Shown: piece by piece, positions 1 through 64,000 of the stretch
Layout: each line of letters starts with the position of its first letter
How positions within the stretch are numbered: the first letter of the stretch is position 1
Source: Macrostomum hystrix
Taxonomy: Eukaryota; Animalia; Platyhelminthes
Assembly: GCA_950097015.1 (NCBI GenBank)
Contig: CATNEN010000008.1
Span: 4,092,001 to 4,156,000 of the forward strand
DNA length: 64,000 nt
Reading direction: 5' to 3'
The notes under the pieces: model-generated
Seen by the model: the letters and a program-made list of their open reading frames with translations, nothing else
What the model was told of the DNA's origin: nothing
The model's database searches: none
Translations under genes and position numbers: made by a program

Positions 1-166
1 GCGTCACTCCCATCACCCACAGTGCGTCACTCCCATCACCCACAGTGCGTCACTCCCGTCACCCACAGTGCGTCACTCCCATCACCCACAGTGCGTCACT
101 CCCATCACCCACAGTGCGTCACTCCCATCACCCACAGTGCGTCACTCCCATCACCCACAGAGCGTC
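1..166. repeat. 23-bp tandem repeat (GCGTCACTCCCATCACCCACAGT), truncated by window edge
   Basis: About 7 near-identical units read directly. Confidence 0.95.
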
Positions 167-825
167 ACTTCCTTGCCCTTATATTTGTTTCCTTGGCAAT
201 CTCCCTTCATATGCCATCCGTCTTTTAAGAAACCGCTTCACCAGGGGTAAGATAGCTAAATGGATAGCTAAACCAATAGCTGCGTAAATTTTCAATCACC
301 GTACAATAAAGTACAAAAGGGAAGAATAGAATCGTCTGTAATCTACCCCCTTCCCTGTGGGCGGAAAGAGAAGAGTGAGGTGGACTGAAACTGGTTGGTA
401 TAGATTGCTAAGGGATCCTATAGCTAGCTGTCTTACAAAGGACTATAAGGCAGAGCGATAATAATAGTGGGCAAAGCCACGAGGAGACGGCGTGGGATCA
501 CGGCATGCCAGCTGTACAGTAACTGTTTGTGCTGAAGGCGTATAGGATATCATGTGATTATCTCAGAAGAGCAAATGAAGCGTATAGAATTCCTACATGG
601 AAACTGACATAGGCTTTTTGAACTGTATGAAAGAGGCATAAAAAGGAAGCATTTTTGTTTTAACTGTTGAGATTCAGCGATCGCTTCATCGATATCATAG
701 CGTCTTAGACTTCATACTACAATTCTAACGATTACCGATAATATGTCAAAATTATTTTTTAAGTCCTGCTTACACATAATTGTGCGACTCCTGAAGAATA
801 ATTTGGGTACATACTAAGACCTATA

Positions 826-1592
826 GCCCTGAAGATCCAGAGGATCGGCCCTGAAGAACTAGAGGACAGGTCCTGAAGAACTATACAGGATAGGTCCTAA
901 AAAACTAGAAGGATAGGTCCTGAAGATCTAGAGGATAGGTCCTGAAGAACTAGAGAATAAATCCTGAAGAACTAGTGGATAGGTCCTGAAGAACTAGAGG
1001 ATAGGTCCTGAAGAACTAGAGGATAGGTCCTAAAGAACTAGAGGATAGGTCCTAAAGAACTAGAGGATAGGTCCTAAAGAACTAGAGGATAGGTCCTGAA
1101 GATCTAGAGGATAGGTCCTAAAGAACTAGAGGATAGGTCCTAAAGAACTAGAAACTAGAGGATCGGTCCTGAAGAACTAGAGGATAGGTTCTGAAGAACT
1201 AGAAACTAGAGGATCGGTCCTGAAGAACTAGAGAATAGGTCCTGAAGATCAAGAGGATAGGTCCTAAAGAACTAGAGAATAGGTCCTGAAGATCTAGAGG
1301 ATAGGTCCTGAAGAACTAGAGGATAGGTCCTAAAGAACTAGAGAATAGGTCCTGAAGATCTAGAGGATAGGTCCTGAAGAACTAAAGGATAGGTCCTGAA
1401 GAACTAGAGAACAAATCCTGAAGAACTAGAGGATAGCTCCCGAAGAACTAGAGGACAGGTCCTGAAGAACTAGAGGATAGGTCCTGAAGAACTAGTGGAT
1501 CGACCCTGAAGAACTAGAGAATCGACCCTGAAGAACTAGAGGATAGGTCCTGAAGAACTAGAGGATAGGTCCTGAAGAACTAGAGGATCGGC
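826..1592. repeat. 22-bp minisatellite (CCTGAAGAACTAGAGGATAGGT)
   Basis: About 34 units with point variants. Confidence 0.95.
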
Positions 1593-2328
1593 CCCAAAGG
1601 CCTGAAGAACTTTACTTGAGATGAGAGCTCTTGATAATGAATAGCTGTATAGTATGCACGTACCACTATACCAGGCCTTGCTAGCCTAGAAATGGAATTC
1701 CTTACTACATACAAAGTCAGGCAGTAGATACTGACTATGTGGCTTATAGAATACAGTCGCATGTAACCATTATTGCAACAAGCTTCTGAGCTTCTGATCT
1801 AACGTCATGGCACAATTAACAATGCACTATTTATGAAGCCAACAATGCATGAACTCTGGCAAATCTTAGAGTGGATTTGAGCAGTGAAAGAGTTAAGATT
1901 CTACTATGTCTATTCTACTAGAACACATGGCGTTGAAAGGATTAGGTGATTAGCTCTACAATGCCAGGCCAACACGATGTAATTCCGGTAGAGTCGTAGA
2001 CGAAGTGCTTGAGAAGGGAAAAATGTGCATTATAGCTAATACCAATCAGCCATTATCTAATCTATGCTCAGGGATTGATGAATAATTAATCAAAAGAAAG
2101 GCCGCGATAATAGTATATAAGTCTAGGACTCTGGTGTCAGTCAGACTAGCGACCAAAAAGTCTGTACACAAGCATTGGCTTATTACAGATTACAGAACTA
2201 TAAAGGGATAGATCTATTTTACTGTGCATATACTCGTCATTTGTATTTATTGAATTCAGTTGACAGAATCAGGCGAAAAGGATTAATCGCTATAAAAGAG
2301 TAGACTTTATAATGTTTTTAGAGGTTGG

Positions 2329-2575
2329 AACACTGAAGGTTTGGGAGTTAGCGGCATTGACCCTGAAGGTTCGGGGGTTAGCGGCATTGACCCTGAAGGT
2401 TCGGGGGTTAGCGGCGTTGACCCTAAAGGTTCGGGGGTTAGCGGCGTTGACAAAAAAGGTTTGGGAGTCAGCAGCGTTGGCCCTGAAGGTTTGGGGTTAG
2501 CGGCGTTGGCCCTGAAGGTTTGGGGTTAGCGGCGTTGGCCCTGAAGGTTTGGGGGTTGGCGGCGTTGGACTGAAG
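2329..2575. repeat. 29-30-bp minisatellite (CCCTGAAGGTTCGGGGGTTAGCGGCGTTGA)
   Basis: About 8 units. Confidence 0.9.
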
Positions 2576-3295
2576 GTCGGGAGATGTAGCGGCCTTGTTG
2601 GCCCTCTAAGTGACCAGGCATAATAGTAGAAGGAACCTTGAGCAGCCTACACGAAGCACTGAAGGTATGGTTGTAGTGGCTAACTAAAAATAAAGATCCC
2701 GCAGGGGCTATTGGAGTCGAGGCTATAGGCTAAACAGTATCAGTTATTAGATGGCTTTTCTGTACCGTTATTTTTACCACAATCGGCTGACGTCTAGTCT
2801 GCATTTTCGTTGGCCTCGGCTTTCTTCTGTTACTGCTGTAGCAATTGATAAGACAATGTCGAAGTGAAACTTACTATTGTATCTGACGATATTTCCTATG
2901 TATGACTTAAATATGAGTGAGTGACTCGTGAGTGGCTGTGGGGCTTTTTGTTTAAATTTTGCAACACCGGGTTTCCCTGCCCCCCAACTGTTTTAGAGAC
3001 TCAACTCTTCGCGTACTCAATCCTTTTAATTCTTCCATTTTACTTGGTCGACTTAGACTCGTAGCTACTGGGTCAGTCGATAAACCTATTTTGTTAAGGA
3101 AAGCTGACTGGACTGGACTTGTGTTTTTTTTCTTTTCTTTGTTAGGAATTTGAAGTGTGATAAATCGATAAAACTCTCGCTCTCGCTGAGTGGATAAGGA
3201 GCGGGGGTCGGGGCGGGACGGGTTAAAGAAAGTCGTGCACAGTAAGAAGAGAGACGGTCGAATGTATTCCGGATTAAATGACGTCAGGAGCCCCA

Positions 3296-4175
3296 TTCAT
3301 TTCTGTTTGGGGTGTGGGGTGGAGGCGGGGAGGTTAGACAGCGCATGGAGGGTTGGGGTGGTTGGTCAGTTAGGTCTTTTTTATCAGTTTCAAGTGGTTT
3401 ATTTATTTTATTTCTGTTTGGGGTGTGGGGGGGTGGCGGGGAGGTTAGACAGCGCATGGTGGGTTGGGGTGGTTGGTCAGTTAGGTCTTTTTTATCAGTT
3501 TCAAGTGGTTTATTTATTTTATTTCTGTTTGGGGTGTGGGGGGGTGGCGGGGAGGTTAGACAGCGCATGGTGGGTTGGGGTGGTTGGTCAGTTAGGTCTT
3601 TTTTATCAGTTTCAAGTGGTTTATTTATTTTATTTCTGTTTGGGGTGTGGGGTGGTGGCGGGGAGGTTAGACAGCGCATGGTGGGTTGGGGTGGTTGGTC
3701 TGTTAGGTCTTTTTTTATCAGTTTCAAGTGGTTTATTTATTTTATTTCTGTTTGGGGTGTTGGGTGGCGTGGAGGTTAGATAGCGCATGGTGGGTTGGGG
3801 TGGTTGGTCTGTTAGGTCTTTTTTATCTGTTTCAAGTGGTTTATTTATTTTATTTCTGTTTGGGGTGTTGGGTGGCGTGGAGGTTAGATAGCGCATGGTG
3901 GGTTGGGGTGGTTGGTCAGTTAGGTCTTTTTTATCAGTTTTAAGTGGTTTATTTATTTTATTTGGTAAGGGGTGTGGGGTGGCGGGGAGGTTAGATAGCG
4001 CATGGTGGGTTGGGGTGGTTGGTCTGTTAATTCTTTTTTATCAGTTTCAAGTGGTTTATTTATTTTATTTCTGTTTGGGGTGTGGGGTGGCGGGGTGGTT
4101 AGACAGCGCATGGTGGGTTGGGGTGGTTGGTCAGTTAGGTCTTTTTTTATCAGTTTTAAGTGAGTTTATTTTTTT
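3296..4175. repeat. 111-bp G/T-rich tandem repeat
   Basis: About 8 units; TTTCTGTTTGGGG recurs at 3300, 3411, 3522; 37-aa periodicity in overlapping ORFs. Confidence 0.95.
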
Positions 4176-4890
4176 TATTTAGGTTCAGGCTGACATTTAA
4201 GTAGATTTAATTAGCCTTTAAAATATTTTTACTTATAGCCTGTAAGTGCGTGCGTACAATCAAGATAATATAGAGAAAGAAAACAATTATACTAATCTCT
4301 ATTTAGCCAACTGACCGTTTCCGCTAATTTACACCTAATGTCTAAATAAAAGCTGACTAAGGAAGGTCGGTCAATATGCACTTGAAAACAGGCGAAAAAT
4401 AGGCTTGATGTCCTCATTCCACAGTTATATGCAAGAGGAAAGCAAATCAGTACTGTGTTAGTGTTATATTCTATGATGGATCATGGATGCAAATATCATA
4501 GTCCAGTCACCTAATACAGCATGGAATGAAATCCCAACATCGCATCTTTGCCGCAAATGGAGTACTAGGAGTGGCCCCACTTCAGTATAAGCTGAAGCTG
4601 GAACCTATTTAGGCTGTAGGCAAATCCAATCGGCTTGCTAAGTGAAGTAGATCTCTAGCAGGAATAAAACATGAATTGCAATTGCAGCTTCAGCCAGTCT
4701 CTCGGGGTGTCAATTCGCAAATAACCTAACCAATATATTCCTCTCATTTAAACACATTCTTGATCTTGATATATTCTGTAGCTATTCATTCATAATACTA
4801 ACTTTACTTTTTGTTTTGCTCGCTTGCCTATCTTTTGTTGCCCTGTAATTTCATCAGCAAACATTTCCACTATAAATCATGACTGTAATG

Positions 4891-7821
4891 CAGGGGTCGG
4901 CAATCTCCGGCCCGCGGGCCAGATACGGCCCTCGAAGCTCCAAATCCGGCCCGTTGCCCCTTCCAATACCAATAGTATACTGCCTAATCTCTCTCAACCG
5001 GAGATAGAGTCTCATCCTCTCCTGTCTCACTCTTCTCTATCTCATCCCTCCCCTGTCTTGTGTATCCCTTGTCTCATCTCTCCTGTGTCTCATCTCTCCC
5101 GTGTCTCATCTCTCCTGTGTCTCATCTCTCCTGTGTCTCATCTCTCCCCTGTCTCATCTCTCCTGTGTCTCATCTCCCCCGTGTCTCATCTCTCCCGTGT
5201 CTCATCTCCCCCGTGTCTCATCTCTCCCGTGTCTCATCTCTCCCGTGTCTCATCTCTCCCCTGTCTCATCTCTCCCGTGTCTCATCTCCCCTGTGTCTCA
5301 TCTCTCCTGTGTCTCATCTCTCCCCTGTCTCATCTCTCCTGTGTCTCATCTCCCCCGTGTCTCATCTCTCCCGTGTCTCATCTCCCCCGTGTCTCATCTC
5401 TCCCGTGTCTCATCTCTCCCGTGTCTCATCTCTCCCGTGTCTCATCTCTCCCGTGTCTCATCTTCCCCCGTGTCTCATCACTCCCGTGTCTCATCTCTTC
5501 CCTTGTCTTATCTCTCCCCTGTCTCATCTATCCCGTGTCTCATCTCTCCGCTGTCTATCCTGTGTTTCAGCTCTCCTGTGTCTCATCTCTCCCCTATCTC
5601 ACTCTTCTCTGTCTCATCCCTCCCCTGTCTTGTGTATCCCTTGTCTCATCTCTCCTGTGTCTCATCTCTCCCCTGTGTCTCATCTCTCCTGTGTCTCATC
5701 TCTCCCGTGTCTCATCTCTCCCGTGTCTCATCTCCCCCGTGTCTCATCTCCCCCGTGTCTCATCTCTCCCGTGTCTCATCTCTCCCCTGTCTCATCTCTC
5801 CCGTGTCTCATCTTCCCCGTGTCTCATCACTCCCGTGTCTCATCTCTTCTCTGTCTCATCTCTTCCCTTGTCTTATCTCTCCCCTGTCTCATCTATCCCG
5901 TGTCTCATCTCTCCGCTGTCTATCCTGTGTTTCAGCTCTCCTGTGTCTCATCTCTCCCCTATCTCACTCTTCTCTGTCTCATCCCTCCCCTGTCTCGTCT
6001 ATCCCTTGTCTCATCTCTCCTGTCTCATCTCTCCTGTGTCTCACCTTCTTCTCTGTCTCATCCCTCCCCTGTCTCGTCTATCCCTCGTCTCATCTCTCCT
6101 GTCTCATCTCTTCCCTATCTCACTCTTCTCTGTCTCATCCCTCCCCTGTCTCGTCTATCCCTCGTCTCATCTCTCCTGTCTCATCTCTTCCCTGTCTGAT
6201 CTTTTCCCTGTCTCATCTCACCCGTGTCTCATCTCCCCCGAGTCTCATCTCTCCTGTGTCTCATCTCTTCTCTGCCTCATCCCTCCCCTGTCTTGACTAT
6301 CCCTTGTCTCATCTCTCCTGTGTCTCATCTCTCCCCTATCTCACTCTTCTCTGTCTCATCCCTCCCCTGTCTCGTCTATCCCTCGTCTCATCTCTCCTGT
6401 CTCATCTCTTCCCTGTCTGATCTTTTCCCTGTCTCATCTCACCCGTGTCTCATCTCCCCCGTGTCTCATCTCTCCTGTGTCTCATCTCTTCTCTGCCTCA
6501 TCCCTCCCCTGTCTTGACTATCCCTTGTCTCATCTCTCCTGTGTCTCATCTCTCCCCTATCTCACTCTTCTCTGTCTCATCCCTCCCCTGTCTCGTCTAT
6601 CCCTTGTCTCATCTCTCCTGTCTCATCTCTCCTGTGTCTCACCTCTTCTCTGTCTCATCCCTCCCCTGTCTCGTCTATCCCTCGTCTCATCTCTCCTGTC
6701 TCATCTCTTCCCTGTCTGATCTTTTCCCTGTCTCATCTCACCCGTGTCTCATCTCCCCCGTGTCTCATCTCTCCTGTGTCTCATCTCTTCTCTGCCTCAT
6801 CCCTCCCCTGTCTTGACTATCCCTTGTCTCATCTCTCCTGTGTCTCATCTCTCCTGTGTCTTATCTCTTCTCTGCCTCATCCCTCCCCTGTCTTGACTAT
6901 CCCTTGTCTCATCTCCCCCGTGTCTCATCTCTCCTGTGTCTTATCTCTTCTCTGCCTCATCCCTCCCCTGTCTTGACTATCCCTTGTCTCATCTCTCCTG
7001 TGTCTTATCTCTTCTCTGTCTCATCCCTCCCCTGTCTTGACTATCCCTTGTCTCATCTCTCCTGTGTCTCATCTCTTCTCTGTCTCATCCCTCCCCTGTC
7101 TTGTCTATCCCTTGTCTCATCTCTCCTGTGTCTCATCTTTTCTCTGTCTCATCCATCCCCTGTCTTGTCTATCCCTTGTCTCATCTCTCCCGTGTCTCAT
7201 CTTCCCCCGTGTCTCATCTCTCCCGTGTCTTATCTCCCCCGTGTCTCATCTCTCCCGTGTCTCATCTCCCCCGTGTCTCATCTCTCCCGTGTCTCATCTC
7301 TCATGTGTCTCATCTCTCCCCTGTCTATCATGTGTCTCATCTCTCCCGTGTCTCATCTCTCCCGTGTCTCATCTCTCCCGTGTCTCATCTCTCCCGTGTC
7401 TCATCTCTCTTGTGTCTCATCTCTCCCCTGTCTCATCTCTCCCGTGTCTCATCTTCCCCCGTGTCTCATCTCCCCCGTGTCTCATCTTCCCCCGTGTCTC
7501 ATCTCCCCTGTGTCTCATCTCTCCCGTGTCTCATCTCTCCCGTGTCTCATCTCCCCCGTGTCTCATCTCTCCCATGTCTCATCTCTTCCGTGTCTTATCT
7601 TCCCCGTGTCTCATCTCACCCGTGTCTCATCTCTCCCGTGTCTCATCTCTCCCGTGTCTCATCTCTCCCGTGTCTCATCTCCCCCGTGTCTCATCTCTCT
7701 TGTGTCTCATCTCTCCCCTGTCTATCATGTGTCTATCTCATATTCCTACAGTCAATGCGGCCCGCTGTTGTCTTTTAGGTTCTCTCCATGCCCCGCAAGC
7801 TAATAAGTCTGCCGACCCCTG
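4891..7821. mobile_element. hAT-type non-autonomous DNA transposon (MITE-like) containing a satellite
   Basis: TIRs CAGGGGTCGGCA (4891-4902) and TGCCGACCCCTG (7810-7821); 8-bp flanking near-duplication CTGTAATG (4883-4890) / CTGTAATC (7822-7829); subterminal CGGCCCGC motifs at both ends. An 8-bp TSD and CAGGG ends are typical of hAT. Confidence 0.85.
5025..7738. repeat. Pyrimidine-rich 16-17-bp satellite (GTCTCATCTCTCCCGT) with higher-order blocks
   Basis: 2.7 kb of C/T-rich tandem units; longer blocks recur internally. Confidence 0.95.
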
Positions 7822-8417
7822 CTGTAATCTATAATGATACTGTATATTGTACACACACGCAGTAATTTGGTCGATAGGGCTGCAAAATTAGTGCATTTAT
7901 TAGATTAAAAAGAAGCTCCGTATTCGATATGCGCCAGCTATTGTATACGGCGTACAGATTGTCTATCACTCTCCCTGTCGTGCAGTCTTCCCCTGGATTA
8001 GTCTCAAAAAGCTAAAAATAATCAAGCAACCTTAAACCCAAGACTTTTGAAATGCAAATTACCCAAAAACAAAATTTTTACACATGCGATCGTATTTTAC
8101 CTTAAATATAATCTTTCTTTATAGCATAGTTTAAAGGCATACCGCCATGTTGTTTTACTGCATTCTGAGGTCACCAGTCACGACGGAGCTACAGGGTAAA
8201 CAGGGCTGCCTGCGAAAATAGAATTTCGCTACACTTCATGTAAAAAAACTGGTTCTGCTATCTGCTAAAAAAGAGTTGATTTCTGCTATATTCCAGTTGT
8301 TTTGCATTTCCTTCTTTTTTTCGTGGAAAGACCCAAGCTGAGTTGAGGCTGAGTACAACAAAGAAATGTTTGTGTTAAAGTAAGGCCACAAATCATTTGA
8401 GAAATACCTCGTCTCAC

Positions 8418-11082
8418 CTGATACCTGGCGCCAATAACATAGCCGGGGTGTTCTGGCGACGATTCTGCGTCCTTGTCAGCATTAACTTCGTCTTCTTCTT
8501 TTACTAACGGTCCATCGCCTGCTCCGAATACTTTGAGCAATTTCTCATTTTCCGCATTATTGGCGGTGTTTTCTGGCGTTTCCGCGAATTCTTCCGGTTC
8601 CGATTCCTTCTGGCCGTGAAATTCAGTTTCAGCCATGTTGCAGAACTTGCAGTAAATAAGTTTAACGTTTAATTTAATAAGCTTAAGTCTGCCACAATAA
8701 AATCCTTAGTTTTAAAAGCAATTTTCACACAGAATCCAGCTTTAGTGTTCACCCGATGTGGGGGCAACCTCCAATGGAAACTCTCCTTCCTTTCCCCGAC
8801 TATCCTGCCCTGACCAACCCTACTTTAATGAATGTACACTAGGCGAATGTACACTCCAGCTATGCACATTCAACCACATCTTGTTAGGCCAGGTCGGAGC
8901 AGAGCAAATTGCCTTCATCATTCCAGGATTCGTCCAATTTCGCAAGGTCGCCATTTCTCGTCCTCGCTCTCTTTGAAAATACAGAAACTAACTATATGTA
9001 CATTTATTCTGTAGACTCTACAGTACGGGGACCCATGAACACTTTAAAAATCGGTATGGAAAATCCCCTGACCTTCCCCGCCCCGACAATTGGCTATTAC
9101 GTTCCAAAAAAGAAGGCATTATTAATCACGCTCTGTTCTGCTTTTCTGTTTTAAGTCTTTTCTTTTATTGGCTTCGCATTTCCGTCGGGAATTTCCACCC
9201 ACGCATTGCATGGTAGATTTTAAACCAGATAGATACATGTGTTTCTATTTCTTAAATGCAGACTGCTAAAAATAACAGGGGAATAACTCAATTCGACATT
9301 TTAGGTACCTTAAAGACACTTTACAGCGACCTAAATTGTACAGACTAGAGTTACTCGTATAATACTGCGTCACATGAGTGTGCTTTTTGCCCTTAGATGT
9401 ACTCACGGTTTGTCCTCGAGTAGAAGCTCGGCTTTGAATCTACTCAGCTCAGCTATGCTCTGACTGGTGTGCTCAAGGCTCATCACGCACAGGACAGGAG
9501 GCGAATGCGAAAATAGGAAACCAAAGGAAAAGGATGAAGTCTAGAGTTTTTTAGCTTGTGAACAGAAGAGAGGAGGGCTAGACGAGAATGATGGAGAGGG
9601 TAAGACAGCAAAGAATCTGAAGGCCTAGCTAAGGAACTGATGACGGAATTATTCCATGACAAATTAAGTAAGCATTTTTCTCTACCCTTTTAATGACATA
9701 CTCACAACTCAATGATTACATTCAGCTGTCTGTGATTTCATACACTGTCGAAACCAGACATTCAATGACGTATGGGCATACGACCCCACACAGTCTATGA
9801 CTTTGATACTGTAGTCTATTACTCACACAGCTAGGACTTCGATAGTGCAGTCTATGACCTACACAGTCTATGATTTTTATACTGTAGTGTAGTCTATGAC
9901 CCACACAGTCTATGACTTTTATACTGTAGTGTAGTCTATGACCCACACAGTCTATGACTTTTATACTGTAGTGTAGTCTATGACTCATACAGTCTATGAC
10001 TTCGATACTGTAGTCTATGACTTCGATACTGTAGTCTATGACCTACACAGTCTATGACTTCGACACTGTAGTCTATGACCTACACTGCAGTCAATGACAT
10101 CGATACTGTAGTCTATGACCTACACAGTCTATCACTTCGATAATGTAGTCTATGACCTACACTGCAGTCAATGACATCGATACTGTAGTCTATGACCTAC
10201 ACAGTCTATCACTTCGATAATGTAGTCTATGACCTAAACTGCAGTCAATGACTTCGATAATGTAGTCTATGACCCACATACGAGCTAATCTATGACTTCG
10301 ATAATGTAGTCTATGACCTACACAGTCTATGACTTCGATACTGTATTCTATGACCTACACTGCAGTCAATGACTTCGATACTGTAGTCTATGACCCACAT
10401 AGTCTATGACTTCGATACTGTAGTCTATGACCTATACTGCAGTCAATGACTTCGATACTGTAGTCTATGACCTACACTGCAGTCAATGACATCGATACTG
10501 TAGTCTATGACCTACACTGCAGTCAATGACTTCGATACTGTAGTCTATGACCTACACTGCAGTCAATGACATCAATACTGTAGTCTATGACCTACACTGC
10601 AGTCAATGACTTCGATACTGTAGTCTATGACCTACACTGCAGTCAATGACTTCGACAATGTAGTCTATGACCTACACAGTCTATGACTTCGATACTGTAT
10701 TCTATGACCTACACTGCAGTCAATGACTTCGATACTGTAGTCTATGACCCACATAGTCTATGACTTCGATACTGTAGTCTATGACCTATACTGCAGTCAA
10801 TGACTTCGATACTATAGTCTATGACCTACATAGTCTATGACTTCGACACTGTAGTCTATGACCTACACAGTCTATCACTTCGATAATGTAGTCTATGACC
10901 TACACTGCAGTCAATGACTTCGATACTGTAGTCTATGAGTCACAGTCTTTGAGATTTATACTGCTTATGCAACCTTTCAAATCCATGGTGGGTGGTGTAA
11001 CAATGAGGTTGCTTATTCTTACCGTTTTCTTTCCAATAGCATGCAGAAAAGTTTTTCTTATTCTCTCTCTTGAGTCGGACAT
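8418..11082 (-). CDS. Putative 5' coding exons of an unidentified gene: 11023-11082 (MSDSRERIRKTFLHAIGKKT) and 8418-8645 (FCNMAETEF...PGYVIGARYQ)
   Basis: Both segments have GT/AG boundaries (ACG|gtaaga; gcaag|TTC; CAG|gtgaga) and join in frame. The second is an acidic, coding-like stretch with its own ATG at 8636. No homology recognised and no downstream exon identified. Confidence 0.35.
9788..10940. repeat. 37-40-bp dimeric minisatellite built from GTC(T/A)ATGAC subunits
   Basis: Units such as GTCTATGACCTACACTGCAGTCAATGACTTCGATACTGTA. Confidence 0.95.
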
Positions 11083-11896
11083 TGTTATACAACAGCAATT
11101 GTTACGCCTGATAATTGAATTTAGGATAACGGAACAAACTGATAATGTCTGACTGAAAAACAAAAAATTTTGTATTCAATGTATTTGTTTCGAATGATAA
11201 TCAAGTTATTTAACGCAGTTCTGGATTAAACCAGACTTAGCTGGAATTTGCTAACCCATACCTATGCAGTTATGCAAATAAGTTTAGATACATACGCCAT
11301 ACCATAGGCCGCAATGCATCTTCTATTTGCAATTGCAAGTATCAAAACTATTGCCAATTAATACAAGCTATAGCTGCGATACAATAGTCAAACTTGTGGT
11401 TTCATATTTCATAATTCAGATATTTCAATTGTTTTTTTGCACTTCGTCCTCTATTCTGTAGTAGTTGCAAATCTGGGTTGACATTAAAAACGAGTTAGAC
11501 AATTAGACAATAGCACTTCTTGTGGCAGAAATTCAATTCAATTTAATTGTCTTACAAATTCACATACAAACCGTTTATTAATAAACTCATAAACAAATTC
11601 ATGACGTGCTTGGTTGTCCTATGCCCAGCTGAAAAATCCAAAGTACAGACAGGACAGGCGAGCACGCTGCAGCCACGTGATTGCTTTTCTCAACACTTCG
11701 TCATTGGCTGAGCCAATGAGGGGGCTGCTGGGTCACAGAATGAGATTCACACTCACGAGACTGATGTCAAAGAATGCTAAAACGACTATTAGAATATAAG
11801 TTTAAACGGTAACGTTAAAATTACAATCTGGTTTGAGAGTTAAAGAGACAAGATTTCTCTAGATATAGAAGTACTAGATTTGTAAAAATCAGCAGA

Positions 11897-12078
11897 ATAC
11901 GGCTGGGGTTCTGTAGAACCTGCATAGAGTTCAATAGAATACAGTCGAGGTTCTGTAGAATACGGTTGGGTTCTGTAGAACCTGCATAGAGTTCAATAGA
12001 ATACAGTCGAGGTTCTGTAGAATACGGTTGGGGTTCTGTAGAATACGGCTGGGGTTCTGTAGAATACGGTTGTGGTTC
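11897..12078. repeat. 21-bp degenerate repeat (GGTTCTGTAGAATACGGCTGG)
   Basis: STEPQPY periodicity in the overlapping ORF. Confidence 0.85.
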
Positions 12079-12245
12079 TGTTAAGTGTGAAGTGCTCGCA
12101 TAGTGTGATAACAAATGTAAGCATTTATTCACAGCTACTACTAACAGTAGACAAAATAGTACCCATATGCTATTCTTCAATCTTTACAAATTTAAAAAAT
12201 ACACTGCAACGACTTGCTCGGTGTAGGTAGCTCGTGCATTAACTT

Positions 12246-12718
12246 TCTGAGGACCAATTAGGTTAGCGATCCTATCTGAGGACCAATTAGGTTAGCGATC
12301 CTATCTGAGGACCAATTAGGTTAGCGATCCTATCTGAGGACCAATTAGGTTAGCGATCCTATCTGAGGACCAATTAGGTTAGCGATCCTATCTGAGGACC
12401 AATTAGGTTAGCGATCCTATCTGAGGAACAATTAGGTTAGCGATTTTATCTGAGGAACAATTAGGTTACTGATCTTATCTGTGGACCAATTAGGTTACTG
12501 ATCTTATCTGAGGACCAATTAGGTTACTGATCTTATCTGAGGACCAATTAGGTTACTGATCTTATCTGAGGACCAATTAGGTTAGCGATCCTATCTGAGG
12601 ACCAATAAGGTTACTGATCCTATCTGAGGACCAATTAGGTTAGCGATCCTATCTGAGGACCAATTAGATTAGCGATCCTATCTGAGGACCAATTAGGTTG
12701 GCGATCCTGTCTGAGGAC
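12246..12718. repeat. 29-bp minisatellite (TCTGAGGACCAATTAGGTTAGCGATCCTA)
   Basis: About 16 units. Confidence 0.95.
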
Positions 12719-13233
12719 AAATGCCTTCACGAATGTATGATCAAACCAAAAGCAGCAGAAATGCTATAAAACAGAGTTTTAATTGAATTAACGACGGCAT
12801 TTTATAGTTTTCTAATTGTACAATTTTTGCAAATAATATATTTGTTAATAAATGAATAAGTCAGCAATTGATCACATATGAAAACAGCATGTAGTTAAAC
12901 AAAGTAACCGAACCAAATAAATCAGCAAAGATAGGAGGAAAGTAGAAAACTTTAACCAGATTTCTATAGAATTAATTTGTACATTAACACACAAAAGTTA
13001 CACGAAAGTAACCGTATGCCTCGGTTCTGTTCTACTGAAGTATCAGCTGTTGTGATAATATTGAACAGGCATTTATTATAAGTTAATAGAGCCAAGTATA
13101 GTGTTCTAAGCTAGCGTATGTCCCAGAAATCTCAATATATTATTGACATTCTGTAGAGCCAAAACCTAAGGATTATCGATTAGAAGATTTGAACAGACAA
13201 AAAAAGCACGTCACAGATTAACTAGAGGCGAAG

Positions 13234-16200
13234 TCATTTTCCCTCAGCTTTGCGCACACGCTTATTCCACGCGATAAACTGCTTAGAGACTAAATCCATC
13301 TGAAATTTAGCAAGCCGAGATATGGAATACATCAATGCAAGTTGCTGAATTGATATGATGGTAGTCAACTTGAGTACTGTAACAATTAATTTCGAATAAA
13401 GAGAACTGTGTCAAACTCTGGAGACTCAATTGGCCATATGAGGATTTGGATTTAGACTCAACTGAGCACTATGAGCAGACTGTAGCCTCTTTTAATATTG
13501 CTGCCCTAGAAAAAACCAATTCACACTCATCTGGGTTGAACAGGTTTCAATCGGAGCAGCAACGTGACTAGCTAAATAGGAATAGTTAATATCCAATCGC
13601 TAGTGTCATGAGATTTGGCATCGCCCATCTTGAGAAGGTTAGGATGTTTTATCTCCTTAACCTGCCCAACAGGATAAAATTTGACTTCTTACATCTTAAG
13701 CAGAATGAAATTAAGTCTCCCAAGCTGGAGCAGTGTGAGATTTAGAATCTCCCAAGCTGGAGCAGTGTGAGATTTAGAATCTCTCAAGCTGGAGCAGTGT
13801 GAGATTTAGAATCTCCCAAGCTGGAGCAGTGTGAGATTTAGAATCTCCCAAGCTGGAGCAGTGTGAGATTTAGAATCTCCCAAGCTGGAACAGTGTGAGA
13901 TTTAGAATCTCCCAAGCTGGAACAGTGTGAGATTTAGAATCTCCCAAGCTGGAGCAGTGTGAGATTTAGAATCTCCCAAGCTGGAGCAGTGTGAGATTTA
14001 GAGTCTCCTAAGCTGGAGCAGTGTGAGATTTAGAATCTCTCAAGCTGGAGCAGTGTGAGATTTAGAATCTCCCAAGCTGGAACAGTGTGAGATTTAGAAT
14101 CTCCCAAGCTGGAGCAGTTTGAGATTTAGAATCTCCCAAGCTGGAACAGTGTGAGATTTAGAATCTCCCAAGCTGGAACAGTGTGAGATTTAGAATCTCC
14201 CAAGCTGGAGCAGTGTGAGATTTAGAATCTCCCAAGCTGGAGCAGTGTGAGATTTAGAGTCTCCTAAGCTGGAGCAGTGTGAGATTTAGAATCTCTCAAG
14301 CTGGAGCAGTGTGAGATTTAGAATCTCCCAAGCTGGAACAGTGTGAGATTTAGAATCTCTCAAGCTGGAGCAGTGTGAGATTTAGAATCTCTCAAGCTGG
14401 AGCAGTGTGAGATTTAGAATCTCTCAAGCTGGAGCAGTGTGAGATTTAGAATCTCCCAAGCTGGAGCAGTGTGAGATTTAGAATCTCTCAAGCTGGAGCA
14501 GTGTGAGATTTAGAATCTCTCAAGCTGGAGCAGTGTGAGATTTAGAATCTCTCAAGCTGGAGCAGTGTGAGATTCTCCCAAGCTGGAGCAGTGTGAGATT
14601 TAGAATCTCACAAGCTGGAGCAGTGTGAGATTCTCCCAAGCTGGAACAGTGTGAGATTTAGAATCTCCCAAGCTAGAACAGTGTGAGATTTAGAATCTCC
14701 CAAGCTGGAGCAGTGTGAGATTTAGAATCTCCCAAGCTGGAGCAGTGTGAGATTTAGAGTCTCCCAAGCTGGAGCAGTGTGAGATTTAGAATCTCCTAAG
14801 CTGGAGCAGTGTGAGATTTAGAATCTCTCAAGCTGGAGCAGTGTGAGATTTAGAATCTCCCAAGCTGGAACAGTGTGAGATTTAGAATCTCTCAAGCTGG
14901 AGCAGTGTGAGATTTAGAATCTCCCAAGCTGGAGCAGTGTGAGATTTAGAATCTCCCAAGCTGGAACAGTGTGAGATTTAGAATCTCCCAAGCTGGAGCA
15001 GTGTGAGATTTAGAATCTCTCAAGCTGGAGCAGTGTGAGATTTAGAATCTCTCAAGCTGGAGCAGTGTGAGATTTAGAATCTCCCAAGCTGGAACAGTGT
15101 GAGATTTAGAATCTCTCAAGCTGGAGCAGTGTGAGATTTAGAATCTCTCAAGCTGGAACAGTGTGAGATTTAGAGTCTCCCAAGCTGGAACAGTGTGAGA
15201 TTTAGAATCTCTCAAGCTGGAGCAGTGTGAGATTTAGAATCTCTCAAGCTGGAGCAGTGTGATATTTAGAATCTCCCAAGCTGGAGCAGTGTGAGATTCT
15301 CCCAAGCTGGAACAGTGTGAGATTTAGATTCTCCCAAGCTGGAGCAGTGTGAGATTTTGAATCTCCCAAGCTGGAGCAGTGTGAGATTCTCCCAAGCTGG
15401 AACAGTGTGAGATTTAGATTCTCCCAAGCTGGAGCAGTGTGAGATTTAGAATCTCCCAAGCTGGAGCAGTTTGAGATTCTCCCAAGCTGGAACAGTGTGA
15501 GATTTAGATTCTCCCAAGCTGGAGCAGTGTGAGATTTAGATTCTCCCAAGCTGGAACAGTGTGAGATTTAGATTCTCCCAAGCTGGAGCAGTGTGAGATT
15601 TAGAATCTCCCAAGCTGGAGCAGTTTGAGATTCTCCCAAGCTGGAGCAGTGTGAGATTTAGAATCTCCCAAGCTGGAGCAGTTTGAGATTCTCCCAAGCT
15701 GGAACAGTGTGAGATTTAGATTCTCCCAAGCTGGAGCAGTGTGAGATTTAGAATCTCCCAAGCTGGAGCAGTGTGAGATTCTCCCAAGCTGGAGCAGTGT
15801 GAGATTTAGAATCTCCCAAGCTGGAGCAGTGTGAGATTCTCCCAAGCTGGAACAGTGTGAGATTTAGAATCTCTCAAGCTGGAGCAGTGTGAGATTTAGA
15901 ATCTCCCAAGCTGGAGCAGTTTGAGATTTAGAATCTCCCAAGCTGGAGCAGTGTGAGATTCTCCCAAGCTGTAACAGTGTGAGATTTAGAATCTCCTAAG
16001 CTGGAGCAGTTTGAGATTTAGAATCTCTCAAGCTGGAGCAGTGTGAGATTCTCCCAAGCTGGAGCAGTTTGAGATTTAGAATCTCCCAAGCTGGAACAGT
16101 GTGAGATTTAGAATCTCCCAAGCTGGAGCAGTGTGAGATTCTCCCAAGCTGGAACAGTGTGAGATTTAGAATCTCCCAAGCTGGAGCAGTGTGAGATTTA

Positions 16201-19200
16201 GAATCTCTCAAGCTGGAGCAGTGTGAGATTCTCCCAAGCTGGAACAGTGTGAGATTTAGAGTCTCCCAAGCTGGAGCAGTGTGAGATTCTCCCAAGCTGG
16301 AACAGTGTGAGATTTAGAATCTCCCAAGCTGGAGCAGTGTGAGATTTAGAATCTCCCAAGCTGGAACAGTGTGAGATTTAGAATCTCCCAAGCTGGAACA
16401 GTGTGAGATTTAGAGTCTCCCAAGCTGGAGCAGTGTGAGATTTAGAGTCTCCCAAGCTGGAGCAGTGTGAGATTTAGAATCTCCCAAGCTGGAACAGTGT
16501 GAGATTTAGAGTCTCCCAAGCTGGAGCAGTGTGAGATTCTCCCAAGCTGGAACAGTGTGAGATTTAGAATCTCCCAAGCTGGAGCAGATTGAGATTTAGA
16601 ATCTCCCAAGCTGGAACAGTGTGAGATTTAGAATCTCCCAAGCTGGAACAGTGTGAGATTTAGAGTCTCCTAAGCTGGAGCAGTGTGAGAATCTCCCAAG
16701 CTGGAGCAGTGTGAGATTTAGAATCTCCCAAGCTGGAGCAGTGTGAGATTTAGAATCACCCAAGCTGGAACAGTGTGAGATTTAGAATCTCCCAAGCTGG
16801 AGCAGTGTGAGATTTAGAATCACCCAAGCTGGAGCAGTGTGAGATTTAGAATCTCCCAAGCTGGAGCAGTGTGAGATTCTCCCAAGCTGGAACAGTGTGA
16901 GATTTAGAATCTCCCAAGCTGGAGCAGTGTGAGATTTAGAATCTCCCAAGCTGGAACAGTGTGAGATTTAGAATCTCCTAAGCTGGAGCAGTTTGAGATT
17001 CTCCCAAGCTGTAACAGTGTGAGATTTAGAATCTCCTAAGCTGGAGCAGTTTGAGATTTAGAATCTCTCAAGCTGGAGCAGTGTGAGAATCTCCCAAGCT
17101 GGAACAGTGTGAGATTTAGAATCTCCCAAGCTGGAGCAGTGTGAGATTCTCCCAAGCTGGAACAGTGTGAGATTTAGAATCTCCCAAGCTGGAGCAGTGT
17201 GAGATTCTCCCAAGCTGGAGCAGTGTGGGATTTAGAATCTCCCAAGCTGGAGCAGTGTGAGATTTAGAATCTCCCAAGCTGGAGCAGTGTGAGATTCTCC
17301 CAAGCTGGAGCAGTGTGAGATTTAGAATCTCCCAAGCTGGAGCAGTGTGAGATTCCCCCAAGCTGGAACAGTGTGAGATTTAGAATCTCCCAAGCTGGAG
17401 CAGTTTGAGATTTAGAATCTCCCAAGCTGGAACAGTGTGAGATTTAGAATCTCCCAAGCTGGAGCAGTTTGAGATTTAGAATCTCCCAAGCTGGAACAGT
17501 GTGAGATTTAGAATCTCCCAAGCTGGAGCAGTTTGAGATTTAGAATCTCCCAAGCTGGAACAGTGTGAGATTTAGAATCTCCCAAGCTGGAACAGTGTGA
17601 GATTTAGAGTCTCCCAAGCTGGAGCAGTGTGAGATTCTCCCAAGCTGGAGCAGTGTGAGATTCTCCCAAGCTGGAGCAGTGTGAGATTTAGAATCTCCCA
17701 AGCTGGAGCAGTGTGAGATTTAGAATCTCCCAAGCTGGAACAGTGTGAGATTTAGAATCTCCCAAGCTGGAGCAGTTTGAGATTTAGAATCTCCCAAGCT
17801 GGAGCAGTGTGAGATTTAGAATCTCCCAAGCTGGAACAGTGTGAGATTTAGAGTCTCCCAAGCTGGAGCAGTGTGAGATTTAGAGTCTCCCAAGCTGGAG
17901 CAGTGTGAGATTTAGAATCTCCCAAGCTGGAACAGTGTGAGATTTAGAGTCTCCCAAGCTGGAGCAGTGTGAGATTCTCCCAAGCTGGAACAGTGTGAGA
18001 TTTAGAATCTCCCAAGCTGGAGCAGTTTGAGATTTAGAATCTCCCAAGCTGGAACAGTGTGAGATTTAGAATCTCCCAAGCTGGAACAGTGTGAGATTTA
18101 GAGTCTCCCAAGCTGGAGCAGTGTGAGAATCTCCCAAGCTGGAGCAGTGTGAGATTTAGAATCTCCCAAGCTGGAGCAGTGTGAGATTTAGAATCACCCA
18201 AGCTGGAACAGTGTGAGATTTAGAATCTCCCAAGCTGGAGCAGTGTGAGATTTAGAATCACCCAAGCTGGAGCAGTGTGAGATTTAGAATCTCCCAAGCT
18301 GGAGCAGTGTGAGATTTAGAATCACCCAAGCTGGAGCAGTGTGAGATTTAGAATCTCCCAAGCTGGAGCAGTGTGAGATTTAGAATCACCCAAGCTGGAG
18401 CAGTGTGAGATTTAGAATCTCCCAAGCTGGAGCAGTGTGAGATTTAGAATCACCCATATTGAGCTTCTCCCTAAAAATAATTCAAATCCAATTGTACCGC
18501 CAAAATAGTTGGTACAAATATCAATTGAGTTGCCATTGAGTCAGAATGTGTCAAACTCTGGAGACTCAGCTGTCCATAAGAAGTTTTAGAATCAACTGAG
18601 CACTATGAGCAGACTGTAGCCGTTTTAATATTGCTGCCCTAGAAAAAACCAATTCACAATGAACTGAGTGTCACTTTGGACACTGAAGGGTTAAACAGGT
18701 TTCAATCGGAGCAGCTAAACAACAAGTTTGAGTAAAAATTATTGGAATTTATCATCACGAGTGGGATTAGAGTTTGAACCACCTAAAATAAGCATTCGAC
18801 AATCAGACTTAATAGTGTGAAATAAATATTCGTTGGAAAAAATTAGTATAAAAATTAAAATGTGTCAAACCCTGGAGACTCAGCTGTCCATATGATGATT
18901 CACATTCAGAATCAACTGAGCACTATGAGCAGACTCTATTGTCTTTTAATATTGCTGCCCTAGAAAAAACCAATTGACACTAATCTGAGTGTCACTTTGG
19001 ACACTGTGGGTTGAACAGGTTTCAATCGGAGCAGCTCACAGCCTACTCATTAATAAACATAGCTAAAACTGACTCACATAGTTGAAGTAGACATTGAGCA
19101 GCTCGTAGGTCTGCTCCTCGAGCCTCTGAGCGTCCTCGGTCTGTTCGATCTGCTTTTGTCTCAGTTCGGCGAATCTCTCCAGCAGTTTCTGGTCCACTCG

Positions 19201-19618
19201 CAGGTGTTCGCTGTCCAGCACGGAGCACAATTCGGCGATTCTCTCCAGCGCGGCGGCTGTCTCGCGAATGCGGCCCTCCTCGCTGACAATGACGCGAACC
19301 TTGGCCTCCGTGGATAGCGCAGTCTCCTCGCAGAATCGGCTGTCCATGTATTTGTCTATTTCATTGTAGCGAGCTAGTATGCGCTGCACTTTGTCACGCT
19401 TGGCTGTGCTCGACTCAAATTTCTTGTTAACAGCTTGGATTTTGTCAGCACACTAATTAAAAAAACGATTTTAATAGAGATGTATGTTCGAGTCATTAAA
19501 AAATGAAAATATTACCATTACTTACAGATTCAGCTTCCTTAATAGCGGCAGGTGGGCAAGCACCAAACACCTTTCTCTCCATCTCTGTAATTCTTTCTTC
19601 AAGCACTGCATAGTCCAT
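13234..19618 (-). CDS. DCTN3: Dynactin subunit 3 (p22/p24); exons 19526-19618, 19078-19452, 13234-13299; 177 aa
   Basis: Spliced product MDYAVLEERITEMERKVFG...KRDKVQRILARYNEIDKYMD...VLDSEHL...YFNY|MDLVSKQFIAWNKRVRKAEGK* matches DCTN3 hallmarks (LERWVYG, KRERV, LDSAHI, LSKQFVQWD). All introns are GT-AG, phase 0. Confidence 0.9.
13407..13560. repeat. ~155-175-bp dispersed repeat, copy 1 of 3 (DCTN3 intron 2)
   Basis: TGTGTCAAAC...GAGCACTATGAGCAGACT...GCCCTAGAAAAAACCAAT...TTTCAATCGGAGCAGC shared with 18547-18715 and 18861-19035. Confidence 0.9.
13716..18456. repeat. 32-bp (and 26-bp variant) satellite CTCCCAAGCTGGAGCAGTGTGAGATTTAGAAT in DCTN3 intron 2
   Basis: 4.7 kb, roughly 150 units. Confidence 0.97.
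18547..19035. repeat. Dispersed repeat copies 2 (18547-18715) and 3 (18861-19035)
   Basis: Direct repeats of 13407-13560, 314 bp apart. Confidence 0.9.
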
Positions 19619-19929
19619 GACAAATATTTATTCTAGTGAGACTGAAATTGATAGCAAGGAATAAGAAAATGAGCCATAGAAGAACTGGACCATTAGGGAT
19701 ATATATATTTTTTTCATATACTTTTTTGAAGTGTGCATATTAGAGGAGCTTATATAACTCCTGTCTTGACTTATACCTAAATCCCTAAATAATTATATTT
19801 TACTATTAATGTATACAAGGTTATTGAATGTATTTTGAATATTTTTAATTTACTATTTTAAGCACAGAATTACATTTAGTGGCTCTTCTGATTTCAGATT
19901 AATAATATGAAGAATGAGCAAACGTCAAG

Positions 19930-20342
19930 ACAAACATTTATTATTTAAACTGCCAACGCGTTTCGTCCAAAACGGACATCTTCAGGGCAAACGAACCATA
20001 AAAAACACACAACCAAAAATGTATTTAAATTAAATCGAAAAATATTGAGCGAACAAATAAACAGAGGGAACGAAAAAGCATGCTGTAAACTTTTGAACGA
20101 CCAATCAGTGAAGAGGGAGCAACCGCCTCACCACCGAGTACATCGAGATCAAAAAATTCTGAGTTGTTGCTCCATACCTTTACTCACAAGCTGAATGTTT
20201 AAGCTAGGATTGTACTTCCTAATGTACGTAGCTTCCAACAGTTTTAGTTTTCTATCATTGTTACAAACATCTAACACCTTGAACAACTGCAAAGGCTCAC
20301 AGTCACAACACGCCTTGCACACAAAAAGGTGCCCTGAAGATT
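19930..20342 (-). mobile_element. 5'-truncated Penelope-like element fragment (GIY-YIG C-terminus plus pLTR)
   Basis: Minus frame ending at stop 20149-20151: GHLFVCKACCDCEPLQLFKVLDVCNNDRKLKLLEATYIRKYNPSLNIQ..., typical of the PLE endonuclease end (FxIL...LxxLEALYI...PxLN). It is followed by a hammerhead motif and AATAAA. Confidence 0.8.
19951..19989 (-). ncRNA. Minimal type I hammerhead ribozyme of Penelope-like pLTR type
   Basis: UGCC-CUGAAGA-U-GUCC-GUUUU-GGAC-GAA-ACGCGU-U-GGCA: stem I UGCC/GGCA, core CUGAnGA, stem II GUCC/GGAC, GAAA, palindromic ACGCGU stem III, GUU cleavage triplet. Confidence 0.8.
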
Positions 20343-21758
20343 GTTAGCAAATTAATTCAAACTTTTTTTTCCAAACTTTATAACAATACATAGATGATCT
20401 AAGTTTTTGTGTCACCTAAATTCTAAATGGTGCAATTCTAAATTTTAAATGGCATAATCTAACTTTCTGATATTTTCAAATTAGTCATAAACTTGGAGAG
20501 AAATTGTAACAAAATTGGTAAAATTACTAGGATATCAAGTTCTTAACATTTATCATAATTTTTAATTAATGTTCTTGATAATTTTTAAACTAGGCTAAGC
20601 TACAATTTCTAAGAATCAGTTCTGAACTTGATAGTCAACAAAAAGTAAAACTAATAGGCAATTCACAAATCATATTTTAAATTTAACTCTTATATTTAAG
20701 CTTTTAAACTGACAAATTATTTTTGATTTAAATTTAATGCTTGCATGAAAAAATTGTATGCCAATATCAAATTAGGGCAATCATGCCAAATGGCATAACC
20801 AACTTACCAACCCAGAAAAAAACTCAGTAGATGATAAAGAAAAAATAGCAAATGAGCATTAGTTACATAGTTGCTTAACAATATTTGTTCAGGATTGAGT
20901 AGGCCTATAAGAATAAATAGACTCTATAGAAGTTCAAAGCAATATTTTCACTATATAAACTCTAGGAGGCTTGTTGTACAATTTATGCCATTGAAGGTCA
21001 ACATTAAAGGCACAGTAAGAGTGTACACTGTCAAAAGTGTAAAATGTGAAATTTAACTTTAAACAAGAAGTTACCTATGTTGTTGAGTTTGAGTTGTTAA
21101 GTTGTTAAGTTAAGTTCTTGAGTTAGGGCCTATTGTTAAGTTCTTGAGTTTGGTGTGCTTGTCAGGGGGGAATTCACTGGCCTTTGATATAAAAACGGGC
21201 GGCAAAAAGGCTAAGTAGTCCTACTGTTATTGCTGTGGCAATGCAGAATGCGCTACGCAAGTGCCAATTTCTAATTAAAATGCCTTCCGGCATGGAGGGC
21301 CTAGTTTTCTGTCGGGTTGGATAGATAGATCGATAGATGGTCATGACGAACTCACACTACTCACACTGACAAGCTGCGTGTTAGGCCAATATTTTAATGG
21401 AAATATATTTAGTAAACTAAGAATAAGCTCAAGAGTAAATAAAATTAGAGTTCGATTGAGCAAAATTATAATTAGGCCAATTAGAAAGAGCAGCTTGTTT
21501 TAAATTTATCTTACTATAACTCATTCAAACAAAGTAGGTGCAACTAAAGTAGTAACAGAATCATTACGAAACAAAAGAATATATATATAAAATTACAAAA
21601 ATATTTTTAAGTTATAATCGTACAGCTTTCATTCCTCTTTTTGGCTCAACAAAATGCTTTACTAGTAATTTTCAACAGGAAAATTCCATTTAATTTAATC
21701 GATGCGCGTTCTACAGCATTTACAGCATTCTATTAGTTTCGACTCGTCGTGGTGAATA

Positions 21759-24700
21759 ATGAAGGTATGCTTGTTGCTTGTGTATGCATTTCTATAGAAT
21801 TTACATTGTAACACATATTCATGTTTCCTTGCCCCCTATCTCTTTGATTTTAGCGGGTATTTCATCTGCCACCAAAGTCCCATGGGAGTGGTGGGATAAC
21901 ATTTTCTTGGCAGAGAAGCATCGGTAATCTGATTGCCACCACAGGGTAAGAAAAACGTATGATATCTCGTACTTAATACATAAGAGGCGTTAGTTTTTTT
22001 ATAAAAGAAAAGCTCAAGTTTACTTTTCATTTCATAAAAAATTTGTGTAAAAAATTAATTATGCTAATATTTTCCTCAGCATCTCAATCCTTAATCTAAA
22101 AACACAGGAACGATCAGCGTTTGAATATCTACGACCGTCATGGTGAAGTAAAAGGTGAACTGAGTCTCAATGGGTAAGTTTTTGTCTAATAGACTGTTAG
22201 ATGCTTTTTATCACAAAAGCTTTTTTTGCTTTTTTGTATTGTTTCTGGTATTAACATAATCCCAATCCCAAATCCCAGAAATTGTACTGGCATGGACTGG
22301 AACAAGGATGGCGACTATCTGGCCGTCATTACAGACAGGAGCTCCATCATATTGCTCTGGGACGCTCACACTCTGCGGCTATACGAGATCGACAGCGGAT
22401 TTAAGTGAGTCTACTCGGGAATTCCGGTCTTCATATATATTGACCTCGAGTAGTTTGACCTCGAGTAAAAAACCGCTCTTTTTCCCAGAGATCCGCTGTC
22501 CTTTCTATCCTGGTCGGCAGTCGGTCCACAACTAGCGGTTGGCAGTACCAAGGGCAACCTGCTGTTGTACAATCATTCCACCTCGCGCAAGGTGCCAATC
22601 CTGGGCAAGCACAGTCGCAAAATTATCTGCGGCTGCTGGAGTGCTGAGAATCTACTAGCCCTTGGTAGCGAAGACCGGACTTTAACGGTCAGCAACTCGG
22701 ATGGCGACACGCTGAAGCAGACTAGCCTAAGAGATGTGCCCAGCCTGACACAATTCTCAGAGATGAAGAGTGACGAGCGCTCAGCAATGGGTGACAACAC
22801 CGTCTCCTGCGTGATTGGAGGGAAGACGCTATTCTTGTACAACCTGCAGGATCCTGAGAATCCAATTGAGTTGGCCTTTCAAGCCCGCTACGGACAAATA
22901 GTTGACTATAGGTGGTACGGCGATGGCTACATCATGATTGGTTTCTCTCAAGGCTACTTTGTCATCATCTCGACCCACATGAAGGAGATCGGACAGGTCG
23001 GTATAGAGAGGGACGTTGTTTCATAGCGGGTTTTAAAAGACAATAATTATCCCAAAAATTCATGCAGGAGCTATTCCAAGCACAGGATCACAAGAACAGC
23101 TTGAGCTCCGTGGCCATCTCAACCACTCTGGGACGCTGCGCTTCAGCTGGCGACGATAGGGTTCGAATCCGCGACCTCAAAGAGCCCAGCGACATCACGA
23201 GCATCATCACTTTGGAGGACGAGAAGAGCGTTGGTCGCGTTGAATGGACCGAGGACGGCCAACTGCTAGCTGTGGCCACTCCCAAAGGCAGTCTGCACAT
23301 CTTCCTGACCAAGCTGCCCATGTTGGGAGTCGCCTGTCAGACCAAAATCGCCTATTTGACTTCGCTGCTTGAAGTGACTCTTGTTGATCCAGTGGATTCT
23401 GTGAGCTTTGGCGCAGGACTAATTTGCACATTTTTTCGTGGGGAGGACATGGTTTGAGGGGATTGGTCAGTTAGAGAGATTGTTAGCAAGAAGAGAGGTA
23501 GTTGGTCAGGGAGTGAGGTGGTTGGCTAGGGAATGAGGCGATTGGCCAGGAAGTGGGGTGGTTGGTCAGTGAGGTGGTTGGATTGTCAGGGCGTGAGTGT
23601 ATTGGTGAGTGGCGAGGAGGTTAGAGAGAATTGGTGAGTGGGAACATTTCATTTTTATTTTATTTCATTACTGTCAGACTGTCGCAGCAAAGAATCTGCC
23701 AGTGGAGGTCGAGCCAACCTTCATTGGTTTGGGCCCCGATCACCTGGCTGTTGGCATGAACAATCGGGCCTGGTTCCACCGGATTTCCGACGCCGGTGAG
23801 CGACTGCTCAATTTTGAATTGAATAAAAAAGTATTTTATACTTCTCGAAAATCAGGTTTATTTAAAACGAAAGCGCAAAACCAACCCAGGCATTGTGCCG
23901 CAGTCAAGCGAGGAATACCTCGGCACCGTCAGCTCCGTTAAACTCAACTCGGAGTACGCTGCTGCGCTGTTTGAAGGGAAAATAATGCTGCACGTGGTGA
24001 GTGAGCGGTCCGGCTTCACATTGCTAAGGCATTGTTAGTCTCTGATCAATAATTCTGGTCAAATAAACTTTCACAACTCAATCAGTACGGCACAGAAGTG
24101 TCCAAACTAAACAGCAGTGGACGCAGCAGCTATCGAACTTTGAAGGCCAGGGTAAAATTAAGCCGCTTTAGAGTCCAAATTTAGGAATATTATTTCCTGT
24201 ACAAGTCGATTCTGTAATCGATAGTGAATTTAGTGCAAATTTTTAAGAAATGTTGTCTCCAAAAAATCTGATTTCCTAGTAAACTATTTAGATTGCATCG
24301 TTTACCTTCTCTATTTGCAATCATCGAACAGAATGTCTCCCTATTATAGAAACAAAGCGAATTTAATTGATTAAAACAAAACATTTACCTGGCTGGTCCG
24401 AAGCTAAAATTAAAGAAACACACGCAACTGATTATGAGAGAAACAAAAAATAAGCTGCAATTTAATTGTTCGCACTTTATAAACCGTTTAATGCAACCAC
24501 CTGACTGTGTTTACTTCTGTGTCTTGTGGGAATATTTATTTATAATTTTTTTCTGCTAATGCGAATTTCATTGCGTTGACTCAGCATTATTGGTAGAGAG
24601 ATTGGGTAGGGATCAGTGGGGATTGGGTAGGGATCAGTGGAAATTGGGTAGGGATCTGTGGGGATTGGGTAGGGATCTGTGGGGATTGGGTAGGGATCTG

Positions 24701-27700
24701 TGGGGATTGGGTAGGGATCTGTGGGGATTGGGTAGGGATCTGTGGAGATTGGGTAGGGATCTGTGGGGATTGGGTAGGGATCTGTGGGGATTGGGTAGGG
24801 ATCTGTGGGGATTGGGTAGGGATCTGTGGGGATTGGGTAGGGATCTGTGGGGATTGGGTAGGGATCTGTGGGGATTGGGTAGGGATCTGTGGAGATTGGG
24901 AAGAGATCAGTGGAAATTGGGTAGGGATCTGTGGGGATTGGGTAGGGATCTGTGGGGATTGGGTAGGGATCTGTGGAGATTGGGAAGAGATCAGTGGAAA
25001 TTGGGTAGGGATCTGTGGGGATTGGGTAGGGATCTGTGGGGATTGGGTAGGGATCTGTGGGGATTGGGTAGGGATCTGTGGAGATTGGGTAGGGATCTGT
25101 GGGGATTGGGTAGGGATCTGTGGGGATTGGGTAGGGATCTGTGGGGATTGGGTAGGGATCTGTGGGGATTGGGTAGGGATCTGTGGAGATTGGGTAGGGA
25201 TCTGTGGGGATTGGGTAGGGATCTGTGGGGATTGGGTAGGGATCTGTGGGGATTGGGTAGGGATCAACATAAATTATTTTCATAGAAATACGAAAGCATA
25301 CATGTTGCTCGAAATGAGATTTGAAGATGTGAAAAGTTTTGTTTCATGCTGATTTTTCATAGAAATCGCAAATGCACATTGTCCTTTGTGTTCTTCCCCA
25401 GATGCTCTTGAACTATTTTTCTCCCAAATCATGATCTTGTGATCTGTGTGAATGCAATTCTGAGCACTGGCTATCGAATCTATTTATTAGTTTTATTCAT
25501 TCTTTTAATTACCAAAAACAACTAAAAATAAAAACTTAGGGATTTCTTGTTTGATCCTCAATCTGCAGATCGAAGGCGAATCGACCGGAGCCAAGGATGA
25601 AGAGCGGGAGAGGCGCCTGTTCCCGGACAAGAATCTGGGCAACATGCGAATCACCTGTCATGAGCTCACACCAGACTTTCTCATCTTTGGCACCGATGTG
25701 AGTCACATCTGTGGTTTTTTGTGGATGAAAAGGCTTTTAAAATTAATGTTTTCTATAAGTTGCGATTCTTAGAATGATAAATAACGTTTCTTAGAATTCA
25801 CAATTCTAAGAATTTTAGATTTTTAAAATTTAGAACTTACGTTTCTTAGAATATACGATTCTTGGAATTTGAGATCACGGTTCGAAAAATTATCGACTCG
25901 AAGAATTTACAAAAAGAATTTTTTTAGGAATTTTAAAGTCAAAATTGTTAGAAGTATAGATGTTTAGTATTTTTAATGATTCTTGGGATTAAAAAACCTG
26001 AGAACTGACTGTTTATTGAATAACGAATTCTTACAATTTGTGGCGTATACTAAACTCAACGGTTTGAATTATAGATTTTATTAGCTGTTTAATTAATTGA
26101 TGCATTGAACTAAACACTAACCATTAGGTGAATGAATGACTCACTTGAAAATACATTCCACAGACTGGCTGCGTCTATTTCTTCTACATGGAAGACTGGG
26201 ACTTCTCTCACGACATCAAGCACACCTGCGGAATTAAGAAGATCTTTCCGAATCTATACGGCACCCGGGTCATCATCTTCGACGATCGCGGCGAAGCGTT
26301 TGTGTGTAATCCAGTAAGAAAACCCTTCGTTTTTGATTGGTTGCTATCTTTAGAACAGTGGTTAGGGAGAGAAGTGTATGCATAACTGGGTTGTGCAGTG
26401 AGGGAAGGGCGCAGATAAAATGTAATGTACATTTGTGTGTACGTAAATGATAGTGGTTTAATTTTGTAAGAAAACCGTCCGTTTTTTACTGGTTGCTATT
26501 TATAGAATACCGTTAGGGATAGAAGTAAATGCATGACAAGGGGGTGTAGTGAGGGAAGGGCGCAGATATCAATGTACGTAATAGAGTGTACGTACACGAT
26601 GGAAAAACATTTCAGCTGAACGATCACATGATTCCAATACCGAACTTCAATGCGCGCACAACAGGAGCTATGTGGGACCAGAACTTCAACGATCAGGTGA
26701 AAGTAGACTTTCTTTATTGTGAAATTATTGTTTATTTGCAACTTAAACGTCATTTGGAACTTCATGTTATGCTCCATATAATTTTTTTCATGAGAAAAGT
26801 TACACAAAATTCACGCAGAATTTATTCGTGACTACCACTGACGTGTCCATTGATGCTTATTACATGGAAGACGCTGTTCAAGGTAAATTGCCGGCCTTTG
26901 GTCCCAAACTAACCCACATTGTCTGATGAGCAGAAAGGTAAAGTAAAGAAGATTAAAAAGCAATGTGAAAATGTTCTAATTAATCTTGAAATTTCTTTGA
27001 GAACGATTGTATTCTGATGTTTTTTCTTTCTCGCTCATCGGACAATCTGAGTGCGGTTTGGTCTGACGCTTTGTGTTGCAAAAAACTAAACCTGATTTGG
27101 CTTTTGGTATTGTTGATATTAAACCGATAATTTTACTGTTGCCTTAGTTAATCATCGCAAGTAATAACCAAGTCCATTGCGTAGTTAAAATGGTAACCAT
27201 AGTAAAATTCTACGAGTATATTATTGCTTCTAATGTTCGCAACTAACCAATACGTGACTATAACATATTTTTTACAAATTCGTTGATTAATTGTTGTTTT
27301 AATGAATCAATATAAATTGATTTTGATTCGTTAATTAAAGTCTTTACCACGCAATGGTGGCAGGCCACAAAATAGTCCCATTTTTGTTTGTGACCGCTGT
27401 CTGTTAATGGCATGTGTCTGTGTTTGTGTTTGCGTAAATGAAGTTTACAAAAAGTCAAAATGTACTTTTAGTAGTGAAATAAAAAAATCTGTCAAATAAA
27501 AAAATCACAAAAGCCTGGCACAAAATAACAAAACAGGAAGTTTTCATCACATTCGACGACCAAAACGTCTTCACCCACCTGTTGGTGACTGACGCTTCGG
27601 GTATGAGTAACGGAGCACCTGTCAATCAACGCTCCTCGGATGGCGAGGCCAGCTTTATTGGCGGCGGCAGGCAGCCAGGGGCGACCCGCTCCGTCCAGGG

Positions 27701-30700
27701 GATCAGTAAGGAACATAAGTTTTAGGAATTAACTCAGTATACAGGGCCGATATGTATTGAAAAAGTCGAAAATAATTTCCTTTTTAATTGAAACTTGGGC
27801 AAGAAAGAAGCAGATTCAGAAAAAAAAATTTTACAGCTTTACACAAGGAAGCAAATCATTGCACCTGGACTGAGATTCGAACTCCCGACCTCTTGATCAG
27901 CTCTAAGCTCTAACCACTGCGACACCCACCCCACCCCAACCCCAACCCGACTCTTAATTAGGTCGAAAAGTAGATCTATAATATATACAGCCAATAAGCC
28001 TACAAATATTCCATTAAGAAGCATGGCATAAATAAAGAAGTATAATTTGCGGCCTATATGTATAGAAAATGTATATCAGCATTTGCATTGAAATAAAAGT
28101 CAGAAAAGTTCAATCAGCTCCGTAAGTATAATTCCCAGCGACTAGAATCTTTGTCTAAATTTTTCTTCGAAATCTCTACAAAATGGAGCTTTATGTACAT
28201 TATTTTTTTCTTTCTCTTTTCTGCTTCTATTGAAAAAAAGTTATCATTTCTCTGCTTGAAATGTTTTTTATAAGAAAATTAATTTATCTTCATTTTCAGA
28301 TAGTTTATTCAATATTTGGTCTTTAAACTACCACGAGGCTTTGTCATTTGAGACATTGCTAAAATCACTCGTACATGAATCGTGTGCACTGCTTTACATT
28401 ATCTTGTTGTTGTTAACACACACGAAAGTGGCCTGATATTCTAGAACCTGTCTCATTTGATTTTTGTTTAGTTTTTTAAGAGACGACGTCAAATGACGAT
28501 ATTTTCATACGAACCAATCAAAGCAAAGAACATAGGCTATTTTTAGAACAAATTTCCAAGAGATAATGTCGGATGACGCAACTTTCGCATTAACCAATCA
28601 GAATGGAGAAGGGTAGGCTATTTTTAGAACAAATGAAAACCCTCCCCCCCAACCCAACGCTAACCCCTGGCTAGGTCCAGTATGCGAGCACATCTGCACC
28701 ACCAAGCTGCCCTATGATCATTCGCCCCTGCTGCTCAATGGCGGCCAGGTGTACATGCACAATCAGGGTGGCAAATTGGCCAGCATGCTTCTGGGCTCTC
28801 ACAGCTACCTTGACTCGCTAGACAAGCTGGATGAATTGTCCGTAAAGGAGGTGAGTTCGATGGCTTATCAACCATTTTTAACATGCTAATATCGCTGCAC
28901 CGCAAATGAAACCAACCCAGATGCAGGCCATGTTTGCTCTGGCTGTGAAGGCCCGCCGCTTCAAGGACGCCTGGATCCTGGCTGAGCACATGGACAGTCA
29001 GGAGCGCTGGTGCGAGTTAGCCAGAGCCACACTCACCAGTCTGGACATTCCTCTGGGTGAGTTGATGGCAGAGACTATGTCGAGCGATTATTCGCCTCGT
29101 AATCTAAGATTGAGTACTTTGCTCAAGGATTAAGGTTAAGATTGTGGTTCTTCAGTTTACCCTGGTCGATGATTTTTCGGAATTCATTGGCGTCCCGAAA
29201 GAATCAAATTTTCGTTTTTTTTTCTGTTTTTCCATAAGTAATTTAGCATTAAATCTGTGGACTTCTCGCAATTTTCACGATTTTTTGTTTATCTCTTGAA
29301 TGCGTAAATTTTTTCCGGGTTTGTCGTTATAATGATGTCAATGCCAATGTCAAAGTTAATGTCTATATTCTGGATTTTCGTTCTTTTATTATTATTTGCG
29401 TGTTACAGTTTCTTATTAGCCGAAATTTTCTACAGAATGAACATAAATATAATGTGATGGATTATTTTGGTTATATTCGTTTTTCAGGAGAGCTGCGGGC
29501 ACATGCCACATCATTTGGTGATTAGTAGAAACGAGGAGGCAATTCTGCCCATTTAGCTGACTCCTGAGCACTCACGCACACAGATACCGTACGCAGGCAC
29601 ACACTCACACAGGTGTGTATATCTGCCCTGACTTTCTCATTGTCAGTCAGTGTACACTCTCACTGTGCGTTCGAGATTGGCCTTCAAGGGCTTGAATTGC
29701 ACGACAAGCCCCAGAGCCGCCCAAAATGAATGTGGCCTCTACGCGGAATCGAGCTCAGGGACCTTGGTGCTCTGCCACTCACCTCCTTTATTTGATGTAT
29801 TGCATACTTGTCCACTTACAACATGCAAGTTTCCACTTTTGCTGCCGCAACAGCAATTCGTCTCTACCGCGAGATGGGCGACGTCGGCATGGTGATGGCC
29901 CTGCAGAAGATCGAGGCTCACGAGGATCGCAATCTGCTAGCGGGCTACGCTGCCATGTTTCTGGAGCAGTTCGACCTCGCCCAGGATCTGTTCCTGGCCT
30001 CCTCAGCCCCTGTGGCGGCCCTGGATGTGAGCTCCTCACTTGTTCTCATGATATCATGACTCAAAACTGTCAAAAGTGCATCAATGCGAGACTGTCAAAT
30101 TCAACAGATGCGTCGCGACCTTCTCCACTGGGACTCGGCACTGCAGTTGGCCAAAGCTCTGGCCCCGGAAGAGATACCGTTCATCTCCAAGGAGTATGCT
30201 CAACAGCTTGAGTTCACCGGCGACTATGTTAACGGCCTCATGCACTTTGAGAAGGGCCTAACTCGGGATCCCAAACACCTGGACCACGACGAGGCCTGCA
30301 TGGCTGGCGTCGCACGCGTGGCTCTGCGATTGGGTGACTCAAAACGGGGAGTAGCGATTGCGACTCAGAGCAAGAACAAATTCCTTAAGCGTGACTGCGC
30401 CGGAATTCTTGAGAACATGCGGGTGAGACTGCTGGATTGATTGGGCTGCTGCTAACGTAGGGCTGGAGTTGGGAGTGAGGTTGGTGTTTTGAGTGAGGCG
30501 GGTGTTGGGAGTGAGACGGGTGTTGGGGGTGAGGCGGGTGTTGGGAGTGAGGCGGGTGTTGGGAGTGAGGCGGGTGTTGGGAGTGAGACGGGTGTTGGGG
30601 GTGAGGCGGGGCTTGGCGGTGAGGTTGGTGTTGGGAGTGAAGCGGGTGTTGGGGGTGAGACGGGTGTTGGTAGTGAGTCGGGTGTTGGTGGTGAGGCGGT

Positions 30701-32731
30701 TGTTAGGTGTGAGATGGGCGTTGTGAGTGAGGTTGCTGTTGGAATGATGTCGTGCCAAAGTTGGCTTAAAATTCCTTTAACCCTATCAACCTGTAGCAAT
30801 GGCAGGAGGCCGCCACCCTTTACGAGCAAGCAGGCTTCTACGACAAAGCTGTTGCTGTGTACCTTCGCTCTAAGAATCTGAGCAAAGTGGGAGAACTCCT
30901 GCCGTATGTGACCTCGCCCAAGCTGCATCTGCAGTACGCGAAGGCTCGCGAAGCCGAAGGTCGTTTTCGCGACGCCGTGGAAGCCTACAAAACAGCGAAG
31001 GAGTGGGAGAGCGTGATTCGGGTGTGCCTGGATCACCTGAGCGATCCCGAGCAGGCGGTTCGAGTCGTGCGCGAGTCCGGCTCCATCGAGGGCGCCAAAC
31101 TCGTAGCCAACTTCTTCATCAAACTGTCCGACTACAGCTCAGCTATCCAGTTCCTGGTGATGTCCAAGTGCCTCACTGAGGCCTTTCAGCTGGCCCAGAA
31201 GCACGGCCAGATGGAGACCTACGCTGAGATCATCGGCGAGGACGGGGCCACCGTCGAGGACTATCTGAGCATAGCCAAGCACTTTGAGAACGACAAGAAC
31301 AGCTACTTGGCGGGAAAGTTCTACCTGCTGGCCGGGCAGTACGAGAGAGCGCTCAAACATTTCTTCCGAGTGCCCTACAAAGACTCGGGTGAGCAGAACT
31401 GGGACTGAAGGAGTGGAGCATGAGCATGAGACAAGATGAGATCAGGATGAAACCTATTTATCCCCAATCAAAACCCATCAAGGCGACAACAAGGCCCTCG
31501 ACCTGGCCATCGAGGCGGTCGGCCGCGCTCAGGACGAGAAGCTGACCAACCAGCTCATCGAGTTCCTCATGATGGAGGACGAGCGCAGCGGGCCGAAGGA
31601 CGCCAAGTATCTGTTCAAGCTGTATATGGCGCTGAAGCAGTTCAGGGAGGCGGCCAGGACGGCCGTGATCATCGCCCGCGAGGAGCAGAACGCAGGGAAT
31701 TACCGGGTTGCTCACGACCTGCTGTTCGGCATGATGCAGCAGCTGCGCCAGAATCACATCAAAGTGCCCGCTGAGCTGGAGGCGTCCATGCTGCTGCTGC
31801 ACTCTTACATCATCGCCAGGATGCACATTCGCCGGGGCGACCATCTGGCGGGTGCCAGGCTGCTGGTCCGAGTCGCCGAGTCCATCTCCCGGTTCCCGGC
31901 CCACGTGGTTCCAATCCTGACTAGCACGGTGGTCGAATGCCAGCGATCCGGCCTGAAGTCCTCGGCGTTCAGCTACGCATCCATGCTAGTCAGGCCCGAG
32001 TACAAGGACCAGGTAGATCTCAAACTCAGGAAAAAGATTGAGACCATTGTTCGGCGACCGGAAAAGACGGAGCTGGAGGACGATCAGACCCCCTGCCCGT
32101 ACTGCGGCACCCAGTTGCCGAGCATGGAGCTCCAGTGTCAGCACTGCAGGAACAACATTCCTTACTGCATCGTCTCTGTGAGCTGATCCTAGGATTTGAC
32201 TTGTTGCTGCCGGGAAATATTATTATTCAATAAGTTTAGCTTCATTTTTCTTCAATTGCTGATTTTCTCTTTCAGGGCAAGCACATGCTGAAGGGAGATT
32301 TCTCCTATTGTCCAAACTGCGACTTCCCGGCACTGTTCTCCCAGATGCAGAGGTGAGAGAATTGTAATGACTGAAGGTACTGTAGGACATATTCAACTGA
32401 CAACATATCTTTATGAACCCACTCCTCTGTGACCCCATTCTTAAATGATCCCACTCCATTATGATCCCCTATTATGATCGCCTATTATGATCCCCTATTA
32501 TGATCCATTAGGATCCCATTTCTTCATGATCGCATAACCAAATGGTCCTATTTTCTCATTCTCCCTTAAATCTACTGATCCCTATCCACGAAGATCCCAC
32601 CAATCTTCTGATCCCACAGCCACCTGGAGTCTGATCCCAACTGCCCAATGTGCTCAAGTCAAGTGGACCGCGATAAAGTCACCAGGGCATTGGATGTTGA
32701 CAAGTACTTGAATCCAAAGTACGAACAGTGA
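21759..32731 (+). CDS. WDR19: WD repeat domain 19 / IFT144 (IFT-A core); ~1351 aa. Exons 21759-21764, 21854-21945, 22108-22173, 22279-22404, 22489-22996, 23068-23400, 23678-23795, 23890-23996, 25569-25697, 26164-26313, 26616-26696, [26819-26882 or 27537-27600/27705], 28675-28850, 28921-29056, 29854-30026, 30108-30422, 30797-31388, 31483-32177, 32276-32352, 32620-32731
   Basis: Extensive identity to IFT144 ([64 protein letters not shown]-terminal CxxC fingers). All introns are GT-AG; exon sum with a 64-nt exon 12 is 4056 nt (in frame). Confidence 0.97.
23455..23640. repeat. Degenerate G/T-rich repeat in WDR19 intron 6
   Basis: Recurrent GTGAGG/GGTTGGTCAG motifs. Confidence 0.6.
24597..25265. 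repeat. 21-bp G-rich minisatellite (GGGGATTGGGTAGGGATCTGT) in WDR19 intron 8
   Basis: About 31 units; reverse complement of the first units of the array at 41858-42307. Confidence 0.97.
26819..26882 (+). CDS. WDR19: WDR19 candidate alternative exon 12a ([22 protein letters not shown])
   Basis: cacgcag|...|gtaaat, 64 nt, phase 0 to 1; EDAVQG aligns with human KDTIQG. Confidence 0.55.
27537..27705 (+). CDS. WDR19: WDR19 candidate alternative exon 12b ([22 protein letters not shown]; short donor at 27600, long donor at 27705)
   Basis: aaacag|...|gtatga (64 nt) or |gtaagg (169 nt), both phase 0 to 1. [12 protein letters not shown] aligns with human [12 protein letters not shown]; the long form ends RSVQGI. 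Confidence 0.7.
27860..27930 (-). pseudogene. tRNA-derived sequence (SINE head or tRNA pseudogene)
   Basis: A-box-like GTCGCAGTGGTTAGAGC and B-box GAGTTCGAATCTC at tRNA-like spacing, but no complete cloverleaf. Confidence 0.55.
29487..29786 (-). mobile_element. tRNA-derived SINE copy A (WDR19 intron 14, antisense)
   Basis: TGGCAGAGC A box, CTCGATTCC B box, CAGTGAGAGTGTACACTG core, GGGCAGAATTGCCTCCTCG 3' region shared with the other copies. Confidence 0.85.
30462..30745. repeat. 18-bp repeat (GGGAGTGAGGCGGGTGTT) in WDR19 intron 16
   Basis: About 14 units, degenerate at the edges. Confidence 0.9.
32440..32618. repeat. Degenerate ATGATCCC-type repeat in WDR19 intron 19
   Basis: Recurring (A)TGATCCC(C/A). 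Confidence 0.6.
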
Positions 32732-33968
32732 TTGATTCAACAACCGGGCACATTTGAGTTGATTTTTCAGACCACGAGAACAAATTAATTCTTAAGCTTT
32801 TCTCTGTCTCGATTATTATCTGTTTTTGCTTTGTCTTTTTCTTTAAAGGCACATAAAATTTTGGAAAATGAAAACGTTTTACTTAACAGTTGACAGCATG
32901 CACGCAAACCCGTACTGAGAGTAGCATGGCTGGAACAAAAATACGACCGGAGGGTGTTTCTGTATTGTAGTGATAGAGATTTTCTCGAACCTTATTGGCG
33001 AATGTCAAAATTCATTTGTTTTACTTTTTAAGTTCTACTTATTTTCCTTAAAACTCTACTCACTATTCAACTTGTGCAACAAACTGAGTCTAATATTGCT
33101 GCTTCTACTGCGGATAATATGGTATCAGGTTATTTGTAAACCTCTTGTCTTTACAAGACTAAATTACAAGTTACTAATTACAACCTTGCAACATTATTTA
33201 ATATGTTATCTAAAAAACTAATATTCGTAGAAACTTAAACATAAAAAATTTGAATAACAAAGCAAAACAGTCTAGTTTCCTAAAGCAAATATTTGTTAAA
33301 ATGAACTTTTGTTTAACTGCCTGAATGGTTGAATTCAAATTTTATTGTTTACCCATGGCTGAGACTTATAATTGGAAATTATCTTTTGATTCCTTATTTA
33401 GTTACTGGGCTAGTTATTTAGTAGCTAAAGTGAATTTTATAGGTTCATGGCGTTTAACACCGCATTGTTGAAAACCTCGAGACCAACAAAAGTCACACTG
33501 GAAAAGCTATTTCAAGAGACCCGTGTGAAAATATTTCTCGCAATATCGCCCACCCCAGCCTCCGCCGGCCTCTCCAGCACACCCACCCCACTCCGCCAAT
33601 AGCATTCTTTCCTTATTGCAGCCTTCGCACCCAGTCGTCAAATCTTTGGATGAAAAAAAATACTGAGCTGGCCTCTGAAAACCCGACAGATGTACTGAGA
33701 AATAGGGTGAGGGAGAGAGATTGAGACGCGAAAGCGTCAGAGGTCTCAGAAATCTCTTCTTTAGTTCGCGACAGCAAGCAAGCCTAATGGGTGGTGGGGT
33801 TGAGCAGCTGCTGAGTACATCTTGCCTAATAAAAACTATTATAGTATTAAAATGCACCGACAAGGAGAGACAGCGAGGCAGAAACGCCCTCATCTGTGAA
33901 GCGAACTTGACTGAGAATTGAAGCTCGAAGCCCCAACAGGGATCTGCATTTCCCCCCCGCGATTTTCA

Positions 33969-36900
33969 ATGGAGGCTGCAGCAGCTGGCCCTGCCGCTGG
34001 TGGCAGCAATGGCGAAATGTACTCCATCGCCGCCGATGTCATCCAGGAAGAGGAGGCGACACCGCGCGGCTCTTCAAGCTCAGTCAATGGCCGGCCGAAG
34101 CAGCCGCAGCCGCAGCCGTCCAGAAGCCACAGGAAGTCGCAGCATCATCAGACCCAGCAGCAGCGTCAGCAGGTGAAGCAGGACCAAATCAAATGGATCA
34201 CCGCCGATGCCAAGAATGGCTTCTTGAGAATCTACCGACGAGACGCCCCCCAGGTGACCAACGGCCTGGCAGGATCAATAGCAGCCGCAGCCAAGGCCTC
34301 CTCGGTGATCGCCTGCACCACGGAGACAAGCGCGGCCAGGATTTGCCAGCAGATAAACTTGGCCAGCAACGCGCTCCACATGGAGACTCCGGACGGCCGT
34401 TTGCGCCGTCTCGACCCGTTCGAATGCCCGCTGGCGCTGCAGAATGCCCGGCTAATTGAGCTGGGATACTCAGAGATCAGGCACGTTCAAAGGCTAGGCC
34501 CGGCCATAGACATCGGCTGCTGCGTGGCTCGCTTCTACGCAGGCAGGCCAGCCGGCTGCCGGACCTTCGCCAGGCACAACCTGCAGGGCCTTCTGGAGGT
34601 TCGCTCTGGTGGCTCCGGGCTGCTGGCCAAGTGGGAGAAGCGACTGTGCGAATGCGGCCCGACTGCCATCACCGTGTACAAGGGTGAGGAGAGTGCCGAT
34701 ATTGTCCCAGTGTCCTAACGTCCCAGTGTCCCAACGTCCCAGTGTCCCAGAGTCCCAGTGTCCCAGTGTCCCAGTGTCCCAACGTCCCAGTATCCCAGTG
34801 TCCCAGTGTCCTAACGTCCCAGTGTCCCAACGTCCCAGTGTCCCAACGTCCCAGTGTCCTAACGTCCCAGTGTCCCAACGTCCCAGTGTCCCAACGTCCC
34901 AGTGTCCCAACGTCCCAGTGTCCCAACGTCCCAGTGTCCCAACGTCCCAGTGTCCTAACGTCCCAGTGTCCCAACGTCCCAGTGTCCCAACGTCCCAGTG
35001 TCCCAGCGTCACATTGACTCTGAATCGCTGAATATCTCGACGGTGCATGACGTCGGACGGCTTTGAAAGTTTGGTCATTGTGTAAAGGGCGCAAAATGTT
35101 GATTCAGATGGTGGACTTTCACGAAAATCGGTCATTCGGTTTGGGAGCTATCTAGAAGTAGGCAGCGGGTATTTGAAATATCCCAGTGGTGTTTCCACTG
35201 TTAACCGGGCAAAGCCTTGGCCCGAACTCAGGCACGGATAAGCTGGGAGGCGACCAAAGCTCGATTCTGCTGGCCAAGGGCAGCGTGGCGGCTGTGCGCG
35301 GTGGCAAGGCCGGTCGCGAGCACTGCCTCCTGGTGCGCGGGATCGGGCGCAACGGCGAGAAGGATCTGCTGCTGGCCTTCAAGGACGGAGTGGTCATGGA
35401 GCGCTGGCGAAAGCACATCGAGAAGGTGAGGAACCCGACTGGGAGGGATGAGAGGTAGAGTGATTGAGATGATAGGTAGAGTGAGGGAGATGAGAGGTAG
35501 AGTGATTGAGATGATACGTAGAGTGAGGGAGATGAGAGGTAGAGTGATTGAGATGATACGTAGAGTGAGGGAGATGATAGGTAGAGTGAGGAAGATGAGA
35601 GGTAGAGTGATTGAGATGAGAGGTAGAGTGAGGGAGATGAGAGGTAGATTGGCCGAGATGAGAAGTAGATTGTGGGGAGATGAGAGGTAGATTGGGGCAG
35701 ATGAGAAGTAGATTGGGGCAGATGAGAAGTAGATTGGGCAGATGAGAAGTAGATTGGGGCAGATGAGAAGCAGATTGGAGGCAGAGTCGGGGAAGTTGAA
35801 AATGTGAGTCCTGAAGCCTTACTGTCTACTTGTGGATTCTATTTCAGAACTTTTATAAGTGTAAATTACTCGTGAATGTCAAAACCGGGTGTTGGCATTC
35901 GTTTGTATTTAAGTATTTTTGTTGCAGATCTACGGAAATAAAGAACTTTGAGACAGTGATACAAAAACACTCACAATTTGTCTCAGACTTTGCGCAAAAC
36001 AGACAGGAAATAATTTTTGTTTCGATTCATGCGTGAAAAAAACAACTCTGATTCTTTAAGAAAAAATTCAACAAGCTGCCTTTAATAGTACAAAAGAGTT
36101 AGATAAAAGTGGCTAATAGTTTTCATTGTGCATTACTAATGAGTAGACACAGATGCAAGTAGTGTCACTATTTTAATTCACCAGTCAACCAGCCAGCAGG
36201 ACCAGACGGTCGACCTATCAGAGAGCCAGCTGGAGACGATCCCGGAGCAGCTGTTCGCGTTGGCCAAGCTGCGCAGTCTCAATCTGAAGCGCAACAGTTT
36301 GTGCACTAAAGCGGTAGCTGAGGCTCTGCAGATTCGAGTGAAACTCGGCTACCTGGAAGATCTGCAGCGATTCCAACATCTCACCGTGCTAAACCTGTCT
36401 GCTAACGCGTTGACGGAATTGCCATCACCTTTGTGCAGTTTGAAGTCGCTTGTTGAGCTAAATATAGCAACCAATCAGATTTCGGCACTGCCTAGCGAGA
36501 TTTCCGGCCTGACCAAGTGAGTGTCTGACAACAAATGAGGATCCAGGAATAGGATAGGGTGGGGAGTGGGGTGGCTGTTGGAGTGGGGTAGTTGCAAATG
36601 TACATTTTAACAGTAGAAAGACCACGCTATTCCCCCCATGGTGAAAGACAACGGAGTGTTTCAAATACCCGCTGCCTAGTTCACGATAGCGCCTAAACCG
36701 AATGACCGATATTCGTGAAAGTCCACTATATGGATCAAAATTTTCCGCCCTTTACGATGAACAAATTTTCAAAGCCGTCCGAGTCGTCAGCGTCGACATA
36801 TTCAGCGATTCTTGTCGAATACCCTGATGAAGCGCAACATCTGAAGCGGCGCTGTGAAAAATTCTATGGCAAATAAAATTTGCTTCAACAAAGCAACATG

Positions 36901-39900
36901 GTTACATGATGCAGTTTTGTGAGCAGAAAAATTATGCCTGTATTTGTGGTTTTTCAAGGACGACGAGAATCGTTGAATATCTCGATGATGACAATGTTTA
37001 CCGGATTGAGCGGAAAATTTTGGCGCGTGTTTTCATGCCGATTGTTGGAATATTTTGAGAGATACGAAAAAAATGAAATCTGGGTATTTCAAATACGCCG
37101 TGGCCTTTCTACTGCTAAGCAGAACCAATCAGCGTGAGGCAAGAGAAAAAATGCTTCACTTATAATTGATAAGGAGAGAAGGGAATGAAGGGAATTGCTG
37201 CTAAGCAGAACCAATCAGCGTGAGGCAAGAGAAAAAATGCTTCACTTATAATTGATAAGGAGAGAAGGGAATGAAGGGAATTGCTGCTAAGCAGAACCAA
37301 TCAGCGTGAGGCAAGAGAAAAAGTGCTTCACTTATAATTGATAAGGAGAGAAGGGAATGACTAACGGATTGAGTATTAATGAACTCAGGCTGGAGATTCT
37401 TCACGCGCACAACAATCGTCTAGCCAGCCTGCCAGAGTCAATGTCAGCCCTGACCAGCCTGTCAATGCTCGTACTGGCCTTCAATCACTTCCTGGAGGTG
37501 CCGCCGGTGCTGGCAGCAATGAGCAGATGGTGTGAGAACATTGTCATGCCTGGCAACCGGATCAGCGGCATCTCGGATCGCCTGGCTGACCGATTGAAGT
37601 CAGTGCGGAGAATCAATTTCAGGATGAACCAGATCTCACTGAATGGCACCAGCTGCCTCAGATTGGACCGGTTTCAACAGCTGGCCTATCTTGATCTCAG
37701 GGATAACTTGGTGAGTGACAGCCAGTGCGAGTGGGTCTTTTGATACATAGGACAGCTAACACTAGTTATTGTTGCAGATTGAAACGTTGGATCTGCGCGA
37801 CCTACCTTTGCTGGAGTTTTTCTGCTGCGAGAGAAACCGACTCACCGAGCTCAAGCTCAACGGCCGCTCACTGAAATCTGTGCTGCTTGACGACAATAGT
37901 GAGCAGGGGCGAGTTGCATGACCGATTCCATCACTTCATAACCAATCCGATCACTTCATGACCAATCCAATCACTTCATGATCAATCGAATCACTTCATG
38001 ACCAATCCGATCACTTCATGACCAATCCAATCACTTCATGATCAATCCATGCACTCTATTGACCAATCCATGGACTCTAATGACCAGTCCATGCACTCTA
38101 ATGACCAATCCATGCACTCTAATGACCAATCCATGCACTCTAATGACCAATCCATGCACTCTAATGACCAATCCATGCACTCTAATGACCAATCCATGCA
38201 CTCTAATGACCAATCCATGCACTCTATTGACCAATCCATGCACTCCGTGACCAAATCAACATCCCGCAGGGCTCGCCAGCTTGGACATCGAGCCGCCGCC
38301 GGAGCAGCTGGAATACCTGGACGCCAGCCAGAACCGCCTGACCCAGCTGCCACCGTACCTTGGCGACCTGAAGCAACTCGTCCACTGCAGACTCGCGCAC
38401 AATTTCCTGACCGAACTGCCTTCGGGATTTTTCCTTGGCGCAGCTGAAGGTCGCCAGCTGAAGGTGCTGAACGCGCACCACAACGTCATCCACTCGCTGC
38501 CAGAGACAATCCAGCCTGACTGCGGCATTGAAGACCTTCAACTGCAGCACAACTGGCTGAACTGCTTGCCCGAGACAATCTTCTCTGGCCTGCCGAAACT
38601 GAAGCTGCTGAATCTGACCAGGAACCGGCTGACATCGCTGCCGCGGCCAGAGACAGGCCTGGCTGATCAGGAGTTCAACAGCCGACTGCAGGAGCTGAAC
38701 TTGTCGTTTAATAATCTGGACAATGCGGCACTGCGAGTGCTGGCCAAGTTTCAGAGGCTGCGCGTGCTGCGACTGGCGTTCAACCAGATTACTGAACTCA
38801 CCGACGAGTGAGCGGCGCCTGTCAAACCAAATCAAATCTTTCCAACCCAATTGCTTTAGTTCAACCCTCGACCAGTCCATGGACTGAAAATTTGTACACA
38901 GCCACTGGCTGTGCATCTCGCCTAGTGTCTAGATCTAACCATGGTGTCTAGATCTAACCATGGTGTCTAGATCTAACCATGGTGTCTAGATCTAACCATG
39001 GTGTCTAGATCTAACCATGGTGTCTAGATCTAACAATGGTGTCTAGATCTAACCATGGTGTCTAGATCTAATCATGGTGTCTAGATCTAATCATGGTGTC
39101 TAGATCTAATCATGGTGTCTAGATCTAACCATGGTGTCTCGATCTAATCATGGTGTCTAGATCTAACCATGGTGTCTAGATCTAACAATGGTGTCTAGAT
39201 CTAATCATGGTGTCTAGATCTAATCATGGTGTCTAGATCTAACCATGGTGTCTAGATCTAACAATGGTGTCTAGATCTAACAATGGTGTCTAGATCTAAC
39301 CATGGTGTCTAGATCTAACCATGGTGTCTAGATCTAACCATGGTGTCTAGATCTAACCATGGTGTCTAGATCTAAGTATCGCTTTTCACTAAGATCCAGT
39401 TTGAGTGACAGGTTGCTGATATTCCAATCGCTCCCTCATCTCCTCAGCTTCGTCGGCAGTCTGCAATTCCTTCAAGAGCTCAACGTGTCGGGCAACCAAC
39501 TGCGCCAACTGCCAGACTCGCTGCTTCAGCTGGAGCGACTCACTGTGCTCAAAGCCCACTCAAACATGCTGCAGGAGTTGCCAGATTTTCGTCAGATGCC
39601 AGAACTCAGAGCGCTTGACCTCGGCTGCAATCACCTGCTCACTGGCTCAGTCAGGGACCTCATGGAGGCTCGACTGAGCTTCTTGGACCTGTCCTGCAAC
39701 GAGAAGATGGGCATGTCTATGCAGGACCTGACTGCTGTCAGGTGAGTTATTGCACAATGCTAAGGTGTGCTCATGTGTTCAGGTGTGCTCGAGTGTGCTC
39801 AGGTGTGTTCAGGTGTGCTCGGGTGTGCTCAGGTGTGTTCAGGTGTGCTCGGGTGTGCTCAGGTGAGCTCAAGTATGCTTGGGTGTGCTCAGGTGTGCTC

Positions 39901-42900
39901 AAGTATGCTTGGGTGTGCTCAGGTGAGCTCAAGTATGCTTGGGTGTGCTCAGGTGAGCTCAAGTATGCTTGGGTGTGCTCAGGTGAGCTCAAGTATGCTT
40001 GGGTGTGCTCAGGTGTGCTCAAGTATGCTTGGGTGTGCTCAGGTGAGCTCAAGTATGCTTGGGTGTGCTCAGGTGAGCTCAAGTATGCTTGGGTGTGCTC
40101 AGGTGTGCTCAAGTATGCTTGGGTGTGCTCAGGTGTGCTCAAGTATGCTTGGGTGTGCTCAGGTGAGCTCAAGTATGCTTGGGTGTGCTCAGGTGTGCTG
40201 GGGTGTGCTCAGGTGTGCTGGGATGAGTCCATTTGTGCTCAGTTAAGATCAGGTTATATACCTATAGATTCTATACTATAGAATCCAATACAAACGATTG
40301 CACAGGACAAAGAGTACAATCAAGACTGTCAACTCGGCTGGCGGCATTCAGCCATTGTCCCGAATGGCAACGGCAGCATCAGCAGCAGCAGCAGCAGCAA
40401 CGGGGACTCTAGGCAATGGTTCATATAGAACAGCCTATGCAACAGCCTCATCAGCATCAGCAGCGGCAGCGGCAGCGGCGGTCTCGTTTCCATTCGACAC
40501 AGGCCTAGCCGAGTCCACGGGCAGCCGGAACCGGATGTGCATCTCCGCCATCAAGAAGATGCCTTACCCGACGCCGGACAGCGCCCTGTTCGCCGTGTTC
40601 GACGGAGGCAGGAATCCGTCAGTACCGAGGCTACTGCAGGGCTCGTTCGGCAGGGCCTACTGGGAACAGCTGCGGGCCGGCTACGGGGAGCAGGTGCGCG
40701 CCGCTCAAATAAACACCACCCTAGCCTAATAAACCTTGATAAACACTAATAATCACCTTACCTGACCGTATAAAAGCACAGATAAGCACTCACCTTACCC
40801 TAAAAATGGGGGGTCAGTGTCAGAGCGGTTAACGCGTTTGCCTCTCGCACTTGGGGTGAAAGAGTGTACATTGCCTGACGATTTTCAGGGCAGATGTACC
40901 CACCCGTGTGAGCGTGTGCCTGTGTACAGTATCTGTGTGCGTGTGTGATCAGGAGTCCAGTGTCACCAAATGATGTGCCATTGCCCGCAGCCCTCCTGCA
41001 ATTATTATTATTATCCCAAAAACAGCAGCCAATTCCTAATTAAACAAACCGCCACCCAGGCCGCCCTTCGATACGCCCTGCTGAGCAGCCACCGCAAGCT
41101 GCTCTCCTACGGTCAACGCCTCGGAGCTTCAGGTGCCGTGCTGTGCCTGAAGCGCCGGTCGGTGGACCGCTGGGAGGCCACAGTCGGCAACGTCGGCAAC
41201 GCGGAGGTGGTGCTGGTGCAGCGGGACCGGCCGATGCGCCTGACCCGCCTGTTCTTGGCCCAGCGAGATCGCGACGAGGCCGAACGGATCGCCCAGGCCG
41301 GCGGCATGGTGACGGAGGACGGCCGCGTCAACGGCAGCTGCGACTGCACCAGGCAGCTGGGCTGCGCCTTCCTGCACCCGTGCGTGACACCCGAGCCGCA
41401 GGTGACCCAGGTCAACCTGGCCGAGACTGACGACTCGCTGATTTTGGCCAGCCGCAGCTTCTGGGCTTTCGTTAATTACGACGAAGCTGCCGAGGAGGTT
41501 CGCGAGGCGGCGCAGCCGGTGGCGGCGGCCAAACGCCTGATTGATCTGGCTCAGGTGCGCCGGGGAGAGAATGGGGATTCGATTCGACCTCGAATCAAAC
41601 AAGCAAATTGTTGGATTATACAATTTAAAGGAATGAACTAGACTGCTATAAGTAACGGACATAACGCGTTGAATAGTCAAGTAACGTTCTTGGCCAGGGA
41701 GTCGGTGGCAGAGCGGTTAACGCGTTTGGTATCTGTGTGCGTGTGTGCTCAGGAGTCAGCGAAATGGGCAGAATTGCCTCCTCGCTGGCTGCGGGTCTAG
41801 TGTCACCAAACTATGTGTCATTGCCCGCAGCCCTCCTGCAATTATTATTTTTATTATCTCCACAGATCCCTACCCAATCCCCACAGATCCCTACCCAATC
41901 CCCACAGATCCCTACCCAATTCCCACCGATCCCTAACCAATCTCCACCGATCCCTAACCAATCTCCACCGATCCCTATCCAATCTCCACCGATCCTTAAC
42001 CAATCTCCACCGATCCCTATCCAATCCCCACCGATCCCTAACCAATCCCCACCGATCCCTAACCAATCTCCACCGATCCCTAACCAATCTCCACCGATCC
42101 CTAACCAATCTCCACCGATCCCTATCCAATCCCCACCGATCCCTAACCAATCCCCACCGATCCCTAACCAATCTCCACCGATCCCTAACCAATCTCCACC
42201 GATCCCTAACCAATCTCCACCGATCCCTATCCAATCCCCACCGATCCCTATCCAATCCCCACCGATCCCTATCCAATCCACACCGATCCCTATCCAATCC
42301 CCACCGATAGGGGGTCGGTGACAGAGCGGTTAACGCGTTTGCCACTCGCACCACAGTCCCTAAGTTCTTCCACGGCGAGGCCACATTTATTTGGGGCGCA
42401 GCCACGGAGAGAAGGCTTTGGGGGCTTGTCATGCAATTTACGCCATTGAGAACCAACCTCCAAGGCACAGTGAGAGTGTACACTGCCTGACGATGAGAAA
42501 GTCAGGGCAGATGTACACACCTGTGTGAGCGTGTTCCTGCGTACGTTATCTTTTTACACGACCCGGAGCGTGTGTGCTCAGGAGCCAGCGAAATGGGCAG
42601 AATTGCCTCCTCGCTGGCTGCGGGTCTAGTGTCACCAAATTATGTGGTGACACTAGCCCTCCTGCAATTATATTAGATTATTATTCTTAACGTTCTTGGC
42701 CTCCCTTAGTAACTAACGAGATAGTAAAGTAACGAACATGGCCTCTTTAAGTAACGAACAAGTAAAATAACGTACTTAGTTCGGTGAATTAACAAAATCC
42801 ATGTTGGATAAACTTGAGTATCTGTCTAAATCTTTCGGTTCCTCACCCTGCAGGCCTACGGCTGCACCGAGAACATCACGATTCTGGTGGTGAAGATCCG

Positions 42901-44308
42901 GCTATCTTCCGCCTCCTATCGGCAACAGCAGCAGCATCGCCACCTACGAGGAGCAACGCACCGGCCGGCCCTGACTCGCCGGCCCGACTCCTTCGAGGGA
43001 CATCCGGTTGACGACCTGGAAGATGACTACGCAGAGCTGCGGCTGAGCATGGATGAGGAGGTCGGCGGCAGCATCAGCTCGCAGCAGTCCATCGAGTCAG
43101 ACTCCAGCGAGCTGTGGATGCGGCGCCGAATCAACGGCTACCAGAAGCTGAAGAGCGGCCGCACAGTGGAAGAGATCGAGCGGGAGCAGCAGCAACAGCA
43201 GCAGCAGCAGAGAATGTTCGCCAAACGTCACGAGAACGCGCAGCTGCTTGGCGCTGAGATGCGCGTTCGTCTAGCTGGCGAAGTGAAACGCCAGGAGCTA
43301 GACAGCGACCTGGCCGAAGTCCTCCTACACAGCCCGTCCGACTCCGACTCGGAGAGAAGCTTCCACAGCGGCGGCGACGGAGGCGATGGCGGCGGCGGAG
43401 GCGGCGACAACTGGCGACGATTCGGTCCCGGCGCCGGCAGCAGCGGCGTGGCGGCTTCTCCATCGGCGAAGTGGAACGACAGGCGCAGCAACCTGATGTC
43501 ACACGCGCACAGGTCGCTGACAGTCGGCGGCGTGCGACCTTCGACTGATGCGGCGGCGTCGGCTCATCCTGAAGACGATCGACTCAGCGAGATCACGAAC
43601 TCGGACTTGCTGATTTCGCCGCCACGCGAAGACCGAATCGGAGACGCCGGCATCGATCCGGACGATGAAGACGACGAGCTTTTCCTTGACACGACGGGAG
43701 CCGACGCCTACGAGTCCCTGTCCCGGTACCGGCCGGCGGCAACTGGCGGGGGCCACTGGAGGTCAGACGTTGGGCACGAAGGAATGCGGGAGGAGACCTA
43801 CATGGTGGACAGGCACGACACCGGCGTCGGCCGTGACGGCGACATCGCGGCAGCTTCGTCAAGAAATGCCGCCCCCAGCTCATCTGCGCAGCTGCCTGAG
43901 AACAGCTCTAAGTCAATTGACAGCTATGCTCAAGTCTCCAGACCCAGTCAAGCTGGCTTTAAGTCGAAGCCGCCGGCGCCTCCGCCGCCAACCCATCGAC
44001 TCACCGACCGCGGCACGGAGCCCAATTCATCGCCGCCGCCGATGTCGCCGCCGCAGACGCCGAGCAGTACGTTCTCGTTCTCGGCAACTGGCGGCAGGAG
44101 GCCGCAGTTGAACCACAGCCTGAGCCAGCAGTCCGGCCAGTACCGACCTGGCAGTGCCGCGGCGGCAGCAACGGCAGCAGCAGCGGCAGCAATGTCTGCG
44201 GCATACGAAGACCAAGAGCTGGTGATGGACATCCGGTCCGTGGCCACGTCCTACGCATCTGAGGTGAACTCCCGCGTTGCAGATAGAGATGAGGACACAC
44301 ACCTGTGA
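33969..44308 (+). CDS. PHLPP: PH domain leucine-rich repeat protein phosphatase (RA-PH-LRR-PP2C-PDZ ligand); ~1617 aa. Exons 33969-34683, 35232-35425, 36185-36516, 37389-37710, 37778-37898, 38270-38807, 39448-39741, 40306-40693, 41060-41554, 42854-44308
   Basis: RA-like RRLDPFECPLALQN..ELGY, PH-like segment, many LRRs, PP2C-like LFAVFDGGRN..VPRLLQ / TEDGRVNG / YGCTENITILVV, C-terminal DTHL class I PDZ ligand. Exon sum 4854 nt, in frame; start ATG inferred. Confidence 0.93.
34700..35008. repeat. 9-bp (18-bp higher-order) repeat GTCCCAGT/GTCCCAAC in PHLPP intron 1
   Basis: Direct reading. Confidence 0.95.
35022..35180 (-). mobile_element. Partial copy of the MITE-like element at 36651-37101, inverted
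   Basis: Reverse complement aligns with 36657-36811 (TTTCAAATACCCGCTGCCTA...CCGAATGACCGAT.TTCGTGAAAGTCCAC...TTTCAAAGCCGTCCGA...TATTCAGCGATTC). Confidence 0.75.
35445..35785. repeat. 21-bp purine-rich repeat (GAGATGAGAGGTAGAGTGAGG) in PHLPP intron 2
   Basis: Direct reading. Confidence 0.9.
36651..37101 (+). mobile_element. MITE-like element with imperfect ~20-bp TIRs
   Basis: ACGGAGTGTTTCAAATACCC versus the reverse complement of the right end, ACGGCGTATTTGAAATACCC; second partial copy at 35022-35180; no clear TSD. Confidence 0.6.
37107..37358. repeat. 86-bp tandem repeat, about 3 copies, each with AACCAATCAGC
   Basis: CTGCTAAGC at 37112, 37198, 37284. Confidence 0.95.
37918..38250. repeat. 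21-bp repeat (ACCAATCCATGCACTCTAATG) in PHLPP intron 5
   Basis: Two unit variants in sequence. Confidence 0.95.
38924..39375. repeat. 19-bp repeat of two abutting palindromes (TAGATCTA-ACCATGGT-GTC) in PHLPP intron 6
   Basis: About 23 units. Confidence 0.97.
39762..40222. repeat. 10/30-bp repeat (GCTCAGGTGAGCTCAAGTATGCTTGGGTGT) in PHLPP intron 7
   Basis: Direct reading. Confidence 0.95.
40808..41014 (+). mobile_element. tRNA-derived SINE copy B, internally deleted, (ATT)n tail
   Basis: Head GTGTCAGAGCGGTTAACGCG, tail TGCCCGCAGCCCTCCTGCAATTATTATT; degenerate TSD CCCTAAAAA/CCCAAAAA. Confidence 0.85.
41696..42687 (+). mobile_element. Composite SINE (41696-41857) + 21-bp VNTR (41858-42307) + SINE (42310-42687)
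   Basis: Exact 14-bp direct repeat TAACGTTCTTGGCC at 41682-41695 and 42688-42701 flanks the whole unit. Confidence 0.75.
41858..42307. repeat. 21-bp C-rich minisatellite (CACAGATCCCTACCCAATCCC changing to CACCGATCCCTAACCAATCTC)
   Basis: About 21 units. Confidence 0.95.
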
Positions 44309-44394
44309 CCAGCCTGGGCAAGACAAAATATAAACTTCGCTCTCAACCAGCTCAGACTAGACTGCGATATGAAAGCTATAAATAAATCTACCAC

Positions 44395-44985
44395 TTCCCT
44401 CAAAATCCCTCCGATTTTTCCCATCCCCAGAAATCTCCCATTTATTCCCAATACTTTCCTATAAAATCTTCCCATTCTTTCCAACTCCTTCACCCAAAAT
44501 CCCTCAATCTTTCTTCCCACCTTTCTCCCGAAACCTCCCCATTTTTCACAAAATCTCCCCATTCTTTCCAACCCTTTCTCCCGAAATCTCCCCATTCTTT
44601 CCAACCCTTTCCTCAAAATCTCCCCATCCTTTCCAACCCTTTCCTCAAAATCTCCCCATTCTTTCCAACCCTTTTCCCAAAATCTCCCCATTCTTTCCAA
44701 CCCTTTCCCCCGAAATCTCCCCATTCTTTCCAACCCTTTCCTCAAAATCTCCCCATCCTTTCCAACCCTTTCCTCAAAATCTCCCCATTCTTTCCAACCC
44801 TTTTCCCAAAATCTCCCCATTTTCCTTGAAATCTCCCTATTCCCTCAAAATCTCCCCATTCTTTCCAACCCTTTCCCCGAAATCTCCCCATCCTTTCGAA
44901 CCCTTTCCCCGAAATCTCCCCATCCTTTCCAAACCCTTTCCCTAGAATCTCCCTATTTTTGCAAACCCTTCTCCCTAAAATTCCC
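44395..44985. repeat. ~32-bp C/T-rich repeat (AAATCTCCCCATTCTTTCCAACCCTTTCCTCA) downstream of the PHLPP stop
   Basis: 129-bp four-unit block is duplicated. Confidence 0.9.
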
Positions 44986-45467
44986 GTCTTCCCAGCCCCG
45001 ACCAGAAAATCTCACATTTTTTCCAAGCCTTTTTAAGAACTCATTGATTCATTGATTTTCAATTTATACATTTTAGCACCCAATGCTTGCGGTGAATCAC
45101 ACAATGCGAAACGAACAAAAGCAAGCTAATGCTTCCTCATCTGTAAAAAAATAGATCTTACACCAGTTTCCATTGAACAGCTTTAGTCGAAAGGTGACAA
45201 AGGTGTGTCGCTTTAAAATTTACAAGTCACAATATCCACTGCGTGAATACCACTAATAATTACTTATTTTCTAGTTGCCCTAGTAAAAATATTGTACAAG
45301 CACTTCATGCTTCAGTTCAACTGCTGATGTAGCACTAAATTATTTTATTTTGTTTATTATACATGCACACATAGATTGCGCATGATCTTCCAACATGTCT
45401 GATTGACTTGACTAAATAAACATCGTCTCAGATCTACTATGATTACTTACTTTCATATAAAAAACCA

Positions 45468-47082
45468 ATGCTGCCTCTCTGCAACTATCAGCTTCACTGT
45501 CTGAGTGTGTGTGGGGTGCTGCCCCTCTGCAATTATCAGCTTCACTGTCTGAGTGTGTGTGGGGTGCTGCCCCTCTGCAATTATCAGCTTCACTGTCTGA
45601 GTGTGTGTGGGGTGCTGCCCCTCTGCAATTATCAGCTTCACTGTCTGAGTGTGTGTGGGGTGCTGCCCCCCTCTGCAATTATCAGCTTCACTGTCTGAGT
45701 GTGTGTGGGGTGCTGCCCCTCTGCAATTATCAGCTTCACTGTCTGAGTGTGTGTGGGGTGCTGCCCCCCTCTGCAATTATCAGCTTCACTGTCTGAGTGT
45801 GTGTGGGGTGCTGCCCCTCTGCAATTATCAGCTTCACTGTCTGAGTGTGTGTGGGGTGCTGCCCTCTGCAATTATCAGCTTCACTGTCTGAGTGTGTGTG
45901 GGGTGCTGCCCCCCTCTGCAATTATCAGCTTCACTGTCTGAGTGTGTGTGGGGTGCTGCCCCTCTGCAATTATCAGCTTCACTGTCTGAGTGTGTGTGGG
46001 GTGCTGCCCCTCTGCAATTATCAGCTTCACTGTCTGAGTGTGTGTGGGGTGCTGCCCTCTGCAATTATCAGCTTCACTGTCTGAGTGTGTGTGGGGTGCT
46101 GCCCCTCTCTGCAATTATCAGCTTCACTGTCTGAGTGTGTGTGGGGTGCTGCCCCTCTGCAATTATCAGCTTCACTGTCTGAGTGTGTGTGGGGTGCTGC
46201 CCCTCTGCAATTATCAGCTTCACTGTCTGAGTGTGTGTGGGGTGCTGCCCCCCTCTGCAATTATCAGCTTTACTGTCTGAGTGTGTGTGGGGTGCTGCCC
46301 CCCTCTGCAATTATCAGCTTCACTGTCTGAGTGTGTGTGGGGTGCTGCCCCTCTGCAATTATCAGCTTCACTGTCTGAGTGTGTGTGGGGTGCTGCCCCC
46401 CTCTGCAATTATCAGCTTCACTGTCTGAGTGTGTGTGGGGTGCTGCCCCCCTCTGCAACTATCAGCTTCACTGTCTGAGTGTGTGTGGGGTGCTGCCCCT
46501 CTGCAATTATCAGCTTTACTGTCTGACTGTGTGTGGGGTGCTGCCCCTCTGCAATTATCAGCTTCACTGTCTGAGTGTGTGTGGGGTGCTGCCCCCCTCT
46601 GCAATTATCAGCTTCACTGTCTGAGTGTGTGTGGGGTGCTGCCCCTCTGCAATTATCAGCTTCACTGTCTGAGTGTGTGTGGGGTGCTGCCCCTCTGCAA
46701 TTATCAGCTTCACTGTCTGAGTGTGTGTGGGGTGCTGCCCCCCTCTGCAATTATCAGCTTCACTGTCTGAGTGTGTGTGGGGTGCTGCCCCTCTGCAATT
46801 ATCAGCTTCACTGTCTGAGTGTGTGTGGGGTGCTGCCCCCCTCTGCAATTATCAGCTTCACTGTCTGAGTGTGTGTGGGGTGCTGCCCCTCTGCAATTAT
46901 CAGCTTCACTGTCTGAGTGTGTGTGGGGTGCTGCCCTCTGCAATTATCAGCTTCACTGTCTGAGTGTGTGTGGGGTGCTGCCCCCCTCTGCAATTATCAG
47001 CTTCACTGTCTGAGTGTGTGTGGGGTGCTGCCCTCTGCAATTATCAGCTTCACTGTCTGAGTGTGTGTGGGGTGCTGCCCCT
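45468..47082. repeat. 47-50-bp minisatellite (CTCTGCAATTATCAGCTTCACTGTCTGAGTGTGTGTGGGGTGCTGCCC), variable C-run
   Basis: About 33 units. Confidence 0.97.
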
Positions 47083-47633
47083 GTTTAATTATTAAAATTT
47101 GGACATTTCTACCAAATTAAAATAGATAATCAGGTTCAAGAACACTACCAAGTTACGCCTTAAACGGTCTGTAGTCCGCAAGGGCGCTCAGGTGCCGAAG
47201 TAAAGATGGCGATGATAATAAATGTTTATTTGGAAAGGATCAAGCATTAAATAAACTAGACATAATCGGGCTATGAACAAAGAAAACTCATGAAGCCTTG
47301 CTGATTTGCAAGAAGTTTGAACAACAATTAAACAAAGACTAACACATTAACAAAGACTAAAATATGAAAGAAGCAATAAGTTTCACTAAAAATAGGAGCC
47401 TAGAAAGTGCTGGGGATAAAATCGGTATGATAAAATGGTACATGGAAATAGTCTCTAGAGATGAAATTGACTAAACTTGAGCGCAACTGCCACTTCTGCC
47501 CTGATTTTGTCACTCCCGTTCCAATTATGTCACTCCAAATCCTGCTTCTGCCAATCGTATTCCAATTTCGTCACAAGCATTTCTATTGTCACTACAATTG
47601 TCATTCCCATTCCGAATGTCCCTCCAGGTCCGA

Positions 47634-48340
47634 ATTCTGTCACTCCAGACCAATTTCTGTCACTCTCATTCCAAGTTCTGTCACTCCATTTGAAATCTGT
47701 CACTCTCATTATAAATTCTGTCACTCTCATTCCAAATTCTGTCACTCTCATTCCAAATTCTGTCACTCTCATTCCAAATTCTGTCACTCTCATTCCAAAT
47801 TCTGTCACTCTCATTCCGAATTCTGTCACTCTCATTCCGAATTCTGTCACTCTCATTCCGAATTCTGTCACTCTCATTCAGAATTCTGTCACTCTCATTC
47901 CGAATTCTGTCACTCTCATTCCGAATTCTGTCACTCTCATTCCGAATTCTGTCACTCTCATTCCGAATTCTGTCACTCTCATTCCAAATTCTGTCACTCT
48001 CATTCCGAATTCTGTCACTCTCATTCCGAATTCTGTCACTCTCATTCCGAATTCTGTCACTCTCATTCAGAATTCTGTCACTCTCATTCCGAATTCTGTC
48101 ACTCTCATTCCGAATTCTGTCACTCTCATTCCGAATTCTGTCACTCTCATTCAGAATTCTGTCACTCTCATTCCGAATTCTGTCACTCTCATTCCGAATT
48201 CTGTCACTCTCATTCCGAATTCTGTCACTCTCATTCCGAATTCTGTCACTCTCATTCAGAATTCTGTCACTCTCATTCCGAATTCTGTCACTCTCATTCC
48301 GAATTCTGTCACTCTCATTCCGAATTCTGTCACTCATTCC
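47634..48340. repeat. 21-bp minisatellite (TCTGTCACTCTCATTCCGAAT) just downstream of the DOLK stop
   Basis: About 33 units. Confidence 0.97.
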
Positions 48341-48384
48341 AAATCCGGAAAATCCGCAGCGCATCGCTTCACCCCAGCCCCTGG

Positions 48385-51166
48385 CTACGCCAGCAGAAAG
48401 TACAGGCACAGCGGCAGGGCCAGATTGTCCACCTGGGCCAAGAAGGCCTCAACCAGGGTGACGCTGAGGGCGGGCAGCAGGTAGGAGCAGCAGCCGGAGT
48501 CGCCCAGCTGCAGCCAGTGAATGCAGGCCAGCTGGCCAACGAAGCAGGCGGCGCTGCCCTCCAGAGTCCTGGACATCTGCGGCCAGCGAATGCGGCCAAG
48601 GCTGGACCCGACTAGGCCGGCGAGGCTGTCGCCGATGCCGACCGCCAAGACCCCGGACCAGTCTGGGAGTCTGCGTCCGGGTAGGGAAATGGGATTCGAT
48701 TGGATTAGATCTTAATGATCACAAAAATAATAATTGCAGGAGGGCTGCGGGCAATGGCACATCATTTGGCGACACTAGACCCGGAGCCAGCGAGGAGGCA
48801 ATTCTGCTCATTTTGCTGGCTCCTGAGCACACACGCACACAGATACTGTACGAAGGCACACGCTCACACAGGTGTGTTCATCTGCCCTGACTTTCTCATC
48901 GTCAGACAGTGTACACTCTCACTGTGCCTTGGAGGTTGGCCCTCAATGGCGTAAATTGCAAGCCCTCAAGCCTTCTCTCCGCGGCTGCGCCCCAATTCAA
49001 CGCTATCACTCACCCTCCAGATTAGATCTTGAAAACCATTTCTCTGAAATCTCAAAAACTGACTTCTAATAATCCCTAAACAAATCCCAGAAAATCTATA
49101 AAAATCATTCGTGCCGAACGACTAGAGCAATTATTCCGCAAGAATATCCCTAAAACCGATTCCCAATTATCCCCTAAAACCGATTCCCATTGATCCCCTA
49201 AAACCGATTCCCATTTATCCCGTAAAATCGATTCCCAACTATCCCTAAAGCCGATTCCCAATTATCCCCTAAAACCGATTCCCAATTATCCAAAAAACCG
49301 ATTCCCAATTATCCCCAAGGCCGATTCCCAATTATCCCTAAAGCCGATTCCCAATTACCCCTAAGGCCGATTCCCAATTATCCCTAAAGCCGATTCCCAA
49401 TTACCCCTAAGGCCGATTCCCAATTATCACTAAAACCGATTCCCAATTATTATTAAAATCAATTCCCAATTATCCCTAAGGCCGATTCCCAATTATCCCT
49501 AAAGCCGATTCCCAATTACGCCTAAGGCCGATTCCCAATTATTCCTAAAGCCGATTCCCAATTATCCCTACACCAATTCCGAATTATCCCTAAAACCAAT
49601 TCCAATTACCCTTAAAACATGATCCCACAAACATCTCGAAAATCCCAAATACCCCCGCCTCACCCGGGCCTGTCGCTGGCCGCCAGCCGCAGCCACACGG
49701 GCGCGGCGAGTCCCAGCAGGAGGGCCAGCGGGGTCAGCAGCAGCTGCTGGGAATCCCGCGGCCCAATCAGCGGTGCCAGCAGGCTGCGCAGTCCGCGGCC
49801 AAACCCGGCCACATCGTGCCTGCGCAGGATGTCCATGGCCAGCAGGACGGCCAGGAGGCCAAAGGCGGCAGCCGACAGCAGCCGAGCAGCGCCTCCTAGT
49901 AGAGCCAGGCCGAAAGCGGCCGCAGCCAGGAAGTGGAACAATTTCCGCTGGCCCATCTGACGCAGCGGCAGGCGACTAGACAGGCCGACCAGGAGAAGGG
50001 CGGCGCCGAAAAGGGCCAGCCAAATTGTCATTAATTGCCATTCCATAGCGGCCAGATCAACTATATCCCAAATTTGCTTAGCAACGGTTGCTGGGCGAAA
50101 TAGCTTAGCCGACAAGGCGTAATAGCCGAATGAGTAGGTGTACAAAGTGGCCACAACTAGGCCGCGATAGGTGAACCGCACCGGCTGAGAGCTGGATGCT
50201 AAGAAATGACGACAAACGGCGTCCATAGCAACCAGACCGGAGGAGAGACAGAAGCAGGCCAGAGGATAAGCGGGGAACAGGTGGCGGAGCAGCTGGGCCA
50301 GCAGCACCAGCTCCACTGGACTGAGGCTGCCGGACAGGTGTCTGAAATTTTTCGAGTAAAGTTTCAAGGTCACTTCCGTTGTTACAGAATATTACAAGGT
50401 CACTTCCATTGTTGCAGAACATTTTAAGGTCACTTCCGTTGTTGCAGAACATTTAGAGGTCAATTCAGCAGTTACAGAACATTTCAAGGTCACATGCATT
50501 TTTACAAAACATTTCAAGGTCACCTGAATTATTAATTTTATTACAGAACATTTCAAAGTAGCTTTCGTAGTTTCATATAATTTGAAGGTTATTTCCCTAG
50601 AATCAGAATATTTGAAGGTCATTTCCGTAACATTTTCAAGGTCATAGCTACAGTGCTAGAACATTTCAAGGTCGCTTCATTCCAAGGAAATCCCCAGCAT
50701 CATCAGCCCATAGACTCGCCCACCTGTGCAGGTACAATCCGAAGCCGCTGCAATGAGCCAGCCTGGCAGCCTCCGACCAGGCGACAGCCGAGGAGCCGTC
50801 GGCGCCCAGGATGGCAGCGCCCAGCGCCATCAGCCAGCAGCCGGCGCAGACCAGCCTAGTCCAGCCTCGCTCTCCGAAGGCGGCCAAGGCCAGGAGACCG
50901 GCCGACCACAGGCAGCTGTTGGCCAGCCATAACCGGTCGCAGTACTGGCAGTAGTAGCTAACGGACTTTGCAGCCGATCTATGCTCAATCAGCGGCAGCA
51001 GGCAGGCCAGCCAAGCGCCTGAATAAGCCGGCTTTGTGTGCAAAGTTGGGCCAACTGAGAGTCCCAGGATGAGTATGGCAGCTTCAAGCAGGCGACCCGG
51101 CTGCAGCATCAGGGCTGACAGTAGAAACAGGCAGCCGGCGATGAACTCGCTGTGAATGGCCACCAT
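48385..51166 (-). CDS. DOLK: Dolichol kinase; exons 50724-51166, 49664-50341, 48385-48670; ~468 aa
   Basis: Polytopic membrane protein with RKLFH, LLLTPLALLLGLAAPVWL and the CTP-binding motif GVLAVGIGDSLAGLVGSSLGRIRWP...RTLEGS. GT-AG introns; 1407 nt in frame; start ATG inferred. Confidence 0.9.
48714..49019 (-). mobile_element. tRNA-derived SINE copy E (DOLK intron 2)
   Basis: Family core and (ATT)n tail; 11-bp TSD GATTAGATCTT at 48703-48713 and 49020-49030. Confidence 0.9.
49148..49612. repeat. 23-bp repeat (CCGATTCCCAATTATCCCTAAAG) in DOLK intron 2
   Basis: About 20 units. Confidence 0.95.
50352..50672. repeat. Degenerate 30-bp repeat in DOLK intron 1
   Basis: GAACATTTCAAGGTCACTTCC recurs every ~30 nt. 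Confidence 0.8.
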
Positions 51167-51271
51167 GATTTCCCTTCTATTCTGAATAGCTCTGATTGTA
51201 TCTGAAATGTTTTTATTATTAAAATATCGTACATATTCGTAGTTGACTACTTCGTCATTTAAATCAGTAGT

Positions 51272-51572
51272 GGGCAACGGCACATCATTTGGTGAAACTG
51301 GACCCGCAGCCAGCGAGGAGGCAATTCTGTCCATTCCGCTGACTCCTGAGCACACACGCACACAGATACTGTACACATGTGTGTACATCAGCCACGACTT
51401 TCTCATCGTCAGGCACTGTACACTCTCACTGTGCTGGCCCTCAATGGCGTAAATTGCACGACAAGCCCCAAAGCCTTCTCTCCGCGGCTGCGCCCCAAAT
51501 TTATGTGGCCTCGTCTCGGAATCGAGTTGGGGACCTTGGTGCAAACGCATTAACGCTCTGCCACTCCACCCG
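51272..51572 (-). mobile_element. tRNA-derived SINE copy F, ~105 bp upstream of the DOLK ATG
   Basis: A box TGGCAGAGCG, B box AACTCGATTCC, family core; 3' tail truncated. Confidence 0.85.
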
Positions 51573-51825
51573 TGTCACGAGCTTAAATTATATGAAAAAT
51601 GAGAACAAAAATATGAAATGAAACCAGTTTTGAAGTCACCATAAATACAACATGTCATTTATATTTATTCTTGAATTGCTTTGCAATATCTAGCTTTTTC
51701 TGGTTGTGTGGATTCAAGCGAAATACATTTTCTTAGATAAAAAGTTTGCCATTAACTATTTTAAAAGATATAAATTTTATTTTAAAGTCTTTAACCTGAT
51801 TAGAAAGGCTGGGTTTGGCTGGCAA

Positions 51826-52498
51826 GGAGCTTGAGTACATTGGGGTATTTCGTGCCAGGGTAAGGCTGGGAGGGAGCCTGTGTACCTTGGGGTATTTCGT
51901 GCCAGGGTAAGACTGAGAGGGAGCCTGTGTATATTGGGGTGTTTCGTGTCAGGGTAAGCCTGGAAGGGAGCCTGTGTACATTGGGGTGCTTCGTGCCAGC
52001 GTAAGCCTGGAAGGGAGCCTGTGTACATTGGGGTGCTTCGTGCCAGGGTAAGGCTGGGAGGGAGCTTGTGTACATTGGGGTGCTTCGTGCCAGGGTAAGG
52101 CTGGGAGGGAGCCTGTTTACATTGGGGTGCTTCGTGCCAGGGTAAGGCTGGGAGGGAGCTTGTGTACATTGGGGTGCTTCGTGCCAGGGTAAGGCTGGGA
52201 GGGAGCCTGTGTACATTGGGGTGCTTCGTGCCAGGGTAAGACTGAGAGGGAGCCTGTTTACATTGGGGTGCTTCGTGCCAGGGTAAGACTGAGAGGGAGC
52301 CTGTGTACATTGGGGTGCTTCGTGCCAGGGTAAGGCTGGGAGGGAGCCTGTGTACATTGGGGTGCTTCGTGCCAGGGTAAGGCTGGGAGGGAGCCTGTGT
52401 ACATTGGGGTGCTTCGTGCCAGGGTAAGGCTGGGAGGGAGCCTGTGTACATTGGGGTGCTTCGTGCCAGGGTAAGGCCGGGAGGGAGCCTGTGTACAT
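51826..52498. repeat. 47-bp minisatellite (GAGCCTGTGTACATTGGGGTGCTTCGTGCCAGGGTAAGGCTGGGAGG)
   Basis: About 14 units. Confidence 0.97.
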
Positions 52499-53319
52499 AC
52501 ATTTTAAAATATATGGATCAAAATTTCACGCCACAAGAGACGTTGGCAGATCACTAAGCATACAGATCAAACAATTACAGACTATACAAACACTGAGACA
52601 AAAAATGAATTAATAAAGTGTAAATTCTATCAAGTAAAATAGACGTACGGGTTTCATGGTAGACTAAATTTAAAGAAGCTTGTTGCTGTCTTGAGCAGTG
52701 CCATTGTTGATTATAGTCTGATACAATATAAATAGAGCATTCAAAAAAGCAATAGTAACATATGCGCGCATTTATACTACTTTCGATAAGTCATATATAA
52801 TGATAAAACAAGCATTTTTTAAAGCAATTTATTCCAACCAAAATATGGCCAGCAAATATACGAATAATAAAACAAATATAATATAAACCCACTCCGAAAA
52901 ATAAGCCCGTCAAATCATGTGACACTGCAAACAAGACAAAACAAATGAAATTAGAAGAAAAATAGAAACAAGATTGCTGCACCTTTTTTCTGCTAGGCTA
53001 CAAAGATCAAGCTTATAATGAAAATTAAATAATCATGCTCTCCGAATTTAGTTTGGCATTGCAATCCTAACGTACAGCTCGCATAGTAGGAATTCAATGA
53101 GGCTATTCGCAGTCGCTAGTGAAAGGCAATGAGTGCTTTGTGCGCGTGGGGTGCAAAGCAATTCGATTTGATTCTTGGCGAAGTAGAGTGGGGGGATATA
53201 ATCAGCATCTTCTCGGAAATATACTTAGAATATTATATTATCATTGTATGACCAAAAAAATATTTAGTCTGACTTTGCCAATTATATTATAATATACAAT
53301 TGCTCTTTAGAAAACAGCC

Positions 53320-53560
53320 GGCCATAGAGGGAGTGTACATTCGGGGTAGGAAATAGGCGGCTATCAGGGAGTGTACATACGGGTAAGGAGATAGGCAGCC
53401 ATAGAGGAAGTGTACATAGGGTTTAGGAAATAGGCGGCCATAAGGGAGTGTACATACGGGTTAGGAAATAGGCAGCCATAGAGTGGGCGTACATTGGGGT
53501 TTGGAAAAGAGCGGCCATAGAGTGGGTGCAATTCTTAGGGTTAGGAAACATAAAGTCTAG
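53320..53560. repeat. Degenerate ~40-bp repeat (GGCCATAGAGGGAGTGTACAT...GGAAATAGGC)
   Basis: About 6 units. Confidence 0.75.
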
Positions 53561-53681
53561 AAGTGTACACCGTGGACGTGTAAGGGACATAGGTGTCCAT
53601 TTAAGAGGCTAGGAGAATGTTAATTACGATTTTCCATCCTTCCTTCTACAAGTTGAATAACACATGCCAAAATATGATGAG

Positions 53682-54173
53682 TTACACAACATCGTCACCC
53701 GTTTGTTCAACGGCAAGAAACGAATACCGTTTGACAATGAAAGCACCTGGCGCTGTGTAATAACGATAATAGCCGTACTGATCAATATTGGGCAGTCCGT
53801 AGGGCAGAGGATTGCACCTAAGATAGGCGAATAGCTTAGCCACCGGAGCCACTTTATCAGCTGCTAGGACCACGCTCTGGCTAACTGGAATGGACTCGGC
53901 CAGGTAAGCGGCATCTTTGAGCAGAGCCAGCATCGGCTGGGCATCGTAGAACTCGGCCAGATTGCTGGAGTCAACTAGGCGAGTCTCCAGGGCGTCCCAG
54001 TAGCGACTGAAATTGCCGGCCCGATAGGCTTCGGCCAGTCCGGGGTCCAGGCTGAGCGACAGCTCCATCCGACCGCCGGCTGTCCAGACTGTGGAGCAGG
54101 CAAAATTGCCGGCGCCGACTGAGGCACCAAATGGAGCGGCAGGGTCTCGGTAAACTGTGTAGCTCTGCGTCAC
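53682..54173 (-). CDS. Terminal coding exon (163 aa, VTQSYTVYRDP...EQTGDDVV*), probably the last exon of the EDEM3-like gene
   Basis: ctcacag|GTG phase-0 acceptor, GC-rich coding composition, in frame with the phase-0 donor CTG|gtgagt at 59671; no family recognised. Confidence 0.55.
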   Translation of the reverse strand: MTQSYTVYRDPAAPFGASVGAGNFACSTVWTAGGRMELSLSLDPGLAEAYRAGNFSRYWDALETRLVDSSNLAEFYDAQPMLALLKDAAYLAESIPVSQSVVLAADKVAPVAKLFAYLRCNPLPYGLPNIDQYGYYRYYTAPGAFIVKRYSFLAVEQTGDDVV

Positions 54174-54204
54174 CTGTGAGTTCAACGTTGGGACAGCGAC
54201 TGAA

Positions 54205-55080
54205 TGCATTCACTGAATTCAGTCACTCTGAATGCATCAGTTCAGTCACTCTGAATGCATCAGTTCAGTCACTCTGAATGCATCAGTTCAGTCACTCTGA
54301 ATGCCTAAGTTCAGTCACTCTGAATGCCTAAGTTCAGTCACTCTGAATGCATCAGTTCAGTCACTCTGAATGCCTAAGTTCAGTCACTCTGAATGCATCA
54401 GTTCAGTCACTCTGAATGCCTAAGTTCAGTCACTCTGAATGCCTAAGTTCAGTCACTCTGAATGCATCAGTTCAGTCACTCTGAATGCCTAAGTTCAGTC
54501 ACTCTGAATGCACCAGTTCAGTCACTCTGAATGCCTAAGTTCAGTCACTCTGAATGCCTAAGTTCAGTCACTCTGAATGCCTAAGTTCAGTCACTCTGAA
54601 TGCATCAGTTCAGTCACTCTGAATGCATCAGTTCAGTCACTCTGAATGCATCAGTTCAGTCACTCTGAATGCATCAGTTCAGTCACTCTGAATGCATCAG
54701 TTCAGTCACTCTGAATGCATCAGTTCAGTCACTCTGAATGCCTAAGTTCAGTCACTCTGAATGCATCAGTTCAGTCACTCTGAATGCATCAGTTCAGTCA
54801 CTCTGAATGCATCAGTTCAGTCACTCTGAATGCCTAAGTTCAGTCACTCTGAATGCATCAGTTCAGTCACTCTGAATGCCTAAGTTCAGTCACTCTGAAT
54901 GCCTAAGTTCAGTCACTCTGAATGCATCAGTTCAGTCACTCTGAATGCATCAGTTCAGTCACTCTGAATGCATCAGTTCAGTCACTCTGAATGCATCAGT
55001 TCAGTCACTCTGAATGCACCAGTTCAGTCACTCTGAATCCATCAGTTCAGTCACTCTGAATGCACCAGTTCAGTCACTCA
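54205..55080. repeat. 23-bp satellite (CAGTTCAGTCACTCTGAATGCAT)
   Basis: About 37 units; internal TTCAG/CTGAA mini-hairpin. Confidence 0.97.
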
Positions 55081-55510
55081 AAATACCCAGTAGATTAGTT
55101 ATTTTTAAGCTCAGTTTTTAATTAACTAGACAAAAATTAGTCAAAAAGGAAAGATGGTGGTATAGAAAAGAACACATTTTAACATTTAAATCGTCTAATA
55201 AAGATCCTATGACACGTAGATTAGATTCCTAGACCCGAGGCAGTATTAGATAAAGCATACATTATCAGATGCCGTGATGAAAAACAACAACGACCTGTGA
55301 TACCCACAGGTTCAAGTAAAAAGAGCAAAATATTGCCAAGTACATCTAGCACAAAAGTATTGAAATCAAAGGACTACTTTATCTGCCAAAATAAACACCC
55401 ACTGTTATTGCCCTGAGTGATACCTGAAAACAATAAATATAGCGATATATATATATTATATTATATATTATATTATATATATTGTAAAATTTATATTACA
55501 AATATATAAA

Positions 55511-58500
55511 TTTGTTACTCAAAATGGGATATTTCAGTTTGTTACTCAAAATGGGATATTTCAGTTTGTTACTCAAAATGGGATATATCAGTTTGTTACT
55601 CAAAATGGGATGTTTCAGTTTGTTACTCAAAATGGGATATTTCAGTTTGTTACTCAAAATGGGATATTTCAGTTTGTTACTCAAAATGGGATGTATCAGT
55701 TTGTTACTCAAAATGGTATATATCAGTTTGTTACTCAAAATGGGATATTTCAGTTTGTTACTCAAAATGGGATATTTCAGTTTGTTACTCAAAATGGGAT
55801 ATATCAGTTTGTTACTCAAAATGGGATATTTCAGTTTGTTACTCAAAATGGGATATTTCAGTTTGTTACTCAAAATGGGATGTATCAGTTTGTTACTCAA
55901 AATGGAATATATCAGTTTGTTACTCAAAATGGGATATTTCAGTTTGTTACTCAAAATGGGATATATCAGTTTGTTACTCAAAATGGGATATTTCAGTTTG
56001 TTACTCAAAATGGGATATTTCAGTTTGTTACTCAAAATGGGATATTTCAGTTTGTTACTCAAAATGGGATATTTCAGTTTGTTACTCAAAATGGGATATT
56101 TCAGTTTGTTACTCAAAATGGGATATATCAGTTTGTTACTCAAAATGGGATATATCAGTTTGTTACTCAAAATGGGATATTTCAGTTTGTTACTCAAAAT
56201 GGGATATATCAGTTTGTTACTCAAAATGGGATGTATCAGTTTGTTACTCAAAATGGTATATATCAGTTTGTTACTCAAAATGGGATATTTCAGTTTGTTA
56301 CTCAAAATGGGATATTTCAGTTTGTTACTCAAAATGGAATATATCAGTTTGTTACTCAAAATGGGATATTTCAGTTTGTTACTCAAAATGGGATATATCA
56401 GTTTGTTACTCAAAATGGGATATTTCAGTTTGTTACTCAAAATGGGATATTTCAGTTTGTTACTCAAAATGGGATATTTCAGTTTGTTACTCAAAATGGT
56501 ATATATCAGTTTGTTACTCAAAATGGTATATATCAGTTTGTTACTCAAAATGGGATATTTCAGTTTGTTACTCAAAATGGGATATTTCAGTTTGTTACTC
56601 AAAATGGTATATATCAGTTTGTTACTCAAAATGGGATATTTCAGTTTGTTACTCAAAATGGGATATATCAGTTTGTTACTCAAAATGGGATGTATCAGTT
56701 TGTTACTCAAAATGGTATATATCAGTTTGTTACTCAAAATGGTATATTTCAGTTTGTTACTCAAAATGGGATATTTCAGTTTGTTACTCAAAATGGTATA
56801 TATCAGTTTGTTACTCAAAATGGGATGTATCAGTTTGTTACTCAAAATGGTATATATCAGTTTGTTACTCAAAATGGGATATTTCAGTTTGTTACTCAAA
56901 ATGGGATATATCAGTTTGTTACTCAAAATGGGATGTATCAGTTTGTTACTCAAAATGGGATATTTCAGTTTGTTACTCAAAATGGTATATATCAGTTTGT
57001 TACTCAAAATGGTATATATCAGTTTGTTACTCAAAATGGGATATTTCAGTTTGTTACTCAAAATGGTATATATCAGTTTGTTACTCAAAATGGGATATTT
57101 CAGTTTGTTACTCAAAATGGGATGTATCAGTTTGTTACTCAAAATGGTATATTTCAGTTTGTTACTCAAAATGGTATATTTCAGTTTGTTACTCAAAATG
57201 GGATGTATCAGTTTGTTACTCAAAATGGTATATATCAGTTTGTCACTCAAAATGGGATATATCAGTTTGTTACTCAAAATGGGATTTTTCAGTTTGTTAC
57301 TCAAAATGGGATATTTCAGTTTGTTACTCAAAATGGGATGTATCAGTTTGTTACTCAAAATGGTATATATCAGTTTGTTACTCAAAATGGGATGTATCAG
57401 TTTGTTACTCAAAATGGTATATTTCAGTTTGTTACTCAAAATGGGATGTATCAGTTTGTTACTCAAAATGGGATATTTCAGTTTGTTACTCAAAATGGGA
57501 TATTTCAGTTTGTTACTCAAAATGGGATGTATCAGTTTGTTACTCAAAATGGTATATATCAGTTTGTTACTCAAAATGGTATTTTTCAGTTTGTTACTCA
57601 AAATGGGATATTTCAGTTTGTTACTCAAAATGGTATATTTCAGTTTGTTACTCAAAATGGGATATATCAGTTTGTTACTCAAAATGGGATGTATCAGTTT
57701 GTTACTCAAAATGGGATATTTCAGTTTGTTACTCAAAATGGTATATATCAGTTTGTTACTCAAAATGGGATATTTCAGTTTGTTACTCAAAATGGGATGT
57801 ATCAGTTTGTTACTCAAAATGGGATATTTCAGTTTGTTACTCAAAATGGGATGTATCAGTTTGTTACTCAAAATGGGATATATCAGTTTGTTACTCAAAA
57901 TGGTATATTTCAGTTTGTTACTCAAAATGGGATATATCAGTTTGTTACTCAAAATGGTATATTTCAGTTTGTTACTCAAAATGGGATGTATCAGTTTGTT
58001 ACTCAAAATGGTATATATCAGTTTGTCACTCAAAATGGGATATATCAGTTTGTTACTCAAAATGGGATTTTTCAGTTTGTTACTCAAAATGGGATATTTC
58101 AGTTTGTTACTCAAAATGGGATGTATCAGTTTGTTACTCAAAATGGTATATATCAGTTTGTTACTCAAAATGGGATGTATCAGTTTGTTACTCAAAATGG
58201 TATATATCAGTTTGTCACTCAAAATGGGATGTATCAGTTTGTTACTCAAAATGGGATTTTTCAGTTTGTTACTCAAAATGGGATATTTCAGTTTGTTACT
58301 CAAAATGGGATGTATCAGTTTGTTACTCAAAATGGTATATATCAGTTTGTTACTCAAAATGGGATGTATCAGTTTGTTACTCAAAATGGTATATATCAGT
58401 TTGTCACTCAAAATGGGATATATCAGTTTGTTACTCAAAATGGGATGTATCAGTTTGTTACTCAAAATGGTATATATCAGTTTGTTACTCAAAATGGGAT

Positions 58501-59450
58501 ATATCAGTTTGTTACTCAAAATGGGATATATCAGTTTGTTACTCAAAATGGAATATATCAGTTTGTTACTCAAAATGGGATATTTCAGTTTGTTACTCAA
58601 AATGGGATATTTCAGTTTGTTACTCAAAATGGGATATATCAGTTTGTTACTCAAAATGGGATATATCAGTTTGTTACTCAAAATGGGATATATCAGTTTG
58701 TCACTCAAAATGGGATATATCAGTTTGTTACTCAAAATGGGATATTTCAGTTTGTTACTCAAAATGGGATATTTCAGTTTGTTACTCAAAATGGGATATA
58801 TCAGTTTGTTACTCAAAATGGGATATATCAGTTTGTTACTCAAAATGGGATATTTCAGTTTGTTACTCAAAATGGGATATTTCAGTTTGTTACTCAAAAT
58901 GGGATATTTCAGTTTGTTACTCAAAATGGGATATATCAGTTTGTTACTCAAAATGGGATATATCAGTTTGTTACTCAAAATGGGATATATCAGTTTGTCA
59001 CTCAAAATGGGATATTTCAGTTTGTTACCCAAAATGGGATATTTCAGTTTGTTACTCAAAATGGGATATTTCAGTTTGTCACTCAAAATGGGATATTTCA
59101 GTTTGTTACTCAAAATGGGATATTTCAGTTTGTTACTCAAAATGGGATATTTCAGTTTGTTACTCAAAATGGGATATATCAGTTTGTTACTCAAAATGGG
59201 ATATATCAGTTTGTTACTCAAAATGGGATATATCAGTTTGTCACTCAAAATGGGATATTTCAGTTTGTCACTCAAAATGGGATATATCAGTTTGTTACTC
59301 AAAATGGGATATTTCAGTTTGTTACTCAAAATGGGATATTTCAGTTTGTTACTCAAAATGGGATATTTCAGTTTGTTACTCAAAATGGGATATTTCAGTT
59401 TGTTACTCAAAATGGGATTTTTCAGTTTGTCACTCGAAATGGGATATATC
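55511..59450. repeat. 27-bp AT-rich satellite (TTTGTTACTCAAAATGGGATATTTCAG)
   Basis: 3.9 kb, about 145 units; decays into degenerate units up to ~59585. Confidence 0.98.
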
Positions 59451-59670
59451 AGTAAATATTCAAAATGGGATTTGTCAGTTTATAAAAAATGGGATATATC
59501 GGTTAATACTAAAAATGGGTTAATACTAATACTAAAATAAAATATAAAATTATTTTAGTTCTCTATGTTAAATATGGGATATTTTAGACGTGATTTCCAA
59601 TGCTCTCATGGGCATACCTGTCAGTTATCCTTTGTTCATAGTGAAAGCATCTTAAAGCTAGGCTACTCAC

Positions 59671-62601
59671 CAGTAGTCCATCGAAGCGTCCAGCCAGACC
59701 GTCAACCCGATCCCAGTGCCCGGACAGTCGCTCGCCGCTGAGCCGCCGGCCAGCCAGCACCACAGGCGCCGGGCCCGAATAGAACAGCGCCAGATCTCGC
59801 AGCCCCCTGGCGTCTCTATCGAACGCGAACACCGCCGGCAGGCTGACATTCGGGCCGCCGTCTGAAGACATGGCGAACAGAATCTGCTCCCCGCCCCCGT
59901 TAGTGACTCCGCCGGCGACAGAGTCGGCCTGATTGTCGACGATGATGACACCGGCGGCGCCGAGAGCTTCGGCATTCCTAGCCTTCTGAACGAACAGGCA
60001 GCCGCCTCTACGCAGCACTAGTAACCATGGCAACGGCCTGCTAGGCAACAGGCGCGGTAGCGGGCCGCCTAAGGAATTTAGCGAGCAACCGTCGATGCCG
60101 CCAAGGTGGAATGGCCAAAGCAGGTAGCCCAGGTGCGACTCGCCAGTTACCGACATGGGCCGCCCGAACTGGGAGGGCCCGACCGGCATCTCAGTGGAGC
60201 CTGCAATTATCAACAATGACCAGCCTGACTTACCCACAATGACCAGCCTGACTTACCCACAATGACCAGCCTGACTTACCCACAATGACCAGCCTGACAC
60301 ACCCACAATGACCAGCCTGACACACCCACAATGACCAGCCTCACTCACCCACAATGACCAGCCTGACACACCCATAATGACCAGTCTGACACACCCACAA
60401 TGACCAGCCTCACTCACCCACGATCACAAAACCTGACTCACTCACAATGACCAGCCTGACTCGCCCACAATGACCAGCCTAAACCACTCACATTGACCAG
60501 CCTCACTCACTCACGATCATCAAACCTGACTCACTCACAATGACCAGCCTGACTCACCCACAATGACCAGCCTGACTCACCCACAATGACCAGCCTGACA
60601 CACCCACAATGACCAGCCTGACTCACCCACAATGACCAGCCTGACTCACCCACAATGACCAGCCTGACTCACCCACAATGACCAGCCTGACACACCCACA
60701 ATGACCAGCCTGACTCACCAACAATGACCAGCCTGACTCACCCACAATGACCAGCCTGACTCACCAACAATGACCAGCCTGACTGACCAACAATGACCAG
60801 CCTGACTGACCCACAATGACCAGCCTGACTCATCCAGTATGACCAGCCTGACTCACCCACAATGACCAGCCTGACTCACCCAGAATGGTACTGTTGAAGG
60901 TCTCCTTGGAGCTAGCCGGTATGGGAGTGTAGAGGAAATTAGGCGGATGCTGCTGGTCCTGCTTGTTGGCGGCCATAGCGGCCAGATTAATCATGGCCTG
61001 CATGAATTCCAGACCCTTGCGGCCCAGTTCGGGTGATTCGGCATTGTCAGCATTGTGGAATAGCTGCAGCTGGCCAGTCCCAGTGCGCACAGTGGCGATG
61101 CCCATTCTGACTAGCGCAGCCTGCTGCTCCGGGTTGTTGGCGTCCAGATCTCTGGGATCGAATGGCAGAGCCGAATGTCCGGTCCGATCGGCGAGTCGGC
61201 CAGCCGCCGGCGACGTGGCAGTCGCTGATGCCGCGGACGGTTTGACTCGCAGCCGGCGACGCCAGTGAAAGGCGGTGTCATCAGCCCCGAACAGCCTCCG
61301 GCGCAGATTGTAATTCGGGCAGCTGTCGTTTGAGGTTGCGGTTGTTGACGCTGACGACGACGACGAGGACGACGATGTTGATGAGTTGGCTGAAGTTTAT
61401 ATTTGTCGGTAACAGAGTTAAATAATCAAAACGATACCCCAGATACCGAAAGAACACCCCAGATACCAAAAGACAGCCCAGATACCAAAAGACGCCCCAG
61501 ATACCAAAAGACACCCCAGATACCAAAAGACACCCCATATACTAAAAGACACCCCTAAACCAAAAGACACCCAGATACCAAAGACACCCCAGATACCAAA
61601 AGACACCCCAGATACCAAAAGACACACCAGATACCAAAATACACCCCAGATATCAAAAAACAACCCCAGATACCAAAAGACACCCCAGATAACAAAGACA
61701 CCCCAGATATCAAAAGACACCCCAGATACCAAAAGACACACCAGATACCAAAAGACACACCAGATACCAAAAGACACCACAGATACCAAATGACACCACA
61801 GATACTAGAAGACAACCCAGATATCAAAAGACACCCCAGATACTAAAAGACACCCCTGATACCAAAGACACCCCATATACTAAAAGACATCCCTTGATTC
61901 CAAAGACACCCCAGATACCAAAAACACAGCAGATACCAAAGAAACACCAGATACCAAAAGACACCCAAGATACAAAAGACACCCTAGATACCGAAAGACA
62001 CCCCAGATTACAAAGACACCCCAGATTACAAAGACACCCCAGATACCAAAAGACATCCAAGATACAAAAGACACCCTAGATACCGAAAGACACCCCAGAT
62101 ACCAAAGACACCCCAGATATCAAAAGACACCCCATATACTAAAAGACACACCAGATACCAAAAGACACCCCAGATAACAAAGACACCCCAGATATCAAAA
62201 GACACCCCATATACTAAAAGACACACCAGATACCAAAAGACACACCAGATACCAAAAGACACCACAGATACCAAATGATACCACAGATACTAGAAGACAA
62301 CCCAGATATCAAAAGACACCCCAGATACTAAAAGACACCCCAGATAACAAAGACACCCCAGATACCAAAGACAACAGACACCTCAGAAAGACACGAGAAA
62401 TGACAGGCAAGTCAGACAGTGACAAAAACCGAGACACCTCCCAGTCCCAGAGCCAGTCACCTGCAGCATCTAGGTTTACCTGCAGGTTTGATGGCCAGGT
62501 TCGCCAGTTCCAGTGGCAGCAGATGGGCTTCAGTTGTGAACACGTACGCGTCCAAATCAACCGGGATGTCTGCCTCGTTGGCAAACAGCAGGTAGAGGTA
62601 T
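59671..62601 (-). CDS. EDEM3: EDEM3-like ER alpha-mannosidase, 3' part; exons 62461-62601, 60880-61322, 59671-60200; 5' exons beyond the window end
   Basis: GH47 C-terminal YLYLLF...[12 protein letters not shown]; EDEM3 intermediate domain ([12 protein letters not shown]...[11 protein letters not shown], cf. human NPEHLEILKKMG...GLRFMQEMIEL); PA domain ([26 protein letters not shown]). Phases are consistent. The donor at 62461 is tentative. Confidence 0.9.
60225..60879. repeat. 23-bp repeat (CAATGACCAGCCTGACTCACCCA) filling an EDEM3 intron
   Basis: About 28 units. Confidence 0.97.
61430..62372. repeat. 18-19-bp repeat (GACACCCCAGATACCAAAA) in an EDEM3 intron
   Basis: About 50 degenerate units with block duplications. 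Confidence 0.95.
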
Positions 62602-62649
62602 CTGTAAGAAAGAATAGTGAGTTTCAGCTTTGAGCAATATTCAAGATGA

Positions 62650-63966
62650 GAATCTACCTGAGGACCTAGGAGCTTTGGGATGAATCTACCTGAGAATCTA
62701 GGAGCTTTGGGAAGAATCTACCTGAGGACCTAGGATCTTTGGGAAGAATCTACCTGAGGACCTAGAAGCTTTGGGAAGAATCTACCTGAGGACCTAGGAG
62801 CTTTGGGAAGAATCTACCTGAGGACCTAGAAGCTTTGGGAAGAATCTACCTGAGGACCTAGGAGCTTTGGGAAGAATCTACCTGAGGATCTAGGAGCTTT
62901 GGGAAGAATCTACCTGAGGACCTAGGATCTTTGGGATGAATCTACCTGAGAATCTAGGAGCTTTGGGAAGAATCTACCTGAGGACCTAGGATCTTTGGGA
63001 AGAATCTACCTGAGGATCTAGGAGCTTTGGGAAGAATCTACCTGAGGACCTAGGATCTTTGGGATGAATCTACCTGAGAATCTAGGAGCTTTGGGAAGAA
63101 TCTACCTGAGGACCTAGGATCTTTGGGAAGAATCTACCTGAGGACCTAGGATCTTTGGGAAGAATCTACCTGAGGACCTAGGATCTTTGGGAAGAATCTA
63201 CCTGAGGACCTAGGAGCTTTGGGAAGAATCTACCTGAGGACCTAGGATCTTTGGGAAGAATCTACCTGAGGACCTAGGATCTTTGGGAAGAATCTACCTG
63301 AGGATCTAGGAGCTTTGGGATGAATCTACCGGAGGATCTAGGAGCTTTGGGAAGAATCTACCTGAGGATCTAGGAGCTTTGGGAAGAATCTACCTGAGGA
63401 TCTAGGAGCTTTGGGAAGAATCTACCTGAGGACCTAGGAGCTTTGGGAAGAATCTACCTGAGGATCTAGGAGCTTTGGGAAGAATCTACCTGAGGATCTA
63501 GGAGCTTTGGGAAGAATCTACTTGAGGACCTAGGATCTTTGGGATGAATCTACCTGAGGACCTAGGATCTTTGGGAAGAATCTACCTGAGGATCTAGGAT
63601 CTTTGGAAAGAATCTACCTGAGGACCTAGGATCTTTGGGAAGAATCTACCTGAGGATCTAGGAGCTTTGGGAAGAATCTACCTGAGGACCTAGGAGCTTT
63701 GGGAAGAATCTACCTGAGGACCTAGGAGCTTTGGGAAGAATCTACCTGAGGATCTAGGAGCTTTGGGAAGAATCTACCTGAGGATCTAGGAGCTTTGGGA
63801 AGAATCTACTTGAGGACCTAGGATCTTTGGGATGAATCTACCTGAGGACCTAGGATCTTTGGGATGAATCTACCTGAGGACCTAGGATCTTTGGGAAGAA
63901 TCTACCTGAGGACCTAGGATCTTTGGGAAGAATCTACCTGAGGATCTAGGAGCTTTTGGATGAATC
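62650..63966. repeat. 32-bp satellite (GAATCTACCTGAGGACCTAGGAGCTTTGGGAA) in an EDEM3 intron
   Basis: About 41 units. Confidence 0.97.
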
Positions 63967-64000
63967 TAATGTAGCACGTATAGAAGCTAGAAATTTGTGA

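Follow-up and report, generated by a model that had tools for sequence, protein, structure and literature searches.

The window, the whole stretch of 64,000 nucleotides analyzed here, carries a gene that on sequence comparison is the WDR19/IFT144 ortholog of a Macrostomum-like flatworm. Homology searches were run exon by exon, and joined translations were made only for frame and alignment checks. In these single-exon searches, the gene matched human WDR19 best (E 9e-68), and the IFT144 chains of Tetrahymena and Chlamydomonas came next. The two N-terminal WDR19-type beta-propellers are present (PF23389, E 6e-85 and 9e-22; PF15911, E 3e-11 and 1e-6, on single exons), as are the C-terminal TPR region (PF24762, E 1e-10) and the IFT144 zinc finger (PF23146, E 4e-7), and the exon map extends to the C-terminus. 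Exons 9-14 are 91% identical to WDR19 of Macrostomum lignano, a laboratory flatworm with motile, sensory, and excretory cilia. The human match and the Pfam domains thus bear out the gene call of the original prediction, and its coordinates and peptides for exons 11, 12a, 12b, and 13, together with both 12b donors, were all confirmed. The features around exon 12 are as follows.

26616..26696, + strand: IFT144 exon 11, encoding 27 residues, the branch point of the splice choice; entered through joint 26313>26616 and followed by GT after 26696
26819..26882, + strand: exon 12a, the default version; 64 nt, phase 0>1, AG acceptor, donor AAG/GTAAAT, 21 residues (+G)
27537..27705, + strand: exon 12b, long form, the conserved alternative; 169 nt, phase 0>1, acceptor ACAG/G, donor TCA/GTAAGG
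27601..27602, + strand: short 12b donor GT (G/GTATGA), seen in the window, which would end a 64-nt exon (27537-27600; 21 residues, +G)
27706..28674, + strand: intron between 12b and exon 13, covered by RNA contigs at low depth and retained or slowly removed
27723..27725, + strand: in-frame stop, by translation, if donor 27705 is unused (..QGISKEHKF*), 62 codons past exon 11
27866..27920, - strand: core of a SINE-like dispersed repeat within the 12b-13 intron, carrying a tRNA-type B-box; 33 other genome copies at 78-97% identity
28675..28850, + strand: exon 13, bounded by joints 26882>28675 and 28850>28921, encoding the hairpin partner strand and the end of the second propeller

The long form of 12b would encode 17 residues, a G/S/R-rich loop of about 35 residues, and then SVQGI(S). 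Exon 13 covers positions 235-275 of PF15911 and corresponds to human WDR19 residues 601-642, and the human segment that had been quoted as the counterpart of exon 12 is correct, being residues 571-593 of 8fgw_C.

Splicing at this locus was read from assembled spliced RNA contigs of four runs, all from one study; contigs of this kind drop rare branches. An upstream contig of 1744 nt stops exactly at 26696, the end of exon 11, in all four runs. Joints 26696>26819 and 26882>28675 lie together on one contig at a depth of 22-33 (4/4 runs), giving the path 11>12a>13, and joint 26696>27537, which skips 12a and enters 12b, is present in every run at a depth of 4.6-7.5. By contig depth, the 12b junction accounts for ∼13-26% and 12a for ∼75-87%, and the depth of the upstream contig (26-43) is close to the sum of the two branches. 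The main, default path is therefore 12a, even though 12a has diverged more than 12b. No joint between 12a and 12b was present in the contigs of the four runs. Two alternative versions of exon 12 do exist, as originally proposed, both acceptors being used in RNA and both versions conserved in M. lignano. The proposal of two or three isoforms holds to the extent that both acceptors are in use and the 12b junction skips 12a, whereas forms containing 12b were not seen as mature mRNAs. The three predicted junctions 26696>26819, 26696>27537, and 26882>28675 were recovered, giving 11>12a>13 and 11>12b, but neither 27705>28675 nor 27600>28675 occurs among the contigs of the four runs. Because contigs drop rare branches, the missing joint from 12b to exon 13 is weak evidence of absence.

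The reading frame constrains which transcripts could yield a full-length protein. The two 12b lengths, 64 and 169 nt, the 64 nt of 12a, and the 193 nt of M. lignano 12b are all 1 mod 3. Translation confirmed the predicted frame logic: 12a, short 12b, or long 12b alone preserves the frame, and including both exons or neither shifts it and leads to stops 39-48 codons on, so that full-length protein would come only from mRNAs carrying a single version. Segments of this type are nevertheless not above chance by themselves, as the stretch from exon 11 to exon 13 contains 31 open, frame-keeping segments of 40-200 nt bounded by GT-AG. What lifts 12a and 12b above that expectation is the combination of RNA junctions, homology, and conservation in M. 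lignano.

Homology to the ancestral exon is uneven between the two. With an HMM built from orthologs only, 12b ranked first of the 2461 six-frame pieces in the 64-kb window (12.1 bits, E 0.02), although a piece on the minus strand outside the gene, at 19474-19521, scored almost as high (11.9 bits). Adding two flanking exon-11 residues gave 17.8 bits for 12b and 6.2 bits for 12a. By these scores, 12b looks clearly ancestral-like and 12a is barely recognizable as a homolog of the ancestral exon. The two versions share 5/22 residues and 36% of bases (hand count). PDB searches with the 21-residue exon peptides, which are too short as queries, returned no match. A putative origin of 12a and 12b by duplication is thus supported by position, length, phase, and predicted structure. 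Exon 12b is single-copy in the 220-Mb genome, which speaks against its belonging to a repeat or being a retro-copy.

We compared the region with the M. lignano locus L002 and two further gene copies, three copies in all. Exon 11 is conserved at 93% amino-acid identity (dN/dS 0.05). The M. lignano homolog of 12b follows a conserved ACAG/G and keeps its frame open for 193 nt, compared with 169 nt here; all indels are multiples of 3. It ends at an identical 16-mer, CAGGGGATCAGTAAGG, and at an identical CA/GTAAGG donor. The introns on either side of 12b cannot be aligned between the species, nor can the sequence past the 27705 donor. dN/dS is 0.11 for 12a, 0.14 for the first 63 nt of 12b, and 0.20 for long 12b, with pS about 0.55-0.6; about half of the changes in 12b are synonymous, where 24% would be expected. 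Across the three M. lignano copies, long 12b differs at 2/193 positions without gaps, compared with 8.5% mismatches and 77 gap columns in the introns (L004), and one copy has the donor GTGAGG, which is still consensus. Exon 12a is found in six M. lignano protein models. One further model, A0A1I8I8I8, joins exon 11, long 12b, and exon 13 in frame, albeit as an error-prone automatic prediction: it is truncated, runs on into intron sequence, and lacks 15 residues from exon 10. When region 567-720 of the M. lignano protein was used for a word search, two M. lignano clusters were the only matches, and no other Macrostomum species appeared. These patterns point to purifying selection at the protein level on 12a and on the entire long 12b between the two Macrostomum-like species, in keeping with the expectation that both would be conserved as coding sequence.

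The same comparison bears on which form of 12b matters. The original prediction took 12b primarily as a 64-nt twin of 12a (27537-27600), spliced at G/GTATGA to exon 13, and such an exon could act alone or beside the long form. Its length and phase equal those of 12a, it keeps the frame, and no part of 12b is better conserved than its first 63 nt. The GT matching 27601, however, is absent from all three M. lignano copies, an exon ending at 27600 would leave the coding conservation of the next 105 nt unexplained, and the RNA contigs read through this donor. We consider a functional 64-nt exon improbable; by sequence conservation, the unit maintained is the long form, 27537-27705.

Predicted structures place the two versions at the same site. 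AlphaFold2 models, one per isoform, were built from the public M. lignano proteins P0180 and P0279. In these models, 12a forms two beta-strands (251-255 and 259-268, pLDDT >90), and 12b forms strands 260-264 and 268-275 (pLDDT 92-96), followed by a loop with pLDDT <50 and then by the exon-13 strand. The proposed isoform modeling thus puts 12a and 12b on the same two strands, and both are predicted to encode these strands in one blade of the second propeller. In the models, the additional ∼35-43 residues of 12b lie at the tip of the hairpin that this exon makes with exon 13 and form a disordered loop, which has ∼35 residues here and 43 in M. lignano and carries a conserved 11-residue motif.

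Downstream of 12b the RNA departs from the conserved exon. The 11>12b contig passes both donors unbroken, for 311 nt to 27817 in runs X2-X4 and for 690 nt to 28192 in X1, and 12b transcripts as observed would consequently stop at 27723. Depth is low (2-7) over 27534-28660 in the four runs and zero over 26974-27481 and in two sampled introns before exon 11 (25831-26084 and 26339-26592), which speaks against ordinary pre-mRNA background as the source of the coverage. No contig in the four runs links the covered intron into exon 13, a link that is required unless transcripts end there. A depth spike and loose contig ends at 27865-27900 are explained by the SINE-like repeat at 27866..27920, where ARAGORN calls no tRNA. 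A word search of the protein collection with the 12b read-through frame as query found no transcript-derived protein. The sampled 12b transcripts thus mostly retain the downstream intron, which suggests that its removal is slow or regulated.

This coverage invites an explanation by unproductive splicing, in which use of the 12b acceptor leads to retention of the 12b-13 intron, termination at 27723, and degradation or detention of the transcript, either as noise or to tune IFT144 dosage, with no 12b protein made. Such a process would match the contigs as seen, with both donors read through, the other sampled introns empty, the 12b>13 joint unseen in four runs, and a stop 62 codons past exon 11. 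The premature stop, though, arises only in the intron-retaining form; splicing at the 27705 donor would avoid it. An open frame is not required of a poison exon, whose hallmark is nucleotide conservation without a coding signature, whereas long 12b keeps an open frame in both species, with frame-keeping indels, a dN/dS of 0.14-0.20, and many synonymous changes. Its conservation also breaks off precisely at a consensus donor that the two species share unchanged, and the strands it encodes fit the propeller at high model confidence. We therefore regard purely unproductive splicing as unlikely. A second possibility is that the read-through mRNA is mature and encodes a truncated IFT144 of about 650 residues (a rough length), ending ..QGISKEHKF and comprising propeller 1 and most of propeller 2. 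The read-through contigs and the conservation of the peptide to QGIS(K) in both species are compatible with this. The tail past QGISK, in contrast, is conserved neither in sequence nor in length (4 residues here versus about 36 in M. lignano), visual inspection of the ∼75 bases preceding exon 13 showed no AATAAA, and RNA depth reaches 28660. From such a product the exon-13 strands, which close the second propeller, would be missing, as would the zinc finger and the TPR part, the latter being what holds IFT144 in IFT-A (10.1101/2022.08.09.503213). We think a truncated isoform very improbable.

The reading we favor, at a probability of roughly 0.6, is that exon 12 exists as two tandem versions whose mutual exclusion is enforced by reading frame and NMD, with long 12b spliced to exon 13. 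The spliceosome would pick 12a or 12b after exon 11, taking 12a by default, and functional 12b would most likely be the long form, joined at the conserved CA/GTAAGG donor to exon 13. The 12b version would retain the ancestral-looking strand sequence and add the disordered loop at the hairpin tip. We infer both the 27705>28675 splice and translation of the 12b isoform, and the two versions may be specific to particular cell types or cilium types.

This arrangement resembles the tandem-duplicated mutually exclusive exons reviewed elsewhere (PMC9013439, PMC8373072, PMC9741552, PMC5740500) in having adjacent same-phase versions, both conserved, that would swap one structural element under frame-enforced exclusion. 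It differs from typical cases in that the versions are unequal in length (64 versus 169 nt, with the loop insert) and no junction downstream of the minor exon was seen in RNA. It also differs from some mutually exclusive clusters, as competing RNA stems were not found: a search for stems of the docking/selector type gave only short AT-rich inverted repeats, and the introns show no conservation with M. lignano. Human WDR19/IFT144 in IFT-A (PDB 8fgw, 8bbf) is orthologous, with the same domain order, and exon 12 aligns to its residues 571-593; we found no paper on alternative versions of this segment, in human WDR19 or any other. The original prediction had held that no such arrangement was known for this gene, but RefSeq already contains same-length isoforms that swap exactly exon 12 in two nemerteans. 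The X1 and X2 isoforms of Tubulanus polymorphus WDR19 (XP_074649650.1 and XP_074649651.1), both of 1342 residues, differ only at residues 570-591, and the gene has two 67-nt AG/GT exons in tandem; isoform pairs of Lineus longissimus show the same two exon types. The exon swapped there is homologous to that in the flatworm (human residues ∼571-593), with tandem copies mapped in Tubulanus. Unlike the flatworm pair, in which the default is strongly diverged and the alternative carries an insert, each nemertean copy is 67 nt long and looks ancestral (20-21 bits). Because the exon is single-copy in Lingula, Pecten, and Lottia, the flatworm and nemertean duplications are probably independent. RefSeq isoforms of gastropod WDR19 (Haliotis, Gigantopelta) have an alternative insert of 22-24 residues at the exon 12/13 boundary, which likewise provides an optional loop at the tip of the same beta-hairpin, although there it is a cassette added after a single exon 12, unrelated in sequence to the flatworm loop.

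The locus carries two lessons for annotation. Gene finders that rely on homology may choose the wrong exon here, since the copy used by default is the one that has diverged, and the 64-nt look-alike falls short of the full length of the conserved alternative exon. IFT-A is usually regarded as one fixed six-subunit machine. If the conserved alternative hairpin and loop prove true, two kinds of IFT-A would exist in some animals. The "carriages" that take membrane proteins into cilia have walls formed by the beta-propellers of IFT144 and its partners (10.1101/2022.08.09.503213). Variation of the same exon in nemertean and gastropod isoforms points to a site that can be tuned without breaking the complex. 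We speculate, tentatively and as a doubtful extension, that the exon 12/13 hairpin is a recurrent spiralian isoform site, reached through independent duplications in flatworms and nemerteans and a cassette in gastropods, that would adapt IFT-A to cilium types or cargoes, with the motif in the flatworm loop serving as a docking site.

The WDR19/IFT144 ortholog lies on the plus strand of the window at about 21.8–32.7 kb. An exon of 174 residues aligns with human WDR19 (PDB 8fgw_C) at E 9e-68, single exons match the Pfam models of the first and second WDR19 propellers, the IFT140/172-type TPR and the IFT144 zinc finger, and tblastn with a full-length ortholog located exons along the whole protein as far as its C-terminus. 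The nearest protein in collections is PAA79483.1 of the related flatworm M. lignano (91% identity across exons 9–14); synonymous sites differ between the two species at ~55–60%. The source assembly comprises 220 Mb in 42 contigs. The downstream neighbour (33900–43500, +) encodes leucine-rich repeats and part of a PP2C-like phosphatase and so, judged from translations alone, appears PHLPP-like. In M. lignano, an RA/PH/LRR gene holds the matching position downstream of WDR19, and gene order is thus conserved. Long minisatellite arrays occur in and around WDR19 (24560–25350, 30456–30800, 55420–59540 and many others), among them a ~0.8-kb array within an intron of WDR19 and a ~4-kb array with a ~33-nt unit (period by eye, from the translation); comparable places in M. 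lignano carry different arrays.

The original prediction placed two mutually exclusive versions of exon 12, 12a and 12b, between exons 11 and 13, with coordinates that are all correct against the sequence:

26696 (+): end of exon 11
26819–26882 (+): exon 12a
27537–27600 (+): exon 12b, short form; a second donor at 27705 gives the long form
28675 (+): start of exon 13

The frame into exon 13 is kept by 12a, short 12b or long 12b singly, as had been claimed, and inclusion of both versions or neither leads to a stop within 39–48 codons. Bounding AG and GT dinucleotides and phase carry no weight by themselves because the interval between exons 11 and 13 holds a chance background of 31 open segments so bounded and in the right phase.

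RNA from four runs of a single study, in the form of assembled contigs, was placed on 25450–29250. The contigs are clearly spliced, with joints 25697>26164, 26313>26616 and 28850>28921 confirming neighbouring exons. The upstream contig stops exactly at 26696 in all four runs, and two contigs begin in the last 27–30 bases of exon 11. The main one (2.8 kb, depth 22–33) runs from exon 11 through 26819–26882 to 28675 and onward, and the second (depth 4.6–7.5) joins exon 11 to 27537. Because the two depths sum to approximately that of the upstream contig (26–43), some 13–26% of transcripts would splice to the 12b acceptor, bypassing 12a, although depth in contigs is a rough measure. Of the predicted junctions, 26696>26819, 26882>28675 and 26696>27537 are therefore present in the contigs, but 27600>28675 and 27705>28675 are not. 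The 12b contig showed splicing at neither 27600 nor 27705 in the four assembled runs, extending to 27817 (28192 in one run), with low depth onward to 28660 and zero depth over 26974–27481 and across the two introns sampled ahead of exon 11. In the sampled 12b transcripts the intron after 12b is thus retained, and translation would end at 27723. Unproductive splicing is the main rival explanation, although we consider it unlikely; translation of such transcripts into a truncated protein ranks well below it, as the least probable of the alternatives weighed here. The missing joint between 12b and exon 13 in the contigs of the four runs does not amount to evidence of absence, since contigs lose rare branches and a link from the covered intron into exon 13 is likewise missing from them. 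A dispersed repeat of ~55 nt at 27866–27920 (−), with a tRNA-type B-box (GGTTCGAATC-like) and 33 further genome copies at 78–97% identity, accounts for a spike in depth and for loose contig ends.

Conservation in M. lignano bears out the expectation that both versions persist as coding exons, for 12a and for the long form of 12b. One of its WDR19 loci, L002 (contig NIVC01000632.1), has the same order as the window (exon 11, 12a, the 12b homolog, exon 13), and 12b is alignable where the introns are not. The two species share the 12b acceptor (ACAG/G), 80% identity over the first 20 residues (EVFITFDEHSVFTHLLVADA), a preserved 12-residue block, and an identical terminal 16 bases, CAGGGGATCA, directly followed by the donor GTAAGG, with chance-level similarity beyond. 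The 12b frame is open in M. lignano, the pairwise protein alignment showing indels of 5, 1, 3 and 1 codons, and the long form measures 169 nt in the window and 193 nt in M. lignano, both 1 mod 3. By the Nei-Gojobori method, dN/dS between the window and M. lignano is 0.05 for exon 11, 0.11 for 12a, 0.14 for the first 63 nt of 12b and 0.20 for long 12b. The proposed 64-nt form of 12b fared less well: there is no GT at the M. lignano place equivalent to 27600, and we regard a reading based on that form as improbable, more so than unproductive splicing. The 12b acceptor lacks a pyrimidine tract in both species (window 27490–27536; L002:7210–7256); the preceding 40 nt are rich in A and C and include a branch-point-like CTGAC or TAAC 12–16 nt before the AG, a composition that fits a weak, regulated 3′ splice site.

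All three M. lignano WDR19 copies (NIVC01000632.1, NIVC01000665.1 and NIVC01001925.1; 91–96% identity from exon 11 to exon 13) contain 12a together with an intact 12b of 193 nt. In the comparison with the most diverged copy, long 12b differs at 2 of 193 nt and aligns without gaps, a pattern shared by exons 11, 12a and 13; in the introns, mismatches amount to 8.5% and gaps take up 77 alignment columns. In one copy GTAAGG is replaced by GTGAGG, also a consensus donor. Exon 12a appears in six M. lignano protein models, and one (UniProt A0A1I8I8I8) runs in frame from exon 11 through long 12b into exon 13. The latter skips 15 exon-10 residues and an early exon, reads 22 intron residues and has a truncated C-terminus; these errors make it unfit as transcript evidence, and it may be purely predicted.

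AlphaFold2 models of the M. lignano proteins place 12a and 12b on the same two propeller strands. In the 12a protein, the second propeller has a mean pLDDT of 91, and 12a forms two strands; the second pairs with the first strand of exon 13 as a long hairpin whose tip is the exon 12/13 boundary. In the 12b model, VFITF and SVFTHLLV occupy those two strands (pLDDT 92–96), and the following ~41 residues fall below 50 before the exon-13 strand, suggesting that the 12b form would retain the fold and gain a flexible loop. In IFT-A, the propellers of IFT144, IFT140, IFT122 and IFT121 ring open "carriage" compartments (10.1101/2022.08.09.503213).

Taken together, we put at roughly 60% the probability that exon 12 is a conserved pair of alternative versions, with exclusion enforced by frame, in which 12a would be the default and long 12b a minor and probably regulated version. 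The original interpretation is partly supported, two alternative, conserved exon versions being observed; confidence is limited because the contigs lack the 12b>13 junction and the RNA comes from one study.

An HMM of the exon from 39 orthologs, excluding the window sequence, gave 12b the top score among 2461 six-frame pieces of the window (12.1 bits), with a minus-strand piece outside the gene nearly equal at 11.9 bits. With the two flanking exon-11 residues included, 12b scored 17.8 bits and 12a 6.2 bits, suggesting that the default exon is the diverged copy. The homologous exon in Lingula, Pecten and Tubulanus is discrete, 67 nt long and of the same phase, making a simple tandem duplication plausible. 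Mutually exclusive exons arising by tandem duplication are well described (PMC9013439, PMC8373072, PMC9741552, PMC5740500). Our literature search found no paper on such exons in WDR19/IFT144, in line with the original prediction, but the arrangement is already in the public annotation of nemerteans. In Tubulanus polymorphus (OZ123230.1), the exon is tandem-duplicated at L006:9945–10011 and L006:11590–11656 of the WDR19 locus, both copies being 67 nt, AG/GT-bounded and 1.6 kb apart, and RefSeq isoforms X1 and X2 (1342 residues each) differ only at 570–591. Isoforms of Lineus longissimus have the same two exon types (..KESYKG and ..RETVSG), so the nemertean pair predates the split of these two species. 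Lottia, Lingula and Pecten have a single copy, so the duplications probably arose independently in the flatworm and the nemerteans. In gastropods, isoforms of Haliotis and of Gigantopelta are distinguished by an insert of 22–24 residues precisely where exons 12 and 13 meet, at the hairpin tip that also bears the flatworm loop, and the inserts of Haliotis asinina and Gigantopelta aegis are related (TPEIMTPMYSGGFMEAPGMGVSVC / TPHITSHYMGYYEPANFGATVC). Isoform variation at the same hairpin thus recurs in three spiralian groups, which adds to the interest of the flatworm pair.
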